Source: a virus | Lineage: Duplodnaviria > Caudoviricetes | Reading direction: 5' to 3' (one strand) | DNA length: 64,000 nt | IMG/VR virus record: IMGVR_UViG_3300013121_000026 | Location: 32,001 to 96,000 of that record | Shown here: piece by piece, positions 1-64,000 of the stretch | Numbering within the stretch: the stretch's first letter is position 1 | Layout: every line of letters begins with the position of its first letter | Program-made: the position numbers and the translations under genes | The notes under the pieces: generated by a model | What the model saw: the letters and a program-made list of their open reading frames with translations, nothing else | The model's database searches: none | Told to the model about the DNA's origin: nothing

Positions 1-69
1 TTGATGACCGGATAAAGAATATTTTGAATTAAACTCTCTATTACATAGATGACATTTAAACTTGTTCAT
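1..69 (-). CDS. 5' part of a C2H2 zinc-finger protein, possibly a homing endonuclease (runs off the window)
   Basis: Minus strand reads GGAG SD then MNKFKCHLCNREFNSKYSLSGHQ (CxxC...F...L..H); minus-strand TATAAATA at 157-164. Confidence 0.6.
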   Translation of the reverse strand, partial: MNKFKCHLCNREFNSKYSLSGHQ

Positions 70-156
70 GTATTACTCCATAAATAGTAGGTGGGACAGC
101 TCGGTTGACTCCATAACTGAGTTGTTGATTACTGAAATTAATCAACTAACCACATT

Positions 157-164
157 TATTTATA
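157..164 (-). promoter_or_regulatory. T4-type late promoter TATAAATA
   Basis: Exact consensus on the minus strand upstream of the ORF starting at 69. Confidence 0.6.
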
Positions 165-184
165 AATTAATCCATTTTAGCGTC

Positions 185-411
185 CGAGTGGTTGGGGGAT
201 CGTGGCCCTCTCTAGGAGCCATTTCGAGAGCGAGTTAGGTGTGGAAAGGGAATTGTTTTGGAATCGCCATCGTGCGCGCCGCCATTAGTGTATGGTCATA
301 GATCAATGACAACACGTGGCGGATACAAACTTAATTTCCTTCCAACCTGCTAACTCGGTAGCCTTTTAAAAAAGGAGCAACTAACACGAGGCGTCAGAAC
401 ACGCCTACTCG
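185..411 (+). ncRNA. Candidate structured ncRNA, family unknown
   Basis: CGAGTGG/CTACTCG closing stem and a long internal rod (CGAGTTAG..GGAAAGGGAATT with AATTTCCTTCC..CTAACTCG); GC-rich, no ORF. Confidence 0.45.
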
Positions 412-568
412 AAAATAGGTATCTAGCGGGTGACTGTTCATCGAACCGTAATTTTACAAAAATAATGAACTCAATTTTTGTATTCTAGATACCTATTCTA
501 AATTAAAGCTGGCCCATTTCATGACGCAATGTATTTGGGTGTGAATTAGACCAGCTTTATTAATTTAA

Positions 569-645
569 CCTCCGTTCGCCTGGTGGTAAGGGTACGGGAT
601 TTTCACTCCCGGACATCGTGGATTCGACTTCCATACGGAGGACCA
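569..645 (+). tRNA. tRNA-Glu(TTC)
   Basis: CCTCCGT/ACGGAGG acceptor, CGGGA-TTTTCAC-TCCCG anticodon arm, CCA end. Confidence 0.9.
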
Positions 646-653
646 GATACTAG

Positions 654-681
654 TTGACATCAACAAAAACTAGTGTATATT
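654..681 (+). promoter_or_regulatory. sigma70-like promoter
   Basis: TTGACA-N16-TATATT; the same CTAGTTGACA context recurs at 12692. Confidence 0.55.
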
Positions 682-685
682 GCAG

Positions 686-975
686 ATGAGAGTTAGCTAC
701 TAGGAGTGCTTAGAACGTCTAGTCAGAATGCTAATACTCTGAGGCCAAACTGTGATGTCTCATATTTTAGGTACGTAAGTATAGAAGTGACTGGTACAAC
801 TTAGCTACCTTTGGCCAAAGGTCGAAATGCTAAGATGGGAGCAAGACGTGATGCTCGTTAGAATGCGGTTGGTTACCCTAAATAACCCATGTTAGACACG
901 GTTATCTAACTTAGATTGCATTAGGCGAGGGTGCAATTGAATTCCAAGCTAAACAATTCGTTTAGTTAGCTCGCC
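686..975 (+). ncRNA. Candidate multi-hairpin ncRNA(s)
   Basis: ATGAGA/TCTCAT, TTTAGG/CCTAAA and GGCGAG/CTCGCC domains downstream of a promoter; no ORF. Confidence 0.35.
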
Positions 976-985
976 TCGTTTTTAG

Positions 986-1060
986 GCACTATTAAGCATC
1001 TAGTGAGGCTGCTCGTCTGTCTAACGAGTGAGAGGGTGGCGGTAACCCTATAGTGCGCCA
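986..1060 (+). tRNA. tRNA-Asp(GTC), non-canonical T-loop GGCGGTA
   Basis: GCACTAT/ATAGTGC acceptor, CTCGT-CTGTCTA-ACGAG, GCCA end. Confidence 0.85.
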
Positions 1061-1154
1061 TATAAAAGGAGTACCAACAATGTTTTACAAGAGCGTGACC
1101 TATGATTAACTAGGGAGCAAAATAGTTTGCTCCTGAAATAGTCAGGAGGTCCAA

Positions 1155-1352
1155 ATGAGCAGCAAGGCTCGTGGCGGTCGTAAGAACCGCAAGTGGGATC
1201 GCAATCGTGTCTGGTGCGCGAATTACAAGAATCGCCATCAGCGTGAGAAGAACAAGCTGATCACTTTGAAGAAGCATGTTCTTGTTCACATCAACGATAA
1301 TTGTGCGATTCGTGCTATCGAGAACTGTGATCGCGTCATTCGCGGTTACTGA
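1155..1352 (+). CDS. Small, very basic hypothetical protein
   Basis: Strong AGGAGG SD; 65 aa, Arg/Lys-rich. Confidence 0.65.
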   Translation: MSSKARGGRKNRKWDRNRVWCANYKNRHQREKNKLITLKKHVLVHINDNCAIRAIENCDRVIRGY

Positions 1353-1424
1353 GAACTTGGGGAGTGCGAGCATTGGCAGTCAGCTTCGGTCGCACGTATT
1401 GTTAACGTAGGTGGGGACGTTGAC

Positions 1425-1498
1425 GCTCTTATAGTTTAATGTTAAAATTCTTGTTTCGTAATCAAGAGATGTGGGTTAGAGTCCTACTAGGAGCACCA
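1425..1498 (+). tRNA. tRNA-Thr(CGT)
   Basis: GCTCTTA/TAGGAGC acceptor, loop TTCGTAA, T-loop TTAGAGT, ACCA end. Confidence 0.85.
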
Positions 1499-1500
1499 AA

Positions 1501-1818
1501 ATGAAAAAACTAAAATCAATTTGTAAAATTCCAGTTTTTTCCGATGATTCTGAAATTAGAAAACAACAATTTAAGCAATTACATGACAAACAAATGCAAT
1601 TTGGAATTAATAACGGCTGGTGGGAAGAATTCGATCATAAAGGCCCTATTCGTGTTTGGTATATTAGTATAGAACAGTTTAATAACTGGCCTTCAGTCCT
1701 AGTTAATTGTGGCTTGTTTGCTTCTAAAAGCGAAGCCAGAAAAAATGGTCATAATAAACCATTGGAAATTGGAACTTTCTTGTTGTTCAAAGGCAGAGAA
1801 AAGTTTATCATATTCTAA
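1501..1818 (+). CDS. Hypothetical protein with an S4-like (TyrRS C-terminal-like) motif
   Basis: LVNCGLFASKSEARK resembles the S4 motif L...GL..S.SEAR. Confidence 0.5.
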   Translation: MKKLKSICKIPVFSDDSEIRKQQFKQLHDKQMQFGINNGWWEEFDHKGPIRVWYISIEQFNNWPSVLVNCGLFASKSEARKNGHNKPLEIGTFLLFKGREKFIIF

Positions 1819-1915
1819 GAGTTTTATGAGGCCGAGTTGGCTTGGTGGGTGGTGACCACACGTTGAAAATAACCTATTCAACGGCGTTGAGGTGCAACTC
1901 CTCATCCTCTTAACA
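1816..1915 (+). ncRNA. Aberrant tRNA-like element
   Basis: TAAGAG/CTCTTA ends, T-arm TGAGG-TGCAACT-CCTCA, extra hairpin CGTTGAA/TTCAACG, no 7-nt anticodon loop. Confidence 0.4.
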
Positions 1916-1921
1916 GTTAAT

Positions 1922-2008
1922 GCTAGAGTCCCATAGTGGTCGAGTGGACTGGTTTTGTAATCCAGTAGGGTAACCTCAACGTGAGTTCGAATCTCACCTC
2001 TAGCTCCA
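1922..2008 (+). tRNA. tRNA-Thr(TGT) with long variable arm
   Basis: GCTAGAG/CTCTAGC acceptor, loop TTTGTAA, variable region TAGGGTAACCTCAAC, TCCA end. Confidence 0.8.
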
Positions 2009-2227
2009 TATAAGGAATATTAATTTGTCAATACTTTGGAAATACAATTCTTTTACTGGGCGAGATTCACTAATGTTTGACGTTAGTGGCGATAGTTACC
2101 CAGTGTACCAATTAGTAAAATATAGAAAACCAAGATTAAAAAGACACAATAGAGTGCCAATTGAACATTGGTCAAGAATTGAAATTTGGAAAGACTATAG
2201 GATGTATAGAAACAAAGGGAAAAAATT

Positions 2228-2629
2228 ATGAAGACAATTGTACGTAGAGGCGTGTTTGAAACTAATTCTTCTAGTGCTCATTCACTAACATTTAATTCCC
2301 ACGACAACCTGGATCAGACACTTACTCCTAACGATGGAGTTATTGTTGTACGTGGTGAAGGTGAATATGGCTGGGAACAGGATGTATATTCTACCGCATA
2401 TTTTAAGACAGATTATTTGTATCAACAGTGGTTTGGGCGTGAAGACAAAATTGAACTATTAAAGCAGGCAATCGAAGAGCATACAGGCGCGCCTGTTATT
2501 TTTAAAGATCCGACGGGATACATTGACCATCAGTCTATGGGAATCTGCGATGGTATTCAAACTGTTGAAGACGTTAAGCAGTTTCTTTTCAACAGTCAAA
2601 ATAGATTCATAACTGACAACGATAACTGA
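2228..2629 (+). CDS. Conserved phage protein with FETNSSS motif, partner of the radical SAM gene
   Basis: RRGVFETNSSSAHSL N-terminus, GYIDHQS, C-terminal TDNDN. Confidence 0.7.
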   Translation: MKTIVRRGVFETNSSSAHSLTFNSHDNLDQTLTPNDGVIVVRGEGEYGWEQDVYSTAYFKTDYLYQQWFGREDKIELLKQAIEEHTGAPVIFKDPTGYIDHQSMGICDGIQTVEDVKQFLFNSQNRFITDNDN

Positions 2630-2655
2630 CAACGATAACTATTAAGGATTTTAAC

Positions 2656-3555
2656 ATGCTTCTATCTTCGTATATTAATGGAAACGGATTAGTGAAAATA
2701 TACGAAGACGGAACCAGAGAAATTTCCTTTGAGGATCAGTTCAAACCAACGATCCCTTTAAACATTGACATTCGAGTATCAACTCAATGTTCGTTTGGTT
2801 TTAATCCAAAGACTAAAAGAGCAACCTGCCAATTCTGTCATGAGTCTGCTACAACAGACGGGCAGGAATGTGATTATGGTTGGTTGCAGACACTAATCAA
2901 TAATTCAAAACTTCCAGCAGGAACGGAAATTGCTATTGGCTGCAACAATCTAACTGATCGTTTAGTTGAGTTCATCATTGCTAACCAAAAGATCAATAAC
3001 CACATCCATAATCTGACTGTTAATGCCGGTCACCTCAAAAGAGACCTGGACCGAATTGAACAGCTTATTAAAGACAAGATCATTTATGGGTTGGGTATTT
3101 CCTACAGAAGCAAATTTGTTAATTCCCATTTTGAAAGAGCTATTAAGAATGAAAATTCTGTGGTTCATGTAATCTGTGGCATTGATGATTTTAGTAAGGT
3201 ACAACAGTTATCAAAACTTGGTGTGAAAAAGATCTTGATCCTTGGTGAAAAAGACTTCGGATTCAATCAAGGAAAGGTTAATCTAAAATCCAAATCTCAT
3301 AATCACTGGTACTTTGGATTGCCACAATTATTTGCATCTTTCAAGGTGATTAGTTTTGATAATCTTGCACTAGAACAACTGGAAGTTAAAAGATTCCTAA
3401 CCCAAAAACAATGGGATGAATTTTACCAGTTTGAACATAGCATCTATATTAATGCCGTAGAAAAATACGTTGCTCCTTCATCAAGGTCATGTTATAAGAC
3501 TTATGAAGTAAATGACTTAGGAGAATATTTTAGGAATAATGGTCGATTAGTTTAA
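2656..3555 (+). CDS. Radical SAM-family protein with expanded cysteine motif
   Basis: NIDIRVSTQC-x12-CQFCHE, then EIAIG and SFDNLALEQL. Confidence 0.75.
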   Translation: MLLSSYINGNGLVKIYEDGTREISFEDQFKPTIPLNIDIRVSTQCSFGFNPKTKRATCQFCHESATTDGQECDYGWLQTLINNSKLPAGTEIAIGCNNLTDRLVEFIIANQKINNHIHNLTVNAGHLKRDLDRIEQLIKDKIIYGLGISYRSKFVNSHFERAIKNENSVVHVICGIDDFSKVQQLSKLGVKKILILGEKDFGFNQGKVNLKSKSHNHWYFGLPQLFASFKVISFDNLALEQLEVKRFLTQKQWDEFYQFEHSIYINAVEKYVAPSSRSCYKTYEVNDLGEYFRNNGRLV

Positions 3556-3614
3556 AAGTGAAACCCCTGTTTTACACGCAGGTGAAGAGGGAGCGTTACC
3601 TTCATCGACCACCA
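3541..3614 (+). tRNA. tRNA-Val(TAC), T-loop AGCGTTA
   Basis: GGTCGAT/ATCGACC acceptor, loop TTTACAC, ACCA end; overlaps the radical SAM stop codon. Confidence 0.85.
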
Positions 3615-3615
3615 T

Positions 3616-3689
3616 GGACCCTTAGCTTAAAAGTAGAGCAGGAGTCTTTTAAACTCTTGGCGACGGAGCGTTACCGTCAGGGTCTACCA
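3616..3689 (+). tRNA. tRNA-Lys(TTT), T-loop AGCGTTA
   Basis: GGACCCT/AGGGTCT acceptor, loop CTTTTAA, ACCA end. Confidence 0.85.
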
Positions 3690-3696
3690 ATTTAAT

Positions 3697-3773
3697 GCTG
3701 CTTAGGTAGATGTGGTCACTACGTTAGTTTGAAGCACTAAAGAACTCAGTTCGATTCTTGAGAGGCAGCACCA
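3697..3773 (+). tRNA. tRNA-Phe(GAA)
   Basis: GCTGCTT/AGGCAGC acceptor, TTAGT-TTGAAGC-ACTAA, ACCA end. Confidence 0.85.
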
Positions 3774-3782
3774 GTAAATAAT

Positions 3783-3857
3783 AGACCCTACGTATAAAGG
3801 TAGTACACCGGCCTCTTAAGCCGTGAGGACACGGTTCAATACCGTGAGGGTCTACCA
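3783..3857 (+). tRNA. tRNA-Lys(CTT)
   Basis: AGACCCT/AGGGTCT acceptor, loop CTCTTAA, ACCA end. Confidence 0.9.
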
Positions 3858-3863
3858 ATTTAT

Positions 3864-3934
3864 TCCTTGTCTCACAGGGAGAAGTGATAGCGGCCGCTAT
3901 TTACTTTCTAGTTCAATCCTAGAACAAGGAGCCA
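3864..3934 (+). ncRNA. tRNA-like RNA with a palindromic arm in place of the anticodon arm
   Basis: TCCTTGT/ACAAGGA acceptor, TCTAG-TTCAATC-CTAGA T-arm, GCCA end, central ATAGCGGCCGCTAT palindrome. Confidence 0.65.
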
Positions 3935-3945
3935 AATATGTCGCT

Positions 3946-4163
3946 GGAAGTGATGAAAAACAGCGGCTCCACCCCGCAAGGGTTCTACGGATCGTAGACG
4001 AAAGGTGAGTATTTCACGCAGAGGGTTCTTTTGAAGCAAATTGCTGCCCTTGGTAATAGCTCCCACGGGGGCTATTATTACCCAGATAAGGAAGTGAACG
4101 GAGTAGCGACGGAAGCGCCCGATAAGCGTTTTGTAGAAGGGGCGGAACCTTCCACTTCCACCA
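3946..4163 (+). ncRNA. 218-nt CCA-ended tRNA-like RNA with a large internal domain
   Basis: GGAAGTG/CACTTCC acceptor, ACCA end, T-arm GAAGG-GGCGGAA-CCTTC, several internal hairpins. Confidence 0.65.
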
Positions 4164-4178
4164 TTAGGAGTATTAAAC

Positions 4179-4502
4179 ATGAAATATACTCATAGCGACA
4201 ATCACAGTTGGTTTTATCGTGCTGCTGAACGTCAGCCAAAACCATGGATCGAAACAAATTTAAATGAAACTGATACAATAATGTCTCATTTCCGTAAATT
4301 TGTTCAAGTACACGACGCAGATATTTGCGGTGATAAAATTATGTTCTTTGAATTTGATAATGGTAATTGCTATCGATTGTCATATTCCTGGTGGATTGAA
4401 TATGATCCAGAATGGGATTTAAAAGAAGAAATTGAGATTACTAAAGTTAAAAAAGAAGAAACAAAGAACCTTTATTCCAATAGAAATTGGTTAGTTGTTT
4501 AA
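4179..4502 (+). CDS. Hypothetical protein
   Basis: AGGAG SD, 107-aa ORF. Confidence 0.6.
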   Translation: MKYTHSDNHSWFYRAAERQPKPWIETNLNETDTIMSHFRKFVQVHDADICGDKIMFFEFDNGNCYRLSYSWWIEYDPEWDLKEEIEITKVKKEETKNLYSNRNWLVV

Positions 4503-4506
4503 TAAT

Positions 4507-4611
4507 TCCTTGCTGGTGTAATGGTAGCACAAGAAGTCCGAGACACTGAATGAATAGTGTAATAGGCAAGTAAAAAATGCTAGGAGGAACGTTCGATTCG
4601 TTCACAAGGAT
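4507..4611 (+). ncRNA. tRNA-like RNA with expanded central region
   Basis: TCCTTG/CAAGGA acceptor, D-arm GTGTAATGGTAGCAC, T-arm GAACG-TTCGATT-CGTTC, about 55 nt replacing the anticodon arm. Confidence 0.55.
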
Positions 4612-4618
4612 GAAATTT

Positions 4619-4704
4619 GGGGGAACGGCAGAGTTGGAGAGCTGCGGCAGACTGTAAATCTGTTCTCTATGAGTGAGTGGGTTCGAATCTTACTTCCCCC
4701 ACCA
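4619..4704 (+). tRNA. tRNA-Tyr(GTA)
   Basis: GGGGGAA/TTCCCCC acceptor, loop CTGTAAA, long variable arm, ACCA end. Confidence 0.92.
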
Positions 4705-4710
4705 GATTGT

Positions 4711-4786
4711 GACGAGTTGCCAGAGTGGTTATATGGAGCGGTCTGCAAAATCGTTTACGTGAGTTCAATTCTCACACTCGTCTCCA
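4711..4786 (+). tRNA. tRNA-Cys(GCA)
   Basis: GACGAGT/ACTCGTC acceptor, loop CTGCAAA, U73, CCA end. Confidence 0.92.
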
Positions 4787-4843
4787 AGTTGACATTTATT
4801 CGACACTATGCTAAAAATTATCCTAAACATAGGAGATTGATTT

Positions 4844-5083
4844 ATGGATGATTATGTGAAGAAGAATTTCAATTGTTATGATCGCGTCAAGATTGTTAAT
4901 TTTCCGGAGGATAATGAAAATAATGGTAGGCTAGGAACAGTAGTTGGTTGTTCGTTTGTAGACATTATTAACCATTACATTGTGATCTTGGATGATGAGA
5001 TTGAACGATTTGATTGGGTTGAAAATATTTCAAAGCGTTGGAGAGCAGTATCAATCACTGAAGTTTGTTTGGAAAAGGTTTAA
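4844..5083 (+). CDS. Hypothetical protein, possibly SH3-like beta-barrel
   Basis: AGGAG SD; FNCYDRVKIV..GRLGTVVG. Confidence 0.6.
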   Translation: MDDYVKKNFNCYDRVKIVNFPEDNENNGRLGTVVGCSFVDIINHYIVILDDEIERFDWVENISKRWRAVSITEVCLEKV

Positions 5084-5086
5084 ATT

Positions 5087-5156
5087 GGGGTGTGCTCAGG
5101 GCAAGCAGGAATCCTTTGCAAGGAATCTGAGGTGAGTTCGAGTCTCACACACTCCA
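5087..5156 (+). tRNA. tRNA-Ala(TGC), degenerate D-arm
   Basis: GGGGTGT/ACACTCC acceptor with G3-U70, loop TTTGCAA, canonical T-arm; no encoded CCA. Confidence 0.7.
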
Positions 5157-5179
5157 CAGAACTTTAACAGGAGACAGAA

Positions 5180-5668
5180 ATGTCATATTTTGAAGGTTAC
5201 ACCGAGTATCTTTGCAAAGAAGGTCACTATTTTGTTGATAGTTGTTATATGGATACAAGCGTAGAACGCTGTCCAGAATGTGGCGCAAGTATTGAATATG
5301 CCCATGACGTAGACATAACTAGTGGACAAGATGAAGCTGCTAAGGTTAAAATTGGTCATACTGATATTTGGTCTGTAGACCATTATGGTAACAAATATGC
5401 CAATAAAATGATGTTTTTTAAACCTGCCGAAGGAAGTGATTGGAAAAAAATTAAAACTCATAGTATTTCTGCTACTGAAGTCAAACAATTAAAAAACGGA
5501 ATTTATGAAATAACATGGTGTGATGGGGGAACATCATTAGCAGCAGTTGGAACACTACATAATAGTAATAAGTGGTTTGCTCCAATTAACTGGACGGGCA
5601 CTAGTGAAAAGCATATTGCTTGTACCGATTGGGCAATGGTTGTTAGTGTAAAATTAATCTCCTCTTAG
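5180..5668 (+). CDS. Hypothetical protein with zinc-ribbon motif
   Basis: AGGAG SD; CKEGH..CPECG. Confidence 0.65.
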   Translation: MSYFEGYTEYLCKEGHYFVDSCYMDTSVERCPECGASIEYAHDVDITSGQDEAAKVKIGHTDIWSVDHYGNKYANKMMFFKPAEGSDWKKIKTHSISATEVKQLKNGIYEITWCDGGTSLAAVGTLHNSNKWFAPINWTGTSEKHIACTDWAMVVSVKLISS

Positions 5669-5735
5669 CTTAACTGTATAGAGCACTTGAATACGAATCA
5701 AGTAGGTGTGGGTTAGAATCCCATGGAGGAGTCCA
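5659..5735 (+). tRNA. tRNA-Arg(ACG)
   Basis: CTCCTCT/GGAGGAG acceptor, CTTGA-ATACGAA-TCAAG, T-loop TTAGAAT, CCA end. Confidence 0.85.
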
Positions 5736-5938
5736 CTATGAATGATGATTTTTACTTTGTGATTGCATCAAAATATCGCGAAAATGAACCTATAGATAAA
5801 CCTGGTAATTTTTGTTCTTATTGTTATCACAACGTAGTAATTCATCATGGTACAATCGAACAAGCAAAATATCTGTTGAATTATATCAACAAGAAAGACT
5901 TAAAAATTTACAAATTGAAATTTGAGGAAGTAGAATAA

Positions 5939-6088
5939 TTGTGGCATTATTGGGCTAAAGCACTTGGTGAAAAAGCCAGTGACAATTCAACAGAAGCGGA
6001 TAAAATCGCTTGGATACGAACTGGAATTGTGCTAGTATACATCATTACAAATTTCTTCATTATAGCTGGAATTATTCATCATTGGTAA
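5939..6088 (+). CDS. Small membrane protein of a type seen in T4-like phages
   Basis: TTG start; (M)WHYWAKALGEKASDNSTEADKIAWIRT...NFFIIAGIIHHW; absent from the ORF track (49 aa). Confidence 0.65.
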   Translation: MWHYWAKALGEKASDNSTEADKIAWIRTGIVLVYIITNFFIIAGIIHHW

Positions 6089-6093
6089 AATAT

Positions 6094-6171
6094 CTGGGTA
6101 TAGCTCAGCCTGTTTAGAGCGCCTGTCTTGGGCACAGGAGGCCGCAAGTTAGAATCTTGCTACCCAGACCA
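6094..6171 (+). tRNA. tRNA-Pro(TGG)
   Basis: CTGGGTA/TACCCAG acceptor, loop CTTGGGC, T-loop TTAGAAT, ACCA end. Confidence 0.88.
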
Positions 6172-6177
6172 GTTTAT

Positions 6178-6263
6178 TCGAGGATGCGCTAACGGTAGGC
6201 AAGCGGACTTTGAATCCGTGCTAGCTCAAAAGAGCTATGAAGGTTCGATTCCTTCTCCTCGAT
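6178..6263 (+). tRNA. tRNA-Gln(TTG) with long variable arm
   Basis: TCGAGGA/TCCTCGA acceptor, loop CTTTGAA, variable hairpin TAGCTC-AAAA-GAGCTA. Confidence 0.8.
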
Positions 6264-6346
6264 CTCAAACATCCAGAAAACAAAAAAATTAAAAAAACAG
6301 ACACTATACAAATAGGGTTTGTTAGAAGTAGAATTAAAAAGAATAT

Positions 6347-6420
6347 TTCGGAATCGTCTAATGGTAGGATCTCTGGCTCTGAACCAGAGGGTATTTGTTC
6401 GAATCAAATTTCCGAAGCCA
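6347..6420 (+). tRNA. tRNA-Gln(CTG)
   Basis: TTCGGAA/TTCCGAA acceptor, TCTGG-CTCTGAA-CCAGA, GCCA end. Confidence 0.9.
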
Positions 6421-6425
6421 ATAAT

Positions 6426-6501
6426 GCAAGCTAGGCCGATCTAGTGATGGCGACAGACTGTGGATCTGTTGAGGCTGGAGCGTAACCAGCAGCTTGTACC
6501 A
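6426..6501 (+). tRNA. tRNA-His(GTG), alphaproteobacterial type
   Basis: G1-U72, A73, T at position -1; loop CTGTGGA; T-loop AGCGTAA. Confidence 0.88.
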
Positions 6502-6507
6502 AAATAT

Positions 6508-6583
6508 TGCGGGTTGGAGGAGAAGATGCCTTGACTGGTTCATACCCAGTAGACACGGGAGCAACGGCCCGTACCCGCTTCCA
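6508..6583 (+). tRNA. tRNA-Met(CAT), initiator-like 1:72 mismatch
   Basis: TGCGGGT/ACCCGCT acceptor, ACTGG-TTCATAC-CCAGT, 8-nt T-loop AGCAACGG, CCA end. Confidence 0.75.
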
Positions 6584-6587
6584 ATTT

Positions 6588-6645
6588 AGGATGCCTGCAG
6601 CAACTCAAAAAATCTTTCAGCAAAAAAGAGCAAAGGTGCATCCTG
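6588..6645 (+). ncRNA. CNGCA stem-loop RNA unit A (Y-RNA-like candidate)
   Basis: AGGATGC-CTG-CAGCA...GCATCCT-G; internal TCTTT-CAGCAAA-AAAGA hairpin. Confidence 0.7.
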
Positions 6646-6654
6646 TTAAATTTA

Positions 6655-6774
6655 AGGCTATCTACAGCAACTAATTTGGGTCTTGTATACCCGTGGTCGT
6701 TGGTTCGAAGCCAACCTAGGTTATTTGTTAACCTAGTAGCTCAGTTTGGTAGAGCACGTAAAATGTATAGCCTG
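6655..6774 (+). ncRNA. CNGCA stem-loop RNA unit B containing a circularly permuted tRNA (YrlA-like architecture)
   Basis: AGGCTAT-CTA-CAGCA...ATAGCCT-G enclosing anticodon arm, T-arm, looped acceptor stem and D-arm in that order. Confidence 0.8.
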
Positions 6775-6785
6775 TTTTAATATAT

Positions 6786-6860
6786 ACGAGTGTAGCTTAG
6801 TCTGGTCTAAAGCACTGGTCTCCAAAACCAGCAACGTGGGTTCGAATCCTACCTCTCGTG
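6786..6860 (+). tRNA. tRNA-Trp(CCA)
   Basis: CTGGT-CTCCAAA-ACCAG anticodon arm, canonical D- and T-arms, G73. Confidence 0.9.
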
Positions 6861-6861
6861 C

Positions 6862-6936
6862 GCCAACATAGCTTAATGTTAGAGCTCCTTCATGGTAAGA
6901 AGGCAGATGTGAGTTAAACTCTCACTGTTGGCTCCA
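6862..6936 (+). tRNA. tRNA-Thr(GGT)
   Basis: GCCAACA/TGTTGGC acceptor, loop ATGGTAA, T-loop TTAAACT, TCCA end. Confidence 0.85.
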
Positions 6937-6943
6937 GTTTTTT

Positions 6944-7035
6944 GGAAGAATGGCCGAGAGGTTTATGGCAGCAGTTTGCTAAATTGTCGTACCTTGAAAA
7001 GGGTACCGTGAGTTCGAATCTCACTTCTTCCACCA
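6944..7035 (+). tRNA. tRNA-Ser(GCT)
   Basis: GGAAGAA/TTCTTCC acceptor, loop TTGCTAA, long variable arm, ACCA end. Confidence 0.9.
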
Positions 7036-7042
7036 AAATTAT

Positions 7043-7078
7043 AGAGGGCATAGCTGTTAAAACTATGCCCTCTCCTTT
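7043..7078 (+). terminator. Hairpin after the tRNA block, possible terminator
   Basis: AGAGGGCATAG/CTATGCCCTCT 11-bp stem with a short T tail. Confidence 0.45.
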
Positions 7079-7188
7079 AACTTACTGACAACTGATTGGA
7101 AAAGAGATATATCATTATCTAGTAGTTGACTATTTTTTCTTACCATGTTACTATTAGAGACCTTCACAACAAAAGGAGAATTTATACT

Positions 7189-7395
7189 ATGGGCGAAGAA
7201 AATACTAACGAAAACACTTCTGGCAAGTCTTTGTTTGATCAGGCAACTGCTGAGGCGCAGAAGTCTCGTCGTAGCGCTGCTCTTGCAGAAGTTAAGAAGC
7301 ACGTTGAAATGATTAAGACGGCCGAAAAGACGATTGCAGTTGCTAAGCAGGCGATTGCAAAGATTGAAGAAGACTTCAAGAACGGCACCTTCTAA
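7189..7395 (+). CDS. Small coiled-coil hypothetical protein
   Basis: AAGGAG SD before the ATG at 7189. Confidence 0.65.
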   Translation: MGEENTNENTSGKSLFDQATAEAQKSRRSAALAEVKKHVEMIKTAEKTIAVAKQAIAKIEEDFKNGTF

Positions 7396-7413
7396 ACAAA
7401 AAGGGGAACAAAT

Positions 7414-7935
7414 ATGTTCGAGTTCATCCATCATGGTGGATTTTATGCTGAAGTTTGTTCCCCTAATTTCTATTTGCATAACAACATTGTTTTTTACATT
7501 CCACCAATTACAATTAATACACATGATCTTGACAAAGGTGGGAATTGGAAGCTAACTGCTAGTCGGAAATCCCATTCATCATCAATTCGAATTCGTGTGT
7601 TTGATCATGAAACTGGATTTGCATTTGGTTTTAGAGTTCCTGGATTTAATGCCAAGAACGAAAATCATTTGTTTGATGAAGTTAATAATTTATTCCAGTC
7701 TAAAATCTTAATTAAAAATAGAGTCTACAAAACATTTACTTTTGAAAGAGCAAATATTGTTGCTACTAATCTATACAAGGAAATTGACGACAACTGGATT
7801 AAGGAAAACGTTGTCGAAATGCTTGATAAGTATAATGAGAAAATCAAAAGTGAACTTGGTGATTTTCGTGTTAAAGAAGATGAACAGACATGGTGGCCTT
7901 ATAATTGCCCACCTGAAATGAGACTAACAGAATAA
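7414..7935 (+). CDS. Hypothetical protein
   Basis: 173-aa ORF with SD. Confidence 0.6.
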   Translation: MFEFIHHGGFYAEVCSPNFYLHNNIVFYIPPITINTHDLDKGGNWKLTASRKSHSSSIRIRVFDHETGFAFGFRVPGFNAKNENHLFDEVNNLFQSKILIKNRVYKTFTFERANIVATNLYKEIDDNWIKENVVEMLDKYNEKIKSELGDFRVKEDEQTWWPYNCPPEMRLTE

Positions 7936-7937
7936 AT

Positions 7938-7976
7938 GGCTCCGTAGCTCAGCAGGACAGAGCAACAGCCTTAAGA
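7938..7976 (+). pseudogene. 5' half of a split tRNA (Arg-like body)
   Basis: GGCTCCG-TA-GCTC-AGCAGGACA-GAGC-A-ACAGC-CTTAAGA; its acceptor strand pairs with CGGAGTC at 8875-8881. Confidence 0.7.
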
Positions 7977-8011
7977 AGAACACCTCAGAAAATAAGTTTA
8001 ACAGAATAAAT

Positions 8012-8094
8012 GCGGTTGTAGCCGAGGAGAGTTTCTACCTCTTTAAACGTAACTGGAGCTGAAAATGCGGGTTCGAATCCTGCCAACCGCGCCA
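8012..8094 (+). ncRNA. tRNA-like RNA with non-canonical D and anticodon regions
   Basis: GCGGTTG/CAACCGC acceptor, GCGGG-TTCGAAT-CCTGC T-arm, GCCA end. Confidence 0.6.
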
Positions 8095-8233
8095 TCAAAA
8101 AGTATCTATATTTAAATAGTAAAATTTCTGCAATCTTCCTTGGAGGAAATAATTTGTAAATTAATGAGTCCAACGACAATGTCTAATTTTTCTTTTTGTT
8201 GTTTTTGAGGTTTATAATAAACTTCATTAAAAA

Positions 8234-8735
8234 CATGCTTATCCGGTTAACACATACAATTCCCTGTGCTAGTTTTTGGTCATCGGGCAATACCGCCATT
8301 TCATGGAGGCTTTCATGGCTCACGTAACGATCGAAACCGACTCCAATGGCAACGTTGTTCTGGTCGAACCCAAGCGCCGCGCCGGATTGGACCAACGTGT
8401 ATTTCGTCAGATTGGCGTTCACTATGAGTGGGCTCATTTGAACGACTGGCGCGAACACGGTGGCCGCGCTCGTTTTTACGGTTGGGCTTCTAAGGAACTT
8501 CCCGCCACCATGACATCGCAGGAGGCGTAAATGAACGACGTTGAAGAATGCCGCCGCTGCAACGGGTCTGGCGAAATTGCGATAAGCACGCGAGACGGTC
8601 ATTTTATTGCTCCGGGACCGGTTCCAGACGACGCTACCGGGTTTGCCGTCGCAACCTGCGATGAATGCCGTGGAATGTGCTACGTTGAAGACGGATCAAC
8701 CTTTGGAGGATGTATGTTCAAACCGGATAAGCATG
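8234..8735. mobile_element. 502-bp non-autonomous insertion cassette (MIC/MITE), IS1595-family-like
   Basis: Perfect 15-bp TIR CATGCTTATCCGGTT (8234-8248, 8721-8735); 8-bp TSD ATTAAAAA (8226-8233, 8736-8743); GC-rich interior; no transposase. Confidence 0.85.
8315..8530 (+). CDS. Cassette passenger gene 1, hypothetical
   Basis: GGAGG SD, GC-rich codons. Confidence 0.65.
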   Translation: MAHVTIETDSNGNVVLVEPKRRAGLDQRVFRQIGVHYEWAHLNDWREHGGRARFYGWASKELPATMTSQEA

Positions 8736-8740
8736 ATTAA
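8531..8740 (+). CDS. Cassette passenger gene 2, DnaJ-type zinc-finger mini-protein
   Basis: AGGAGG SD; CRRCNGSG and CDECRGMC. Confidence 0.65.
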   Translation: MNDVEECRRCNGSGEIAISTRDGHFIAPGPVPDDATGFAVATCDECRGMCYVEDGSTFGGCMFKPDKHD

Positions 8741-8846
8741 AAAGACTATAAATATTCATGTGGGACTCCTTTGGTTTTATGCATTTAGTTCTACAGACCA
8801 TGGGTATTTGTACTACCGCGATGGTCACTACTATTTATAAAAACTG

Positions 8847-8885
8847 GAGCTGAAAATGCGGGTTCGAATCCAGCCGGAGTCACCA
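8847..8885 (+). pseudogene. 3' half of the split tRNA
   Basis: GCTGA-AAAT-GCGGG-TTCGAAT-CCAGC-CGGAGTC-ACCA. Confidence 0.7.
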
Positions 8886-8896
8886 AATTATTTTAA

Positions 8897-8971
8897 GCGT
8901 CCGTAGTTCAACAGCGGAATACTAGTTTGCCAAACTAGAGGTCGTGGGGGCGGCACCCACCGGACGCTCCA
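8897..8971 (+). tRNA. tRNA-Gly(GCC), T-loop GGCGGCA
   Basis: GCGTCCG/CGGACGC acceptor, CTAGT-TTGCCAA-ACTAG, TCCA end. Confidence 0.85.
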
Positions 8972-9090
8972 AATAAATGTGTTGTAATCTTTATCTTTTG
9001 TGTTACAATGATTTTCGTAACAAGGAGAACGCAATGTACACCGAAAAACAATTGTATGACGCACTTTGTGAGGTATTGTCTAGTGAATAA

Positions 9091-9175
9091 GCGCCTATGG
9101 CGGAATTGGCAGACGCGGTAGACTTAGAATCTATTTCCTATAGGAGTGGGGGTTCAAGTCCCTCTAGGCGCACCA
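9091..9175 (+). tRNA. tRNA-Leu(TAG)
   Basis: GCGCCTA/TAGGCGC acceptor, loop CTTAGAA, long variable arm, ACCA end. Confidence 0.92.
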
Positions 9176-9191
9176 TTAATAGGAGAACACA

Positions 9192-9437
9192 ATGAGTGAA
9201 GATGCTTTGAACACTATCATAACTGCTAAAAGCAAGAAAGAAGCAATGCAGGCTGCTATCTATATTATTGAAAGAAATATAGAAGCTGCTGCGGAACGAC
9301 ACTATTCCGAAATAATTTTCAAGCCTGATTACCCTAGTCAGAGCACTTATGAAAAATATGCAGCTACCTATTGTAAATGGGAAATTGAAACAATTAAAAC
9401 TTTGGAAAGGATGATAGACGAAATCATCACTGAATAA
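9192..9437 (+). CDS. Hypothetical protein
   Basis: AGGAG SD. Confidence 0.6.
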   Translation: MSEDALNTIITAKSKKEAMQAAIYIIERNIEAAAERHYSEIIFKPDYPSQSTYEKYAATYCKWEIETIKTLERMIDEIITE

Positions 9438-9465
9438 AAGCACTTATAACGAAAAGGAGATTAAT

Positions 9466-9684
9466 ATGAACTATGCCGTATTGACTCGTAAAAGTGATAA
9501 GGAACCCTGGCTTCTTCTTAATATTTGCGAAGATTCCAACGCAGAAAAAACAGCACTAAACTATATTAATCTTTGGAGAGGTGTTTTTCCGGGTAATATG
9601 TTTAGTATTGCTAAACGAGAAGAGCATAAAATGAAACGTTGCTTGCATACTAACAACACTGATGGATTTCCAGAAGTTAGGTAA
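9466..9684 (+). CDS. Hypothetical protein
   Basis: AAGGAG SD. Confidence 0.6.
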   Translation: MNYAVLTRKSDKEPWLLLNICEDSNAEKTALNYINLWRGVFPGNMFSIAKREEHKMKRCLHTNNTDGFPEVR

Positions 9685-10186
9685 CCTTCTTCATATAACC
9701 AGTAATAAATTCCCTGGGGATATGCGGAAATCTTAACTCCGTGGTCTGATAATATTCGTGGTCCTGTTTACCATTACGTTTGTGTTGATCATAATGACTT
9801 TTGTTTGTAAGACGCTGGCGAGCATAGTCAACATTACCACGAATTTTTGTATCCATGTGTTTGTCTGCCCATTCCCTAGGAATCTTAGCAACAATCGTTG
9901 CTCGTTCATTGTGAGGAACGTGTTGAGCCTTTCCTTTGGCTCCACGAAAATTGGCCTCGCCGCCGTGCATTGAAGCGTAACCATGCGCTGTATGAGGATC
10001 ATGTGTCATGGATACCCATCCATTGGGACCTGCTTTAATCCCTTCAGCAGCAATTGCTTTTAAATTGGATTGATGTGTGCCATGATACATTATTAAATGA
10101 TTGCCATTGCCCCACCAGCCAATATCTGGGTTCTTATTAAATTCTGTTTGTTGCATTTCGTTTAAAAACTGTCTGAGTGTTTTCAT
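9677..10186 (-). CDS. ADP-ribosyltransferase-fold protein, probably virion-internal
   Basis: MKTLRQFLNE capsid-targeting-like N-terminus; YHGT...I..EGI, WVSMT..P..A.GYA, late Glu (TELRF). Confidence 0.6.
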   Translation of the reverse strand: MKTLRQFLNEMQQTEFNKNPDIGWWGNGNHLIMYHGTHQSNLKAIAAEGIKAGPNGWVSMTHDPHTAHGYASMHGGEANFRGAKGKAQHVPHNERATIVAKIPREWADKHMDTKIRGNVDYARQRLTNKSHYDQHKRNGKQDHEYYQTTELRFPHIPREFITGYMKKVT

Positions 10187-10319
10187 TCTTGACCTCTTAT
10201 GGCAATTATGTTATATTTATTACTGTTATACTTCGGCCTCTGGTTTATCTACGCCTCTACTTGAACTAACAAGAGATGAACAAATCTCCATGGAAATTTG
10301 TTCAGGAGTCGTCAAATGT

Positions 10320-10405
10320 GGAGGGTAGCACTCAATGGTGGGTAACTGGTCTTGAAAACCAGGCTGACCGAAAGGTCAAGGGTTCGATTCCTTTGCCCTC
10401 CTCCA
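10320..10405 (+). tRNA. tRNA-Ser(TGA)
   Basis: GGAGGGT/GCCCTCC acceptor, loop CTTGAAA, long variable arm. Confidence 0.9.
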
Positions 10406-10456
10406 CTTCCCTAGTTTTAAAACTAGGTGGCACCCCAGCGGTACAGGAGATTTAAT

Positions 10457-10708
10457 ATGAAAGTCCTTTTGATTTTGATTTTGTTTATGACTCCTGCTAA
10501 TGCGTTCTTGATGGGAGAACTTGATCCTGCTCTAGAACGAGAATACCACAATCCACCAACCTATGAAGATTGCTATAGACTTGGTTGGATTCGTGGTGTT
10601 CATTTTGAAATTTACGGTGAAGAAAAGGCATGGATGGATCAGTGTCTAGCGAACAAAGTTTCGTTCCATTTAAATGGGCGGGCAAACAAAGGTCGCCAAA
10701 AGAAATGA
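10457..10708 (+). CDS. Secreted hypothetical protein
   Basis: AGGAG SD; MKVLLILILFMTPANA signal peptide. Confidence 0.6.
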   Translation: MKVLLILILFMTPANAFLMGELDPALEREYHNPPTYEDCYRLGWIRGVHFEIYGEEKAWMDQCLANKVSFHLNGRANKGRQKK

Positions 10709-10734
10709 TTCTTTGTGTTCGTTTGTTAAAGTAT

Positions 10735-10809
10735 AGCTCTAGGGCGGCAGGGTGTCGCAAGTTCCTCATAAGGACTACAAGAACGGTTCGATCCCGTTTA
10801 GAGCTACCA
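10735..10809 (+). tRNA. tRNA with CAT anticodon (elongator Met or Ile2)
   Basis: AGCTCTA/TAGAGCT acceptor, loop CTCATAA, ACCA end. Confidence 0.8.
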
Positions 10810-10823
10810 AGAGATAAAATTTA

Positions 10824-11129
10824 ATGTTAGAAAAGCACCAAAAAATAATTAATAGAACAGAAGAAAAAATTCGTAAGAAAGTTGCTATTCTTAGGGATAA
10901 GATCAAACTACATAATAAGAAGCTAGAAGATTTTCAAAACAACGATTGCCCTCATCCTAATCTAACATACACAGCCAAAGGCTCTACCGGTAATTGGGAT
11001 AGAGAAAACACTTATTGGTATGAGTGGTGCTGTGATTGCTGCGGCAAACGTTGGATTACAAATCAAGATGAGGAAGGAAAAGAAACGAGATCCCGTTTTC
11101 CTCATGCAACACAAAAGAGAGAAATTTAA
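10824..11129 (+). CDS. Hypothetical protein with zinc-binding motif
   Basis: CPH...CDCCGKRW. Confidence 0.6.
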   Translation: MLEKHQKIINRTEEKIRKKVAILRDKIKLHNKKLEDFQNNDCPHPNLTYTAKGSTGNWDRENTYWYEWCCDCCGKRWITNQDEEGKETRSRFPHATQKREI

Positions 11130-11130
11130 A

Positions 11131-11814
11131 TTGAAATACGCATTAATATCTGATCTACACATTGATTTTTTGCCAGATCAAACTGTACATGAACTAGTTC
11201 AACACATTAACGTCAATACGACTGATGTTGATGCTATTCTCAATGCTGGTGATATTGCGGAAAATTTAAATAAACGTGAGGAGTTCTTCAATCAAATCAG
11301 TAAACCAACTTTTCATGTAATGGGAAATCATGACTATTACCGTTCTGGTGGTGGAAGAACATTAGAATATGTTCCAGAGCATGACATGGTATTAGCTACT
11401 CTTTGGACTAATTTTAATAATGATGTCGATTGTGTTATGGCTGCTCGAAAATATATCATGGATTTTCGTCTTATTAATTTTTGGTCACACCTGGATATGA
11501 ACAAAGCATATAAGGAAACTATTGAATTTATTGAGAATCATCGACCTAAAATCGTGGTCACACACTTTGGTCCACACAAAAAAGGAATCGCTGAGAAGTA
11601 CAAAAAGAATGAAGAAAAACTTAATAGGTACTTTATTAATGATTGCTCCAGCACTATTAAGAAAGTTAAGCCTGCTGTCTGGGCATTTGGACATACACAT
11701 TCTGCAATTGATACAACCGTTGGCAAAACTAGAATCATTGCAAATCCAATGGGTTATCCGAACGAAAATTACTACTTAATTAAAGACTATCCAATCGTAA
11801 AATTTGACGCTTGA
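11131..11814 (+). CDS. Calcineurin-like metallophosphoesterase
   Basis: SDLH, AGD, GNHD, THF and GHTH motifs; TTG start at 11131 preferred over the ORF-track start. Confidence 0.88.
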   Translation: MKYALISDLHIDFLPDQTVHELVQHINVNTTDVDAILNAGDIAENLNKREEFFNQISKPTFHVMGNHDYYRSGGGRTLEYVPEHDMVLATLWTNFNNDVDCVMAARKYIMDFRLINFWSHLDMNKAYKETIEFIENHRPKIVVTHFGPHKKGIAEKYKKNEEKLNRYFINDCSSTIKKVKPAVWAFGHTHSAIDTTVGKTRIIANPMGYPNENYYLIKDYPIVKFDA

Positions 11815-11839
11815 CAAACTAACCAGACTGTTTTACGAT
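11811..11839 (+). promoter_or_regulatory. sigma70-like promoter
   Basis: TTGACA-N17-TACGAT just upstream of a tRNA. Confidence 0.55.
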
Positions 11840-11853
11840 ACTCTTGTTAAAGT

Positions 11854-11943
11854 GGACCCATAGTTTAAAGGTAAAACACCAGTTTTATAAACTGTACTCC
11901 GGATTAGAGGGTAATATAGGTTCGAGTCCTATTGGGTCTACCA
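11854..11943 (+). tRNA. tRNA-Ile(TAT) with long variable region
   Basis: GGACCCA/TGGGTCT acceptor, loop TTTATAA, about 20-nt variable region, ACCA end. Confidence 0.8.
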
Positions 11944-12025
11944 ATTTTAATATTGACGATGAAGATCAAAAAGTAATTAACACTATTAGGTGCCGTGTTC
12001 CTCAATTTAAAAGGAAAGATTAATC

Positions 12026-12601
12026 ATGAAACGTGCAATTGTAGGACTATTTCTTTTGTTGACAACTTCAGCTAACGCTGCTAATGTTCGGTTCTATGAA
12101 AGCAACAAGAACAAAGATTGGGAAATCTTTGGCGTAGTCAAATCTGATAAGGGCATACCTTATGATAGATGTTTGATGCAGAGGTCCTACAAGGATGGTT
12201 CCTACATTCAGTTAATCAAAGACCTTTCAAACAATCAGACGCATATGCTGATTGCCAATGCCGAATGGAATCTAACAGTTACTCCTGAAAATAAGCCAGA
12301 TGGCAAATCTAGAATTTTCTTCATTAGGAATTCTGAAATCGCCGATGGATCTTCTAATTTTTTTATTATTGGGAAGAAAGAGATAATTTTTCCGGACCTC
12401 AATGAAGAATTCTTGCGTAATTGGATCGAGTATAAAGCAGTCCTCGTCATTATGCCACCTGAGTATAACTTTGTGAAGTTTACTTTAGATAATACGACCA
12501 ATGCTCTGATGGAACTGGTAGACTGCATCAAAACCTATAACAAGTTGCCTCAGAAGAAACAAACTCCTATTCTTCCTAATGCAGTTGAAAGAAAGGCATA
12601 A
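12026..12601 (+). CDS. Secreted/periplasmic hypothetical protein
   Basis: Signal peptide MKRAIVGLFLLLTTSANA. Confidence 0.7.
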   Translation: MKRAIVGLFLLLTTSANAANVRFYESNKNKDWEIFGVVKSDKGIPYDRCLMQRSYKDGSYIQLIKDLSNNQTHMLIANAEWNLTVTPENKPDGKSRIFFIRNSEIADGSSNFFIIGKKEIIFPDLNEEFLRNWIEYKAVLVIMPPEYNFVKFTLDNTTNALMELVDCIKTYNKLPQKKQTPILPNAVERKA

Positions 12602-12611
12602 ATAACTTAAC

Positions 12612-12686
12612 GCGGGTGTGGTATAAGGGTTGTGCCTTGGCCTTCCAAGCCAAAGAAGTCCAGTTCGAGTCTGGCTACCCGCTCCA
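12612..12686 (+). tRNA. tRNA-Gly(TCC)
   Basis: GCGGGTG/TACCCGC acceptor, loop CTTCCAA, TCCA end. Confidence 0.9.
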
Positions 12687-12738
12687 AAATACTAGTTGAC
12701 ATTACGATTGAATGTGTTAAATTAATCAAATGCAACTT

Positions 12739-12822
12739 GGGCACGTGGTGAAATCGGAAAACACGAAAGACTTAAAATCTTTTGCCTATGGCTTGTCGGT
12801 TCAAGTCCGACCGTGCCCACCA
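12739..12822 (+). tRNA. tRNA-Leu(TAA)
   Basis: GGGCACG/CGTGCCC acceptor, loop CTTAAAA, long variable arm, ACCA end. Confidence 0.92.
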
Positions 12823-12841
12823 TTATTATGAAGGGATAACA

Positions 12842-13141
12842 ATGTCCTATAAATTGTTTTTGGATGATGAGAGATTTCCTGTGGATGATACATTTGTAAT
12901 TGCTCGTTCTTATGATGATGCAGTTCAATTGTTTCATCTGTCTGGATTTCCAGCGTATGTGTCCTTTGACCATGACCTTGGTAGCAAAATGACCGGCTTT
13001 GATTTTGCTACGTTCCTTATTAATCAAGATCTCGACAATGATAATATGCCTGATGGGTTTACTTGGTATGTTCACAGCCAAAATCCTGTTGGGTCCCAAA
13101 ACATCGATATGTTGTTGAGGAATTACATTAACAGGAGGTGA
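12842..13141 (+). CDS. Cyclic-phosphate-processing receiver-domain protein (cREC)
   Basis: LFLDDERFP, SFDHDLG, TGFD and VHSQNPVG motifs; start at ATG 12842 after GAGGGA. Confidence 0.8.
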   Translation: MSYKLFLDDERFPVDDTFVIARSYDDAVQLFHLSGFPAYVSFDHDLGSKMTGFDFATFLINQDLDNDNMPDGFTWYVHSQNPVGSQNIDMLLRNYINRR

Positions 13142-13303
13142 AATAAATTATGACGTTTTGGATTATTTTTACTATTGTTCTTTCACTTATTGCCTTCTGG
13201 GATATTACCAAAGATGTATTTCCTTGGTGGGTAGCCATTGTAATTGGATTTAGTATTGGATTTGGTTTTGGTGAAATTGTGTTTCATCTAGCAAAAATAA
13301 CAC

Positions 13304-13332
13304 TTGCAATTAATAACTAGATTGGATATACT
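13304..13332 (+). promoter_or_regulatory. sigma70-like promoter for the RNA array and DUF2828 gene
   Basis: TTGCAA-N17-TATACT, 13 nt before unit 1. Confidence 0.6.
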
Positions 13333-13345
13333 AAGAACAGTTAAA

Positions 13346-13834
13346 AGGATATGTTCAGCACTTAATTAATATCCGTGGTAGTTGTAGTTTTAACTACACA
13401 AGCTGTTTGAGCTAAGAAAAACTAGTTGGGTGCCTGCGAATACGGCACGATATCCTGATTAAAGAGTTTTAAGAATCCCTACAGCAATCAATAAATTTTC
13501 ATTTGTAGAAAAAGAAGTGGATTCTGTTTATTTTGGAATGTTTACTGCACTCTAAATCCTTTCAGAACAAATTGGGAGTTGGAGACTCCCAAACATTCCG
13601 GTAAAATACAAGATTAAATACAGCAAACAAAAATATTTGGAATCCCTATAAAGGGGAAGGCTTTAGAATAAAGGCATTTGTTCTAAAGGATGGTCAAAAG
13701 TTCGAGGACTTTTATAATAACCTGAACCCGTAAAACGGATGGTGTACCATAATATATGCATTTAATCTGTAACTAAAATTTAAGTTTCATTTCCGCAACC
13801 ATAACAGCTTTGTACGCTCAAAAACATGAAACTG
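13346..13834 (+). ncRNA. Tandem array of five CNGCA stem-loop RNA units (Y-RNA-like candidates)
   Basis: Units 13346-13457, 13472-13526, 13535-13600, 13611-13769 and 13783-13834; each has a different but perfectly paired 7-9 bp stem, CNGCA at nt 11-15 and a 3' G. Confidence 0.8.
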
Positions 13835-13844
13835 GAGAAAAATT

Positions 13845-24026: not shown

Positions 24027-24603
24027 GGACTTCTCCTAATTCTACAGAATAATTTAAATATTTCCTGATCTTTTGTTTTTGTTCATTGATAACCTTTCGC
24101 GATTAAAGCTAATCCTACATTACTCAATGCATAAAATACAAAAACAATACCGAGAGCCCATTTGCCCTCGATTGCTAGCATAACAGCGGTGAAAAGATAG
24201 ATGGCACCTACAATAAGAATTAATCCTGCTGACATTTAAAACCTCTCAGAATCATCCCATGAATATTTATTAATAAATTGAGTCTCATCGCCATCTGCAA
24301 ACACAATAGTATCGCCATCCATTATTTCTTGAACAGCACGATTATCCCACCAGCGATGATAGAAATCCGGCTTACCAAACACCTTAACGGCATTATGGTA
24401 GCGGTCATCCTTAAATCCAACAAAATGCCATGCGTTTTTCATTTCTTCTTTCGCGGCACAATTACCAACCAATTATTTGGAACAAATTGAGTAGTTCCAC
24501 CATCCCATTTGACTTCGGAAACCTCAGGCCCAACTGTTAATACAGTGCCCTGAAATTTCCTGTTGTGATTGTCTGCTACTCTATCGCCTTTGTTCATCAT
24601 TTT

Positions 24604-24701
24604 ACAATAGCAAAAACATCGATTTATGTCAACAAAGAAAAAACCCAATGATTTCAATAAGTTAAAAATTGCTTGACTTTTTGTTATAATTAAAGCATAA
24701 T
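24604..24701. promoter_or_regulatory. Divergent pair of sigma70-like early promoters
   Basis: Minus TTGACA-N17-TATTGT (24632-24604); plus TTGACT-N17-CATAAT (24673-24701). Confidence 0.65.
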
Positions 24702-24732
24702 TGCAAAATCAACGTATGAAACGAGGGATATT

Positions 24733-25842
24733 ATGATACGTACCAAACGAAAGCCTAGGAAGACGAAACTCTCCAAGGTTGCTGCAACTGTTTTGACGCA
24801 GCGTGCTTATGGAGACGAGCCCACGTTTACAGAAGGGCATCACATTACGCGAGATGAACTTGCTAATTCTTTGAATTGGTATTCAGCAACAGGAACCCTT
24901 GATGATGCATATAAGTTTTACAAAGATTTCTTCAAAACCCAAGGAAGAACTCAAGAAGGAGAGCTCATTGCTAAAGTCCCTGGCGATTGGGTCAATCGCA
25001 CTGGTGCTTGGCTTACTCGGCTTGTTAGCATGGGTGTCGTTTTACCTGACAGTTCTCGTAGATTTTTAGAACTAAAGATTAAGGAATCGCTTGCTCATGC
25101 TGTTATTGAGCAGGCGGTTGAAGCCAGTCCGCCAAATATTCAACAGCGAATTCGAGAAAAGAATTCGGAATTTATTGGCGAGATTGAAGGAATGCTGGAT
25201 GATAACAACATTCCGGATATGTATGAATACCTGAAGGAAAAGAGCGCAACTGGTCTTGCTGCTAGGGCGCTTGCTTTGAAGTTGCAGCCAAGGGCGCTGG
25301 AGCTTGCAGAAGCAGCCAAGAGCGTTGATCCTCAATTGAAAGAGGGCTATCAACACCTTTCCAAAAAGCAAATCAAAAGCACGCAGGAAACTGTTCAGCG
25401 TATCATTGACGATGCTTTGCGCTATGCGGATAACAGCAAGAAGGCACGAAAGCCTCGTAAAAAGAAGGTGGTTACTGCGGACAAGCAGGTCAGTAAGATG
25501 GCCTTTGCTGCTCGCAATGACCAGTACAAGCTAGCGTCGATTTCTCCGGCCAAAATTGTTGGAGCATCGGAACTTTGGGTGTTCAACGCCAAGTACAAGA
25601 CACTTGGAGTTTATCGAGCGCTTGATTCCAAAGGGCTGCAAGTGCGCAAGTCGTTCATCCTCAATGTGGACGAAGCCAACAGCTATGCAAAGCGAATTGG
25701 TCGAAAGACTGAGGAACATCTTAACACAGTGTTGAATGGCGGGAAGGTTGCGTTGCGTAAGCTGCTGGACAGCATCAACGGCGACAAACTCGAAAACAAG
25801 CGTATCACTAAGGACGTCATCCTGCTTCGAGCAGAAAAATAA
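24733..25842 (+). CDS. Conserved hypothetical protein of T4-like phages
   Basis: QLKEGY, SISP.KIVGASELWVFN.KY..LGVY.A; follows an early promoter. Confidence 0.75.
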   Translation: MIRTKRKPRKTKLSKVAATVLTQRAYGDEPTFTEGHHITRDELANSLNWYSATGTLDDAYKFYKDFFKTQGRTQEGELIAKVPGDWVNRTGAWLTRLVSMGVVLPDSSRRFLELKIKESLAHAVIEQAVEASPPNIQQRIREKNSEFIGEIEGMLDDNNIPDMYEYLKEKSATGLAARALALKLQPRALELAEAAKSVDPQLKEGYQHLSKKQIKSTQETVQRIIDDALRYADNSKKARKPRKKKVVTADKQVSKMAFAARNDQYKLASISPAKIVGASELWVFNAKYKTLGVYRALDSKGLQVRKSFILNVDEANSYAKRIGRKTEEHLNTVLNGGKVALRKLLDSINGDKLENKRITKDVILLRAEK

Positions 25843-25851
25843 GGAGTAAAC

Positions 25852-26271
25852 ATGCGCAAGAATTTTGTTACATTTTACAGCCCTGGCTCGTTTTTGTCTG
25901 AGGAGACAACGATGGTGATCGATAGCTGGGATCCAGCAAAGGCAATGGAGATGGCCCACCTCATCAAAGAACGTCATGGGGCAACACCATATGGCTTTCG
26001 ATTCTATGAACGCTCGCGTAACGATGACGAGCTGGACAGCAGAGTCACTAATACGAGCGTTTTTTATTGGCTCGGCGGAAAGGTCGAAACGCTGGAAGAA
26101 GTAGAGAAGCGTAATGATCCCAGCGAAAAAATCCTGCGCATTAACATGAGATGCAATAACTATAAAAAAATAATCACCAACGATAACTCATGGCGACATA
26201 CGCAAGCGCTCGGTGAAGATGATATCATCCTTGATTGGACACCTCGAAAGGAAGCACAAAATGTTGACTAG
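25852..26271 (+). CDS. Hypothetical protein
   Basis: AAGGAG SD; FYSPGSF..E, ERHGATPYGFRF. Confidence 0.7.
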   Translation: MRKNFVTFYSPGSFLSEETTMVIDSWDPAKAMEMAHLIKERHGATPYGFRFYERSRNDDELDSRVTNTSVFYWLGGKVETLEEVEKRNDPSEKILRINMRCNNYKKIITNDNSWRHTQALGEDDIILDWTPRKEAQNVD

Positions 26272-26662
26272 GAACATCAATGGTTGGGCATTCACTGTTC
26301 ATTCCCCCTCGTTTTATCGCTGCAACCAGATTCCATCTGTAACTGTTTTCTTTGACCGAGAAACCAACAAATGGGGCGTCAACGATGCTAAACATTCCAG
26401 GTTGTTCGGCAGTCGAGATGCAGCATTTAAAAAGGTCACGGACGTACTAAACGCTGCGTTCTTGGGTGTTGTATGAAAAGCACACCCAGACTTAAGAAGG
26501 TGGAAGAATTAATAGTTAATAATGTTCGAATCGTCGTCCTTGGCGATACTGCAACAAATGGAGCTTCCTATGCTGAAGCGACTATAATTTTTCCTAAAAA
26601 GAAAGTTGACAATTCCTAGATTTCTGTTATTATAACAAGATAACTTAACAGGAGATTACATT

Positions 26663-27613
26663 ATGGTAGCAATGGTCGAAAGTATGGCATACAACAAGGC
26701 AGAGACGCCTTGGCACGGCCTTGGCGTTGCAGTTGACAGCGACTTGACGCCGGAACAGATGCTCAAGCAAGCAGGTCTTGATTGGGAAGTGGAAATGATT
26801 CCTGCTTTTGTAAAGATCAACAAAAAAGAAGTTGATATTGGCAAGAGCGCACTGATTCGAAGCAAGGACCAGCGGATTTTGTCAGTTGTGTCCAATGACT
26901 GGCGACCCTTGCAAAACCTGCAGGCGTTTGAATTCTTCAATGAGTTCATTGCTGCTGGTGACATGGACATGGAAACTGCTGGCAGCTTGTGTAAGGGCGA
27001 GCTTGTTTGGGGACTTGCACGGATTAAGGATGGTTTCTCTTTGTTTAAGGGCAAGGACGAAATCAACTCCTACTTGCTGCTTACTAATCCTCATCGCTAC
27101 GGTTGGAGCATTAGCGTTGCTAACATCAACGTTCGTGTTGTCTGTATGAACACGTTGCGGATGGCGATGAACGAAATGAACAACAATAATGTGGTAAAAG
27201 TTAACCATCGCAAGGAGTTCATTGCTGATCAAGTGAAGGTTGCTTTGGGTATTGCTCACGAAAAGCTCGAAGCGTACAAGGCAGCAGCGCAGTTCTTGTC
27301 TAGTAAGAAGATGGGCAAGGAAAACGTTGTTGATTACTTCAAGCGAGTGTTCCCAGTGTTGACCAGCAAGGAAGACAGCAAGAAAGAGATCAGCAAGCCC
27401 GCACAAAAGACCTTGGAAATCCTCGACACTCAGCCTGGTGCTGAACTTGGTGAAGGTACTTGGTGGCAGGGATACAATGCGGTGACGTATTACCTTGACC
27501 ATAAGGCAGGCCGCAGCGAGGACACACGGTTGACTTCCTCGTGGTATGGGAGCAACGCCAAGAAAAAGATCGATGCTCTCAAAACGGCGGTTGAGTTCGC
27601 AGAAGCCGCCTAG
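26663..27613 (+). CDS. DUF932 family protein (TIGR03299-like)
   Basis: PWHGLG, AGLDWEV, METAGSL, RVVCMNTL, GTWWQGYNAVTYYLDH. Confidence 0.88.
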   Translation: MVAMVESMAYNKAETPWHGLGVAVDSDLTPEQMLKQAGLDWEVEMIPAFVKINKKEVDIGKSALIRSKDQRILSVVSNDWRPLQNLQAFEFFNEFIAAGDMDMETAGSLCKGELVWGLARIKDGFSLFKGKDEINSYLLLTNPHRYGWSISVANINVRVVCMNTLRMAMNEMNNNNVVKVNHRKEFIADQVKVALGIAHEKLEAYKAAAQFLSSKKMGKENVVDYFKRVFPVLTSKEDSKKEISKPAQKTLEILDTQPGAELGEGTWWQGYNAVTYYLDHKAGRSEDTRLTSSWYGSNAKKKIDALKTAVEFAEAA

Positions 27614-27622
27614 GAATAAATA

Positions 27623-27653
27623 TGGGTGGGGCTAACTACCCCACCCCCCTTTT
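27623..27653 (+). terminator. Rho-independent terminator-like hairpin
   Basis: GGGTGGGG/CCCCACCC stem followed by TTTT. Confidence 0.5.
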
Positions 27654-27665
27654 AGGAGATGACGA

Positions 27666-28028
27666 ATGAGTCTAGCAGTTATCATTACAATTGGATTTTG
27701 TCATTGGTTTGCTGATTTTATTACGCAGACCGAAAAACTAGCAGTCAACAAAAACACCAGTTACTATTATCTGGCGATACACTCGCTAGTCTACACAATC
27801 ACATTTGGTGTTCTAGTTGCATTTGGCTTGGGATTTCTAACAACAATTCCATACCACACAATTGCATTCTGGGTAGTTATTAATGGTTTCTTACACCTGG
27901 TTGTTGACTATTTCACCACAGTCTCACAGAAACTAACAGTGTCAGCCAAGCATTATCTTACTATTGTTGGGCTTGATCACTTTCTACACATCTCGTTGCT
28001 ACTAATTACCTATGTGCTGTTCGTATGA
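27666..28028 (+). CDS. DUF3307-like membrane protein
   Basis: HWFADFITQT, HSLVY, HLVVDY, GLDHFLH. Confidence 0.75.
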   Translation: MSLAVIITIGFCHWFADFITQTEKLAVNKNTSYYYLAIHSLVYTITFGVLVAFGLGFLTTIPYHTIAFWVVINGFLHLVVDYFTTVSQKLTVSAKHYLTIVGLDHFLHISLLLITYVLFV

Positions 28029-28486
28029 AAATTATTTACAAAACCGGTGATCTACTTGACGCCGAAGAACGTATCATTGCACATGGCTGCAATGCCAAAG
28101 GCGTAATGGGTGCAGGTGTTGCTCTGGCAATCAAAAAGAAATGGCCTGCGGCATACCATGATTACAGAAAAGAATTTGACTTTAACCCGCATTCACTGTA
28201 TCTTGGGCGAGTAATTTATTCAAAAGTTGATATTAATTATCGTGTAATTGCACATTGCATCACCCAGGCAACCTATGGCAGAGCCAAAAAGCAGTATGTT
28301 GATTACGATGCGGTTAGATACGCGATTAGAACGCTTAATTCGGATCTTGATAATGGAAAGCCATTCTCCGTAGCAATGCCAATGATCGGTGCTGGTCTTG
28401 CTGGTGGAGATTGGTTCATCATAGAAAAGATAATTGAGAGCGAAGCCGTAAGTTTTCAACCAGTGGTTTATAAACTAGAGGATTAA
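28025..28486 (+). CDS. Macrodomain protein (T4 Tk.4-like)
   Basis: GDLL, AHGCNAKGVMGAGVA, MPMIGAGLAGGDW. Confidence 0.9.
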   Translation: MKIIYKTGDLLDAEERIIAHGCNAKGVMGAGVALAIKKKWPAAYHDYRKEFDFNPHSLYLGRVIYSKVDINYRVIAHCITQATYGRAKKQYVDYDAVRYAIRTLNSDLDNGKPFSVAMPMIGAGLAGGDWFIIEKIIESEAVSFQPVVYKLED

Positions 28487-28488
28487 CA

Positions 28489-28914
28489 GTGAATCAAACG
28501 GTTTTTTCATGGTCCGACATTGAGTATTACACACAAAAACTTTTCAATTTCATACCAATGAACATCGACCATATTGTTGCAATCAGTCGAGGTGGTTTGA
28601 TTCCTGCTACAATATTGTCGCACCGCTTAAATATTAAAAACATAGATGTTCTGCAATGTTCAAGCTATAACGAAGACAACACTCAGATGGATGTTGAATT
28701 AATTAAGCCACCCAATTTTAATATCAAGTCCAGCAGCATTATCATTGATGACCTGGCAGACAGTGGCAATACCCTGCGCCTAATTCGAGAAACATTTAAG
28801 GATCAAGAATTACTAATTGCTACCTTGTTTGTTAAGCCACAGGGCAAAGATGCTGTTGATATTTTTGCCTTGGAAGTTGATCAGAATTCATGGGTGGTGT
28901 TTCCGTGGGAATAG
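28489..28914 (+). CDS. Purine phosphoribosyltransferase (Gpt-like)
   Basis: AISRGGLIPA, IIIDDLADSGNT, WVVFPWE. Confidence 0.85.
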   Translation: MNQTVFSWSDIEYYTQKLFNFIPMNIDHIVAISRGGLIPATILSHRLNIKNIDVLQCSSYNEDNTQMDVELIKPPNFNIKSSSIIIDDLADSGNTLRLIRETFKDQELLIATLFVKPQGKDAVDIFALEVDQNSWVVFPWE

Positions 28915-29209
28915 ATTTTAAAGAAATTACATGGTATGAGGACTGGTTTAATGCTGATCAATTTGGCTTTAACCTAATCACACCACGTGCGGATGTTGAA
29001 GATGTCATAATAAATTCCTTCATAGATCCATGTATTAAAGATAAAGATTTTAGAAAATATGATCCTCTATATAACGTCATTCCTGAGTTAATGTCAGTAA
29101 ATGCTAGTTTTTTATAACAAAAACTCGTTCAATTCCAAAACAATATTACCCTACCCAAAGCTATCTGTATATAAATACTAGCTTAATGTTAATAACAAAA
29201 GGAAATCGC

Positions 29210-29653
29210 ATGAAGAATTTCATCATAGCAACCATATTGCTAATCATTTCAGTTAGTATTGCTAATGCCAAGCCGCATAAGAAACCCGAATGCTTCTTGT
29301 TTTTTTGCAACAATACTGTTGTAGCAGCTCAGAATTATGTAGGTGATCATCTTGGTATGACAGGACGTCAACTTGGAATGAGACATCGTCGATGGTGTGC
29401 GGAATACCATCATTTGAAGCATGGTGGTCGTTATCGTGGGGTAGCAGACGATAGAGCAATCAGTTGGAGAAATGCTGGATCACCAGCAGCTTATGGATGC
29501 ATTGGTTGCACCGCAGTCATGCCCCATCACGTTGGGACCGTGCAAGGCTACGATGAGAAAGGAAATGTAATTCTTCATAGCGGAAATCATGGTGGACGAG
29601 TTGGAGTTGGAACTTATCACCGCTCAAGATTTGTTGCATTCAGACACACATGA
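29210..29653 (+). CDS. Secreted CHAP/NlpC-P60-like cell-wall peptidase
   Basis: Signal peptide; WCA, HHVG.V, SGN; late promoter at 29170-29177. Confidence 0.65.
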   Translation: MKNFIIATILLIISVSIANAKPHKKPECFLFFCNNTVVAAQNYVGDHLGMTGRQLGMRHRRWCAEYHHLKHGGRYRGVADDRAISWRNAGSPAAYGCIGCTAVMPHHVGTVQGYDEKGNVILHSGNHGGRVGVGTYHRSRFVAFRHT

Positions 29654-30576
29654 AATATGTACTTTTGATATTTATTCTGTATAATGGAACTGAACACAAA
29701 ATAGGGCACCTTGGGGGATTTAGTTCCCCCCAAGCGTGTCAGGCATTTAGTAATTCGATTTATAGAAAGATATATCATGAAGACACGATCCTTGATGGCA
29801 AGAAAATTAGGTTTGAATGCATCCAAAGAGATTGATGATCACGCATTAGATTCTATTCTGAACAAACTCTACAAGTATGGTTATCTATATTTTGCAGGTA
29901 TTGACCTATTCTTAGATCGAATTATTATTAATGGACATTTTATATAATGAAAAACTACCGATTGATCATTAACAAAGAAAACGCCAAATATCTAATTAAG
30001 ATAAATGAAGTCTTTTTTATTATTGACGCTGATATGAAAACAACAGATCAAATACTGCTTAATATTCATTCGTTTAAAAAATGTAATGACGTTTATCCGT
30101 GGTTTCGGTTCTGTTCTTTCGGTAATTTTTTATATGAAGACGCTCCTTTCAATGCAGCAATACCCCCCGGCAGGAGTTTTTTGTAATGAGCTATCTCCAA
30201 CTTCTTTACTTAGAAAAAACAAGAAAAGAATTTGAAAATTCGGATAAATTCAGGCTTGAAAAAATATTCACTTTCTGCTATAAATTTGAAGATATTATTG
30301 ATGAGAGTTATGATTATATTCCTCACCAAAACGCAGCATTAGCCGTGCTTGCAGACATGGATGACTCTCACTCTCCTAATGATATGTTTATATAACAATG
30401 ACCATACCTTATAATTCTTCTTATATTGTTAGGGATAATGTAAATAATATTCTATACAAGTCTAACACTGTTAATATTATTCTTAGGTATATATACCACC
30501 GCCCTTATTATTTTGGTGATTATCACAAAGATTATTTTACAATTGGAAATCTTCTTAGCGTATACAGGGACATGAC

Positions 30577-31011
30577 ATGGATATAATTGTTGACATTGAC
30601 GGAACGATTGCTAACGCAGATTGGCGTCAACATCATCTTCTTGTAAAACCAAAGAACTGGACGGGATTCTGGAAGGACATGGAAAATGATGGTCCTCACA
30701 CAGACATCATTTGGCTCGTAAAACAGTTGCATTCGACAGGCAATCGCATTATCATGTGTACTGGTCGACAGGAACAACATCGAGAGCCTACGACAAAATG
30801 GCTGGACAAATACGAGATTCCTTATTCTGCTATTTACATGAGGGAAACAGGCGATCATCGTGATGACAGCATTGTTAAAGTTGAGTTGATTAATAGAATT
30901 AGAGAGGATGGTTATGATCCATATTTAGTTCTTGAAGATCGCAACAGAGTTGTTAAGGCGTTTCGTGATATTGGTTTAAGAGTTCTACAAGTAAATTATG
31001 GAGATTTCTAA
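30577..31011 (+). CDS. HAD phosphatase like the PseT (polynucleotide kinase) 3'-phosphatase domain, stand-alone
   Basis: DIDGT, CTGR, MR..GD.R.D..VK, EDR..VV. Confidence 0.85.
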   Translation: MDIIVDIDGTIANADWRQHHLLVKPKNWTGFWKDMENDGPHTDIIWLVKQLHSTGNRIIMCTGRQEQHREPTTKWLDKYEIPYSAIYMRETGDHRDDSIVKVELINRIREDGYDPYLVLEDRNRVVKAFRDIGLRVLQVNYGDF

Positions 31012-31370
31012 TGGAACTGTTTAACATTCTAATCGCTGCTTATTTGCTTTGGATTCCAATTGCTATCTACAAAACAATGGTGGATTATTACAAAGTCTAT
31101 CAATTTGTCGAAGATAGCAAAGACGAGTTCCCGTATTTGTCTGCGGATATTTTTCGCGAGATCGAAAACTCGTCTATGATTTACTATTTTTTCAGAACAG
31201 TAACATTTTCCAGAAGTGCGTCACATTTTATCGAACCAATCAACATGATTATTAATAAAAAGTACAGTGTGGATGCATTAAGAAAAGATATTAAAATTAG
31301 CAAGGAAATTTTGGCTAAAATTGAAAAAGCACTCCAAACCAAACCAGTTGACAATAACGACGAAAAATAG
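31011..31370 (+). CDS. Hypothetical membrane protein
   Basis: N-terminal transmembrane helix. Confidence 0.55.
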   Translation: MELFNILIAAYLLWIPIAIYKTMVDYYKVYQFVEDSKDEFPYLSADIFREIENSSMIYYFFRTVTFSRSASHFIEPINMIINKKYSVDALRKDIKISKEILAKIEKALQTKPVDNNDEK

Positions 31371-31455
31371 TATAAATATAACGTTATGTTCAGTACTGTG
31401 GGAAGTACAGGCCGACAACGCTAGGACAAGGTTCGAATCCAAAACATAACAATTG

Positions 31456-31743
31456 ATATTCAGAGACGATTTACAGTAGGTATTTCGGACGTGGGGGCGG
31501 TTCCCACCACCTCCACCAAGAGTAGATCTAAGCAGGAAACTGCTAACAAAACTGACCATGGAACGGTTGATCTACTCTTGATGGGGGGGTGATATAGGAT
31601 CGACGAGTATTGAGAGTAAATTTGAGAATATCTCGGTGGTTGAGCAACCAGATTATAAATGGCAACGACAACGTTGACTATGCACTAGCAGCTTAAGCTA
31701 GGCGGGGTTAGTTGGGTTCCTAGCAACAGAATACCCAACGCCA
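31456..31743 (+). ncRNA. ssrA: Two-piece (permuted) tmRNA
   Basis: Acceptor piece ending GTGGG-GGCGGTT-CCCAC-CACCTCC-ACCA at 31518 precedes the coding piece GGGGGTG.. at 31585 (G3-U70); tag GNDNVDYALAA* at 31661-31696. Confidence 0.92.
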
Positions 31744-31768
31744 TTTTTATTTTAACAAAAAGTGAATT

Positions 31769-31996
31769 ATGAGTGAATTAAATTTTCCAATACAGACGTT
31801 TTTATTAGACATTGAAAAAATAGTAGCAGGTGGTGATACGTATATTAATGCTATCATTCATTGGTGTGAAAAAAAGAACGTAGAAATAGAGTACATTGCG
31901 CAACTTATTAATAGTAATTCCACCCTCAAATCAAAATTGCAATTGGAAGCTGAAAATTTGAATTTTTTACCCAAAAGCATCCGCCTTCCACTATAA
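31769..31996 (+). CDS. 33: Late-promoter transcription co-activator gp33
   Basis: YINAIIHWCE...E.E.IA.LI....LKSKLQLEAENLNFL. Confidence 0.82.
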   Translation: MSELNFPIQTFLLDIEKIVAGGDTYINAIIHWCEKKNVEIEYIAQLINSNSTLKSKLQLEAENLNFLPKSIRLPL

Positions 31997-32023
31997 ATAC
32001 AGAGTATAACAAAGGATGGCGGA

Positions 32024-32485
32024 ATGGAAATAACCTTTACAGGAAAAGCAAAAAACGTTTCCAGAAAACTGTATACACAAGCTATTAATTTTTATAGCGA
32101 GAAACTGCTATCGCCCAAACTAAGGCCGAATGTTTGTATTAACATCGTTTTTGAGGCTGGATTAACAAAACCACCAAGTAAAATTTATGGCTATTGTGAC
32201 TTTGATGATTTTGGTGGTCCCCCAAGAATGTTTCGTCTGCACATTGATGCAGGTCTTAGTAAAAGAATGTCATTATTAACTTTAGCCCACGAAATGACCC
32301 ACATGAAACAGTATGCGATTGGCGAGCTAAAGGATTATGTTAAATACCCAAATAAGATTAAATGGAAGGGTGAAATAATAGAAAAAGACTCTTCTGAATA
32401 CTGGGATGCTCCATGGGAAATTGAAGCATTAGGGCGAGAACAAGGGTTATATAATATGTTCAAATGGCACCTAAAAAATGACTAA
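32024..32485 (+). CDS. Zincin-type metallopeptidase
   Basis: TLAHEMTHMKQY, YWDAPWEIEA; late promoter at 31992-31999. Confidence 0.8.
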   Translation: MEITFTGKAKNVSRKLYTQAINFYSEKLLSPKLRPNVCINIVFEAGLTKPPSKIYGYCDFDDFGGPPRMFRLHIDAGLSKRMSLLTLAHEMTHMKQYAIGELKDYVKYPNKIKWKGEIIEKDSSEYWDAPWEIEALGREQGLYNMFKWHLKND

Positions 32486-32786
32486 TGAGGAATTATTAGA
32501 CGAATTAATCCGCAGAATGGATAAGAACGAAATTCCACTTAGAGACATTTTACAATTAATAGATGATTGGGATCTTGAGCAAGAATTTAGTGATCGTGGT
32601 CTTAACGATCAAGACAATATTAACAACATGACACGAGAACAAATTGAACAGTATTTAAAAGAAAATTTTAAGAAGGAAGACATTGACATACTAATTGAAA
32701 ACGTGTATTATGATTATGTTGAAAATTCCAAGCATTTAACTAAGTCGTTGGATAGCTTGTTTCTAACAATTAACAAACAAATATGA
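32478..32786 (+). CDS. Hypothetical protein
   Basis: 102-aa ORF coupled to its neighbours. Confidence 0.55.
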   Translation: MTNEELLDELIRRMDKNEIPLRDILQLIDDWDLEQEFSDRGLNDQDNINNMTREQIEQYLKENFKKEDIDILIENVYYDYVENSKHLTKSLDSLFLTINKQI

Positions 32787-32794
32787 GGTGAAAA

Positions 32795-33319
32795 ATGAAT
32801 GTATCTGACTTTAAGCCTTCCGATTTTATGGCATTCCAGGGAGACGTCTCAATCGTAGCGATTCCCGACAGCATTAAGCTGACCCTTAAGGAAGAAATTC
32901 AGCCTGTTGATAACAAGTTGATCCTTTTGGAAGGTGAAATGACCGGCCATCATCATGCTATTGATGTTTTGGAACCGGTTGCTTTTAACCCTGTTGATAT
33001 GGACTTGGATATCAAGCAGGAGTTTATTGAAGTTAACAAGAAGAATAAGAAGACCGTCAAGAACCTTATGAACAGCCTTGATTCTGTCAAGGAACATGGT
33101 CATATCAAGATGTATCGCGATGCAGAATCTGCACAGGCGATGCAGAAGGCAGGCTACTTGACTCGCACTGATCTTGTTATTGGAACTCTCGTTGTAACCG
33201 ATCAGCCTGTTCTATTGAAGCATCAGGAACATCAGACAATTCGTATTCATCCTGGTCGTTACCTTATTGGACGTCAGGTTGAGAGTTCTTACGCAGAAGA
33301 ACGTCGGGTTGCTGACTAA
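32795..33319 (+). CDS. Conserved partner of the DUF6745-like protein
   Basis: QGDV, LLEGEMTGHHH, L.HQEH..I.I.PG.Y...RQ.E, RRVAD. Confidence 0.75.
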   Translation: MNVSDFKPSDFMAFQGDVSIVAIPDSIKLTLKEEIQPVDNKLILLEGEMTGHHHAIDVLEPVAFNPVDMDLDIKQEFIEVNKKNKKTVKNLMNSLDSVKEHGHIKMYRDAESAQAMQKAGYLTRTDLVIGTLVVTDQPVLLKHQEHQTIRIHPGRYLIGRQVESSYAEERRVAD

Positions 33320-33481
33320 TTCAATAGAGAAATCCTATTTCACTATGGGATTAAGTGATATCCGAGAAGTAATAAGCCGTCTAGTTTATAACAACTCGGA
33401 TATCCGTGTTTTTGTTCATAACCGTTCTCACTTTGAGTGGAATTGGTATAATGCTTATGAAATAACAGAAAGGTTTATATA

Positions 33482-34612
33482 ATGACTGACAAAAAGTATG
33501 AACTCACCGAAGAACACAAGGCACAGATTCAGCCTTGGGCGCAGAAGTGGATCAAGAATGCGTTGTCCACTAAGCATATGGATAAGGCGGAATACGATAT
33601 TATGTATAACGCCCTGAACAAGCTGTACGAAGCTGCTGATCTTAAGCGTCCTCGTAACATTGTGTTTGTGTCTAGCCCAGTTGTTGGACAGGTTGCTGCT
33701 GGTATTGCTGCAACTTTGTGGTATCTTCGAGAAGAAAAGAAGAAGACGTTTGATGTTAACGATGTTCCTGGATGGGACAACATTCCGGATGCAATCAAGA
33801 AGACCGTCTTTGAGTGCGTTAAGACCGAAGCTGATGGTTATGCTGTTGTTACTAACCAACTGAGCAAGAAGAATTCCTACTTCGCAAAGGATTGGTTAAC
33901 TGACTTTATCAGCGAGAACTACAAGGGCGATGTCAAGCTGATCGAAGACACTACCAAAGAAGCGTGGAGAATGTCCAACGGTGGCAATATGTGGAGCAGC
34001 TATGTTTCTTACATCAGCTTCTTCAAGGACGTTGTTAAGCTCGAACTGCCTATCTACGAAAAGTATCAGTGGTATGAGCTGGTAACGATTCATGGTGGAT
34101 TCCGTTGGATGCATCCTGAATTTTGCATTGTTAGCGACCGTCCTAGTGAGATCCACTTGGACAACGAAAACCGTCCTCATGCTGACAATGGTCCTTCCCA
34201 TATGTGGCGAGATGGTGTTAGCACTTATCACTGGCACGGTTATCGTATTCCCACTGAAAAGGCATGGATCATTGAAGAAAAGAACAAGATCACTGCCAAG
34301 AGCATCTATGATGAAGGAAATGCCGAGCTTCGTCGTATTATGTGCGAAATCACTAACTTTGCTCCTCTTTTGGAAAAAGCCAAGGTTATTTCAGAAGATA
34401 CTGATGGAAACGGACTTCCTCGTCGCTTGATGGAAGTTAAGGTCGGTAAGGAAAAGGTCCGAGTGATTGAAGTGCAGAACGGCTCTTTGGAACCCGATGG
34501 CAGTCGTCGAAAGTTTGTTCTGGGTGCAATGCCCGGAAACACCCCACAGGAAGCAGTTGCTGCATCCTATGGAATTAACCCGAAGAAGTATGTTGAGGCT
34601 GTTAGAACGTAA
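33482..34612 (+). CDS. DUF6745-like protein
   Basis: FVSSP, CIVSDRP, PHADNGPS..WRDG...YHWHG, NAELRR, V.NGSLEPDGSRR.F. Confidence 0.78.
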   Translation: MTDKKYELTEEHKAQIQPWAQKWIKNALSTKHMDKAEYDIMYNALNKLYEAADLKRPRNIVFVSSPVVGQVAAGIAATLWYLREEKKKTFDVNDVPGWDNIPDAIKKTVFECVKTEADGYAVVTNQLSKKNSYFAKDWLTDFISENYKGDVKLIEDTTKEAWRMSNGGNMWSSYVSYISFFKDVVKLELPIYEKYQWYELVTIHGGFRWMHPEFCIVSDRPSEIHLDNENRPHADNGPSHMWRDGVSTYHWHGYRIPTEKAWIIEEKNKITAKSIYDEGNAELRRIMCEITNFAPLLEKAKVISEDTDGNGLPRRLMEVKVGKEKVRVIEVQNGSLEPDGSRRKFVLGAMPGNTPQEAVAASYGINPKKYVEAVRT

Positions 34613-34635
34613 TTTTCAACACATCTAAGAGCATT

Positions 34636-34668
34636 AAATAGCTTGGGCGTCAAAACCCAAGCTATTTT
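34636..34668 (+). terminator. Rho-independent terminator
   Basis: AAATAGCTTGGG/CCCAAGCTATTT stem with T tail. Confidence 0.65.
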
Positions 34669-34684
34669 CATATGAGGAACTAGG

Positions 34685-35263
34685 ATGATTACTAACAATG
34701 AATTGCTTCCTTTTTACAAAAAATATGTTTCATTGCACGTCCATTTTGCCACGAAAAACTATGATTATAAAAAGTACAAATCAAAGACTCATGCTAACCT
34801 AGAGTCATTTCTAGAGAGAAACGATAGGAATATGTTTGCTTCCCAGTATCACTATGCCAAAGCAGATCCTGAAAAATACCTTCTTGCTAATTTCATTTAT
34901 AATGATTCCCAATACATCCTTGACTTTACAATTGACAATCTTAATGAGTACAACAAAAGAAACGAGAGCCTAACATACCATTTCCAGCAGCAATCGGAAT
35001 TATTAGCTCCAGTGTTCAATGACAATTTTAAATACACTGAAAACTCATACCCATTTCTTTTTAACGAATATGTTGCTAAGAGAATCACTATTGAGACATT
35101 ATTAATTTTAGATCAACTTTGTGGCTACCTAGCCAAGTGGAATGCATTTTACAAGGATGATGATTTCTATCAATACACGATGTTTCGAGTTAACAAATAT
35201 CGGTTAATATTCAATCCAGAAATATCCAAATTTAAAAAATTAATTCTTGACAAGTACACCTAA
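34685..35263 (+). CDS. 59: Helicase loader gp59
   Basis: Y.SL..HF....YDY.KY..K, F..R.D, ITIETL.ILD; synteny before gp32. Confidence 0.85.
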   Translation: MITNNELLPFYKKYVSLHVHFATKNYDYKKYKSKTHANLESFLERNDRNMFASQYHYAKADPEKYLLANFIYNDSQYILDFTIDNLNEYNKRNESLTYHFQQQSELLAPVFNDNFKYTENSYPFLFNEYVAKRITIETLLILDQLCGYLAKWNAFYKDDDFYQYTMFRVNKYRLIFNPEISKFKKLILDKYT

Positions 35264-35355
35264 ATAAAGTATAAATAAAAGATTATACGATGTGATTGTG
35301 AACAAACGTGTTTAAATTATGTATCAAGTGAACAAGGAGAAAAAAGGAAATATAA

Positions 35356-36270
35356 TTGACTACATTTGCTGAACTAAAAAAGAAACAAAAAGAACAGTTT
35401 CAAAAGCTAAACAGTAAAATTACTGAACTAAGCAATCCACAATATAGTAACGACGATGATAGATTTTGGCAACCATCTGTAGACAAGATGGGAAATGGAT
35501 ATGCCGTTATTAGATTTCTTCCAGCACCAGTTAATGAAGATGACCCATTCATTTGTATGTGGGATCACGGATTTAAAGGTCCTACAGGAAAGTGGTACAT
35601 TGAGAAGTCTCTAACTACAATTAAGAAGAAAGACCCTGTCTCAGAATTTAATTCTAAATTGTGGGCAACAGGAGAAAAGAAGAACAAGGATATTGTTTCA
35701 GGAACACCAGGTAATGGTGGTACCAAAAGACGTACATTCTTTTATTCAAACATCTATGTAGTAGATGACCCCGAACATCCAGAAAACAATGGTAAGGTTT
35801 TCTTATATCGTTATGGTAAGAAGATTTTCGATAAGTTAAACGATTTAATGAATCCAAAGTTTCCAGATGAGGAACCTGTCAATCCATTCGATTTATGGTC
35901 TGGTGCTAACTTCAAGTTGAAGATTGCACAAAAGGACGGCTATCGCAATTATGATCGCTCAGAGTTTGCTAAACCTGGTCCTGTTGCAGACGATGATGAA
36001 ATGGAAGAAATTTGGAAGAAGGAATATTCCCTACAGGAATTCCTCAATCCAGAGAACTTCAAGAGTTATGAAGAACTACAAGCTAGGCTGAATGAAGTTA
36101 TGGGCTTTACATCTGAAGACGATGAAGAAGCGCCAAAAACAACTAAGGCTAAAACGCCAAAGAAAGAAGTAGCAGTAGAAGATAACGATGAAGATCCCCC
36201 ATTTGAAGTAGATACTGATAGTGGGGACGATGACGAAGATTTTTTCAAAACACTTATTAAAAAGAAGTAA
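35356..36270 (+). CDS. 32: Single-stranded DNA-binding protein gp32
   Basis: DDRFW, GNGYAVIRFLPAP, GKKIFDK, NPFDLW.GANFKLKI, NYD.SEF, acidic tail. Confidence 0.95.
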   Translation: MTTFAELKKKQKEQFQKLNSKITELSNPQYSNDDDRFWQPSVDKMGNGYAVIRFLPAPVNEDDPFICMWDHGFKGPTGKWYIEKSLTTIKKKDPVSEFNSKLWATGEKKNKDIVSGTPGNGGTKRRTFFYSNIYVVDDPEHPENNGKVFLYRYGKKIFDKLNDLMNPKFPDEEPVNPFDLWSGANFKLKIAQKDGYRNYDRSEFAKPGPVADDDEMEEIWKKEYSLQEFLNPENFKSYEELQARLNEVMGFTSEDDEEAPKTTKAKTPKKEVAVEDNDEDPPFEVDTDSGDDDEDFFKTLIKKK

Positions 36271-36767
36271 TTTTCGTTATTAATTCCATAAATAGTGTTG
36301 TGGGTAAACTTGTTTTGCGTATTACCCACAACACTTATTAAAAAATACACTATGAATTAATTGGACAAAACGATATCCAAATAAAGTTAAGATAGTACTA
36401 AATTATTAAGTACTCCGTGTGGTTCAGGATGAGAACCCAACATGGTTGCGGGCTTTATCGCAAACTGAACGTGATCTTCACATCACGTTCTTAAACCGTC
36501 CGAATTATGCAAAGACGGCAAAAATAAAAGCATTTAAGAGATGGAATACTTTAAACCATCAAAACAGAACAATATCGTTGGACTGGTATTGTTCATTGTT
36601 TGCGAAGATAAGCTGATTTTAAAAGGGTAAACCGCACTTCCTATCCTTTCCTTTAACAAGGTTTTTCTAATCCAATGTAGTAAGGGTGGCTCGACAGGTG
36701 TATCCATACTTACATTTTGCCTTAAAGGGCGAAGTGTAGGTCCAATGGCTGACAAATGTAAATATGA

Positions 36768-37127
36768 TTAGTTTGTTTCCAGTTTCTTTAAATTTTCTTG
36801 AGTTCTTCCAAATGTATATAGACCAAGAATTACACCAAAAGTTATATGAATTAAGCCACCACCCTGAAGAGTTAATGGAGCCCATGGTAAGTAGGCTATC
36901 TTGAATAATCCAGATAATACACCTGTTCCTATTGGTGCTAGGATAAAATCAAATACAACAAGAACTAAGTATATATAGGCAGCAGATGGTCTCCAGTATT
37001 TTACGAACCATTTTTCTTGTTGAGGTCCTTTGTAATCTGGATTAGATACAACAGGAGTTGTCTTGATTTTAATGTCTGATGTAGGTGTTTTGGTTTCTAC
37101 ATCTTCTTCCGTATCTGCTTTACCCAT
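36768..37127 (-). CDS. Putative holin (3TM/GTA-holin-like)
   Basis: YWRP..AYIY...FDFI..P, W.PLTLQGGGL.H..FG.ILG....GRT.E. Confidence 0.7.
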   Translation of the reverse strand: MGKADTEEDVETKTPTSDIKIKTTPVVSNPDYKGPQQEKWFVKYWRPSAAYIYLVLVVFDFILAPIGTGVLSGLFKIAYLPWAPLTLQGGGLIHITFGVILGLYTFGRTQENLKKLETN

Positions 37128-37161
37128 TTAATAATTCCTTTTTTACTAGTATTTATTAATA

Positions 37162-40100
37162 TCAGATACTACAGAACCCAACATTATCATTGTTTCTTTT
37201 ACGACCATAACCATTATCTCTAGCACCAGGCATTGCTTGTTCTGGATTATGAACAGGTGGCGTTATTGATGGTGATCCTTGGGATGGTCTTTCTTTTTGA
37301 TCGTCCTTTGATAACGTTTCCTTGATTGATTCAGATGTAGGTTGTTTTGGAATATCTTCATCTTTTGGTTTAGGAATCGCATTTTCCATATCTTCAGGAT
37401 GAATAATTATTTGATCAGCAATTTGTGATGGTTTAGTATCCGGTGGAACTAATGATGCATCTCTTTGCTTTCTAAATGCAGATTCTGCAGATACCTGATC
37501 AGCAACAGATCCTAGAGTTGCTTTCTTTTCCTCAGTTTTGAAACCATCGATTGATAGGTCCTGAACAGGTGGGAATTGTTGAGCAATTTTCTGTTCTGGA
37601 TCTGTTAATTTAACTGCATCTTTGGTAGGTGGTTCTGCCGGTATATCCAGATCAGATTGTTTTGATTTAGCAACCGGTTTGTTTCTAGTAGAATTTTCTT
37701 CATCATTTATTAAACTCAATTTATGAAATTGAACTTCTGGTCGCATTCGACCACGCGATCCACCCAAATCAAAGTGCATCAGGTCAGGAACGCCACCACC
37801 ACCTAATTTTGTACCAAAAGCACCACCATAACCAATTTTAGTCATTAATTCAGGATCATTTTTTGATACCCAAGTTTTAACTCCTCTAGCTAATAGTGTA
37901 TACATTCCAGTGGTATCTTCGCCTCTATTTGGAATAGGTTTTCCATTTGGATCATAAATTTGAAAATCACCAGCATTACCACCTTTATGATGACTTTGAT
38001 TGTGACCATCTCTAGCTCCTGATGTTTGTTTTAGTGTATATCCTTCGGGTAGATAGCCTGAACCACCAACGACTGCTGCATGTAATCTATCGTTAGTACC
38101 CATTGTACCTTTGCCGACAAATTTAGTATCACCTTGTCCGGGTACTACTGATTCTTTAGTAGCTGTCTGTGATGAGGACTGCCTTGAGAGTGCTCCTAGT
38201 CTGTTACCTATCTCTTTAGAATAAGCAGTACCTGCAGTACCAAACGCATCACGTCCAACTTGTCCAGTTTCTAGCCACTTACGTGCTCCACCTTCTCCTT
38301 GATTATGCGCGTATCCTAAAACCTTTAACTTATCTTCGGAATTTAAATTCCGATACGCATTACTATTTTTTATTAAGTAGTCATGATGATACTTGGTATA
38401 TCTATCAAGGTACCTTTCTTGCATTTGTGGATCTTGTAAGTACTGCTGTCTACTAGGAGCTGACTCTCCTAATCGCTTAGCCGTGCTACTAATCTCATTA
38501 GGACCAAATTGATAGGCTCCTGAGTACTTGTTACTGGAACCTCCAATTAATCCGTACTTACCTCCACTTTCAATCTTAGCTAGCCCTTGACGATAAGCGT
38601 TCCATTGAGAGTCGTTTATACCTAGCTCTTTCTTCATATGAGTAGAATTATAATCAATTAGCTTTGAATTCTTATCCAGACCTGTACGATCACCTGATAT
38701 GATCGTATCTCCTGTAGGAGAAGATGTTTGTGTTGATGCTGTAGTACTGTTTCCACCAGTGTTTCTAGTACCAATAGCCTCACCAGCAGCTTGTGCTTGT
38801 TGTTCTGGAGATTGACCAGTAATTTGACCCCATAATGATCTAGCAGACCCCATCATAGGATTCATTCTAACATCAGCTAATTGATCTGCTTTATCTACGC
38901 CATGCTTTTCTACATCTTCATTGTACTGCTGACGTTGTCTTTCATTCATCTTAGGAGACGAAGTTTTTTGACTATCTCCCTTCTCATCCAAGTCTTTTAA
39001 AATTCTAGGCTTGCTAGTAAATGTAATGTTTGGAGAATCCAGAACAATATTAGGCGCATCAAGAGTAATTGTTCCTTGTGCCTTAGCTTTGATATTTCTT
39101 AGGGCTAAGAACTCAATGTCGCTTAGTTTAGCTTCTAATGATATTGATGACTTCTTTAATTCATAGTTATCAGTAGTGTTTTCAAAGCTGTTGTTATTAA
39201 CAATTTTTTCAGCTTCATTTTCTTTCTTGCTGCCCGTAATTCTTTCCCATGTTCTGGTCCAATGAGATTTAGCTAGTTCATCTGCCTTTTCTTCGCCATA
39301 CTTTTTAATATTATCCTGATGAACAATGTTTTGCTTGTCTTTATTCATAGACAGGAAGTATTCGCTAAATGTCTTACCACTACCTAAATAATCATTCCAT
39401 GTACTTGAAGCAAGACCTATTCCACCACCAACAGCAGCACCTAGGGCCGCTCCAGGACCGGCTCCAATACCAGCAACAGGAGCAGTCCCAATACCACCAA
39501 GCATAGCACCAACACCTGCACCTGATGCAGCCCATCCTGCAACAGACATCATTCTATTAGCATTTCTGGAATCTAAACCGCCCTCCCAGTTGCCTTTTAA
39601 TGGATCACGGTTTCTTAGTGCTTTGTCTGATTCAGATGCACTATAAGCAGACAATGCTGTTCCTGCTGCTACACCTAACGCTCCTTTAACTCCTAGTCCA
39701 CCTAGTTTAGATAAAGTAGAAACATCTTTGACGGTCTTAACAGCCTTATAGCCTGAGTATGCCTTAACTGCGTCATTTATTAAAGAGTTATTATTTTTGT
39801 CTTGCTGATTGGGTTCAATATTTCGATTAGCGTCATTATCGTTTTTTATTAATGACGTTGATTTTTTTTTAATTAGCTCATTTTCAATTCGATATTTAAG
39901 TTTGCCTAGATCTTCATCAAATTGCTTTTGCTTTTTAGAAATAACAGTGACATCTTTTTTGATGTTTTCTGTGTAAACAGCAACCTTTTTGATTTGTTGA
40001 TAGATATGTTCACTAACAGCAATGACTTTGTTTTCAAGTTTATCTAGATCTTCTGTAAATCCATCTGACAAAGCATTAATCATAGAGTAGACATCACCCT

Positions 40101-40362
40101 TATTGATTTTTTTGCCATACTTCTTGATTATTTTTTGTGCATCCGGACTTTTATCTACAGATAGTTCCGAACGATTGTTGGTAGTTGTTTCAAATGGTTT
40201 AGTGTTCGCAGTTGTCTCCGTCTGTCCTGGAAGTTCAGGCGCAACAGAACCACCAATAGGTGGAGCACCTATTGCTTGCTGAACTCCTCTGACTCCGGCT
40301 TTAAGTATTTCAGCTCCTGAAGAAGTTGTCTTACTTAAAATTTTCTCGAACATATTAGCCAT
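37162..40362 (-). CDS. Baseplate hub/tape-measure-like protein with peptidoglycan-hydrolase domains
   Basis: Follows gp26-gp51; Gly/Ala hydrophobic segment; lysozyme-like IESGGKY..GAYQF; M15-like SH..G.A.D...HFD. Confidence 0.6.
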   Translation of the reverse strand: MANMFEKILSKTTSSGAEILKAGVRGVQQAIGAPPIGGSVAPELPGQTETTANTKPFETTTNNRSELSVDKSPDAQKIIKKYGKKINKGDVYSMINALSDGFTEDLDKLENKVIAVSEHIYQQIKKVAVYTENIKKDVTVISKKQKQFDEDLGKLKYRIENELIKKKSTSLIKNDNDANRNIEPNQQDKNNNSLINDAVKAYSGYKAVKTVKDVSTLSKLGGLGVKGALGVAAGTALSAYSASESDKALRNRDPLKGNWEGGLDSRNANRMMSVAGWAASGAGVGAMLGGIGTAPVAGIGAGPGAALGAAVGGGIGLASSTWNDYLGSGKTFSEYFLSMNKDKQNIVHQDNIKKYGEEKADELAKSHWTRTWERITGSKKENEAEKIVNNNSFENTTDNYELKKSSISLEAKLSDIEFLALRNIKAKAQGTITLDAPNIVLDSPNITFTSKPRILKDLDEKGDSQKTSSPKMNERQRQQYNEDVEKHGVDKADQLADVRMNPMMGSARSLWGQITGQSPEQQAQAAGEAIGTRNTGGNSTTASTQTSSPTGDTIISGDRTGLDKNSKLIDYNSTHMKKELGINDSQWNAYRQGLAKIESGGKYGLIGGSSNKYSGAYQFGPNEISSTAKRLGESAPSRQQYLQDPQMQERYLDRYTKYHHDYLIKNSNAYRNLNSEDKLKVLGYAHNQGEGGARKWLETGQVGRDAFGTAGTAYSKEIGNRLGALSRQSSSQTATKESVVPGQGDTKFVGKGTMGTNDRLHAAVVGGSGYLPEGYTLKQTSGARDGHNQSHHKGGNAGDFQIYDPNGKPIPNRGEDTTGMYTLLARGVKTWVSKNDPELMTKIGYGGAFGTKLGGGGVPDLMHFDLGGSRGRMRPEVQFHKLSLINDEENSTRNKPVAKSKQSDLDIPAEPPTKDAVKLTDPEQKIAQQFPPVQDLSIDGFKTEEKKATLGSVADQVSAESAFRKQRDASLVPPDTKPSQIADQIIIHPEDMENAIPKPKDEDIPKQPTSESIKETLSKDDQKERPSQGSPSITPPVHNPEQAMPGARDNGYGRKRNNDNVGFCSI

Positions 40363-40485
40363 TTACTTCTTTTCTTTCGCTAAACTTAAATATACGTCTC
40401 TCTCAAATGGTATTAAATTTTCTAGACTTTCGATGTCCCATTTATAATGTTCGGCTAATAAAACGTTGTCTTTGAAATACTTCAA
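40363..40485 (-). CDS. 51: Baseplate hub assembly protein gp51 (start uncertain)
   Basis: LKYFKDNVLLAEHYKWDIESLENLIPFERDVY fits the gp51 pattern; absent from the ORF track. Confidence 0.75.
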   Translation of the reverse strand: MKYFKDNVLLAEHYKWDIESLENLIPFERDVYLSLAKEKK

Positions 40486-40499
40486 AAGAGTGTTGTTTA

Positions 40500-41216
40500 T
40501 TAGCCCAATGTAAAAAAATCTTGTAATGTAGTTAACTCGATTGTTCTTTCGTTTCCTAGTTTGTTAGTGTATGTAATCTTGTAATACAGTGTTGGTAGAT
40601 TACCAAAAAACGTTTTAAACTGTTCAAACGTTTTTATTGGTAACTGGTCAAGCCATTGAAGTAATTCTTCATCATTATATCCATCTAGCTTAATTCCTTT
40701 TTGAGAAATTTTACTAATACATGACAGGATCAATTTAGTTAGAACGTCTGCACCAGTTGCTTCCAAAAACGTCTTATCAATATATAGACTTGATGGCGGG
40801 TATTTTAGATCAATAACAATTTCATCATTAACAATAATTGTATTTGACTGTTCTGATGGAAAATTAACTCCAACATTTTCAAGGTTAACGTCGAAGTTGC
40901 GAATTTCCTTATCCTCGCCATCTTGGTAGGATACATTAATTATATTACCAATTGATGCAGATCTAATCTTAATAAAAAGAAACTCTAGGTCGATGATTGA
41001 TAAATCATCGATATTAAAATTTTCTGTAGTGATGCAATCATTAGCAACTTGTCTAACAGCAGACAATGTCTCAAATTTATCACTGTTCTCTTTTGCCATC
41101 AAAAGAATTTTTTCTTCACGAGCAAGCATTGGACGATAGACAACGTCTTTCTTGCTAATTGGAAGGGTCAAAGAGAATTGAGGGTGTTTAATCTTCGGTA
41201 GCATTATTTTCTCCAT
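40500..41216 (-). CDS. 26: Baseplate hub subunit gp26
   Basis: LPKI..P...L.LP.S...V.YRP.L.REEKILL.A, DLEFLF.KIR..SIG, C-terminal DFF. Confidence 0.85.
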   Translation of the reverse strand: MEKIMLPKIKHPQFSLTLPISKKDVVYRPMLAREEKILLMAKENSDKFETLSAVRQVANDCITTENFNIDDLSIIDLEFLFIKIRSASIGNIINVSYQDGEDKEIRNFDVNLENVGVNFPSEQSNTIIVNDEIVIDLKYPPSSLYIDKTFLEATGADVLTKLILSCISKISQKGIKLDGYNDEELLQWLDQLPIKTFEQFKTFFGNLPTLYYKITYTNKLGNERTIELTTLQDFFTLG

Positions 41217-41811
41217 TTTCTAGATTATAATTAAAAGGCTGATCACTTTTATACCAATCATTATAGGCTATAACTACGGGCAATCTAGCAATGCTGTTGT
41301 CCGCCCAATTTCCTCTAACGTCGCCTATCATTAAAGGGAAAGCATCTCTTAAGATAATATTGTGTGATTGTTGGCCATCATCTCTAAATGTTGCAACATG
41401 AACATCAACAAGATAATCGCTTTTGTAAGTTAGCTCATAAGGAGCCTGAGCAGAATTAGTTCCTGTTATTCCCTGGCTCATGTCAAAATTAGTAATAAGT
41501 CTAGCCCACGATCCAAAGAAATCATGCATCTTTCCTTCACCATCCAATAGAACAGTAAATGCAATATCCTGAAAGATCGGAGCAAACGGTCTTTTTTCGC
41601 GTGAGCCATATGAGTATCTAGCACCTTCGTAAGCAGCTATATTAACTCCGGGCAGTGATGTTCCTTCACACCAGTATTCCAAATATCTAACCGTCTCAGA
41701 ATATCTCCAGCCTAGTCCTGCAGGAATATTAAACCTTGTAAGGAACTTATTCGCTTTAGTGTAATTGGTAGTCTGAGTAATTGCTTTAAAATCGTGAATA
41801 TTAAATGCCAT
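41188..41811 (-). CDS. Tail-tube-like protein (gp54 tube initiator family)
   Basis: CEGTSLPG, FF..W, Y..DY, L.DAFP. Confidence 0.7.
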   Translation of the reverse strand: MAFNIHDFKAITQTTNYTKANKFLTRFNIPAGLGWRYSETVRYLEYWCEGTSLPGVNIAAYEGARYSYGSREKRPFAPIFQDIAFTVLLDGEGKMHDFFGSWARLITNFDMSQGITGTNSAQAPYELTYKSDYLVDVHVATFRDDGQQSHNIILRDAFPLMIGDVRGNWADNSIARLPVVIAYNDWYKSDQPFNYNLENGENNATED

Positions 41812-42461
41812 TATTTTCTTCTCTTTCTACCAGAATCCATACTTTTAATCTTGGTGTTTGATTCCTTCCACACCTGAGTCTGGCTTGCTTTTTTGAATTG
41901 TGCAAATGGCAGAGCTATTGTTTTCTTCCAATCTTCAGGTTCAATAATTAACAATCTGGATCTAACATGCCCGGCTAGGTATCTTTTGATGCATGGGGCA
42001 TAAGCAGTACCGGTTGCTTGAAGAAACTTGTACGTAATATTAATTCTGTTCTTCTTGTCATCAAATGCCTGCATTAGATTTTCCAATAGAGCTTGTCTAA
42101 GTTTTGGTGGTAGATAATGTAGGTTAATTCCAAGCCAACCATCTTCTTTTAGTTCAAAAGGAAATATCAATGGATAGATGTCATAGTATGGCAGTTCTTC
42201 TTTCCACTTTGGGTCATATGTGTATAGCAACATGCTTCCTATAAATTCCTTGCGCATGTTTCCTCTAGTGATAAATTTACCACTTTGCTTGTTCTTAATA
42301 ATGTCCTCGGTAGTAATACCAGTAGCACCCATCAATCCTTTAACGTGACGAAGCTTTTTAGCCTCATCAATAAGCCATCTTAGTGATGATAGCTTATTTG
42401 GCTCATTCTCAATTTGCCATGCTTTTAGAATAGATTTAATAGTATCTGGACGATCATACAT
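41811..42461 (-). CDS. 2: DNA end protector gp2
   Basis: Y.YDPK.K..LPYYD.YPL, GINLHYLP, C.KRYL..HVRS. Confidence 0.92.
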   Translation of the reverse strand: MYDRPDTIKSILKAWQIENEPNKLSSLRWLIDEAKKLRHVKGLMGATGITTEDIIKNKQSGKFITRGNMRKEFIGSMLLYTYDPKWKEELPYYDIYPLIFPFELKEDGWLGINLHYLPPKLRQALLENLMQAFDDKKNRINITYKFLQATGTAYAPCIKRYLAGHVRSRLLIIEPEDWKKTIALPFAQFKKASQTQVWKESNTKIKSMDSGRKRRK

Positions 42462-42900
42462 TGTATAAATGTTCCTCAGTCATTATTTGAAATTTCCATC
42501 CTCTTTTTTTAGCGTATTCCTCGGCTGCTTTCCATTTAGCTAAGTTTTTTCCGTAGGTCAGCGCTTCTCTAATGTAAGTTGATTCTCTTTTTTTGGGCGC
42601 TCTTTTGGGTACTTGTGTTTGGGATTTTGGCTTAATCTCAACTATTAATTCTTCAATTAGCCCTTGCTTGTTCTTCTGCTTGATCCAGAAGTCTGGAAAA
42701 TAGCGATGAATTTTGTTATCAATTGGATTTCTATAAGGCACAAAGAATTCTTCTGAGGAATATTGGATAATATTCTCATTCTTGTCCAAAAATGTTAATA
42801 GTTTAAGCTCCCATGAAGAACGATAGACAATATTAGTTGGATTGCCCTTATATTTCTCAGGATTTGCTGGCTTGTATTTTCCTTGTAAAAATTTTCCCAT
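42454..42900 (-). CDS. 4: Head completion nuclease gp4
   Basis: P.NPEKYKGNP.NI.YRSSWE, HRYFPDF, EIKP..QT, AKW.AA, TE..L. Confidence 0.93.
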   Translation of the reverse strand: MGKFLQGKYKPANPEKYKGNPTNIVYRSSWELKLLTFLDKNENIIQYSSEEFFVPYRNPIDNKIHRYFPDFWIKQKNKQGLIEELIVEIKPKSQTQVPKRAPKKRESTYIREALTYGKNLAKWKAAEEYAKKRGWKFQIMTEEHLYNV

Positions 42901-42908
42901 TTAATCTC

Positions 42909-42940
42909 TATAAATAAGTTAAGTAATCGTAATATTTATA
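42909..42940. promoter_or_regulatory. Crossed pair of T4 late promoters
   Basis: TATAAATA on plus (42909-42916) and minus (42933-42940) between divergent gp4 and gp48. Confidence 0.8.
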
Positions 42941-42948
42941 GGAAATAC

Positions 42949-43914
42949 ATGGCGGACATTAATACAATTCAAAATGATATGTCTATAGGGGATGCTAATC
43001 AACCAACAGAGCAACCTGCGTCTCTTGGCGTCTATTTACCACCAACACCCACAACACAGATTGATTCAGTTGTTCAAAGCTCATCAAATTCAGCAGCTTT
43101 ATCGTTTCCTTCGGACACGCCAAAATATTACTTCAAGCTGGATTTTTACAATTATTCTCGAAAAAACTTAATGGAAGTAGGACAATTAAAAGGTCCAATA
43201 GGATCAGTTGTACTTCCAGTTCCAATGCAAATTGTTAATCCAACTACTTTGCTGTGGGATCAAGAAGCCTTAGGATTGGGACCAGGTGGATTGCTGCAAG
43301 GAGTGTCAAGTGCAGTTAACGACGCTACTGATACTTTTATTAATTTAGCAAAAGGAAGATTAACTGAAGCACAAAATGGAATGAATAATTTGCCTGGTAG
43401 TTTAGCAACTGCTGGTATTGCTACAGCAGCAATTGCTGCTCAGGTAGGATCAGGACTAGGACAAGCAATTCCGGGTACACAAGGAGTTTCTGCTGCGGCT
43501 GCTGGTGTTACTAGAGGCGCTATGTCTTTATTTGGTATTTCACCAAATCAGTTCGTTACTATTGTATTTAAGGGTCCTACTTACAAGCAATTACAATTTT
43601 CATGGAAGCTAATGCCACGAAATCAAAAAGAATCTGAAGTTATTAAAAATATTTGTAAGCTGGTTAACGATAAAGCTTCGCCAACGACAACGCTTGGTGC
43701 TTTGTTATGGAAATTTCCAAGCATTGTTCAAATGTCATTTTCTCCAAATGCTGATTATTTGTTCAAGTTCAAGCCAGCAGTAATTCAATCATTTGTTTCA
43801 AATTATACTCCGGGTGGTATGCCTGCTTTCTATAAAGGATCTGGTGCACCAGAAGCGGTGGATATTTCACTAAGAACATTAGAATTAGAATACTGGTTAG
43901 ATGGGCAACACTAA
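42949..43914 (+). CDS. Baseplate tail-tube cap gp48-like
   Basis: PN.....FKGP....F.WKL.PRN.KES, V.....NYTP.G, L...ELE. Confidence 0.75.
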   Translation: MADINTIQNDMSIGDANQPTEQPASLGVYLPPTPTTQIDSVVQSSSNSAALSFPSDTPKYYFKLDFYNYSRKNLMEVGQLKGPIGSVVLPVPMQIVNPTTLLWDQEALGLGPGGLLQGVSSAVNDATDTFINLAKGRLTEAQNGMNNLPGSLATAGIATAAIAAQVGSGLGQAIPGTQGVSAAAAGVTRGAMSLFGISPNQFVTIVFKGPTYKQLQFSWKLMPRNQKESEVIKNICKLVNDKASPTTTLGALLWKFPSIVQMSFSPNADYLFKFKPAVIQSFVSNYTPGGMPAFYKGSGAPEAVDISLRTLELEYWLDGQH

Positions 43915-44765
43915 TGGAACAATACTTTCAAAAATTTCCAGTTATTAAATACAATAACACCCTAACAAGAAATATAACTGAAAGAGTTTCTTTAACATTG
44001 GATTATCATTCTCCAAATTCATATTACCCATATGAATTGAAGTATGGAATGAGAAGTGATGTTGTCGCTAATGCCTATTACAATGATTCATATTTAGATT
44101 GGTTGATTTATTTAACTAATGGAATAACCGATCCTTATTATGATTGGTATCTGGATCCAGAACAATTTAATAAGTATCTGATCAAAAAATACGGTGGCAT
44201 TGAGGATGCTCAAGAAAAGATTCTGTTCTATCGTAATAATTGGGCGGATGACACAATTAATGTATCTCCAACAGTTTACAGCAATCTACCAGAACAAATT
44301 AAAAAGTATTACATTCCAAACTTTGGAGTCGGCGCAGAGATACAATTCTATTCAAGACGACAAGAAGATTGGCAAGTGAATACTAACCAGACATTTACAT
44401 TTACTTCTTCTGGAATATTTGAAGTCGATGATGTTGTTGAGTTTGTAGATGGAGACGTTGTTGGTTATGGCATTTGTTGCAATGTTTCAGATAGTCAATA
44501 CACGCTTCAACATATGTTTGGTGAAGTTCCAACTGTTGCAATGACAGTTCAAAAGAAAAATACCACGACTACCTATGCTATTACAGAAATTATCTCGCAT
44601 GTTTATAACATTGATCTTGATGAACAATATTTCTGGTCACCCGTGTATGCATATGACTATGAAATGGAACAAAACGAAAGCAAGAAATTCATTTACTTGC
44701 TAGATGCAAGATTTGCAATGGAAACAACAGAATCGATTAGGCAGAAGTTATTAAAGAATGAGTGA
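43914..44765 (+). CDS. 53: Baseplate wedge gp53
   Basis: YF.KFP.I.Y, R.D.VA..YY....DW.I...N.I.DP..DW, KKYG, YDYE...NE.K. Confidence 0.85.
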   Translation: MEQYFQKFPVIKYNNTLTRNITERVSLTLDYHSPNSYYPYELKYGMRSDVVANAYYNDSYLDWLIYLTNGITDPYYDWYLDPEQFNKYLIKKYGGIEDAQEKILFYRNNWADDTINVSPTVYSNLPEQIKKYYIPNFGVGAEIQFYSRRQEDWQVNTNQTFTFTSSGIFEVDDVVEFVDGDVVGYGICCNVSDSQYTLQHMFGEVPTVAMTVQKKNTTTTYAITEIISHVYNIDLDEQYFWSPVYAYDYEMEQNESKKFIYLLDARFAMETTESIRQKLLKNE

Positions 44766-46011
44766 TTACGTCTCACCTGGAAAGGCTGCCCTAAGAAGTT
44801 TATCGATTAAGGGAGTCAATCTTTTACAATACACAAATTCAGTTAAGGTGTTTGAGTCAATCTGTAAACCTTATTTAACTGCACAAGTTGTTATTATTGA
44901 TAACAATAACCTAATGGATAATATGGATATCGTAGGTGGTGAACAATGCAATATTGCGTTCCACTCCCCACCCAATGAGTATGTTTATAATTGCACGCTG
45001 CAAATTTTAAACTTAAAGGGACGTCCTAATCCTAATAATTTAAAGTCTGTGATTTACACAATTGACCTAATTGGTCCTACATATTTTCAAGATAAGGCAA
45101 ACCTAGTTCAAAGTGGACATAAAGGGCAAACTGGAACGGATGCAATCCAACAAATCTGGGGCCAATACCTAGGCAAGGAACCTCTCTCTATTTTAATGGG
45201 AAGTATTGGAATGCTAGGAGACAAAGAAGGTTACACAGTTAATAGCATGAAACCACTGGCTGCTATTGATGATATTATGAAAACATTGTTGTTTGGTGGA
45301 TCAAAGACTGGAAATGTTATGCTATTTCGAGATAGAGATGGCGTAAAATTAGCTCCGTTGGAATTTTTGTTCATGGGAATGGGATCACAAGAAACTTTTA
45401 TTCAGAAGGAAACATGGGGAGCTAACTTTTTCGATCCAATGATTTACAATGCTATCATTTCTGCTCAGGCTCTTACTGATAGAAACAACGGAGGCAGAAG
45501 TTCCGTTGGTGAAATAGCAGGAGCCGTTAAGCAATCCAAGATGGTATTTGATATGTTTGAGGGCAAGATCGCCACGTATTTAAATGCAGCTCAACAGGTT
45601 GCTTCTGGTAATTTTGGTGGGTCCGTTCCAATTTCATCTATGATGCAGAGTATTTCACAAGGCGCATTAGGCGGTGCTCCTAATATTCAAAGCACAAATA
45701 GTTCGTTATGGCCTAGAGCAACTGCTCCTGATAATAAGACAATGGAAGAACGCTTGTTCTCAGCCCAATCAAGAGGCGGTCCACAAATTCAAATTAAAGT
45801 AGCAATGCAAACTGGGTTAAATGTTACGGTAGGCAAGGGTGCGACAATTAGATTAATGCCGCCATCGGGTGATTACCAATACAACATTTTTTCATATGAT
45901 TCTGGAGGACAATATTTGGTTACTGACTTGGTTCATGAATTAACTGCTGACGATAGTCAATTTAATGGTTTCACTACTATTCAAGGAATTAAAGGGGGTA
46001 TGACACCATGA
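44758..46011 (+). CDS. Putative baseplate hub protein (gp27-like)
   Basis: FESI.KP.LT...I.D.NNL...I.GGE; G.YLV..L.H; lies between gp53 and gp5. Confidence 0.55.
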   Translation: MSDYVSPGKAALRSLSIKGVNLLQYTNSVKVFESICKPYLTAQVVIIDNNNLMDNMDIVGGEQCNIAFHSPPNEYVYNCTLQILNLKGRPNPNNLKSVIYTIDLIGPTYFQDKANLVQSGHKGQTGTDAIQQIWGQYLGKEPLSILMGSIGMLGDKEGYTVNSMKPLAAIDDIMKTLLFGGSKTGNVMLFRDRDGVKLAPLEFLFMGMGSQETFIQKETWGANFFDPMIYNAIISAQALTDRNNGGRSSVGEIAGAVKQSKMVFDMFEGKIATYLNAAQQVASGNFGGSVPISSMMQSISQGALGGAPNIQSTNSSLWPRATAPDNKTMEERLFSAQSRGGPQIQIKVAMQTGLNVTVGKGATIRLMPPSGDYQYNIFSYDSGGQYLVTDLVHELTADDSQFNGFTTIQGIKGGMTP

Positions 46012-46802
46012 GTTATTTTAATACACTAGATCCTGGTTCCTGGATACCTTCGCTGGTTGTTGATACCAATGATCCTGAAAAGAAAGGCAGAGTAAAATTA
46101 AGACGACTAGATCAGGATGAAAAGAACATTCCCGATGACAAATTACCATGGGCATATATTAATGACGGCAAGCATGGAGTAACTGGTGGTGTCGGAACTT
46201 TTGGCGTGGGTACCTATAAAAAAGGTATGTGGGTTTATTCTACAATTGACACGTCTACCAACCAAATAACTGGCATTGCTGGAGTTCTAACATCTCCAGG
46301 GCAATCAAATGGATTTGTTACGCCTGCGGCATTAGGCAAGCATGAAAAGTTAAAAGAAAAACCAAATGATGGTCAATCAGATTTAAATAACCCAAAGGCT
46401 CCAACGCCAACGGAAACAGAAGATGACAACATTAAATATGCGATTACCAAGGCTAATGGCAAGGCAAAGTTTGCCGATAAGAAAACAATTGGCCCACAGG
46501 AGTTTGATCCATCTCAGGTAATTGACTACATCAAAAAATTCGATGGCGGAAATACTTCTGGCGCAGTTCAGCCAGCATTAGATATCATGAAAAAGTTGCT
46601 AAATAATCAGCAGGGAACCAATGGTCTTGAGGGCATCCTAGGATCGAACTTGTTTTCAATCCTTAATCAGATTATTAACATGATCAATAAGCAAACTAAG
46701 CAGCAGGATCCAAAGCCAGGTGATCCTTGTGTAATTAACGAGGAACCAGGCACATTACAGTACGTTAATAATGTTCTAACCTGTGTAAAGAATTCAAAAT
46801 GA
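46008..46802 (+). CDS. gp5-like N-terminal OB-fold protein
   Basis: VVD.NDP.K.GRVK.R...IPD..LPWA. Confidence 0.7.
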   Translation: MSYFNTLDPGSWIPSLVVDTNDPEKKGRVKLRRLDQDEKNIPDDKLPWAYINDGKHGVTGGVGTFGVGTYKKGMWVYSTIDTSTNQITGIAGVLTSPGQSNGFVTPAALGKHEKLKEKPNDGQSDLNNPKAPTPTETEDDNIKYAITKANGKAKFADKKTIGPQEFDPSQVIDYIKKFDGGNTSGAVQPALDIMKKLLNNQQGTNGLEGILGSNLFSILNQIINMINKQTKQQDPKPGDPCVINEEPGTLQYVNNVLTCVKNSK

Positions 46803-47533
46803 CAGAAGAACTATACAAACATCCAGATAGATTTCGTCAGGATCAAAACGATGATAAGTGGTGGAACAAAGACAAATACAATCCAGAGGTAATCGAAACG
46901 GTTTACTGGGATAAAAGCAAAGAGACTCGCGATCTATCGAAAAAATCTAGATATGAGAACACACATGGTTCAACTAGTGGCTATGAGATATTAAAAGATG
47001 GATCAACACTTAAACGAATAGTTGGCAATCAGTATGAATATTACAAAAAAGGCGTGACTACAACATATGATGGCAACGTTGACACCAAAGTTGGCGGGCA
47101 TTCTAGAATGAATGTTTCTGGTGGAATGCATACGGAAGTAGCTGGTGATAGAAGCGATTTTACTGCAAAATCATCAGCATCATATGTTGGCAAGAATTTT
47201 AATATGCAGGTTAAAGAATCAATGTCGATGGGTGCAGGCAAATCATTGGTTATTACATCAACCGGTGGTAACGGCAAGGCAAAGACTAGAATTTCACTAG
47301 CAGATGATGGCAAGATCCATATCAGCAGTGATAGTGGAGACATTACTCTAGAAAGCAAATCTCTGGCTTTAAAGGGCGAAAAGGTAAGCATTGCCGCTGG
47401 AGAATTAAATCTTGGATATGACAGTATTAAGATGAGTAATGCACCCGCTGGTGTAACAACTAGACAAGCGGAAAACAGTTTCCATCAGGGAATCAAAACA
47501 GCAGAAGTCCCAGCAACGAAGATGAGTACCTAA
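46799..47533 (+). CDS. gp5-like C-terminal beta-helix spike protein
   Basis: H...S.YEI..DG....IVG..Y, V.G repeats. Confidence 0.65.
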   Translation: MTEELYKHPDRFRQDQNDDKWWNKDKYNPEVIETVYWDKSKETRDLSKKSRYENTHGSTSGYEILKDGSTLKRIVGNQYEYYKKGVTTTYDGNVDTKVGGHSRMNVSGGMHTEVAGDRSDFTAKSSASYVGKNFNMQVKESMSMGAGKSLVITSTGGNGKAKTRISLADDGKIHISSDSGDITLESKSLALKGEKVSIAAGELNLGYDSIKMSNAPAGVTTRQAENSFHQGIKTAEVPATKMST

Positions 47534-47953
47534 ATGGCCAGAGCAGATAAATTCACAGTAAAAAACAAGCAAATTGAATACTATTCAGATTTCTCTACTA
47601 ACCTAGACTTGAATCCAGTAACCGGGCAGATTGTTAAGTTATCAAATGAAGAGGCAATAATTGCCTCGATTAAAAACATTGTGATGACCAATTTTAATGA
47701 GAGATTCTACAGTCCAGAAAAGGGTACTAATTTAATAGGAAGTCTGTTCGAATTGAACACGCCTGCGTATATAGATTCTGTTAGGGATAGAATTCAAATG
47801 TCTATTAAAAATTACGATCCTAGAGTTACTGTAGTGAATCTGGCTTTTCGTGAAGACGACGCACACAATTCTATTTTCTGCAAGCTGAGTTTTACCTTAA
47901 TAAATATACAGAAGACATTTGAAACTGATATTTTTCTGAAGAGGATTAGATAA
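47534..47953 (+). CDS. 25: Baseplate wedge gp25
   Basis: YSDF......P, AI..SIKNIV.T...ER...P..G, I.NYDPRV. Confidence 0.9.
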   Translation: MARADKFTVKNKQIEYYSDFSTNLDLNPVTGQIVKLSNEEAIIASIKNIVMTNFNERFYSPEKGTNLIGSLFELNTPAYIDSVRDRIQMSIKNYDPRVTVVNLAFREDDAHNSIFCKLSFTLINIQKTFETDIFLKRIR

Positions 47954-47958
47954 AACCA

Positions 47959-49767
47959 ATGGCCAATTCATCAATTAACTTTACCTCTTTGGATTTTAGT
48001 GATTACAAAAACGACCTAAAGACATATCTGAAATCACAGGATATCTTTAAGGATTACGATTTTGATGGTAGTAATATTAATGTCCTACTGGACATTTTGT
48101 CGTACAATACATTCAAGAATGCTTTCTTCTTGAACATGGCAATTTCCGAAGGGTATTTGGATTCTGCTCAATTAAAAAGTTCCGTATTGTCTCATGCCAA
48201 AGAATTAAATTATTTGCCAAGATCAGCCACGTCATCAAAGGCTAGAATTAAGGTTGATTTCCAGGCAACTGGTGAATCACAACCTTATATTGTTCAAAAG
48301 GGTCAGTCATTCTCTAGTATTATCAAAAACAAGTCGTATGAATTCAGCATTCCAGAAACAATGACTGTTTCATCATCTAATACGACGTTCTCTTTTGAGA
48401 CCGATATCTATGAAGGAATCTACGTAAAGGATACCTATTCTTTTAACTACTCAGAGAACAACAAACAACCGAAATTTAAGATCAGCAATGCGGATGTTGA
48501 TCTTCAGTCATTATCTGTAATTGTTTTTGAAGATGGCGCAACAGTAGGTGATACGTATAAGGTTGCTACCAGTTTGCTTGGATATGATCCATCCTCAAAG
48601 ATTTTCTTTGTTCAGACATCAGCAGTTGATGGCAGATATGAAGTATTGTTTGGAGATAATATTATTGGTAGACGCCCAAAGAACAATGCAGTAATTGTTC
48701 TTGATTATCGAGTGTCAAAAGGCCCTCTTTCAAATGGAGCCGGAAAGTTTAGTATTAACTTTAATCCTACTGGCGCTGATTCTGAGTTAACAGACAGTAT
48801 TGTTGTTACAACAGTCACAACCGCATATGGTGGTGATTATGCGGAAGATTTAGAAACCACTAGATTTTATGCTCCTAGATATTTTCAAACACAAGAAAGA
48901 GCAGTAACCAGCCGAGATTATGAGATATTGTTAAAAACTAAGTATCCAGAAATAAGTGCTGTTTATGCTTATGGTGGCGAACAATTAACTCCACCTCAGT
49001 TTGGTAAGGTATTTGTTGCAGTAAAATTAAGAGACATTGATGGCGTTCCGGATAGCAAGAAGAATATCTATTACAATTTTATCAAGAATAAATGTCCATT
49101 GACAATTATTCCTTCATTTGTTGAGGCTCAACAAACTTTTGTGCAGGTAGATTCAACAATAAGATACAATATCAATGTCACTAATGAAAGCCTAGAAAGA
49201 ATTAAGACATTGGTTCTAGCAGCCATCAATCAGTACAATACCGATGAACTGGATGATTTTAATGTAACGTTTAGATATAGTCCATTTATTGCAGTAATTG
49301 ATCAGGCGGATAGTAGCATTGTAAGTAACTTAACAAAAATAAGACTATACAAAAAGTTAGTGCCGGTTACTAGTGAAAGCAGAAACTATAGCTTTGGTTT
49401 TGGAGTCGAACTAGAAAACAATAGTGGTATTTTAGATGATAGTCACTCAATTACCGAAGTAAAAACAGTATCAAGCACAGGTTTTACTTATGGCGGTGAG
49501 TATGGACAGCTAGAAGATGATGGTGATGGCAATATTCGATTTGTAGTTAAACAAGAAAACAAGTTTGTGACTAAAGGGAATATTGGAACAGTTGATTACA
49601 CATCTGGACTAGTAAAACTGAACAATGTCATTGTTGATTCTTATGATGGTGACAATATTAAAATCTTTGTTACAACTAAAGACAATGATGTTCTAGTAAA
49701 ACTGAACACAATTTTAAGTGTTGAGATTGATCAGTGTAATTTAACGATTGAGCAAGTGTCAATTTAA
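47959..49767 (+). CDS. 6: Baseplate wedge gp6
   Basis: LDF...K..LK.YL..Q..FKDYDFDGS....LLD.L.YNT, Q.RAVT..DY, PPQFGKVF. Confidence 0.93.
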   Translation: MANSSINFTSLDFSDYKNDLKTYLKSQDIFKDYDFDGSNINVLLDILSYNTFKNAFFLNMAISEGYLDSAQLKSSVLSHAKELNYLPRSATSSKARIKVDFQATGESQPYIVQKGQSFSSIIKNKSYEFSIPETMTVSSSNTTFSFETDIYEGIYVKDTYSFNYSENNKQPKFKISNADVDLQSLSVIVFEDGATVGDTYKVATSLLGYDPSSKIFFVQTSAVDGRYEVLFGDNIIGRRPKNNAVIVLDYRVSKGPLSNGAGKFSINFNPTGADSELTDSIVVTTVTTAYGGDYAEDLETTRFYAPRYFQTQERAVTSRDYEILLKTKYPEISAVYAYGGEQLTPPQFGKVFVAVKLRDIDGVPDSKKNIYYNFIKNKCPLTIIPSFVEAQQTFVQVDSTIRYNINVTNESLERIKTLVLAAINQYNTDELDDFNVTFRYSPFIAVIDQADSSIVSNLTKIRLYKKLVPVTSESRNYSFGFGVELENNSGILDDSHSITEVKTVSSTGFTYGGEYGQLEDDGDGNIRFVVKQENKFVTKGNIGTVDYTSGLVKLNNVIVDSYDGDNIKIFVTTKDNDVLVKLNTILSVEIDQCNLTIEQVSI

Positions 49768-52205
49768 TGGCAGAAATTGTTTCCCATATCAGCAACTTTA
49801 TTGAGGATCAATTCCCTGAGTTCTATCAGGAAAATGGTCCAATGTTTATTGAGTTTGTTAAGACCTATTATCAATGGTTGGAAACAAACAATAATCCATT
49901 GGATTTATCTAGAAAATATTATGATAACAAGGAAATTGATTCTACATCAGATGATTTTATTGTTTACTTCAAAAACAAGTACCTAGTTGATATTAAATTT
50001 GACACTCAGGCGGATCTAAGAACATTAGTTAAACACAGTCTGGACATTTATCGTTCTAAGGGAACAGAGCAGGAATTAAAGCTCCTGTTTAACCTAGTAT
50101 TTGGTAAGGACATTGAAGTCTATTACCCTTCTAAGGATCTATTTGGAAGTAGTGATGGTGAATGGTATATCCCGACCTATCTTCAACTAAGCCTGTCTGG
50201 ATCTAACTTAAATTTTAATCATAAAGAAATTAAAGGATTTGAGTCTGGTGCTACAGCTTATGTTGAAAGCATTGTCAGAAAAAGATATGGGACAACACTA
50301 TGTGACGTAGCTTATATCAGTAATGTTCGTGGTGACTTTGTTGCAGGAGAAAAGATTTACCCAACTGATAATTCAATTGATGTTATTGAGTGTCCTTATT
50401 TTCTTGGATGCGTAAATGAAGTAACGCTGCCAACATCGGGCGTTGGTTCTGGATATGTTAATGGTGACATTATTGAAGTAATAGGAACGCATGGCGTAGG
50501 TGCTAAGGCTAAGGTGACATCTACGATGTCACAAAGCGGGTATGTTAACTTTGAACTTGAAGATGGTGGTTATGGATACACAATAAATTCGACGGTTTAC
50601 ATCAGTAATGCAATTTTAGGAATCAATAACACTAAACTAATTGATGGTAGCAAAACGGTTTATTCGACGTTTAAGGGCGACATTGTTCAACCAAAAGTTT
50701 ATCTTAACTATGAAGATGCTTCAGGAAGTTTAATAGCTGGAGCAAATGTCTATACTTATTATGGTAATAATGACTTGATGGGGCAGGGTGTTGTTCTTAG
50801 CAACAATCCGATAACTGCTAATACAGGAACATTGTTATGTTCAGAATTATCGGGTTCTCTAAACAATACGTTTCATACATATTCAAATGCAGTAATAGGC
50901 TCATTGACATTAGTTAATGGCTATTCAAACGCCTATGCAACTGGTGTCTTTATTGCAAATACTGCAAATACAGTAGTTAACATTTCTAGTGTTAGTGGCA
51001 GCTTTATTGAAAAAGAATGGTTTGTTCAGTCGTCTGGTAAAGGAAAAATTTCTACTGTCTATAACAATACTCTATACTTGGATGAAGTAGAGGGAATTAT
51101 CAAAGATGGTGATACTGGCTATGGTTCATTTACTGGTGCTTTTGCTACGGTAGATTCTACGCTAATTAAGATTGGATTAATTAATACAGATGGAACATTT
51201 TATTCTTCAAGTAATGGGTATGTTTACGGAGATAACTTTACTGGTGATGTCGTTACGGTTGATACTGTAGGATCAGGTGCTGGTTATTCAATCTCACCTA
51301 CTTTACTATACGAAGAAACTGTCTCACTAGCCAACAATGAAGGACTGCCACCATCTAGTACATTAATTAATGCAGCAGCTTATGGTTTTCCGGGTAATCC
51401 TACAGCAAATTTAACCAGCGGAACAATTGGAAGTTGCTTTGAGTATTTCAGTGCGAATGTTGGTAAGATCAAAGACATTATTATCACGGGTGTTGGATCG
51501 GATTATATTAATCCGCCAATGTATGTAGTGGATGAGCTAATGGTAAGTGATTTGGGCATTGACGATGTGATTCTTGAAGTAACTTACAACGGTCAAAATT
51601 TTGCTAATGGAGAATTGGTTACTCAGGGTGATGCTAGAGGAATCATTCAAAAGATATCAAACACCACAATCTATATTCAAAGAATGCGAGTTGAGGATAG
51701 TAAGAATTTCATAGTAACAAGCAATACAGCAACACTAATTACTGGTTATCGGTCTAGTGCAACTGCTAATGTTGTTACTGTTTCAAAAAATACTAATAAT
51801 CCAGTTCTAGGTAGAAATGCTAAGGTTCTTTCAGAAATCGTAGCTGGTAACGGAATAGCTAACGGAATAGCTATTATTGATAGTGGATTTAATTACATTC
51901 AAAGTGAAGCAGTATTAACAGCAGATGGTGAAGTGTTAGGAAACATTGTACTAAGTAAACAAGGAAAGAGTGAAGGATATTATAAGAAACTGGGAAGTGA
52001 ACCTAGCGGAGTCAAGAAATTATTTGATGGTGATTATTACCAAAACTATAGCTACGAGATTATCAGTGCAATTCTAATGGATAAATATGTTAATATGGTT
52101 AATCAGGTTGCTCACGTAGCAGGAACAAAAATGTTTGGTAAATTAAGTTGGAATAGCAATAATGATTGCACGGTATCTATTAGCACGGAAGTAACAACGG
52201 AATGA
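49767..52205 (+). CDS. Baseplate wedge initiator gp7-like
   Basis: QFPEF......F..F...YY.WLE, Y.SKGT......LF...FG, D..YYQ.YSY.I, H.AG.K.FG. Confidence 0.8.
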   Translation: MAEIVSHISNFIEDQFPEFYQENGPMFIEFVKTYYQWLETNNNPLDLSRKYYDNKEIDSTSDDFIVYFKNKYLVDIKFDTQADLRTLVKHSLDIYRSKGTEQELKLLFNLVFGKDIEVYYPSKDLFGSSDGEWYIPTYLQLSLSGSNLNFNHKEIKGFESGATAYVESIVRKRYGTTLCDVAYISNVRGDFVAGEKIYPTDNSIDVIECPYFLGCVNEVTLPTSGVGSGYVNGDIIEVIGTHGVGAKAKVTSTMSQSGYVNFELEDGGYGYTINSTVYISNAILGINNTKLIDGSKTVYSTFKGDIVQPKVYLNYEDASGSLIAGANVYTYYGNNDLMGQGVVLSNNPITANTGTLLCSELSGSLNNTFHTYSNAVIGSLTLVNGYSNAYATGVFIANTANTVVNISSVSGSFIEKEWFVQSSGKGKISTVYNNTLYLDEVEGIIKDGDTGYGSFTGAFATVDSTLIKIGLINTDGTFYSSSNGYVYGDNFTGDVVTVDTVGSGAGYSISPTLLYEETVSLANNEGLPPSSTLINAAAYGFPGNPTANLTSGTIGSCFEYFSANVGKIKDIIITGVGSDYINPPMYVVDELMVSDLGIDDVILEVTYNGQNFANGELVTQGDARGIIQKISNTTIYIQRMRVEDSKNFIVTSNTATLITGYRSSATANVVTVSKNTNNPVLGRNAKVLSEIVAGNGIANGIAIIDSGFNYIQSEAVLTADGEVLGNIVLSKQGKSEGYYKKLGSEPSGVKKLFDGDYYQNYSYEIISAILMDKYVNMVNQVAHVAGTKMFGKLSWNSNNDCTVSISTEVTTE

Positions 52206-54412
52206 CAAAATTATTAACTTCGTCTTTTAATTACAATACAGCAAAGAACTTTTTGGATAGTGAAGATACATATTATCTGTATGTCGGAAACTTTCAGGAA
52301 CAAAATTCTGTCTCTGAAATAGACAACATTGTTTATGATACCCAGGAATTTCCATGGACCAACATGATCATGGGCAAGAAGTGTAGTTCCAATGATTTTA
52401 GCCTAATGATTAATACAATATCATGGGTAGAAGATTACGCTTTTGAAATGTATGATGATACTAGTGTTGGAAATGACCCATTAGCAGTTGTTACGCACGA
52501 GGGATCCTATTATCACTTTTGGAAATGCCTGCATAACAATGATGATGCTAATAGCACTGTTCAACCATTGTTTACGGACATTACTGGACCAAATACTTCA
52601 TTGTATCAGACTAGTGATGGCTATATCTGGAAATATTTGTATTCGGTTGATGATACGACTACTAGCAAGTTTAAAAGCGGAACAATGTATCCGATTGTTG
52701 CTAACTCGTCTACGACATCAATTGCAAACAATCAGTTAAACATTTTTAAAGTAGAGAATCCCGGTAGAGGATATAACAATTACATTGTATCCACTCTAAA
52801 AACAGATGATATCAATGTTAATGGTGATAAGACGTTGTTTAAGCTATCATCATCGAATGCTAATACTAGCAATGGTTTCTATAACAACTGCATTATGTAC
52901 ATTACTTCGGGCGATGCTACAGGAACAATTAGAGAAATAACTAGTTATGTTAGCAATGGGTCAGGTAATTATTTCCAAGTTGACAATGAAATTCTAACAT
53001 CCCCTAATAATGGTGATAGTTTTGAAATCTACCCAAAGGTAGCTATTAAGAGTGACGAGATGCAGACAACAAATTGCATTGCTAGAGCACTAGTTAATAG
53101 TTTGTCAAGCAACAGCATTTACAGAATAGAAACGTTGCAGGACGGCATCGGATATAGATTTGCGACTGCTAATGTTATTGCTAACTCTATAGTTGGAGTT
53201 TCCAATACCGCAGAGGTGCGTCCAATAATGCCACCTAGAGGCGGACACGGGTATGATGTGTTCAATGAGTTAAATTGCCACAGTGTTTCCATTTCGGTTA
53301 CTTTAGCTAATTCAGAAAGTGATACGATCCTAACCAGCAATAAGTTTCAACAGTATGGTTTAATAAGAAATCCATTGTTTGATAATGTTGACTTGGTTCT
53401 GAAGCTTCCAAATAATTTTGATGATTATGAAAACGTTCATCGTATCTCAATAAATTTCATTAGCGGATATGGTGTTATTAACGTTGATAGTGACGTTGTT
53501 ACGATTAATAACAATGATTTAACAAGTGGCACAGTCAGCGTCAATGCAAGTTCTGCTAATGTTACGGGAACATCTACATATTTCACTCGTGATTATGTCG
53601 CGGATGACTACGTGATTCTAGCAGCAAACAGCACTAACGGCAGACAGATTCTTCAAATCAACAATATTGTTAATAATACTCACTTGGTTCTGAAGAGCAA
53701 TAGTTCATGGACAAATACAATTGCAACGATCAGCCCATACATTCAGCGACTCCCAAGTTTTACTGGTAAGGTTGCTGCGGATGATTACTTGCTGTTAACA
53801 ACTGCAAATTTTGAAAGCTGCCAGCTAATTCAAGTCAATAATGTAGTGAACAGTTCCTGCTTGGTTCTAAAATCAAACAGTGAATTAAGTGCAAATTCAA
53901 TTTATGTGTATAATGCTAATGTTGAGGGAACATCGTATATCATCTCATCTAATTCCTCAGCAATCAAAGTAACAAATTGTCAGCCAACAATGCTTCAGGA
54001 TAGTATTTTGTATGGGGAAACTAGCAAAACAATTAATGTTATTGATAGCATTTCACGTAATAATATCACAAAACAGTATGACACGTTTGTTCAATTGTAT
54101 AAATATACTGCAACGATAATTAATGGATCGTTCATAACAGGTGAAACAGTTACCCAAGGAAATACTTCGGGTGTTCTGCATAGCGTTGTTGGAAGCGGTT
54201 CGGTTGATATGTATTTTAATAATTTTAACGGCGGAATTTTTACAGAGGGAGCAATTATTGGAGTGAGAAGTGGTGCCACAGCAAATGTTACTAGTCTAAT
54301 GTGGCCGGAACTAATACATGATTCAGGTGAAATTGTTTATGTAGAAAATCTTGAACCAATAACCAGAACAAATACCGAATCGCAAACATTCAAAATTCTT
54401 ATTAATTTTTAG
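52202..54412 (+). CDS. Baseplate wedge gp8-like
   Basis: WKCL.N.....STV.P, DGY.WKYLY, P..GHG.....EL, SGEI.Y.EN..PI.R. Confidence 0.82.
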   Translation: MTKLLTSSFNYNTAKNFLDSEDTYYLYVGNFQEQNSVSEIDNIVYDTQEFPWTNMIMGKKCSSNDFSLMINTISWVEDYAFEMYDDTSVGNDPLAVVTHEGSYYHFWKCLHNNDDANSTVQPLFTDITGPNTSLYQTSDGYIWKYLYSVDDTTTSKFKSGTMYPIVANSSTTSIANNQLNIFKVENPGRGYNNYIVSTLKTDDINVNGDKTLFKLSSSNANTSNGFYNNCIMYITSGDATGTIREITSYVSNGSGNYFQVDNEILTSPNNGDSFEIYPKVAIKSDEMQTTNCIARALVNSLSSNSIYRIETLQDGIGYRFATANVIANSIVGVSNTAEVRPIMPPRGGHGYDVFNELNCHSVSISVTLANSESDTILTSNKFQQYGLIRNPLFDNVDLVLKLPNNFDDYENVHRISINFISGYGVINVDSDVVTINNNDLTSGTVSVNASSANVTGTSTYFTRDYVADDYVILAANSTNGRQILQINNIVNNTHLVLKSNSSWTNTIATISPYIQRLPSFTGKVAADDYLLLTTANFESCQLIQVNNVVNSSCLVLKSNSELSANSIYVYNANVEGTSYIISSNSSAIKVTNCQPTMLQDSILYGETSKTINVIDSISRNNITKQYDTFVQLYKYTATIINGSFITGETVTQGNTSGVLHSVVGSGSVDMYFNNFNGGIFTEGAIIGVRSGATANVTSLMWPELIHDSGEIVYVENLEPITRTNTESQTFKILINF

Positions 54413-54420
54413 GGTAAAAG

Positions 54421-57400
54421 ATGCCAATTAAAACAGATTTGTCAGTAAGACCATACGGTGATGATTATAATGAGGACAAGGATTTTTATAAGATCCTGTT
54501 TCAGCCTGGTGTAACTGTACAAACTCGAGAACTAAACCAGCTTCAGACAATTCTTCAAAAGCAAATTGAACGATTTGGTGATCACGTATTTACTACTGGA
54601 ACATTGGTTTCCGGATGTAACTTTCAGTTCTATAATCCAATTCCCTATATTAAAATTAGAGACATTACTAACGAAGGTGAAGTTTCTATTCCGTATCGTT
54701 ATGTTAACTATAATGTAATCAACGAAACAACTGGGTTGATTGCTCAGGTTACGGATTATCAAAACGGTTATGAATCAACATCACCTGATCTTAAGACACT
54801 GTATATCACCTATAAGAACTTTGGTACTAATGGTGTTACTACTGCGTTTTCATCAGGCGATGTTCTAAAAGTTTACAATCCAATCATCAATGGCATTGAA
54901 AAAGTTACTATTAATAATGGTGGCATAGGGTTTTCTAATACAGATTCCTTGATAGCCCTGCCGCAGTTGCTAGTCTCAGTATCCGATGGAACATTGGTCG
55001 TTGGCGATTACTTAAACAATGGCAAATATGCTAATGTTGAGATCATGGCGTTGGATAGCTCAACTTATGCTAATAATGGTTTCATTATTGCAACAGTTAG
55101 ACCACAGTCTGTAGACCTAGCTAATGTTTCTTGTAACTCAAGTTATTGGACACTGTCAGCAGGCGAAAACATTACTAATCCTGGAGCAAATGTTACAGCG
55201 TATGTGATTAGAACATTCGGTGCTAATTTCAGAGGCAAAATTACTACTGACTCGATTGGTGTTGTTACAAGCATTTCAATCTTAGACAAGGGCGCAGGAT
55301 ATACTCAGGCACCTTATTTTACAGTCAGATCTGTTAATAACGTTAGTGGCTATACGACACTTTCTTTAACTGGTAGAAATTATCTAGACAAGATTGTTGT
55401 TTCAACCCTGCCAAATAGCGTTGGCAATGGTTATGCATTTGGTATTACAGAAGGCGTTATCTATCAAAAGGGTTATTTCCTAAGATCAGTTCCTCAAAAG
55501 ATAATCGTTAGCAAGTATGACATCCTTCCAGACAATGTGGCTGTGGGGTTTGTTACTAATGAAGATATTGTTAATCCGTCTATGGATGACAGTTTGTATG
55601 ATAATGCTAATGAAACAAAAAATTATCAGGCACCTGGTGCAGATCGTCTTAGATTAATCCCACAATTAAAGCTGGTTGATTCTGATCAGGCAACAAACAA
55701 TTCAGAATTCTTTACTATTTGTGAGTGGAAAGAGGGCAAGCCTTACACTCAAAAACAAACCACTACCTATAATGTCCTTGGAGACGAAATCAGCAGAAGA
55801 ACATCTGAGGCATCAGGTGACTTTGTTACTGATCCATTCCTTGTTACAACAAGAGCTCCAGCAAATACAGACAATGAAGGAAAATACTACAATCTAGTTG
55901 TTGATCCGGGCATTGCTTATATTGATGGCGTAAGAATTTCTACTCAGGCTAACTATAATTTGGATGTTGAGAAGGGAATTAATACCGCAACGACCAATAA
56001 CCATACAGTTTCACTTAATTACGGAAACTATGTAATGGTTAATGAACTGGGCGGTAGCTTTGCTTTTAATCTTGGTGATCAGGTATCCCTGTATAATTCC
56101 GCTAAGGGATTTCTATCAAACACCTCATTAATTCAAGCTCAAAATACAGATCCAGTTGGTACTGCAATTGGTACAGCAAATATTAGAAGTATTATGCATG
56201 ACGATGGTATGCCCGGTCAGAATACTGCTACCTATAGACTGTATCTGTTTAATGTTCAGATGAGTTCAGGTAAGAACTTTAGAGACGTCAAGTCTGTTTA
56301 TTACAATGGCACTAAGAAGGGTATTGCTGATATCGTTCTGGAAGTTGATCCAACTTCTGGAAGCTCCCAAGCATTCATTTATGATACCAATACTACTGGA
56401 TTGCTGTTTGATGCAGGTGTTGAAAGTCTAAAGAATGCAAATACAGTCGTTTATGCATATAGAACAAATGATACAACCGTAACAACAGCTAACACTGGTA
56501 TTTTAACAAAGGATATTAGTGGAACTCCCAGCGAAATATTCCCATATAGTGGAAATCTTTCAAGCACCCAGCTAAAGGAAATAATTGTTGTTCCTTTAAC
56601 TGTTGATTTTGTTTCGGATACATCATCAACTGGTACTGTTAGCGTTGGAGCAACTTCAGCAAACGTTACTGGTAGCGGTACTACATTCCTTTCAGACTAC
56701 GTTGTTGGAGATTATTTAACTGTTACGGCTAATTCAACTGGTGGTTACCATCTAGGCAAGGTAAAGAGTGTTGTTAACAATACCCTGATCGTGATGGACG
56801 CAAATTGTGGATTCACAAATGCATCTTCATTAGTCTACAGAACGTTCCCCAAGGATGTTCCGGTTCCTTTCGGATATAGATCAGGATTAAGTGCTAACGT
56901 TAATGTTAACCAAAACATTCTTTCAATGAATTTTGGTAAGGCATTTAGTTTCTCAACGGCTAATTCCGTTTCACTATCAGTTAATATACAGAGAAATGAT
57001 CCGTCTCAGACAACCAAGACAGCAAATCGAAACAAGTTTGTTAAGCTAAGACTAGCAAACAATGATGCTAATACAGTTGGTCCATGGTGTGTTGGTGTTC
57101 CTGATGTGTTTAGATTAAAGGGTGTTTATGTTGGTAGTTCAACCGTAACAAATGCCGGTTCAAATTACATCAGCAACTTCTATGTTGATCACAATCAGAA
57201 CCCAGATTTTTATAATCTGAGCTGGCTATATAAGAAGCCAAGCAGTTCATTATCATTAACATCATCTGATTACTTGCTGTTACAGTTTGATTACTTCACA
57301 AGTTCAGGTGCGGGTTTCTATGACACAATTAGTTACATTTCATCCAACTCAAATACTGTATTTGAAGTTGATAGTACTGATTTGGATTCACTTGGCGCTA

Positions 57401-59295
57401 ATGTTAACAGCTTTGAAATTCCTGAGGTGTTTACTAATAACGGAAAAGAAATTGATCTATTAGGACATTTTGATTTTAGACCGTATGCGGCTAATACCGT
57501 AGCTCCTTCATCAGCATATAATACAGCGCCTGTTAATCCATCATCTACAGTTACGTTAAGTGCTGCTGGTGAAAAGAAGTTCCCGGTGCCGGATGGTACA
57601 TTTATTTGTACAGCAGAATATTACCTAGGCAGAAAAGACAGCGTCTTTGTTGATAAGAACAGCAAGTTTACAGTATTGAACGGTAATAGCAATACAATTT
57701 CTGGATTCCAACACTTACCAACGCAACCAGAAGGCTCAATGAAGATTATTGATTTAGTTGTTCCTTCGTATCCAAATCTTCCAGTTAATCTAAGTGATAG
57801 TCAGAAGAAGATTGTTAATACTAATGTGGCTAATATTAAGTATCTGAATACTCGTCAGAAGAGAAAGACAGTTACTTCAATTGCTTCTAATACCCTGCCA
57901 TTCAACCAGCCAAAAGTTTACACAATGGCTGACATTGGTAAGATCGATAGAAGATTGCAGGATGTTGAATATTACATTACGTTAAATTCACTTGAAAGTG
58001 GAATGGCGCAAAAGGTAATTCCTAGCAGTATTGATCCATCTTTAAACAGATTTAAGAATGGTATCTTCGTAGATGATTTTGCGTCTGCTCAATGGTCTGC
58101 AAAGAGTGATCCACAATATAATGCAGAGATAGAAGATGGTTGCTTAGTTCCACCTAAGGTGAAATGGGACGTCAATCTAATTGGTTCTAATATTATTCCT
58201 TGGCTGGATTATCCAATTATCAATCAGGATGTTTCAACGGTTGGTGGTATTAATGATCCAGAAGGATTAGGACCTGTTTGTGCTCTCAATATGGGCAACA
58301 CGGTTGCTTATACACAGACATATCGAAATGCAACAGACATCAATAACAATGATAACATCGACACAGTTAACCTAACATTTGCTAATTCAGCAGCAATTCT
58401 AGAAAATATTAATTATCTATCCGGAAACGTTGCTCAGTGGATGTCACAAAACGACTTCAAGCAATTCACCTATGACGTTAAGTCTGGATGGGGTCTATTT
58501 GCAGATTGGCTGTCACTGGTTGGCGAAAACGGCGACTTCATGGACAGTATGCAAGGTGGAGCACAATTATCAGGATCTATTAATAACAATAGATTCATTG
58601 CTGGTGCGCCTCACTCAACAAGACTTAATGAGGAAACTCTAGCTAGATTTGTTGAATGGATTAAGCAGAAGAAGGGAATTGTTGCTAACACAGTAACAGG
58701 CCCAACACCTGCAAATACGTCTGTAATTGCACAGATGTTTAAGCCAGAAGTTACTTTGTACTTCTACAATTACGATAGAAGAGTTCTAATTGAAGTTTAT
58801 CAGGGTGATACAAAGATTATTGATACCCTGTCTGCAGAGTCACTTACCGAACAAGAAGAAACACTTCTTAAGAGTGATAAGTTTAATCAGTGGTTCAATG
58901 ATTATCCGGAATACTATCTAAGAACACCAGCAGTTAATGAATATGGATACGCGGTTTATGCTGGTAAGATAAAGTTCAATTATGATCCAACTGCGGGTAG
59001 AAACTTTACAATCAGAACAGTAGGAAGCACAAATTCTTATCGTTGGAGATGGATGATTAATTATCCAATCGATGGACTGTCTGCAGGTTGTGTGCCAACT
59101 CCAATGAATTTTGATGTGGAGCCAGACTTTACTGCTAGTTACTTGTCATACGCATTTACTTCATATTGCGGTAACGGCGTTCTACAAGGAAGCGGCTCAG
59201 TTAGCATCTTTAGTGGTGTTACGGCAACATGGACACCTATTGCAACGCCTACGATATCAACATCAGTTGTTCCGTTTAGCTTGGAGAATATTTAA
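54421..59295 (+). CDS. Large virion structural protein (DUF4815/VrlC-like, N-terminal part)
   Basis: PY.DDY...K..Y.ILF.PG..VQ.REL.QLQ, APGADRL, YTM.DIGKI..R....EYY, RFKNG.FVDDF. Confidence 0.8.
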   Translation: MPIKTDLSVRPYGDDYNEDKDFYKILFQPGVTVQTRELNQLQTILQKQIERFGDHVFTTGTLVSGCNFQFYNPIPYIKIRDITNEGEVSIPYRYVNYNVINETTGLIAQVTDYQNGYESTSPDLKTLYITYKNFGTNGVTTAFSSGDVLKVYNPIINGIEKVTINNGGIGFSNTDSLIALPQLLVSVSDGTLVVGDYLNNGKYANVEIMALDSSTYANNGFIIATVRPQSVDLANVSCNSSYWTLSAGENITNPGANVTAYVIRTFGANFRGKITTDSIGVVTSISILDKGAGYTQAPYFTVRSVNNVSGYTTLSLTGRNYLDKIVVSTLPNSVGNGYAFGITEGVIYQKGYFLRSVPQKIIVSKYDILPDNVAVGFVTNEDIVNPSMDDSLYDNANETKNYQAPGADRLRLIPQLKLVDSDQATNNSEFFTICEWKEGKPYTQKQTTTYNVLGDEISRRTSEASGDFVTDPFLVTTRAPANTDNEGKYYNLVVDPGIAYIDGVRISTQANYNLDVEKGINTATTNNHTVSLNYGNYVMVNELGGSFAFNLGDQVSLYNSAKGFLSNTSLIQAQNTDPVGTAIGTANIRSIMHDDGMPGQNTATYRLYLFNVQMSSGKNFRDVKSVYYNGTKKGIADIVLEVDPTSGSSQAFIYDTNTTGLLFDAGVESLKNANTVVYAYRTNDTTVTTANTGILTKDISGTPSEIFPYSGNLSSTQLKEIIVVPLTVDFVSDTSSTGTVSVGATSANVTGSGTTFLSDYVVGDYLTVTANSTGGYHLGKVKSVVNNTLIVMDANCGFTNASSLVYRTFPKDVPVPFGYRSGLSANVNVNQNILSMNFGKAFSFSTANSVSLSVNIQRNDPSQTTKTANRNKFVKLRLANNDANTVGPWCVGVPDVFRLKGVYVGSSTVTNAGSNYISNFYVDHNQNPDFYNLSWLYKKPSSSLSLTSSDYLLLQFDYFTSSGAGFYDTISYISSNSNTVFEVDSTDLDSLGANVNSFEIPEVFTNNGKEIDLLGHFDFRPYAANTVAPSSAYNTAPVNPSSTVTLSAAGEKKFPVPDGTFICTAEYYLGRKDSVFVDKNSKFTVLNGNSNTISGFQHLPTQPEGSMKIIDLVVPSYPNLPVNLSDSQKKIVNTNVANIKYLNTRQKRKTVTSIASNTLPFNQPKVYTMADIGKIDRRLQDVEYYITLNSLESGMAQKVIPSSIDPSLNRFKNGIFVDDFASAQWSAKSDPQYNAEIEDGCLVPPKVKWDVNLIGSNIIPWLDYPIINQDVSTVGGINDPEGLGPVCALNMGNTVAYTQTYRNATDINNNDNIDTVNLTFANSAAILENINYLSGNVAQWMSQNDFKQFTYDVKSGWGLFADWLSLVGENGDFMDSMQGGAQLSGSINNNRFIAGAPHSTRLNEETLARFVEWIKQKKGIVANTVTGPTPANTSVIAQMFKPEVTLYFYNYDRRVLIEVYQGDTKIIDTLSAESLTEQEETLLKSDKFNQWFNDYPEYYLRTPAVNEYGYAVYAGKIKFNYDPTAGRNFTIRTVGSTNSYRWRWMINYPIDGLSAGCVPTPMNFDVEPDFTASYLSYAFTSYCGNGVLQGSGSVSIFSGVTATWTPIATPTISTSVVPFSLENI

Positions 59296-59624
59296 TGCAA
59301 TTTATACTTGATAGAGTGAAATTTATTCCCGTTGAGATTTCTTGTTTGAACATGACGCCAAATACCAAATATGACGTTTGGTTAGAGGGTGTTCTGTATA
59401 ATGATAAGGTTAAGCCGTTTGGGAAGAATCTAGGGGATTCAATTGTTAGTGATAGTGCTGGAAAAGTTCTCTTTCAATTATTATTAACTGTTCCATATAA
59501 TGAAAAGTATATTAGTGGATCAGTTGATTCTGGTATTATAAATAAAAATAAAGTGCTGGAACTAAAAGATCCAGCAGGTAATGTTTCAAAAACGTATATT
59601 CCAATGGTGTTAAAGAATCAATGA
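59295..59624 (+). CDS. Virion structural protein, possibly a piece of a split VrlC-like gene
   Basis: PNT.Y.....G..., G..I.SD..G; translationally coupled. Confidence 0.55.
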   Translation: MQFILDRVKFIPVEISCLNMTPNTKYDVWLEGVLYNDKVKPFGKNLGDSIVSDSAGKVLFQLLLTVPYNEKYISGSVDSGIINKNKVLELKDPAGNVSKTYIPMVLKNQ

Positions 59625-62245
59625 AATCATTTAATTTTGCTCAGACATTTGTTATCGATCCTGCAATAGGAAACAAGATCACTGTTAATCTAACAGGAAT
59701 TGATTTGTTCTGGATGTATAAGCCAGACTATCAAAATAACATTTCTGGATTAATGGGACCGGGCATAACAATCTACGTGGTTAACACTAAAGATGACCTA
59801 CCGGACATTTCTGGGGAAACATTTGCTAATTTTGCTCGTGTTGAGTGGGGAAACATCATTACCAGCTCAGACGGTAGTGTAGCAACTAGATTTAGATTTA
59901 ATAAGCCGCTAGCAGTAAATCCAGGAAAGAAGTATGCAATCCTAGTTTCATATGATGGCAATGAAACATTCTTCCCGTGGGTAGCAAAGCGTGGAATGAA
60001 GATTACCAATTCAACTAATGTATTTCCGGGTAACTTTGATTTTATTGGTAACTATTATGAGTCAGTAATTACTGATGGACAAGTTGGATCCTTAGAGCCG
60101 ATTCAAAGCTGGAGAGCATTAACGGATACCCAATTAAAGTTCCGTGTATACATTGCTAGATACATGATTAACGGAGTGCCGGTAAGCAACAGCACAGTTG
60201 ATCCGTCGCAATGGTTTAACTTGCATGGTACCAGCCCATTCTCGTCAGTTGATGGTAATAACGTTATCTTTAGTTATCCATCTCCATGCATTGAAAACAT
60301 CAGCTTTGATCTAAACCAAAGTACTGTTCAGAGTTTTGTTGGTTCTCAAAGAGTATATCAAAACACAGTATTTTATCCTGGTGGATATCAAAATGGTTCT
60401 TCATACGTAACCGTATCTGCGGCTAATAGTGGACCTAACAGTACCTTGTTAATAGCAAATACTAAGCTACCAAATGGAGCTAATTTTAAGTGGTCTGATA
60501 TTTTTAGTGACTATGCTGGAACTAAGTATGTGACTGTATTTGATACAGAACTTACAAACATTCGAAAAGTTCAAAGCATTATTTCCAATACTGTCATTCA
60601 AGTAGATGAACCATTTACTTTTACTAATACTATTTCAAAATTCTTGATTAGCCCGATAGCAACAATTGATAGCTTCAATAGTCATTCACCAGAAGGTAAA
60701 TCAGAAGCATTAATGTTCCTGACTCACAGCAATGCTAATGATTCAGTTAGATTTGTTAATAACGTTATTGAAGCTGTTACTGTGACAGCAGGTGGTTTAG
60801 ATTATAGCAACAATGACGTTCTGTATGTAACAGGATTTGAATATGTTGCTGATAAGGTAACTACTGGTTATTTTGCAGTTGGTAATATCGTTACAAATAG
60901 CATTGGTGGTATTTCCGAAGTATATCTTAGCAATACAGGATGCGGCTTTACAAATTCAAGCGCATTGCATCTAGTTATTGCTAATAGCATCTTTGATCCG
61001 GGTGGTCTAACAAACTCAACAGCTAATACTAGCTTGGGTTCAGGTGCTACTTTTGAATACACAATAGGAGCAACATTACAGTCTGAATTATCCAACAACA
61101 TCTTCAAAGATTGTGAAGTGTTGAACTTAGATTTGCATGATGTTACTCCGTTCTTTAATATTACTTCGCCCGTCAATACAACACAACAGTTTTACTTGAA
61201 TTCTCAGTATTACATTCAGGATGATGAAGATGTTATCCTGGGTTCAATTTCATATGTTAATCCAAATACATCACAAATAGTTCTGGAATTAAACAAACGA
61301 AAGAACATTGTTGCAGATAAGATTCCATGCTTTGTTTCCTACTCAAATGAGTTTGGCGTAAAATACAGCAATGGTGCAACAAATGATAAGGTTAGTGCGT
61401 TAAATATCTATTCAAATAATTACATGCTGGGCATTTCAATCTCGTCAAATAACGACTTTGTAATGCCAACTATTAATTCGACTGCATCAGTTGAGTTCGG
61501 CAAGTATGTTATCAATAATGACTATACTAATGAACATACCAATCAGGGTAATGCATTTGCTAAGCATCTAACCACTCTAGTTAACTTTGATAGATTTAGT
61601 GAAGACGTCGTAGTTTATTTGGATGCTTACAGACCAGTTGATACTGATATTCAAGTGTATGCTAGAATTCAAAACAATCAGGATACCCAGGCATTTGATG
61701 ATGAAGATTGGACCCGCTTGGAGATAATTGATGGAGTCAATATTTACAGTAGCTCCAGCAAGGAAGATGACTATATTGAATTAACCTATGGTTTCCAGGG
61801 TCAGCCAAATACGTCAATAACTTTGGATGGTACTATTACGACAACAAACAATAGCTCAACATTAACTGGATCAAACACAACATTCTCGGACGATCTAGCT
61901 AACAATGATGTTATTAAGATTTACGATCCATACTTTCCAAATACTAACTTTATGGTTGCTTCTGTTAATAACATTACCAACAATACTTCACTAACTATTG
62001 ATACTTCAGTATTGTCTACGATTAATACAGCATTGGTAGGAAATGGATTAAAGGTAGATTTGATGGGATATAAGCATCAGGCATTCAATAACATTCAGTT
62101 TGACAACGTTGTTAGATACTACAATGAGTCAATGGTTAAGTTTGATGGATATGACAAACTGCAATTGAAAGTAGTTTTCCTCTCTTCGAACCTATTAAAC
62201 ATTCCTAAGGTTCATAATATTAAGTTGGCGGGTGTCTCAGCATAA
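59621..62245 (+). CDS. Virion structural protein (VrlC-like C-terminal part)
   Basis: AQTF.I, LTGIDLF, AT.F.F..P, V.LDAYRP..TDI.VY, LK.V..S.....P. Confidence 0.65.
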   Translation: MKSFNFAQTFVIDPAIGNKITVNLTGIDLFWMYKPDYQNNISGLMGPGITIYVVNTKDDLPDISGETFANFARVEWGNIITSSDGSVATRFRFNKPLAVNPGKKYAILVSYDGNETFFPWVAKRGMKITNSTNVFPGNFDFIGNYYESVITDGQVGSLEPIQSWRALTDTQLKFRVYIARYMINGVPVSNSTVDPSQWFNLHGTSPFSSVDGNNVIFSYPSPCIENISFDLNQSTVQSFVGSQRVYQNTVFYPGGYQNGSSYVTVSAANSGPNSTLLIANTKLPNGANFKWSDIFSDYAGTKYVTVFDTELTNIRKVQSIISNTVIQVDEPFTFTNTISKFLISPIATIDSFNSHSPEGKSEALMFLTHSNANDSVRFVNNVIEAVTVTAGGLDYSNNDVLYVTGFEYVADKVTTGYFAVGNIVTNSIGGISEVYLSNTGCGFTNSSALHLVIANSIFDPGGLTNSTANTSLGSGATFEYTIGATLQSELSNNIFKDCEVLNLDLHDVTPFFNITSPVNTTQQFYLNSQYYIQDDEDVILGSISYVNPNTSQIVLELNKRKNIVADKIPCFVSYSNEFGVKYSNGATNDKVSALNIYSNNYMLGISISSNNDFVMPTINSTASVEFGKYVINNDYTNEHTNQGNAFAKHLTTLVNFDRFSEDVVVYLDAYRPVDTDIQVYARIQNNQDTQAFDDEDWTRLEIIDGVNIYSSSSKEDDYIELTYGFQGQPNTSITLDGTITTTNNSSTLTGSNTTFSDDLANNDVIKIYDPYFPNTNFMVASVNNITNNTSLTIDTSVLSTINTALVGNGLKVDLMGYKHQAFNNIQFDNVVRYYNESMVKFDGYDKLQLKVVFLSSNLLNIPKVHNIKLAGVSA

Positions 62246-62454
62246 TGAAAAGCGAATTGCAAAAAACCAATATCAGCGGGCTTTCTAAGGACAAAAAACA
62301 AAACCTTATTATAAATAACAATGTTGCTGAGTTATCAGCATATGAAGCCAAGAGAAAACAAATTAAAGAAATCAATACGATCAAGACTGACATTACAGAA
62401 ATAAAGAAACTGTTAAGACTTGTTTGTGATCAACTAGGAATCAAAGAATGCTAA
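62245..62454 (+). CDS. Small conserved coiled-coil protein
   Basis: IIN.N...Y...R....EI..IK.DI.EIK.LL. Confidence 0.6.
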   Translation: MKSELQKTNISGLSKDKKQNLIINNNVAELSAYEAKRKQIKEINTIKTDITEIKKLLRLVCDQLGIKEC

Positions 62455-63116
62455 CATTATCTTCAATTTCAAATACTAATCCTTGGCTAAGTGTTTTTAA
62501 TGCGGTGAATAGTATAATTGGCTATTTTGGCTCTGATGTCGTTACAGCGAATGGATCTGCCGATGGTGCTGTGAACAGTGGTAACGGATTTGTTACGGGT
62601 ATTTTTGGTGCAACAATTCTAGCAGCAAATAATATTCGTGGTGGAACGGTTAATACTGCTGCTCCAGTAACAATCACTAGTAACATAGCTGTTAATTCTT
62701 CTTACTCAATAATCAACGGCAACAATGTAGTAAACAGTACCGCCATTAGCGTCGGCGCAAATGTTGGAATTAATACTAGCACAATTACGCTTGGAAGTAT
62801 TCACCAAAAATATGTCAATGCGGTAACCTCAGGAACATCAGAACAATTAGTTGACTACATAGACTTTACTGTAAATCGTTCCGCGGAATATTGTCTAACT
62901 ATTACTGATCAGGGGTCATCATCATATCAAATTTCAAAGATCCTTTTAATACATGATGGATCAACTGCTAAGGTGACGGAGTATGGAGTAATTTCATCTA
63001 ATGCTTCTTTGGGGTATTTTTCAGCAACAGCAAATTCTTCCCATGCCCTGTTGAAAATAACGCCAGTTCCTTCTGCTACTTCGATTAAAGGGCATAAATT
63101 TCTGACTACGGTGTAA
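62448..63116 (+). CDS. Tail fibre/virion structural protein
   Basis: RSAEY..., KIL.IHDG.....TEYG C-terminal module. Confidence 0.6.
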   Translation: MLTLSSISNTNPWLSVFNAVNSIIGYFGSDVVTANGSADGAVNSGNGFVTGIFGATILAANNIRGGTVNTAAPVTITSNIAVNSSYSIINGNNVVNSTAISVGANVGINTSTITLGSIHQKYVNAVTSGTSEQLVDYIDFTVNRSAEYCLTITDQGSSSYQISKILLIHDGSTAKVTEYGVISSNASLGYFSATANSSHALLKITPVPSATSIKGHKFLTTV

Positions 63117-63117
63117 A

Positions 63118-64000
63118 ATGCCAGCACCAGTATTTTCAAATTCCACACATACATTGATACCAGGCATTCCTGGTAAAATTACTGCAAACCTTGAGTTTAA
63201 TGCGGCTCTAATAGCCAATGGTTCTGCTGGTGAACCGGGTGATGTGTTGTGTTCTAACGGCAGCAACGTTTATTGGGGTACCAGTACCGGTGGCAATGGA
63301 GGCGGGTATCCTGCTAATGCTACCTTTACGCAAATCACAATTGGCTCAGTAGTTTTAAACACAACTGGTTATTATGGCATCTCAAATAACAGCACCTATG
63401 CGTATGGGAAAACTGAAGGCAATTTGAATGTTAATAGTGCCACCTACTCAACTAATGCTATCAATGCCAATAATGCTACTTATCTTGGTGGGTATTCTGC
63501 GTCACATTTTTTAACAGCGTCAGATCTTAGTGGTTATCAATTAAATTCTACCTTGTCTGCTAACGTTGCAGGGCTGACGGCTAATAATGCATCATATGCC
63601 TATGGTAAGACAGAGGGTAATTTAAATGTTAACAGTGCTACTTATTCAACTAATGCTGTTAACGCAAACAATAGTGCCTATCTAAATACTAAAACAGAAA
63701 GCAACCTAAATGTTAATAGTGCTTCTTCTGCCACAACAGCAAATAATGCGTCATATGCCTATGGTAAAAATGAAAATGCATTGAATGTTAATAGCGCGTC
63801 TTCAGCACTGACAGCAAACAACAGCACTTATTTAAATGGGCAATTGGCTGGTTACTATACTAATGCCACGAATATATCGTCAGGAACATTGCCATATGGT
63901 CAATTGCCCGCAAATGTAGTTAATACATCTGCTAATTTTACGATAACTGGTGTTTATACTCATAGCGCAAATATTTCATTGGCGGGTATCTTAGCCAATG
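63118..64000 (+). CDS. Tail-fibre-like repeat protein (partial, runs off the window)
   Basis: Open frame from ATG 63118; NGSAG.PG.VL.SNGS.VYW; four KTEGNLNVNSA-like repeats. Confidence 0.75.
   Translation, partial: MPAPVFSNSTHTLIPGIPGKITANLEFNAALIANGSAGEPGDVLCSNGSNVYWGTSTGGNGGGYPANATFTQITIGSVVLNTTGYYGISNNSTYAYGKTEGNLNVNSATYSTNAINANNATYLGGYSASHFLTASDLSGYQLNSTLSANVAGLTANNASYAYGKTEGNLNVNSATYSTNAVNANNSAYLNTKTESNLNVNSASSATTANNASYAYGKNENALNVNSASSALTANNSTYLNGQLAGYYTNATNISSGTLPYGQLPANVVNTSANFTITGVYTHSANISLAGILAN

Follow-up and report, generated by a model that had tools for sequence, protein, structure and literature searches.

The elbow of a canonical elongator tRNA is built from three contacts: G18-Psi55, G19-C56, and T54-A58. 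Within this structure, residue 18 intercalates between T-loop positions 4 and 5 and touches position 2 (PMC4810234). In a yeast suppressor tRNA, single changes at 18-55, 19-56, or 54-58 were lethal to activity in 45 of 47 variants (PMC4117946). T-loops outside tRNA follow a related rule. They read UGNRA or YGNRA, and the intercalator is an adenosine in 99.96% of them; one rRNA T-loop reads GGAAG, and work on riboswitches revealed a strong requirement for a Y1-A5 pair (bioRxiv 10.1101/2022.12.26.521914).

Initiator and mitochondrial tRNAs also depart from the G18 G19/T-Psi-C rule, as do the tRNAs described here. The eukaryotic initiator tRNA has an A54/A60 T-loop, and mitochondrial elbows, which often lose the contact entirely, have evolved together with a ribosome and an RNase P of their own. 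Natural non-canonical elbows are documented in metazoan mitochondrial tRNAs (PMC4810234). Extra, horizontally mobile sets of tRNA genes are known from L-arrays such as the trn operon of Anabaena, in a paper where the elbow goes unmentioned (PMC8421152).

Two elbow designs in a phage tRNA operon

We analyzed a 64,000-nucleotide stretch of a sewage-sludge phage genome (here, the window). About 29 co-oriented tRNA genes, with open reading frames between them, occupy 13 kb of the phage. The cluster resembles L-arrays as an extra tRNA set; however, L-arrays sit in a bacterial chromosome or plasmid, whereas this one is carried by a phage and is interspersed with ORFs. A YrlA-like RNA and further tRNA-like oddities are also encoded in the operon, and the gene for a DUF2828/DUF7788 RNA-binding protein lies 5 kb downstream.

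Odd elbows are found in ten, and probably 11, of the phage's approximately 31 tRNA genes (Table 1). An initial annotation had listed the ten, and their positions and every quoted T-loop string proved correct when compared with the sequence, the ARAGORN brackets, and a cloverleaf parser. As it had claimed, six of them (Asp, Val, Lys-UUU, His, the CAU tRNA, and Gly-GCC) combine G55 with A18 and lack GG in the D-loop (6/6), and the other four (Thr-CGU, Arg-ACG, Pro-UGG, and Thr-GGU) combine A56 with U19. We refer to these as the G55 and A56 classes. The remaining 20 tRNAs are canonical, with D-loop GG alongside U55 C56. There are no mixed cases in the phage genome, where six tRNAs (seven with an Ile-like gene) are A18/G55, four are U19/A56, and 20 are canonical. 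The sorting is perfect for A18/G55 (exact p = 1/C(30,6) = 1.7e-6) and for U19/A56 (exact p = 1/C(30,4) = 3.6e-5).

Table 1. Odd-elbow tRNA genes of the phage, in window coordinates. R1 is the class covariance model described in the text.
tRNA (anticodon)	Position	Strand	D-loop	T-loop	ARAGORN	Rfam (bits)	R1 (bits)	Other features
Asp (GTC)	986..1060 (986-1057 + CCA)	+	AG, no GG	GGCGGTA (G54 G55 C56 G57 G58)	no match	no match at E <= 10	32.5 (E=1.6e-8)	G73; encoded CCA; unusual U37; pairs: acceptor 7/7, anticodon 5/5, T-stem 5/5 (cloverleaf parser); MFE = cloverleaf
Thr (CGT)	1425..1498	+	AATGTTA (G18 U19)	TTAGAGT	match	60.8
Val (TAC)	3541..3614	+	AAAAGTG	AGCGTTA (A54 G55 C56 G57 U58)	match	44.1	60.6
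Lys (TTT)	3616..3689	+	AAAAGTA	AGCGTTA	match	53.1	76.1 (inflated, because the R1 model has the same D arm)
Ile-like (GAT), probable seventh G55 member	4090..4163	+		GGCGGAA (54:58 G:G)	no match	no match	29.7 (E=1.2e-7; D arm skipped as local end)	Acceptor 7/7; A73; CCA; C33; non-standard D arm (two Watson-Crick pairs plus possible tandem G.A)
Arg (ACG)	5659..5735	+	AACTGTATA (G18 U19 A20)	TTAGAAT	match	49.9
Pro (TGG)	6094..6171	+	AGCCTGTTTA	TTAGAAT		64.5		C1-G72; A73
His (GTG)	6426..6501	+	ATCTAGTGA (9 nt)	AGCGTAA	lowered threshold only	39.7	32.8	G1.U72; A73; without G-1
CAT anticodon (Met or Ile2)	6508..6583 (6508-6580 + CCA)	+	AGAAGATG	AGCAACGG (8 nt; A54 G55 C56 A57 A58)	no match	no match at E <= 10	24.4 (E=5.7e-6)	U1.U72 mismatch; CCA present; 20/21 stem pairs (parser); MFE = cloverleaf
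Thr (GGT)	6862..6936	+	AATGTTA	TTAAACT	match	58
Gly (GCC)	8897..8971	+	AACAGCG	GGCGGCA (G54...G58)	lowered threshold only	47.8	57.2	G1-C72; C2-G71; G3-C70; U73

We regard it as very improbable that the pattern arose by chance, misalignment, or faulty assembly. The window derives from a metagenome assembly, and D-loops containing AGT can be read as A18 G19 U20 or as G18 U19. However, the 7-nt D-loops make the register unambiguous: at positions 4-5, canonical tRNAs have GG, members of the G55 class have AG, and members of the A56 class have GT. A Watson-Crick reading of 19:56 is consistent throughout. The exact p values, 2e-6 and 4e-5 for the phage genome and as low as 1e-101 in outside data, also stand against an artifact, which would need mixed cases such as A18 with U55 at background frequency; the phage genome has none. 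Assembly error was rejected on the basis of contigs from other activated-sludge runs of two further studies, which reproduce Val, Arg, Pro, and a portion of Gly exactly.

The change in the G55 class had been described as G18-U55 becoming A18-G55. That swap is real, but the wording is too weak because the 54:58 pair has also changed. Among the six listed tRNAs, position 54 is never U and position 58 changes too, giving A:U in three (Val, Lys, and His), G:G in two (Asp and Gly), and A:A in the CAU tRNA. Compared with the canonical elbow, the window tRNAs are alike in cloverleaf, in the positions involved, and, except for the CAU tRNA, in loop sizes. A Watson-Crick 19:56 pair is kept in every case, as U19:A56 in 4/4 tRNAs of the A56 class. 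The G55 class replaces G18, U54, U55, and A58, whereas the A56 class replaces G19 and C56, such that its T-loop reads UUA in place of UUC.

All loops of the G55 class have G at position 2 (G55) and a purine at position 4 (G57 or A57). In this they are like the T-loops of riboswitches, rRNA, and RNase P, as they are in having an available adenosine, A18. The A18/G55 combination matches the published rule for T-loops outside tRNA, UGNRA plus an intercalating adenosine, with A18 as the presumptive intercalator, and the GGCRG loops of the window resemble the rRNA GGAAG loop. In contrast to the general motif, these loops lie within tRNA, their position 3 still pairs with residue 19 in the tRNA manner, and A54:U58 takes the place of the usual Y-A closing pair. 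A pyrimidine at position 1 paired with A at position 5 is absent from the G55 class of the window (A:U, G:G, and A:A), and we found no structural precedent for A54:U58. The CAU tRNA has an A54:A58 combination. Unlike mitochondrial elbows, the window elbow is fully compensated and must work with bacterial machinery.

We propose that in the G55 class (Asp, Val, Lys-UUU, His, CAU, Gly-GCC, and probably Ile-GAU) the G18-U/Psi55 contact, intercalated between 57 and 58, would be replaced by an arrangement of the riboswitch and rRNA type, in which loop position 2 is G and the intercalating base is an adenosine. The 54:58 closing pair would be swapped to A:U or G:G while G19-C56 stays. In the A56 class (both Thr, Arg, and Pro), G18/U55 would stay and the outer pair would go from G19-C56 to U19-A56, leaving the elbow with its flat stacking face.

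Covariation in independent data

The covariation noticed in this one genome persisted under proper alignment and in independent data from IMG/VR, GTDB, and flanking tRNAs. Probes for IMG/VR and GTDB were selected by D arm alone, leaving the T-loop free. Both IMG/VR probes together recovered G55 in 78/78 A18 tRNAs, a count that, like the others in this wider sample, exceeds the number of independent events because many probe hits have one D arm and may be kin. These comprised 13/13 A18 D-loops with the first probe and 65/65 unique cloverleaves, all G55 C56, with the second. Positions 54/58 of the latter were A/U (n = 31), G/G (n = 23), U/A (n = 10), or G/U (n = 1), and 54:58 was therefore U:A, A:U, or G:G in 64/65. 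The first probe also yielded 23 U19 D-loops, which were accompanied by A56 in 16 cases, C56 in five, and another nucleotide in two (p = 6e-9). In GTDB genomes, G55 was present in 46 of 53 A18 tRNAs and UUC was kept in the other seven. With UUC kept in 5/23 U19 and 7/53 A18 tRNAs, the elbow rules are strong, not absolute.

Flanking tRNAs provided an unselected sample (n = 1,300), in which the absence of GG was associated with G55 C56 (p = 1e-101) and a third compensated state, A19-U56, was found (18/18). Relative to its XacN1 orthologue, the tRNA-Cys of Xoo-sp13 has U55G as its sole T-arm difference, together with a change of D-loop GG to AG. UGCRA T-loops, in which the Y1-A5 pair is satisfied, are common among class members in IMG/VR and GTDB.

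The same designs turn up again in bacterial genomes and on many unrelated contigs of phages, even with identical loop strings (AGCGTTA, AGCGTAA, GGCGGTA, and GGCGGCA). Phage tRNA clusters are enriched for the design, and whole arrays (L099, L132, and L146) have odd elbows; the design is also apparently native in diverse bacteria, including CPR tRNA-His, Verrucomicrobia, and Cyanobacteria. Matches to the A18 probe include contigs of Nostoc and other cyanobacteria. The elbow design is widespread and apparently undescribed; we found no paper that describes it.

Integrity and detection of the genes

Standard tRNA finders miss or under-score these genes, as had been anticipated. At default settings ARAGORN loses four of the ten, and Rfam loses two, Asp 986 and CAU 6508, at any threshold. 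The other eight score 39.7-64.5 bits with RF00005, above its gathering threshold of 29 bits; tRNA-His is reported by Rfam in more permissive scans only. The class covariance model R1, built from 65 A18/G55 sequences from IMG/VR, matched all six listed tRNAs of the G55 class (E <= 6e-6), as well as the Ile-like gene, which was outside the original list.

The initial annotation called these tRNAs functional. The genes do look intact and usable, with cloverleaves, CCA, and identity elements; from their sequences we infer the three-dimensional arrangement, charging, and translational use of the odd-elbow tRNAs. The ten listed genes form cloverleaves with a 7-bp acceptor, 3- to 4-bp D, 5-bp anticodon, and 5-bp T stem (ARAGORN, parser, and MFE). 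The MFE structure is the cloverleaf for most, and CCA is encoded in 11/11 genes. In nine of the ten, the anticodon loop has 7 nt, U33, and a purine at position 37, the exception being Asp (U37). The codon families served by odd-elbow tRNAs are heavily used, and the phage's 20-amino-acid set depends on these elbows because Asp, Val, His, and Pro have no other tRNA. In addition, tRNA-His carries the identity set of delta-G-1 alphaproteobacterial HisRS, namely, G1.U72, A73, and a 9-nt D-loop (PMC3064791), which argues for real use. The phage also has an alpha-type tmRNA, consistent with this identity. Unlike the tRNA-Pro(TGG) of the window, the closest Pro tRNAs of cultured phages are canonical (GG/TTC).

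Some or all of these RNAs might instead serve outside translation, as decoys for tRNA-targeting defenses or as partners of the neighboring Ro60-like/Y-RNA-like module, or might be decaying pseudogenes. The failure of the Asp and CAU tRNAs under the Rfam model at E <= 10, the U37 of Asp, and the C33 and weak D arm of the Ile-like gene point in this direction, as do the tRNA-like oddities, the YrlA-like RNA, and the downstream DUF2828/DUF7788 gene. The Asp (U37), Ile-like (C33 and poor D arm), and CAU (8-nt T-loop and 1-72 mismatch) tRNAs could be impaired. However, we consider a non-translational role improbable given full cloverleaves, encoded CCA, and correct anticodon loops in 9/10 listed genes, amino-acid-specific identity elements in His, Gly, Pro, and Arg (A20), and non-redundant Asp, Val, His, and Pro anticodons. 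Compensation at two or three tertiary contacts is unexpected in decay, and many genomes conserve the design.

Origin and possible role in defense

With moderate confidence, we favor the view that these are genuine translation-competent tRNAs with two compensated elbow designs, inherited from a widespread mobile pool and not invented here. Inheritance from such a pool is probable because the same loop strings recur in unrelated phages and bacteria. For the same reason, the covariation does not by itself imply that this phage was selected to alter its elbow, as had been suggested earlier.

Without U54 and U55, the G55 class cannot form T54 or Psi55 and has no UUC motif. The T-loop nuclease CbCash cuts 5' of U55 at UUC and leaves single mutants of U54 or U55 uncut (PMC13462974). 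It is plausible that such tRNAs evade nucleases that read the elbow or do without TrmA/TruB; the step to defense evasion is extrapolated from one enzyme, CbCash, of an unrelated organism. Phage tRNAs known to escape defenses, such as anticodon-loop variants (PMC10264068) and the T5 tRNA-Lys that acts against PARIS (PMC11464382), may work alike. Both they and the window tRNAs are phage-borne and differ from host tRNAs at nucleotides that nucleases would be expected to read, but the known escape tRNAs change the anticodon loop or stem, whereas those of the window, as candidates for resistance, change the elbow.

It is also possible, if rather doubtful, that the elbow variants of working tRNAs are selectively neutral lineage traits: compensated double substitutions would have been fixed in the mobile pool and would move together with the genes, without any role in escape from nucleases or modification enzymes. 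The three designs are mixed in one operon with no evident amino-acid pattern, and neither a gene for a T-loop nuclease nor one for RNA repair was found in the phage. The apparently native occurrence in CPR tRNA-His, Verrucomicrobia, and Cyanobacteria, along with many unrelated phages, fits neutrality as well. Against it, single intermediates were strongly deleterious in the lone deep mutational scan (PMC4117946), which makes repeated fixation by drift alone hard. Furthermore, phage tRNA clusters show enrichment for the design, with whole arrays among them, and the published antiviral nuclease requires exactly the nucleotides that have been removed (PMC13462974).

In CPR bacteria, the tRNA-His with the same design is native, and conflict with phages need not be invoked there. 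For the phage tRNAs, our preferred, unproven explanation is that the designs persist because they are insensitive to host factors, Schlafen-type T-loop nucleases for example, that read the T-Psi-C loop. An insensitive elbow would allow the phage to keep a private supply of tRNA.

Elbow nucleotides in the tRNA operon of a T4-like phage

The window corresponds to bases 32001-96000 of a phage genome of 160,761 bp with direct terminal repeats (IMG/VR). The phage is T4-like, with a gp23 capsid protein and gp6-type baseplate proteins, and has a GC content of about 38%. About 29 tRNA genes in one orientation lie within the window, and two more lie directly upstream. Apart from an Fe-S oxidoreductase-like protein, the ORFs between the tRNAs matched only families whose function is unknown, and searches of the phage genome for Schlafen/AlbA_2 and RtcB returned no match. 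Activated-sludge runs of three studies (2015, 2019, and 2025) contain the same phage, with zero differences in the covered pieces. Among cultured phages, megablast gave no match to the phage and the distant mode gave tRNA-sized matches only, with Caulobacter phages making up 28 of the 61 records matched. Two tRNA-region proteins used as queries against IMG/VR yielded no usable relatives. Identity to capsid relatives did not exceed 68%, and the only relative with a complete genome carries canonical tRNAs only.

We parsed the tRNAs from the raw sequence, from ARAGORN brackets (at default and lowered thresholds), and with our own cloverleaf parser, which was used for two genes that were found by no tool. 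The initial annotation had claimed compensated rewiring of the elbow in ten tRNAs, and every T-loop string that it quoted was correct on re-parsing. Six genes (Asp-GTC, Val-TAC, Lys-TTT, His-GTG, a CAU tRNA, and Gly-GCC; class 1) combine G55 with AG in a D-loop that has no GG. Four others (Thr-CGT, Arg-ACG, Pro-TGG, and Thr-GGT; class 2) combine A56 with GT, likewise with no GG. The other 20 tRNAs in the genome have GG together with U55 C56. Because 7-nt D-loops fix the register (NNNGGNN in canonical tRNAs, NNNAGNN in class 1, and NNNGTNN in class 2), the assignment of positions 18 and 19 is unambiguous. Reading AGT as G18 U19 was rejected, both because U19 would then face C56 and because the reading conflicts with that register. 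Sorting this perfect would arise by chance with a probability of 1.7e-6 (A18/G55) and 3.6e-5 (U19/A56). Contigs from other runs are identical over the Val and Arg genes, the Pro gene, and part of the Gly gene, which rules out an assembly artefact.

Two further features had escaped the initial annotation. First, position 54 is not U in any of the six G55 tRNAs, and position 58 is altered in step: Val, Lys, and His carry A54/U58, Asp and Gly carry G54/G58, and the CAU tRNA, with its 8-nt T-loop, carries A54/A58. A tRNA-Asn(GTT) directly upstream of the window has the T-loop GTCGGAG, that is, G54/G58 with normal U55 C56, and the 54:58 pair is therefore able to change independently of position 55. 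Second, a covariance model of the A18/G55 class (R1), built from 65 unrelated IMG/VR tRNAs, recovered a seventh G55 member with anticodon GAU and T-loop GGCGGAA. The acceptor stem of this Ile-like gene is fully paired and is followed by A73 and CCA; its D arm is nonstandard, and position 33 is C. The suspicion that standard finders miss some of these genes was borne out: the Asp and CAU tRNAs, which R1 scores at 32.5 and 24.4 bits, went unreported by the Rfam tRNA model even at E ≤ 10. Asp is among the amino acids served only by a tool-invisible gene.

The tRNA region holds other structures, which are listed in the table. Long extra arms are normally confined to Leu, Ser, and Tyr tRNAs; here they occur in three others, and phages XacN1 and Xoo-sp13 likewise have tRNAs of 86 to 91 nt for Lys, Gly, Thr, Cys, and Asn. 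The YrlA-like RNA and the DUF2828/DUF7788 protein encoded about 7 kb downstream may constitute a phage Ro/Y-RNA module.

Features of the tRNA region and its surroundings (window positions unless stated)
Feature	Position	Observation
tRNA-Asn(GTT)	31591-31665 (genome)	Directly upstream of window
tRNA gene cluster	569-12822
ARAGORN low-threshold call, 99 nt	1816-1914	T-loop TGCAACT; upstream of Thr(TGT); poor anticodon arm, not counted
tRNA-Thr(TGT)	1922-2008	Long extra arm; the three such tRNAs are 87-90 nt in total length
tRNA-Phe(GAA)	3697-3773	8-nt T-loop, TTCGATTC
tRNA-like pieces	3864-3934; 4504-4618	Common acceptor TCCTTG...CAAGGA; normal TTC T arm; middles aberrant or interrupted
Ile-GAU-like gene	4090-4160	Seventh G55 member
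Ala(TGC)-like gene, aberrant	5087-5157	Rfam 21 bits; no CCA; 86% identity with an unannotated region of CcrColossus, a Caulobacter phage
tRNA-Gln(TTG)	6178-6264	Long extra arm
YrlA-like (Y RNA-like) match	6671-6788	In tRNA operon; 44.4 bits (gathering score, 69)
Apparent split tRNA	7938-8885	Insert of ~0.9 kb
D-arm-poor tRNA-like gene	8012-8094	Within insert of split tRNA
GC-rich block	~8276-8740	Within insert of split tRNA
3'-half repeat, ~30 bp	~8051-8080; ~8842-8871	Split-tRNA region
tRNA-Ile(TAT)	11854-11943	Long extra arm
DUF2828/DUF7788 protein	13845-15221	phrog_850 'RNA-binding protein'; Ro60/TROVE-like
tmRNA, alpha-type, circularly permuted (two-piece)	31344-31787	Tag GNDNVDYALAA

Covariation in unrelated phages and bacteria

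Because the collections hold no close relative of this phage, we tested the rule on independent sequences, using probes that specify the D arm alone. With the first probe (a common D arm in which a lone G precedes TTA), we counted well-formed unique cloverleaves in IMG/VR. Where A precedes the G (A18 G19), all 13 have G55 C56; where a pyrimidine precedes it (G18 U19), 16 of 23 have U55 A56, 5 have UUC, and 2 have other loops (Fisher p = 6e-9). The second probe (the 7-nt D-loop AANAGTA) recovered 65 unique IMG/VR cloverleaves with at least 12 different anticodons, every one with G55 C56, although independent events are fewer than the counts from the probes suggest, because many matches share a D arm, possibly by descent. 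Positions 54/58 in these 65 are A/U (31), G/G (23), U/A (10), or G/U (1). When applied to GTDB species genomes, the same probe found G55 C56 in 46 of 53 cloverleaves, with 54/58 being U/A in 24, G/G in 12, A/U in 9, and C/A in 1. The GTDB sources include CPR bacteria, Verrucomicrobia, Cyanobacteria, Melainabacteria, and Planctomycetota, among others. Outside this genome, the proposed covariation holds as a strong but not absolute rule, for A18/G55 in IMG/VR and GTDB and for U19/A56 in IMG/VR. Four of the window's loop strings (AGCGTTA, AGCGTAA, GGCGGTA, and GGCGGCA) were found again in unrelated contigs.

Among 1,300 unique tRNAs flanking the probe hits, lack of GG in the D-loop was associated with G55 C56 (p = 1e-101), and AG was present in 104 of the 105 tRNAs with both features. 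Class frequencies in this set are underestimates, because ARAGORN called no GGC loops there. A third compensated state also appeared there, with the D-loop GA (A19) accompanied by the T-loop TTT (U56) in 18 of 18 cases (IMG/VR loci L094, L126, L132, L139, L151, and others). As controls, the complete distant relative and three cultured tRNA-rich phages were almost wholly canonical. The exception is the tRNA-Cys of Xoo-sp13, whose T arm differs from that of its XacN1 orthologue only by U55G and whose D-loop has AG for GG.

Several related patterns were seen in the same collections. Whole arrays of UGC-loop tRNAs occur at IMG/VR loci L099, L132, and L146. In IMG/VR, loops with normal U55 C56 have A/U at 54/58 in 23 instances and A/A in 12. 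In GTDB, tRNA-His genes with A18, C73, and the T-loop GGCAGCA, GGCGGCA, or AGCGTTA were found in CPR bacteria (Levyibacteriota, Daviesbacteria, Microgenomates, and Uhrbacteria) and some gammaproteobacterial MAGs (loci L316, L327, L330, L339, L342, L346, L376, and L385); these look like the native tRNA-His of the bacteria concerned.

Elbow architecture and evidence on function

In canonical tRNA, residue 18 is intercalated between 57 and 58 (T-loop positions 4 and 5) and contacts Psi55 (position 2) through a single hydrogen bond. The partner of residue 19 is C56 (position 3), and U54 and A58 (positions 1 and 5) pair in reverse-Hoogsteen geometry (PMC4810234). A riboswitch T-loop survey and genetic screen found the consensus UGNRA/YGNRA outside tRNA and reported that 99.96% of FMN riboswitches use adenosine as the intercalating nucleotide; tRNA stands apart in having U at T-loop position 2, and rRNA has a GGAAG T-loop (bioRxiv 10.1101/2022.12.26.521914). 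Given this consensus and the intercalating adenosine, A18 with G55 would represent the general T-loop rule moved into tRNA. The GGCRG loops of class 1 resemble the rRNA loop; for the A54:U58 version, no structural precedent turned up in the literature searched. The U19:A56 combination, and A19:U56 elsewhere, would keep the outer Watson-Crick pair and its flat face, which is the stacking surface for the ribosome, RNase P, and T-boxes. In a yeast suppressor tRNA, 45 of 47 single substitutions at elbow contacts abolished function (PMC4117946), which may explain why the elbow appears to change only in matched sets.

The sequence evidence, though indirect, points one way, toward the odd-elbow genes being working tRNAs. 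CCA is encoded in all eleven, and the cloverleaf is the minimum-energy fold for most. Asp, Val, His, and Pro are present in the phage only as odd-elbow genes, so that its set for 20 amino acids is complete only because of them, and the codon families that the odd-elbow genes serve account for a sizeable fraction of the codons in the phage's long ORFs. The Gly tRNA (G1-C72, C2-G71, G3-C70, and U73), the Pro tRNA (C1-G72 and A73), and the Arg tRNA (A20) conform to E. coli identity rules. In the His tRNA, G-1 is absent and G1.U72 and A73 are combined with a D-loop of nine nucleotides, which matches the identity set of delta-G-1 alphaproteobacterial tRNA-His (PMC3064791) and is consistent with what the alpha-type tmRNA suggests about the host. 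Counting against function are U37 in the Asp tRNA, the irregularity of the CAU tRNA, and C33 in the Ile-like gene, yet the CCGAUAA loop of the latter recurs in other genomes.

Why phages might keep the design

In class 1, T54 and Psi55 are impossible and there is no UUC motif; class 2 reads UUA. CbCash, a CRISPR-associated Schlafen nuclease, cuts tRNAs 5' of U55 at the UUC motif and leaves single U54 or U55 mutants uncut (PMC13462974). Phage tRNAs are also known to dodge anticodon nucleases through changes in the anticodon loop (PMC10264068). For these reasons, it is a reasonable hypothesis, if a tentative one that we think will more probably fail than hold, that elbow rewiring protects a private tRNA supply. 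We regard as somewhat less likely still a broader proposal, in which a second self-consistent elbow (A18/G55 with A54:U58 or G54:G58, plus the 19:56 swaps) would be a mobile phage tRNA design that circulates because it is unseen by all readers of the universal T-Psi-C loop, namely TrmA, TruB, and Schlafen-type T-loop nucleases, making the private tRNA set an anti-defence device that acts via tertiary structure and not via the anticodon loop. The competing view is that the elbows are selectively neutral traits of lineages, compensated and spread with a mobile pool of tRNAs; the occurrence of the same designs as apparently native tRNAs of bacteria in GTDB favors it.

The literature searched yielded no paper on A18/G55 or three-state 54:58 covariation in tRNAs, and the L-array paper does not mention the elbow (PMC8421152). 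What the window adds is a single phage operon that mixes three elbow designs, the variants with A54:U58 and G54:G58, an apparent host-specific identity signature on one odd tRNA, and a probable link to the general T-loop rule.

In textbooks, G18, T54, and Psi55 are invariant in cytoplasmic tRNA. Programs that find tRNAs depend on them, as do modification enzymes and one or more antiviral nucleases. The present family of tRNAs, which is widespread and apparently functional, lacks them. If the family is real, phage and CPR tRNA sets are undercounted, with two to three genes in this window alone invisible to standard tools. If it works, a tRNA elbow can also be constructed according to the general T-loop rule, and such elbows could be naturally orthogonal scaffolds for tRNA engineering. 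If the protection hypothesis is true, phages may shield their translation supply through the nucleotides that define tRNA shape and not through the anticodon loop.

What the first reader, a model, noticed from the sequence alone, without database searches (positions are those of the whole stretch)
6588..6645. Orphan CNGCA unit 7 kb from the DUF2828 gene suggests action in trans
SEEN: AGGATGC-CTG-CAGCA...GCATCCT-G has the same geometry as the array units but sits between tRNA-Met and unit B in the tRNA operon. Its only cargo is TCTTT-CAGCAAA-AAAGA, a 5-bp stem with a 7-nt loop, the dimensions of an anticodon arm. INFERRED: units inside a tRNA operon cannot be cis-regulators of DUF2828 and are probably processed, free small RNAs.
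Basis: partly seen in the sequence, partly recalled or inferred. Interest (0 to 1): 0.7.

Follow-up and report, generated by a model that had tools for sequence, protein, structure and literature searches.

The report
Small partner RNA inside phage tRNA operon
The 58-base element between two tRNA-type genes of this T4-like phage is a real member of a widespread, apparently undescribed family of small RNAs; they share one conserved "handle", occur only in phages that also encode a Ro60-shaped ring protein, and here display a look-alike of a tRNA anticodon arm.

Summary
Observation confirmed. Window 6588-6645 is a perfect 7-bp terminal stem, a 3-nt linker, CAGCAAC, a 5-bp/7-nt-loop hairpin and a trailing G. 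It lies 4 nt after a tRNA(CAU)-like gene and 9 nt before a YrlA-like permuted-tRNA unit, 7.2 kb upstream of the DUF2828/DUF7788 gene.

A covariance model built only from other phages ranks it second in the 160.8-kb genome (38.1 bits, E 1.6e-6). In related contigs the same units are interleaved with tRNA genes at fixed spacing, including in the cultured phages KVP40 and Aeh1, 7-11 kb from their DUF2828 genes.

My model of the protein matches only Ro60/TROVE structures.

Minimal units carry an anticodon-arm signature (63 of 189, against 0.4 in shuffles). Unit A's loop differs by one base from the phage's own tRNA-Cys anticodon loop.

Most likely it is a trans-acting, Y-RNA-like partner RNA excised from the tRNA precursor. 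Expression, processing and binding are untested. This scan has found the same RNA family before on other DNA, and I found no paper or Rfam family describing it.

The parts
6588..6645 (+). Unit A: whole handle RNA gene (58 nt as delimited by the stem plus the trailing G)
   Evidence: Leave-out model R2: 38.1 bits, E 1.6e-6, second-best hit in the genome. R1: 57.5 bits. Strict geometry scan.
6588..6594 (+). 5' arm of the terminal stem (AGGATGC)
   Evidence: Perfect complement of 6638-6644. Across 51 distinct family members, 97.5% of stem cells are paired and 6 of 7 pairs show changes on both sides; G2:C is invariant and U5:A nearly so.
6595..6604 (+). Single-stranded handle motif: CUG linker plus CAGCAAC
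   Evidence: C11, G13, C14 and A15 are invariant, and U9 and A16 are at least 90% conserved, in alignments of family members.
6613..6629 (+). Cargo hairpin: 5-bp stem, 7-nt loop CAGCAAA (anticodon-arm dimensions)
   Evidence: Present in the MFE fold. The loop is 6/7 identical to the phage's own tRNA-Cys(GCA) anticodon loop CUGCAAA, with A in place of U33. Family-wide anticodon-arm signature.
6638..6645 (+). 3' arm (GCATCCT) plus the conserved unpaired G
   Evidence: In an unbiased test, 130 of 145 matches to the 5' half alone have the perfect arm plus G downstream.
6508..6583 (+). Upstream neighbour: non-canonical tRNA(CAU)-like gene ending in CCA, 4 nt before unit A
   Evidence: Cloverleaf MFE fold. 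Not called by ARAGORN or Rfam.
6655..6774 (+). Unit B: same handle enclosing a permuted tRNA-like (YrlA-like) cargo, 9 nt after unit A
   Evidence: Rfam YrlA 44.4 bits, E 6e-9 in the local search, below the gathering score. Strict scan.
6347..7073 (+). Tightly packed RNA operon: tRNA-Gln, His-like, CAU-like, unit A, unit B, tRNA-Trp, -Thr, -Ser, then a strong hairpin at 7043-7073
   Evidence: Promoter-like site at 6305-6334 and hairpin at 7043-7073. Spacers are 11 nt or less.
13346..13834 (+). Array of five units with the same handle directly upstream of the protein gene (13346-13457, 13472-13526, 13535-13600, 13611-13769, 13783-13834)
   Evidence: Strict scan. R2 scores 13472-13526 at 46.8 bits.
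13845..15221 (+). Gene of the proposed protein partner: DUF2828 + DUF7788, Ro60 fold
   Evidence: Pfam. PHROG 850 'RNA-binding protein'. AF2 model pLDDT 77.7. The Foldseek top 13 PDB matches are all Ro60/TROVE, the best being 9kop/9l5y at E 3e-10, TM 0.62.

Best explanation
Unit A is a gene for a small non-coding RNA of roughly 58-65 nt. It belongs to a family defined by a 'handle': a 7-bp stem joining the 5' and 3' ends (G2:C and U5:A conserved, the other pairs covarying), a single-stranded N-U-N-CAGCAA segment just after the 5' arm, and an unpaired G after the 3' arm.

Inferred steps: the RNA is transcribed with its neighbouring tRNAs as one precursor and released by cuts in the short AU-rich spacers. 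It then acts in trans as a Y-RNA-like partner of the phage's Ro60-fold protein (DUF2828/DUF7788, 13845-15221), which recognises the handle. Its cargo is a hairpin with the dimensions of a tRNA anticodon arm (Cys-GCA-like loop with A33), so the particle would display an anticodon-arm look-alike.

Most speculative step: this display serves the contest over tRNAs, as bait or adaptor for anticodon-reading enzymes, or directs a Ro60/exonuclease-type RNA surveillance particle.

Shown: family membership, the covarying stem, interleaving with tRNA genes, co-occurrence with the protein gene, and the Ro60 fold of the protein model. Inferred: transcription, processing, binding and biological role.
For: 1. 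Membership. Leave-out model R2 scores unit A at 38.1 bits, E 1.6e-6, rank 2 in 160.8 kb.
2. Real RNA structure. The stem is 97.5% paired and 6 of 7 pairs change on both sides; slid controls give 22-42% paired. 130 of 145 matches to the 5' half alone carry a perfect 3' arm plus G.
3. Trans arrangement is conserved. Of 380 distinct units, 144 start within 15 nt after a tRNA (mode 5-6 nt) and 142 end within 15 nt before the next tRNA (mode 8-9 nt). Examples: L004 has tRNA-Asn, unit, tRNA-Glu, unit, tRNA-Pro; KVP40 176664-176722 and Aeh1 111337-111515 lie in tRNA clusters 7 and 10.7 kb from their DUF2828 genes.
4. Link to the protein. All 19 DUF2828 loci from IMG/VR carry plus-strand units, and 52 of 53 R1 hits lie on the gene's strand. 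9 of 10 DUF2828-positive against 0 of 10 DUF2828-negative complete genomes have R2 hits. Aeh1 was picked as a presumed negative and proved positive for both.
5. Protein fold. The top 13 PDB matches are all Ro60/TROVE. The best match, Thermus phage phiLo Ro60, is reported to bind two Y-like RNAs encoded upstream of its gene (PMC12135203).
6. Cargo. 99 of 179 folded minimal cargos have a 7-nt loop, and 63 of 189 have the full Y32-U33-R37 signature, against 0.4 in shuffles.
Against: - No expression, end-mapping or binding data exist for this or any relative that I could find.
- Unit A's own fold energy is ordinary (z = -1.09). Its hairpin stem has four A-U pairs and one C-G pair, and its loop has A at the U33 position, which only 4 of 99 seven-base loops share, so it could be a decaying copy.
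- One DUF2828-positive phage (Serratia BF) gave no model hit.
- The 20 genomes in the presence/absence table are not phylogenetically independent.
- The protein shows no sequence-level similarity to solved Ro60 proteins, even by profile.
- The canonical Ro60-binding motif (GNCGAA/CGAA) is absent.
Confidence: 0.72

Rival explanations
1. The units are only structural punctuation of the tRNA precursor: spacer hairpins that guide or insulate RNase E/RNase P processing. They would have no function as free RNAs and no link to the Ro60-like protein.
For: Fixed spacing to the flanking tRNAs (modes 5-6 and 8-9 nt). U-rich spacers on both sides.
Against: The same units stand in arrays next to DUF2828 in loci where ARAGORN calls no tRNA gene (L008, L010, L012, L015). 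tRNA clusters of DUF2828-negative phages (T4, RB69, 44RR, RB43, T5) have none. A conserved single-stranded CAGCAA motif and an anticodon-arm cargo are not needed for punctuation.
Confidence: 0.08
2. Unit A is a free-standing anticodon-arm decoy, or a substrate mimic for a tRNA enzyme. It would work without the Ro60-like protein, the handle serving only to stabilise the ends.
For: Anticodon-loop signature in the family. Unit A's loop is 6/7 identical to the phage tRNA-Cys loop.
Against: The handle's sequence conservation (G2:C, U5:A, U9, CAGCAA, 3' G) goes beyond what end-stabilisation needs. Strict co-occurrence with DUF2828. The same handle carries quite different cargos, including permuted tRNA bodies of about 110-120 nt. 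The stems of the mimics are no closer to tRNAs of the same anticodon than to other tRNAs (6.0 against 5.9 of 10).
Confidence: 0.1
3. Unit A is a decaying duplicate of a functional minimal unit such as 13472-13526: still recognisable but no longer used.
For: The loop has A33. The hairpin is weak and mostly A-U. The MFE z-score is -1.09. It scores lower than 13472-13526 under R2 (38.1 against 46.8 bits).
Against: The handle is intact in every conserved position (7 of 7 Watson-Crick pairs, U9, CAGCAA, 3' G). Its placement and spacing in the operon match those of units in relatives.
Confidence: 0.08
4. The unit is a chance inverted repeat in an AT-rich spacer.
For: Fold energy is not significant.
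Against: as set out under the observation check.
Confidence: 0.01

Closest known systems
Bacterial and phage Y RNAs with Ro60/Rsr: YrlA and YrlB (Rfam RF02553; Chen et al. 2014, PMC4201824)
   Same: A small RNA whose 5' and 3' ends pair into a stem that carries the protein-binding site. It is encoded on the same strand as a Ro60-fold protein gene, its cargo mimics parts of tRNA, and several RNAs serve one protein.
   Different: The handle has CAGCAA, not the GNCGAA(N)G motif. The protein belongs to Pfam DUF2828/DUF7788, not TROVE, and resembles Ro60 only at the fold level. Unit A lies 7.2 kb from the gene, whereas Chen et al. reported only RNAs within 4 kb. The cargo is an isolated anticodon arm, which YrlA lacks. 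There is no RF02553 hit for unit A.
Thermus phage phiLo Ro60 with Yrl1/Yrl2 (PMC12135203; PDB 9kop, 9l5y)
   Same: A phage-encoded Ro60-fold protein, and the best structural match of the window's protein, with phage-encoded partner RNAs. That paper reports RNA binding and a Ro60/Y-like RNA/host PNPase complex.
   Different: The phiLo RNAs lie directly upstream of the gene and carry the CGAA motif. Here the units also lie inside tRNA operons, carry a different motif, and have anticodon-arm or permuted-tRNA cargos.
Class I RNAs of Dictyostelium (Rfam RF01414; PMC7919456)
   Same: 42-65 nt long. A short covarying stem joins the ends, a conserved unpaired motif ending in CAGCAA lies directly after the 5' arm, the 3' end is C-U-G, and the middle is variable. 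The Rfam model aligns unit A end to end.
   Different: The score of 22.2 bits is below the gathering score of 41.5, and the alignment needs a 1-nt deletion in the motif. The phage stem has one extra outer pair. Class I RNAs have their own upstream promoter element and are reported as restricted to dictyostelids. The one direct protein partner that paper names is an RRM protein (Rnp1A/Cibp). Homology is not shown.
Phage T4 stable RNAs rnaC and rnaD (species 1 and 2) in the tRNA cluster
   Same: Small stable non-tRNA RNAs encoded in a T4-type phage's tRNA cluster, directly after a tRNA gene (annotation).
   Different: T4 has no DUF2828 homologue. Neither model hits T4: R1 on the tRNA-cluster locus and R2 on the whole record. 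I see no handle in rnaC or rnaD by eye. This is a different RNA family.

Membership tests
Handle RNA family of DUF2828-encoding phages (undescribed; defined operationally here) | 7-bp terminal stem with G2:C and U5:A, the other pairs covarying | tested here: met
   AGGATGC/GCATCCT; family covariation.
Handle RNA family of DUF2828-encoding phages (undescribed; defined operationally here) | N-U-N linker plus CNGCA(A) directly after the 5' arm, and an unpaired G after the 3' arm | tested here: met
   CUG-CAGCAAC and G6645; conserved columns.
Handle RNA family of DUF2828-encoding phages (undescribed; defined operationally here) | Recognised by a model built without any sequence of this genome | tested here: met
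   R2: 38.1 bits, E 1.6e-6, rank 2 in the genome.
Handle RNA family of DUF2828-encoding phages (undescribed; defined operationally here) | The genome encodes a DUF2828/DUF7788 protein on the same strand | tested here: met
   13845-15221, plus strand; 9/10 against 0/10 genomes.
Y RNA / YrlA (RF02553) | Long stem formed by the 5' and 3' ends | tested here: met
   (7 bp, shorter than in classical Y RNAs).
Y RNA / YrlA (RF02553) | Ro60-binding motif GNCGAA(N)G / CGAA in the stem region | tested here: not met
   Unit A has CAGCAAC and no CGAA anywhere in 6588-6645.
Y RNA / YrlA (RF02553) | Reaches the Rfam gathering score | tested here: not met
   No RF02553 hit for unit A even at E up to 1 in a 301-nt search. 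Only neighbouring unit B hits, below threshold.
Y RNA / YrlA (RF02553) | tRNA-like D and T arms | tested here: not met
   The cargo is a single 17-nt hairpin.
Y RNA / YrlA (RF02553) | Within 4 kb of a TROVE-domain Ro60 gene, same strand | tested here: not met
   Same strand, but 7.2 kb away. The protein has no Pfam TROVE hit and resembles Ro60 only at the fold level.
Y RNA / YrlA (RF02553) | Binds Ro60 | not testable with these tools
   Needs EMSA or RIP.
Dictyostelium Class I RNA (RF01414) | 42-65 nt, short terminal stem, conserved motif next to the 5' arm, 3' CUG(U) | tested here: inconclusive
   Length, stem and CAGCAA/CUG agree, but the alignment needs a deletion in the 11-nt motif (PMC7919456).
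Dictyostelium Class I RNA (RF01414) | Reaches the Rfam gathering score (41.5 bits) | tested here: not met
   22.2 bits. No unit in 10 related loci reached any non-tRNA gathering score.
tRNA | Cloverleaf recognised by ARAGORN or Rfam RF00005 | tested here: not met
   No call at 6588-6645.

The most novel reading that the evidence does not exclude
Handle RNAs such as unit A could be protein-mounted tRNA-part baits. The Ro60-shaped phage protein would hold an anticodon-arm look-alike (in other units, a whole permuted tRNA body) in order to capture, sense or redirect host enzymes that read anticodon loops, such as tRNA-cutting defence nucleases or modification enzymes. That would be a new kind of phage counter-defence particle. 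The near-identical architecture of Dictyostelium Class I RNAs could then mean that this RNA-protein pairing also exists in eukaryotes.
Probability: 0.2. Interest if true: 0.85.

Novelty: new variant of a known kind. Interest (0 to 1): 0.62.

Why it matters
Ro60 and its Y RNAs are an old puzzle in RNA biology and autoimmunity. In bacteria they tether Ro60 to an exonuclease.

This finding shows that a second, sequence-unrelated branch of Ro60-fold proteins, present in at least 707 deposited phage genomes, travels with its own RNA family. That family is not annotated in the regions I read of classic cultured phages such as KVP40 and Aeh1. There its members sit among the tRNA genes, where annotation shows only gaps or doubtful small ORFs.

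The orphan unit supplies the argument that these RNAs work in trans. The minimal units show that the cargo is often a bare anticodon-arm look-alike. This makes a concrete hypothesis testable in ordinary laboratory phage-host pairs: Ro60-like particles that present pieces of tRNA during infection. It also gives annotators a simple signature for a missing gene class.

Tried and rejected
- Thermodynamic support for unit A alone: z = -1.09, not informative.
- DNA similarity to deposited phages: only the tRNA genes match, so there is no close relative to align unit A with.
- MAFFT alignments A1 and A2 put gaps inside the 3' arm and were dropped. A3 and A5, which have clean ends, were used for the models.
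- Relatives found through the major capsid protein were mostly short fragments. Only five long contigs were usable.
- 'Each mimic copies a specific tRNA': rejected. Stem identity to tRNAs of the same anticodon (6.0 of 10) equals that to other tRNAs (5.9).
- 'The loop holds a second handle motif': a second CNGCAA in the cargo occurs in 11 of 189 units, against 3.1 in shuffles. In about four of the eleven, as in unit A, it sits in a Cys-type CUGCAAA hairpin loop, so for unit A I read it as a Cys-like anticodon loop.
- T4 rnaC/rnaD as the same family: rejected.
- Sequence and profile searches of the protein against PDB sequences found nothing. Only the fold search did.
- The protein atlas returned only the protein's own family.
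- Extra geometry or model hits at 55975-56101 and 60936-60993 lie inside long ORFs and are taken as chance.
- No RNA ligase or kinase gene was found among the ten neighbouring ORFs scanned.
- Whether Dictyostelium encodes a DUF2828 protein was not tested here.

Full report
**What is there.** The window comes from a complete 160,761-bp T4-like phage genome with terminal repeats. It holds more than 20 tRNA genes and a permuted tmRNA. At 6588-6645 the sequence reads: 5' arm AGGATGC, linker CTG, CAGCAAC, an A-rich linker, the hairpin TCTTT-CAGCAAA-AAAGA (6613-6629), a second linker, 3' arm GCATCCT, then G.

Four nucleotides upstream ends a cloverleaf-compatible RNA with a CAU anticodon and a 3' CCA (6508-6583). 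Neither ARAGORN nor Rfam calls it. Nine nucleotides downstream starts unit B (6655-6774), which has the same arm geometry around a permuted tRNA. Rfam scores unit B as YrlA-like at 44.4 bits, below the gathering score of 69. tRNA-Trp, -Thr and -Ser follow, and then a strong hairpin at 7043-7073. The only plus-strand promoter-like site near the block is at 6305-6334. The whole block is therefore packed like one RNA operon. The DUF2828 + DUF7788 gene lies at 13845-15221, preceded by five more units at 13346-13834.

**Is it more than chance?** The strict geometry occurs 15 times in the genome, against 2.96 +/- 1.6 in shuffles. Seven of the 15 lie in the two plus-strand clusters. The extra hits I checked lie inside long ORFs. 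Unit A's own folding energy is unremarkable (z = -1.09), so I relied on comparison with other genomes.

I built model R2 from 14 units of other IMG/VR contigs, with no sequence from this genome. Over the whole genome its two best hits are 13472-13526 (46.8 bits) and unit A (38.1 bits, E 1.6e-6). The next hit scores 21 bits.

For a test that does not presuppose the stem, I searched IMG/VR for the 5' half only (TTAGGATNNNTTCAGCAA). Of 145 matches, 130 have a perfectly complementary 7-nt arm plus G within 40-260 nt downstream. On 51 distinct model hits the stem is 97.5% paired and six of seven pairs change on both sides. Slid controls give 22-42% paired. That alignment was fitted to the model and so leans towards it.

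**Position among tRNAs is conserved.** DUF2828 homologues (45-56% identity) in 19 IMG/VR loci all have units on the gene's strand. Many of these lie 4-6 kb upstream, between tRNA genes. One example in L004 is tRNA-Asn, unit, tRNA-Glu, unit, tRNA-Pro.

Over 380 distinct units, 144 start within 15 nt of a tRNA's 3' end (mode 5-6 nt) and 142 end within 15 nt of the next tRNA (mode 8-9 nt). The spacers are U-rich. In the cultured phages KVP40 and Aeh1 the units lie in the tRNA clusters, 7 and 10.7 kb from the DUF2828 genes, and are not annotated there. In Ci1 and DLP_6 the detected units are 8-14 kb from the gene. Conversely, loci L008, L010, L012 and L015 have units beside the gene but no ARAGORN-called tRNA gene. 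The units are therefore not a by-product of tRNA operons.

I searched whole records for the protein and with R2.
- DUF2828-positive complete genomes with a hit (9 of 10): Aeh1, KVP40, Ci1, BUCT-ZZ01, RSP15, DLP_6 and three complete IMG/VR genomes. Serratia BF gave none.
- DUF2828-negative complete genomes (0 of 10): T4, RB69, 44RR2.8t, RB43, P-SSM2, T5, a 188-kb T4-like IMG/VR genome, and three small phages that had matched only the 5' pattern by chance.

Fisher's p is 1.2e-4, without correction for relatedness. I had chosen Aeh1 as a presumed negative, and it turned out positive for both protein and RNA. Fragmentary contigs that have units but no DUF2828 are uninformative.

**The protein.** An AlphaFold model built from a 12-sequence alignment (pLDDT 77.7, pTM 0.73) matches only Ro60/TROVE structures in its top 13 PDB hits. 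These are Thermus phage phiLo Ro60 (E 3e-10, TM 0.62), Xenopus and human Ro60, and Deinococcus Rsr; bare vWA domains follow. Sequence and profile searches find no solved relative, so the relation is at fold level. The phiLo protein is reported to bind two Y-like RNAs encoded upstream of its gene and to form a complex with host PNPase (PMC12135203).

**The cargo.** Units fall into two main size classes: 50-66 nt (189 distinct) and about 110-120 nt. In the short class, folding of the cargo alone most often gives a 5-bp stem (94 cases) with a 7-nt loop (99 of 179). Loop positions read C32 68%, U33 89%, A37 81% and A38 72%. The full Y32-U33-R37 signature occurs in 63 of 189 units, against 0.4 (maximum 2) in shuffled cargos. 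The stems covary (for example TTCAA/TTGAA, TTAGA/TCTAA, TTTCA/TGAAA), but they are no closer to tRNAs of the same anticodon than to others. This is therefore a generic anticodon-arm shape rather than a copy of a particular tRNA.

Unit A's loop CAGCAAA differs from the phage's own tRNA-Cys loop CUGCAAA only at position 33. It is an atypical, possibly degenerate, member.

**How it most likely works.** Shown: membership, the covarying handle, the operon position, co-occurrence with a Ro60-fold protein, and the anticodon-arm cargo. Inferred: co-transcription with tRNAs, release by cuts in the AU-rich spacers (these resemble RNase E sites, judged from general knowledge and not tested), binding of the handle by the protein in trans, and a role connected with tRNA-reading enzymes or Ro60-type RNA surveillance.

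**Comparison with known systems.** Functionally this looks like Ro60 with Y RNAs. As a member of YrlA/Y RNA, however, it fails several defining tests: no CGAA-type motif, no Rfam hit, no D/T arms, more than 4 kb from the gene, and a non-TROVE protein family.

Its architecture is strikingly close to Dictyostelium Class I RNAs in length, terminal stem, CAGCAA motif next to the 5' arm and 3' CUG (PMC7919456). But it scores 22.2 bits against a gathering score of 41.5, and no unit in ten related loci reaches any non-tRNA Rfam threshold.

T4's rnaC and rnaD share only the location. Literature searches found no description of this RNA family. A jumbo-phage survey mentions TROVE proteins with a tRNA-like partner only in passing (PMC7824862).

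**Earlier notes of this scan.** Earlier notes report the same handle family, and its anticodon-arm cargos, on this genome and on many other genomes.

**Verdict.** The unit is a new variant of the Ro60/Y-RNA kind, and the decisive evidence (expression and binding) is still missing.

Noticed in passing
window 6426-6498 and 6508-6583: Two tRNA-shaped genes with unusual T-loops: His-GUG-like (Rfam 39.7 bits, not called by ARAGORN) and CAU-like with an 8-nt T-loop and a 1:72 mismatch (called by neither tool).
   Followed up: partly
window 31344-31787: Phage-encoded permuted (two-piece) tmRNA: Rfam RF04321 at 111.8 bits and alpha_tmRNA at 112.5 bits, tag peptide GNDNVDYALAA. Relatives L002 and L017 have one too.
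   Followed up: no
window 10320-10401: Sub-threshold tRNA-Sec-like hit (41.2 bits against a gathering score of 47), not called by ARAGORN.
   Followed up: no
L001 2124-2227 and L004 5858-5956: Units whose cargo is an ordinary, non-permuted tRNA-like sequence enclosed by the handle (Rfam tRNA 63.4 bits at L001 2147-2217 and 32.5 bits at L004 5882-5942). This is a third cargo type, besides bare anticodon arms and permuted tRNAs.
   Followed up: no
L233 1382-1453 minus strand (KVP40 about 176581-176652): Rfam tRNA hit of 57.7 bits, directly after the unit, that is missing from the KVP40 annotation. Further units at L233 2146-2233 and 782-897 are also unannotated.
   Followed up: partly
G020 (record of L060) 30184-30582 and 31500-32561: The DUF2828 homologue is split into two pieces about 0.9 kb apart, which suggests an inserted element (intron, intein or endonuclease cassette).
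   Followed up: no
L232 (Serratia phage BF) 1-3006: The DUF2828 gene lies one small ORF downstream of an annotated RNA ligase gene. This was the only DUF2828-positive complete genome without a handle-model hit, so its RNAs may be divergent.
   Followed up: no
L228 (Citrobacter phage Ci1) 3494-3755: An annotated 'tRNA-Pseudo-AAC' is followed by a perfect handle unit (3624-3755). That unit overlaps a minus-strand hypothetical CDS, which is probably a mis-call.
   Followed up: no
window 13783-13837: The last array unit ends at G13834, which is also the first base of the GGAG ribosome-binding site of the DUF2828 gene. This one unit could influence translation of the protein in cis.
   Followed up: no

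What the first reader, a model, noticed from the sequence alone, without database searches (positions are those of the whole stretch)
6655..6774. A complete circularly permuted tRNA enclosed in a CNGCA unit
SEEN: inside AGGCTAT-CTA-CAGCA...ATAGCCT-G the order is anticodon arm GGGT-CTTGTAT-ACCC (TGT, Thr), variable GTGGTC, T-arm GTTGG-TTCGAAG-CCAAC, acceptor stem CTAGGTTA/TAACCTAG closed by a TTTGT loop, then TA and D-arm GCTC-AGTTTGGTA-GAGC-A. This is a tRNA opened between the D and anticodon arms with its 5' and 3' ends joined. KNOWN: bacterial YrlA Y RNAs have a T-arm / closed acceptor / D-arm permuted tRNA domain, but there the Ro-binding stem occupies the anticodon position. INFERRED: this is a non-chargeable tRNA mimic that keeps an anticodon loop, a possible decoy for tRNA-targeting defence nucleases. 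It is the strongest link between the CNGCA units and Y-RNA biology.
Basis: partly seen in the sequence, partly recalled or inferred. Interest (0 to 1): 0.88.

Follow-up and report, generated by a model that had tools for sequence, protein, structure and literature searches.

The report
tRNA-shaped partner RNA of phage Ro60-like protein
This phage RNA gene is a whole tRNA with its parts in rotated order and its amino-acid end sealed, mounted on a short conserved "handle" that travels with a Ro60-like ring protein, so it is most likely a non-decoding tRNA look-alike working in that RNA-protein particle.

Summary
Window 6655-6773 (+) holds every tRNA part in permuted order inside a 7-bp closing helix. 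Re-permuted, ARAGORN calls it tRNA-Thr(UGU); the native order is not called.

It belongs to a large family. A covariance model found more than 60 full-length relatives in viral contigs. Helices, closing helix and the 15-48 tertiary pair all covary. Anticodon loops keep U33 and a purine at 37 while the anticodon varies.

One correction: family-wide, the two top pairs of the anticodon stem come from the chain leaving the D arm, as in YrlA. The break is therefore inside the anticodon stem (28/29), not between the arms.

The handle (helix, UUACAGCAA, 3' CUGUU) co-occurs with a DUF2828/DUF7788 protein (here 13845-15221) whose model matches Ro60. Its Bas63 homologue gp130 is reported to counter the Ppl defence, and Bas63 carries the same RNA.

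Best reading: a non-decoding, Y-RNA-like tRNA mimic. The decoy idea is untested.

It scores below threshold for Rfam YrlA, and I found no paper describing it. This scan has found the same system many times on other DNA.

The parts
6655..6661 (+). closing helix, 5' strand (AGGCUAU)
   Evidence: Pairs with 6767-6773. In the family, 80% of members have a closing helix of 6 bp or more between their own head and tail, against 12% for mismatched heads and tails.
6662..6670 (+). handle motif CUACAGCAA (family consensus UUACAGCAA)
   Evidence: The A after CAGCA was not in the search pattern but is present in 62 of 64 members. The same motif stands in the other units of this window.
6671..6676 (+). 5' linker (CUAAUU) between handle motif and anticodon hairpin
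   Evidence: Length varies in relatives.
6677..6693 (+). anticodon-arm hairpin UGGGU-CUUGUAU-ACCCG; anticodon UGU at 6684-6686
   Evidence: In A1 all 5 pairs change on both sides. In 28 strict relatives U33 is kept in 25, a purine at 37 in 27, and the anticodon varies.
6694..6698 (+). variable loop UGGUC (positions 44-48)
   Evidence: C6698 (position 48) covaries with G6744 (position 15) as the Levitt pair.
6699..6715 (+). T arm GUUGG-UUCGAAG-CCAAC
   Evidence: 100% paired in A1.
6716..6736 (+). sealed acceptor stem CUAGGUUA / UAACCUAG with loop UUUGU; no CCA
   Evidence: Folds alone at -8.7 kcal/mol, z -4.07. All 7 pairs covary in A1.
6737..6755 (+). U8 A9 and D arm GCUC-AGUUUGGUA-GAGC
6756..6758 (+). 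A26, then C27' and G28', which pair with G6693 and C6692 (top of the anticodon stem, as in YrlA stem 3)
   Evidence: paired in 24/28 and 22/28 members, with 0 of 2000 shuffles as high.
6759..6766 (+). 3' linker UAAAAUGU (family: UAAAA-rich)
6767..6777 (+). closing helix, 3' strand (AUAGCCU) and the tail GUUU
   Evidence: CUGUU follows the helix in most members and in the neighbouring units.
6588..6644 (+). neighbouring short handle RNA (AGGAUGC-CUG-CAGCAA ... GCAUCCU-GUU)
   Evidence: Rfam Dicty_Class_I_RNA 22.2 bits, below the gathering score.
6305..6334 (+). promoter-like site ahead of the tRNA operon that contains the element
   Evidence: Consensus scan only, 9 of 12 matches.
13346..13834 (+). 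five further handle RNAs directly upstream of the Ro60-like gene
   Evidence: The unit at 13473-13526 scores 35.2 bits with Dicty_Class_I_RNA.
13845..15221 (+). DUF2828 + DUF7788 protein with a Ro60-like fold (HEAT-repeat ring plus vWA)
   Evidence: Pfam hits at E 2.6e-26 and 1.4e-51. Model pLDDT 87.8. Foldseek top hits are Ro60 2i91, 1yvr, 1yvp and phage Ro60 9kop, 9l5y, E about 1e-9.
12782..13141 (+). cREC_REC (cyclic-phosphate processing receiver) protein just upstream of the handle RNA array
   Evidence: Pfam PF20274, E 2.4e-21.
11020..11814 (+). calcineurin-type metallophosphoesterase
   Evidence: Homologues lie within 10 kb of the DUF2828 gene in L013, L019 and L026, and in the same fetched locus in L080.

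Best explanation
The element is a small non-coding RNA gene inside a phage tRNA operon. It has two modules.

Module 1 is a handle: a 7-10-bp helix joining the two ends, UUACAGCAA just inside the 5' strand, and CUGUU after the 3' strand. This phage has six other RNAs with the same handle. By analogy with Y RNAs on Ro60, it is most likely the docking site for the phage's Ro60-like DUF2828/DUF7788 ring protein.

Module 2 is a full tRNA body with canonical elbow contacts, a sealed acceptor end and a natural-looking anticodon loop. The handle branches from the 5' strand of the anticodon stem.

The RNA is probably not charged and does not decode. Instead it presents a tRNA shape, anticodon loop included, to a factor that recognises whole tRNAs. 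It thereby couples or blocks the Ro60-like protein in the conflict over tRNA cleavage and repair during infection.

Shown: the anatomy, its conservation and covariation, the co-occurrence with the protein, and the protein's predicted fold.

Inferred: binding of the handle to the protein, lack of charging, and the target of the tRNA module.
For: Anatomy and tRNA likeness.

Family and structure:
- Helices covary.
- The Levitt pair covaries.
- The closing helix is specific to each member's own head and tail.
- More than 60 full-length model hits in viral contigs.

Anticodon loop:
- U33 25/28, purine-37 27/28, A38 26/28.
- Position 34 is A only once, in ACG.
- All 28 anticodons are natural sense anticodons.

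Against decoding:
- Leu/Ser/Tyr anticodons sit on short-variable-loop bodies in 8 of 28 members, and acceptor caps are as short as 2-4 nt.
- No CCA is encoded, while the phage's real tRNA genes encode it.

Protein link:
- 29 of 119 viral pattern loci and 41 of 120 prokaryote pattern loci hold a DUF2828 homologue within a few kb.
- 3 of 3 complete virus records that lacked one in the locus have one elsewhere.
- The model matches Ro60 over its whole length.

Function lead:
- Bas63 gp130 is 40% identical to the window protein.
- It is reported to counter the Ppl defence (10.1101/2024.10.10.617714).
- Bas63 has the same tRNA-like handle RNA.

Context: cREC and metallophosphoesterase genes nearby, and a T4 Rnl1-type ligase elsewhere in the genome.
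Against:
- The element lies 7 kb from the DUF2828 gene, not beside it.
- Ppl, the one defence linked to the protein family, is not known to be a tRNA nuclease.
- A 7-bp acceptor stem made M. smegmatis YrlA a substrate for RNase P and CCA addition (PMC4201824), so cleavage and even charging are not excluded for this member.
- The 18-sequence alignment was chosen for a paired anticodon hairpin, so its covariation there is partly by selection. Roughly 40% of family members carry a shorter or different hairpin in that place.
Confidence: 0.7

Rival explanations
1. Two-piece working tRNA. RNase P cuts at the 5' side of the acceptor stem, the loop is trimmed and host enzyme adds CCA, as in M. smegmatis YrlA. 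The two chains stay together through the acceptor stem and the handle helix, and the RNA is charged (here with threonine) and may decode.
For: - The acceptor stem is 7-8 bp and the cloverleaf and elbow are complete.
- M. smegmatis YrlA with a 7-bp acceptor is cut by RNase P in vitro and is cleaved and CCA-tailed in vivo (PMC4201824).
- The anticodons in the family look natural.
- The same window encodes a permuted, two-piece-type tmRNA.
Against: - Leu, Ser and Tyr anticodons sit on bodies without a long variable arm in 8 of 28 members.
- No CCA is encoded, unlike the phage's real tRNAs.
- A1-U72 and A2-U71 differ from the G1-C72, C2-G71 threonine identity pairs known from E. coli (my knowledge).
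- A helix branching from the anticodon stem would have to fit the ribosome.
Confidence: 0.1
2. The tRNA shape is only a stability and processing device. It lets host tRNA enzymes excise the RNA from the tRNA operon and protects it from exonucleases. The anticodon hairpin has no specific target.
For: - The element sits between tRNA genes in one operon.
- Chen et al. proposed protection by the stable tRNA fold for YrlA (PMC4201824).
- Roughly 40% of relatives lack a 7-nt anticodon-type loop.
Against: - The short handle RNAs in the same operons do without a tRNA body.
- Conservation of U33, purine-37 and A38, and the avoidance of A34, are not needed for stability or excision.
Confidence: 0.12
3. 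A true permuted tRNA gene. The ends held by the 7-bp helix are cut and ligated, the acceptor loop is removed, and an ordinary tRNA-Thr(UGU) results, as for the permuted tRNA genes of the red alga Cyanidioschyzon.
For: - The re-permuted sequence is a good tRNA.
- The phage encodes a T4 Rnl1-type RNA ligase.
Against: - The flanks form a plain helix with 15- and 10-nt linkers, not a bulge-helix-bulge motif, and bacteria lack the splicing endonuclease (my knowledge).
- The flanks are a conserved module shared with RNAs that have no tRNA part.
- The 3' chain supplies positions 27 and 28, so exact excision would need two precise cuts inside a helix.
- The phage already has a tRNA-Thr(UGU).
Confidence: 0.03
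4. A decaying remnant of a tandem tRNA duplication, with no function.
For: Duplication followed by loss of the outer halves is the simplest way for a permuted order to arise.
Against: - Conservation with compensatory changes across distant phages and bacteria.
- No close relative among the phage's own tRNAs.
Confidence: 0.02

Closest known systems
YrlA, the tRNA-like Y RNA of bacterial and phage Ro60/Rsr (Rfam RF02553; Chen et al. 2014, PMC4201824)
   Same: - Same order of parts: protein-binding stem, T arm, sealed acceptor stem, D arm, then back to the stem.
- The 15-48 pair covaries in both.
- Both are encoded on the same strand as, and near, a ring protein of the Ro60 fold.
- The short stem made by positions 42-44 with the chain after the D arm is shared.
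   Different: - Scores 44.4 bits against a gathering score of 69.
- No GNCGAA motif; the protein-side module is helix + UUACAGCAA + CUGUU.
- The protein is DUF2828/DUF7788 with no Pfam TROVE hit.
- An anticodon hairpin with a 7-nt loop stands where YrlA continues into the Ro60-binding stem.
Phage Ro60 with Y-RNA-like RNAs (Thermus phage phiLo Ro60 with Yrl1/Yrl2, PMC12135203; Ro60-carrying mycobacteriophages, PMC4201824)
   Same: - A phage-encoded Ro60-fold protein with small structured RNAs encoded next to it.
- Proposed use against host defences.
   Different: - phiLo Yrl RNAs were picked by a CGAA motif and no tRNA-like domain is mentioned in that paper.
- The protein here belongs to another sequence family.
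Bas63 gp130, a Ro60-like counter of the Ppl defence (PhageMaP preprint 10.1101/2024.10.10.617714)
   Same: - gp130 is 40% identical to the window protein.
- It lies just upstream of the tRNA array.
- That array holds a tRNA-like handle RNA.
   Different: - The preprint only guessed that some annotated tRNAs might be Y RNAs.
- The RNA found here is not an annotated tRNA. It lies under a small minus-strand ORF annotated as bas63_0137.
Class I RNAs of dictyostelid amoebae (Rfam RF01414; Kjellin et al. 2021, PMC7919456)
   Same: For the handle only: a short helix joining the ends, the motif ..UUACAGCAA next to the 5' strand, and CUGU after the 3' strand. Two short units of this window score 22.2 and 35.2 bits.
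   Different: - Both scores are below the gathering score of 41.5.
- Class I RNAs are 42-65 nt and eukaryotic, their known direct partner is the RRM protein Rnp1A, and none carries a tRNA body.
- Whether the likeness is homology is open.
Permuted tRNA genes of Cyanidioschyzon merolae and a few archaea (Soma et al. 2007; from my knowledge, not read here)
   Same: The 3' part of a tRNA is encoded upstream of the 5' part, with the acceptor strands joined by a short intervening loop.
   Different: - Those are matured through a bulge-helix-bulge cut, circularisation and end processing into working tRNAs.
- Here the flanks are a conserved protein-handle module, and features across the family argue against decoding.

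Membership tests
YrlA (Rfam RF02553) | Score at or above the curated gathering score (69 bits) | tested here: not met
   44.4 bits, E 8e-9 in the local search; the same score in the whole-genome search.
YrlA (Rfam RF02553) | tRNA-like module: T arm, sealed acceptor stem, D arm, closed by a short stem | tested here: met
   cmscan alignment; covariation of these helices; pairs 43-27' and 42-28'.
YrlA (Rfam RF02553) | GNCGAAN0-1G motif near the 5' end in the Ro60-binding stem (PMC4201824) | tested here: not met
   The 5' region 6655-6676 reads AGGCUAUCUACAGCAACUAAUU and has no such motif. The family consensus is UUACAGCAA.
YrlA (Rfam RF02553) | Encoded within about 4 kb of, and on the same strand as, a TROVE-domain Ro60 gene | tested here: not met
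   No PF05731 match in the genome. The Ro60-fold DUF2828 gene is on the same strand but 7 kb away.
CAGCAA-handle RNAs associated with DUF2828 (uncatalogued; defined in this scan) | Helix of 7-10 bp joining the ends, (U)UACAGCAA just inside the 5' strand, CUGUU after the 3' strand | tested here: met
CAGCAA-handle RNAs associated with DUF2828 (uncatalogued; defined in this scan) | Co-occurrence with a DUF2828/DUF7788 gene in the same genome | tested here: met
   Gene at 13845-15221. Family-wide co-occurrence.
CAGCAA-handle RNAs associated with DUF2828 (uncatalogued; defined in this scan) | Physical binding of the handle to the protein | not testable with these tools
   No RNA-protein prediction or experimental data available.
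tRNA (Rfam RF00005) | Cloverleaf in the standard order with free acceptor ends | tested here: not met
   Native order: no ARAGORN call, and an 18.4-bit partial Rfam hit against a gathering score of 29. Only the re-permuted sequence is called.
tRNA (Rfam RF00005) | Body class matches the anticodon (long variable arm for bacterial Leu, Ser, Tyr) | tested here: not met
   Family level: 8 of 28 members have such anticodons with 4-5-nt variable loops. This feature says nothing for this Thr member itself.
Permuted tRNA genes (Cyanidioschyzon type) | Bulge-helix-bulge motif at the junction of leader and trailer | tested here: not met
   The flanks form a plain 7-bp helix with single-stranded linkers of 15 and 10 nt.
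Permuted tRNA genes (Cyanidioschyzon type) | Circular intermediate and mature, charged tRNA | not testable with these tools
Dictyostelid Class I RNA (Rfam RF01414) | Score at or above the gathering score (41.5 bits), length 42-65 nt | tested here: not met
   This element is 119 nt and is not hit. Neighbouring short units score 22.2 and 35.2 bits.
Ro60 / TROVE proteins (for the partner protein) | Ring of HEAT-like repeats followed by a vWA domain with a MIDAS motif | tested here: met
   Model pLDDT 87.8. Whole-length Foldseek matches to Ro60 structures, TM 0.57-0.67. D267, S269 and S271 of the DVSGSM stretch are invariant in A2.
Ro60 / TROVE proteins (for the partner protein) | Sequence membership in Pfam TROVE (PF05731) | tested here: not met
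   No match. The profile against PDB sequences reaches Ro60 only at E 0.9.

The most novel reading that the evidence does not exclude
The family is an anticodon-addressed bait system. Each phage mounts a sealed tRNA body with a chosen natural anticodon on a handle that loads it onto a Ro60-like ring. The particle then captures or disarms a host factor that reads that anticodon loop, such as an anticodon nuclease. Changing the anticodon would retarget it. A linked possibility is that the same handle-protein pairing explains the Class I RNAs of social amoebae.
Probability: 0.2. Interest if true: 0.85.

Novelty: new variant of a known kind. Interest (0 to 1): 0.62.

Why it matters
What the tRNA-like part of bacterial Y RNAs does has been open since 2014. 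This family offers a clearer version of the question:
- a whole tRNA shape with an anticodon loop under selection,
- a protein partner of a very large family of unknown function (707 cultured phage genomes),
- presence in easily handled coliphages (Felix O1 relatives, Bas63), where the protein already has a reported anti-defence phenotype.

It also flags annotation errors. In Bas63 and AYO145A the RNA lies under small ORFs called hypothetical proteins.

Tried and rejected
- A plain blastn of 6421-6785 against cultured phages gave only short tRNA-like hits.
- A simple finder for 'CNGCA plus a 7-bp stem' was as frequent on the minus strand as on the plus strand and was dropped as too noisy.
- The pattern CTNCNGCAA alone is only about twice chance in the window.
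- Pfam TROVE and RtcB are absent from the genome.
- The permuted tRNA is not a copy of any of the phage's own tRNAs.
- Rfam has no family reaching threshold here. Three newly described tRNA mimics (skipping-rope, DUF2693-FD, salivarius-1) are unrelated.
- I could not establish whether the unknown Class I RNA-associated protein DDB_G0281243 is a DUF2828 protein.
- One guessed accession turned out to be a different phage.
- Infernal and tRNAscan-SE could not be run on the re-permuted sequence; ARAGORN was used instead.
- Complex prediction was not used because it cannot take RNA.

Full report
**Setting**

The window is bases 32001-96000 of a 160,761-bp virus record with direct terminal repeats. 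It has about 37% G+C. It carries a dense tRNA array, and Rfam's permuted and alpha tmRNA models both match at 31344-31740. Earlier notes on the same genome name T4-type genes.

The element lies in a tRNA operon. The order is:
- a promoter-like site at 6305-6334,
- tRNA-Gln,
- a tRNA that only Rfam calls (6426-6498),
- a cloverleaf-like fold with a CAU loop (6509-6578),
- a short CAGCAA unit (6588-6644),
- the element (6655-6773),
- tRNA-Trp, tRNA-Thr and tRNA-Ser.

**Checking the observation**

I joined the 5' acceptor strand through A26 (6730-6756) to the anticodon arm through A73 (6677-6723). ARAGORN calls the result tRNA-Thr(tgt), with a 7-bp acceptor stem, 4-bp D stem, 5-bp anticodon stem, 7-nt loop and 5-bp T stem. 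The native order gives no call.

By my reading of the sequence, the usual tertiary partners are all present: U8-A14, G15-C48, G18 and G19 with the T loop, G46, and T54-A58.

Rfam's YrlA model aligns over the T arm, sealed acceptor stem and D arm at 44.4 bits. That is below the gathering score of 69, but E is 8e-9 in that local search.

**It is a family**

A pattern with no protein information (CAGCA, T loop, D loop at suitable spacing) hit more than 119 viral contigs. Of these hits, 34 distinct units have both a sealed 7-bp acceptor stem and a closing helix.

I aligned 18 of them (A1):
- The four tRNA helices are 96.6% paired, and 16 of 21 pairs change on both sides.
- The covariation score is 0.87, against 0.20 in shuffles and at most 0.22 when partners are slid.
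- The reverse-Watson-Crick 15-48 pair covaries as G-C, A-U or U-A in 16 of 18. Chen et al. used the same signature for YrlA (PMC4201824).

A covariance model of A1 scores the window element at 104 bits. It finds no second strong copy in this genome. It finds 72 hits at E below 1e-8 in the fetched loci, of which 64-65 are full length with the motif.

The closing helix is 6 bp or longer in 80% of members, against 12% when heads and tails of different members are combined. The motif consensus is UUACAGCAA. Its last A was not in my pattern but is present in 62 of 64.

**The anticodon arm**

A caveat first: the 18 sequences of A1 were chosen for at least 4 of 5 pairs in a 5/7/5 hairpin, so covariation there is partly selected. 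About 7% of random 17-mers would pass that test (my calculation), which is roughly 2 of 34; 18 of 34 did.

In the wider model alignment, 42 of 65 full-length members have a 7-nt loop. Of these, 28 also have the inner three pairs formed. In those 28:
- U33 is kept in 25, a purine at 37 in 27, and A38 in 26.
- The anticodon varies: GUU, GAA, UUU, CAU, GUC, UGU, UGG, GCU, GUA, UAG, CCC, ACG and others.
- Position 34 is A only once, in ACG, the one natural A34 anticodon of bacteria.
- No stop anticodon occurs.

So the loop is held to the shape and repertoire of real tRNAs, not merely to a hairpin. The remaining members carry hairpins with other loop lengths, mostly shorter, or none at all in that place.

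**Correcting the break point**

The two nucleotides that follow A26 pair with positions 43 and 42 in 24 and 22 of 28 members; 0 of 2000 shuffles reach this. The nominal 5' strand positions 27 and 28 pair in 21 of 28 (mostly U.G) and 13 of 28, the latter not above chance.

In the window these pairs are C6757-G6693 and G6758-C6692. The top of the anticodon stem is therefore made as in an ordinary tRNA and as in YrlA stem 3. The 5' chain enters at about position 29, and the handle branches from the side of the anticodon stem.

Earlier notes of this scan describe the mirror layout on other DNA: CCA-ending tRNA bodies with the handle inserted in the anticodon stem. That fits this junction, but I did not test those notes.

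**The protein**

The ORF at 13845-15221 matches Pfam DUF7788 (E 1.4e-51) and DUF2828 (E 2.6e-26). It is preceded by five more handle RNAs.

The genome has no Pfam TROVE or RtcB match. An AlphaFold2 model from 22 homologues has mean pLDDT 87.8 and pTM 0.86. Its best PDB matches are all Ro60: 2i91, 1yvr, 1yvp, the Thermus phage Ro60 9kop and 9l5y, and Deinococcus Rsr. E-values run from 2e-9 to 3e-7, over about 500-550 aligned columns at 12-18% identity.

Co-occurrence is strong:
- 29 of 119 viral pattern loci hold a homologue within the few kb fetched.
- Of 15 whole records searched among the units that lacked one in the locus, 7 have it, including all 3 complete ones. The rest are fragments.
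- 41 of 120 pattern loci from prokaryote genomes, labelled Treponema, Akkermansia, Clostridia and others, have it too.

**Cultured phages**

tblastn finds the protein in 707 cultured phage genomes. These include Felixounavirus, Campylobacter, Listeria, Staphylococcus and Enterococcus phages, T4-like Aeromonas and Vibrio phages, and mycobacteriophages, where it is annotated 'Ro-like RNA binding protein'.

- In coliphage AYO145A the gene is followed by two short handle RNAs and a tRNA-like one.
- In mycobacteriophage Calm three CAGCAA units follow the gene, and the middle one scores 39.8 bits with YrlA.
- In Bas63 the protein is gp130, 40% identical to the window protein with E 5e-110. The tRNA-like handle RNA lies at locus L280 20780-20906, under a small minus-strand ORF.
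[quoted passage not shown] It notes the protein looks like Ro60 and that some annotated tRNAs might be Y RNAs (10.1101/2024.10.10.617714). It did not identify the RNAs.

**How it most likely works**

In the Ro60 paradigm, a Y RNA binds the ring through one helix and uses its other module to tether or gate (PMC4201824, PMC12135203). Here the constant handle is the natural candidate for the protein-binding helix, and the variable inner module is the cargo.

This member's cargo is a tRNA body more canonical than the phage's own tRNAs. It has an ordinary D loop and T loop.

Several features argue that it does not decode:
- no CCA is encoded, although nearly all real tRNA genes of this phage encode it;
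- class II anticodons sit on class I bodies.

The neighbourhood points to RNA-end chemistry:
- a cREC domain protein lies just upstream of the RNA array;
- a metallophosphoesterase recurs near the DUF2828 gene in four other loci;
- a T4 Rnl1-type ligase is encoded elsewhere in the genome.

I therefore favour a tRNA look-alike that brings the Ro60-like particle together with a tRNA-recognising factor, in the contest over tRNA cleavage and repair.

**Rivals**

- The two-piece tRNA idea is kept alive by M. smegmatis YrlA, which RNase P cuts and which gains CCA in vivo.
- The stability-only idea does not explain the constraints on the loop.
- Maturation into an ordinary tRNA lacks a plausible processing signal.
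- A dead remnant is excluded by covariation.

**Comparison with the known, and novelty**

It works like YrlA and shares its core. It fails YrlA membership on score, on the Ro60-binding motif and on the protein family.

I found no paper and no Rfam family for the CAGCAA handle RNAs. The handle does resemble dictyostelid Class I RNAs in helix, motif and CUGU tail, a lead I could not resolve.

This scan has reported the same handle-protein system, including permuted whole-tRNA members, many times on other DNA. Those notes agree with what I tested here independently. I rate it a new variant of a known kind.

Noticed in passing
window 6588-6644 and 13473-13526: Short handle RNAs score 22.2 and 35.2 bits with the Rfam model of dictyostelid Class I RNAs (gathering score 41.5). 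They share its helix, ..UACAGCAA motif and CUGU tail. One of four proteins pulled down with a Class I RNA, DDB_G0281243, has no known function; I could not find out whether it is a DUF2828 protein.
   Followed up: partly
L280 20749-20901 (Bas63, MZ501086 82748-82900) and L157 8395-8652 (AYO145A): Small minus-strand 'hypothetical protein' ORFs (bas63_0137; AVT61_gp131) overlap the plus-strand tRNA-like handle RNA. They may be annotation artefacts.
   Followed up: partly
window 12782-13141: A cREC_REC (cyclic-phosphate processing receiver) domain protein lies directly upstream of the handle RNA array and the Ro60-like gene. Weak homologues occur in four other pattern loci (L078, L093, L107, L113).
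   Followed up: partly
window 11020-11814: A calcineurin-type metallophosphoesterase. Homologues lie within 10 kb of the DUF2828 gene in L013, L019 and L026, and in the same fetched locus in L080. This suggests a recurring RNA end-healing partner.
   Followed up: partly
window 6426-6498 and 6509-6578: Two tRNA-like genes that ARAGORN misses. The first has a GUG loop (Rfam tRNA 39.7 bits). The second is a cloverleaf-like fold with a CAU loop and an odd T loop, GCAACGG.
   Followed up: partly
window 1922-2008, 6178-6264, 11854-11943: tRNA-Thr(UGU), tRNA-Gln(UUG) and tRNA-Ile(UAU) calls are 87-90 nt long, with long variable-arm-like inserts unusual for these amino acids.
   Followed up: no
window 31344-31787: Rfam's permuted tmRNA model (111.8 bits) and alpha tmRNA model (112.5 bits) both match here. 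The tag peptide is GNDNVDYALAA. It is a second RNA with rotated tRNA parts in the same phage.
   Followed up: no
L158 3915-4165 (Mycobacterium phage Calm): Three CAGCAA handle units follow the gene annotated 'Ro-like RNA binding protein', which is a DUF2828 homologue. A band-7-like membrane protein gene lies about 1 kb upstream of it.
   Followed up: partly
L053, L054, L055, L058, L068, L072, L075, L094, L106, L112, L126, L128: Several viral contigs carry two tRNA-like handle RNAs, sometimes with different anticodon-type loops.
   Followed up: no
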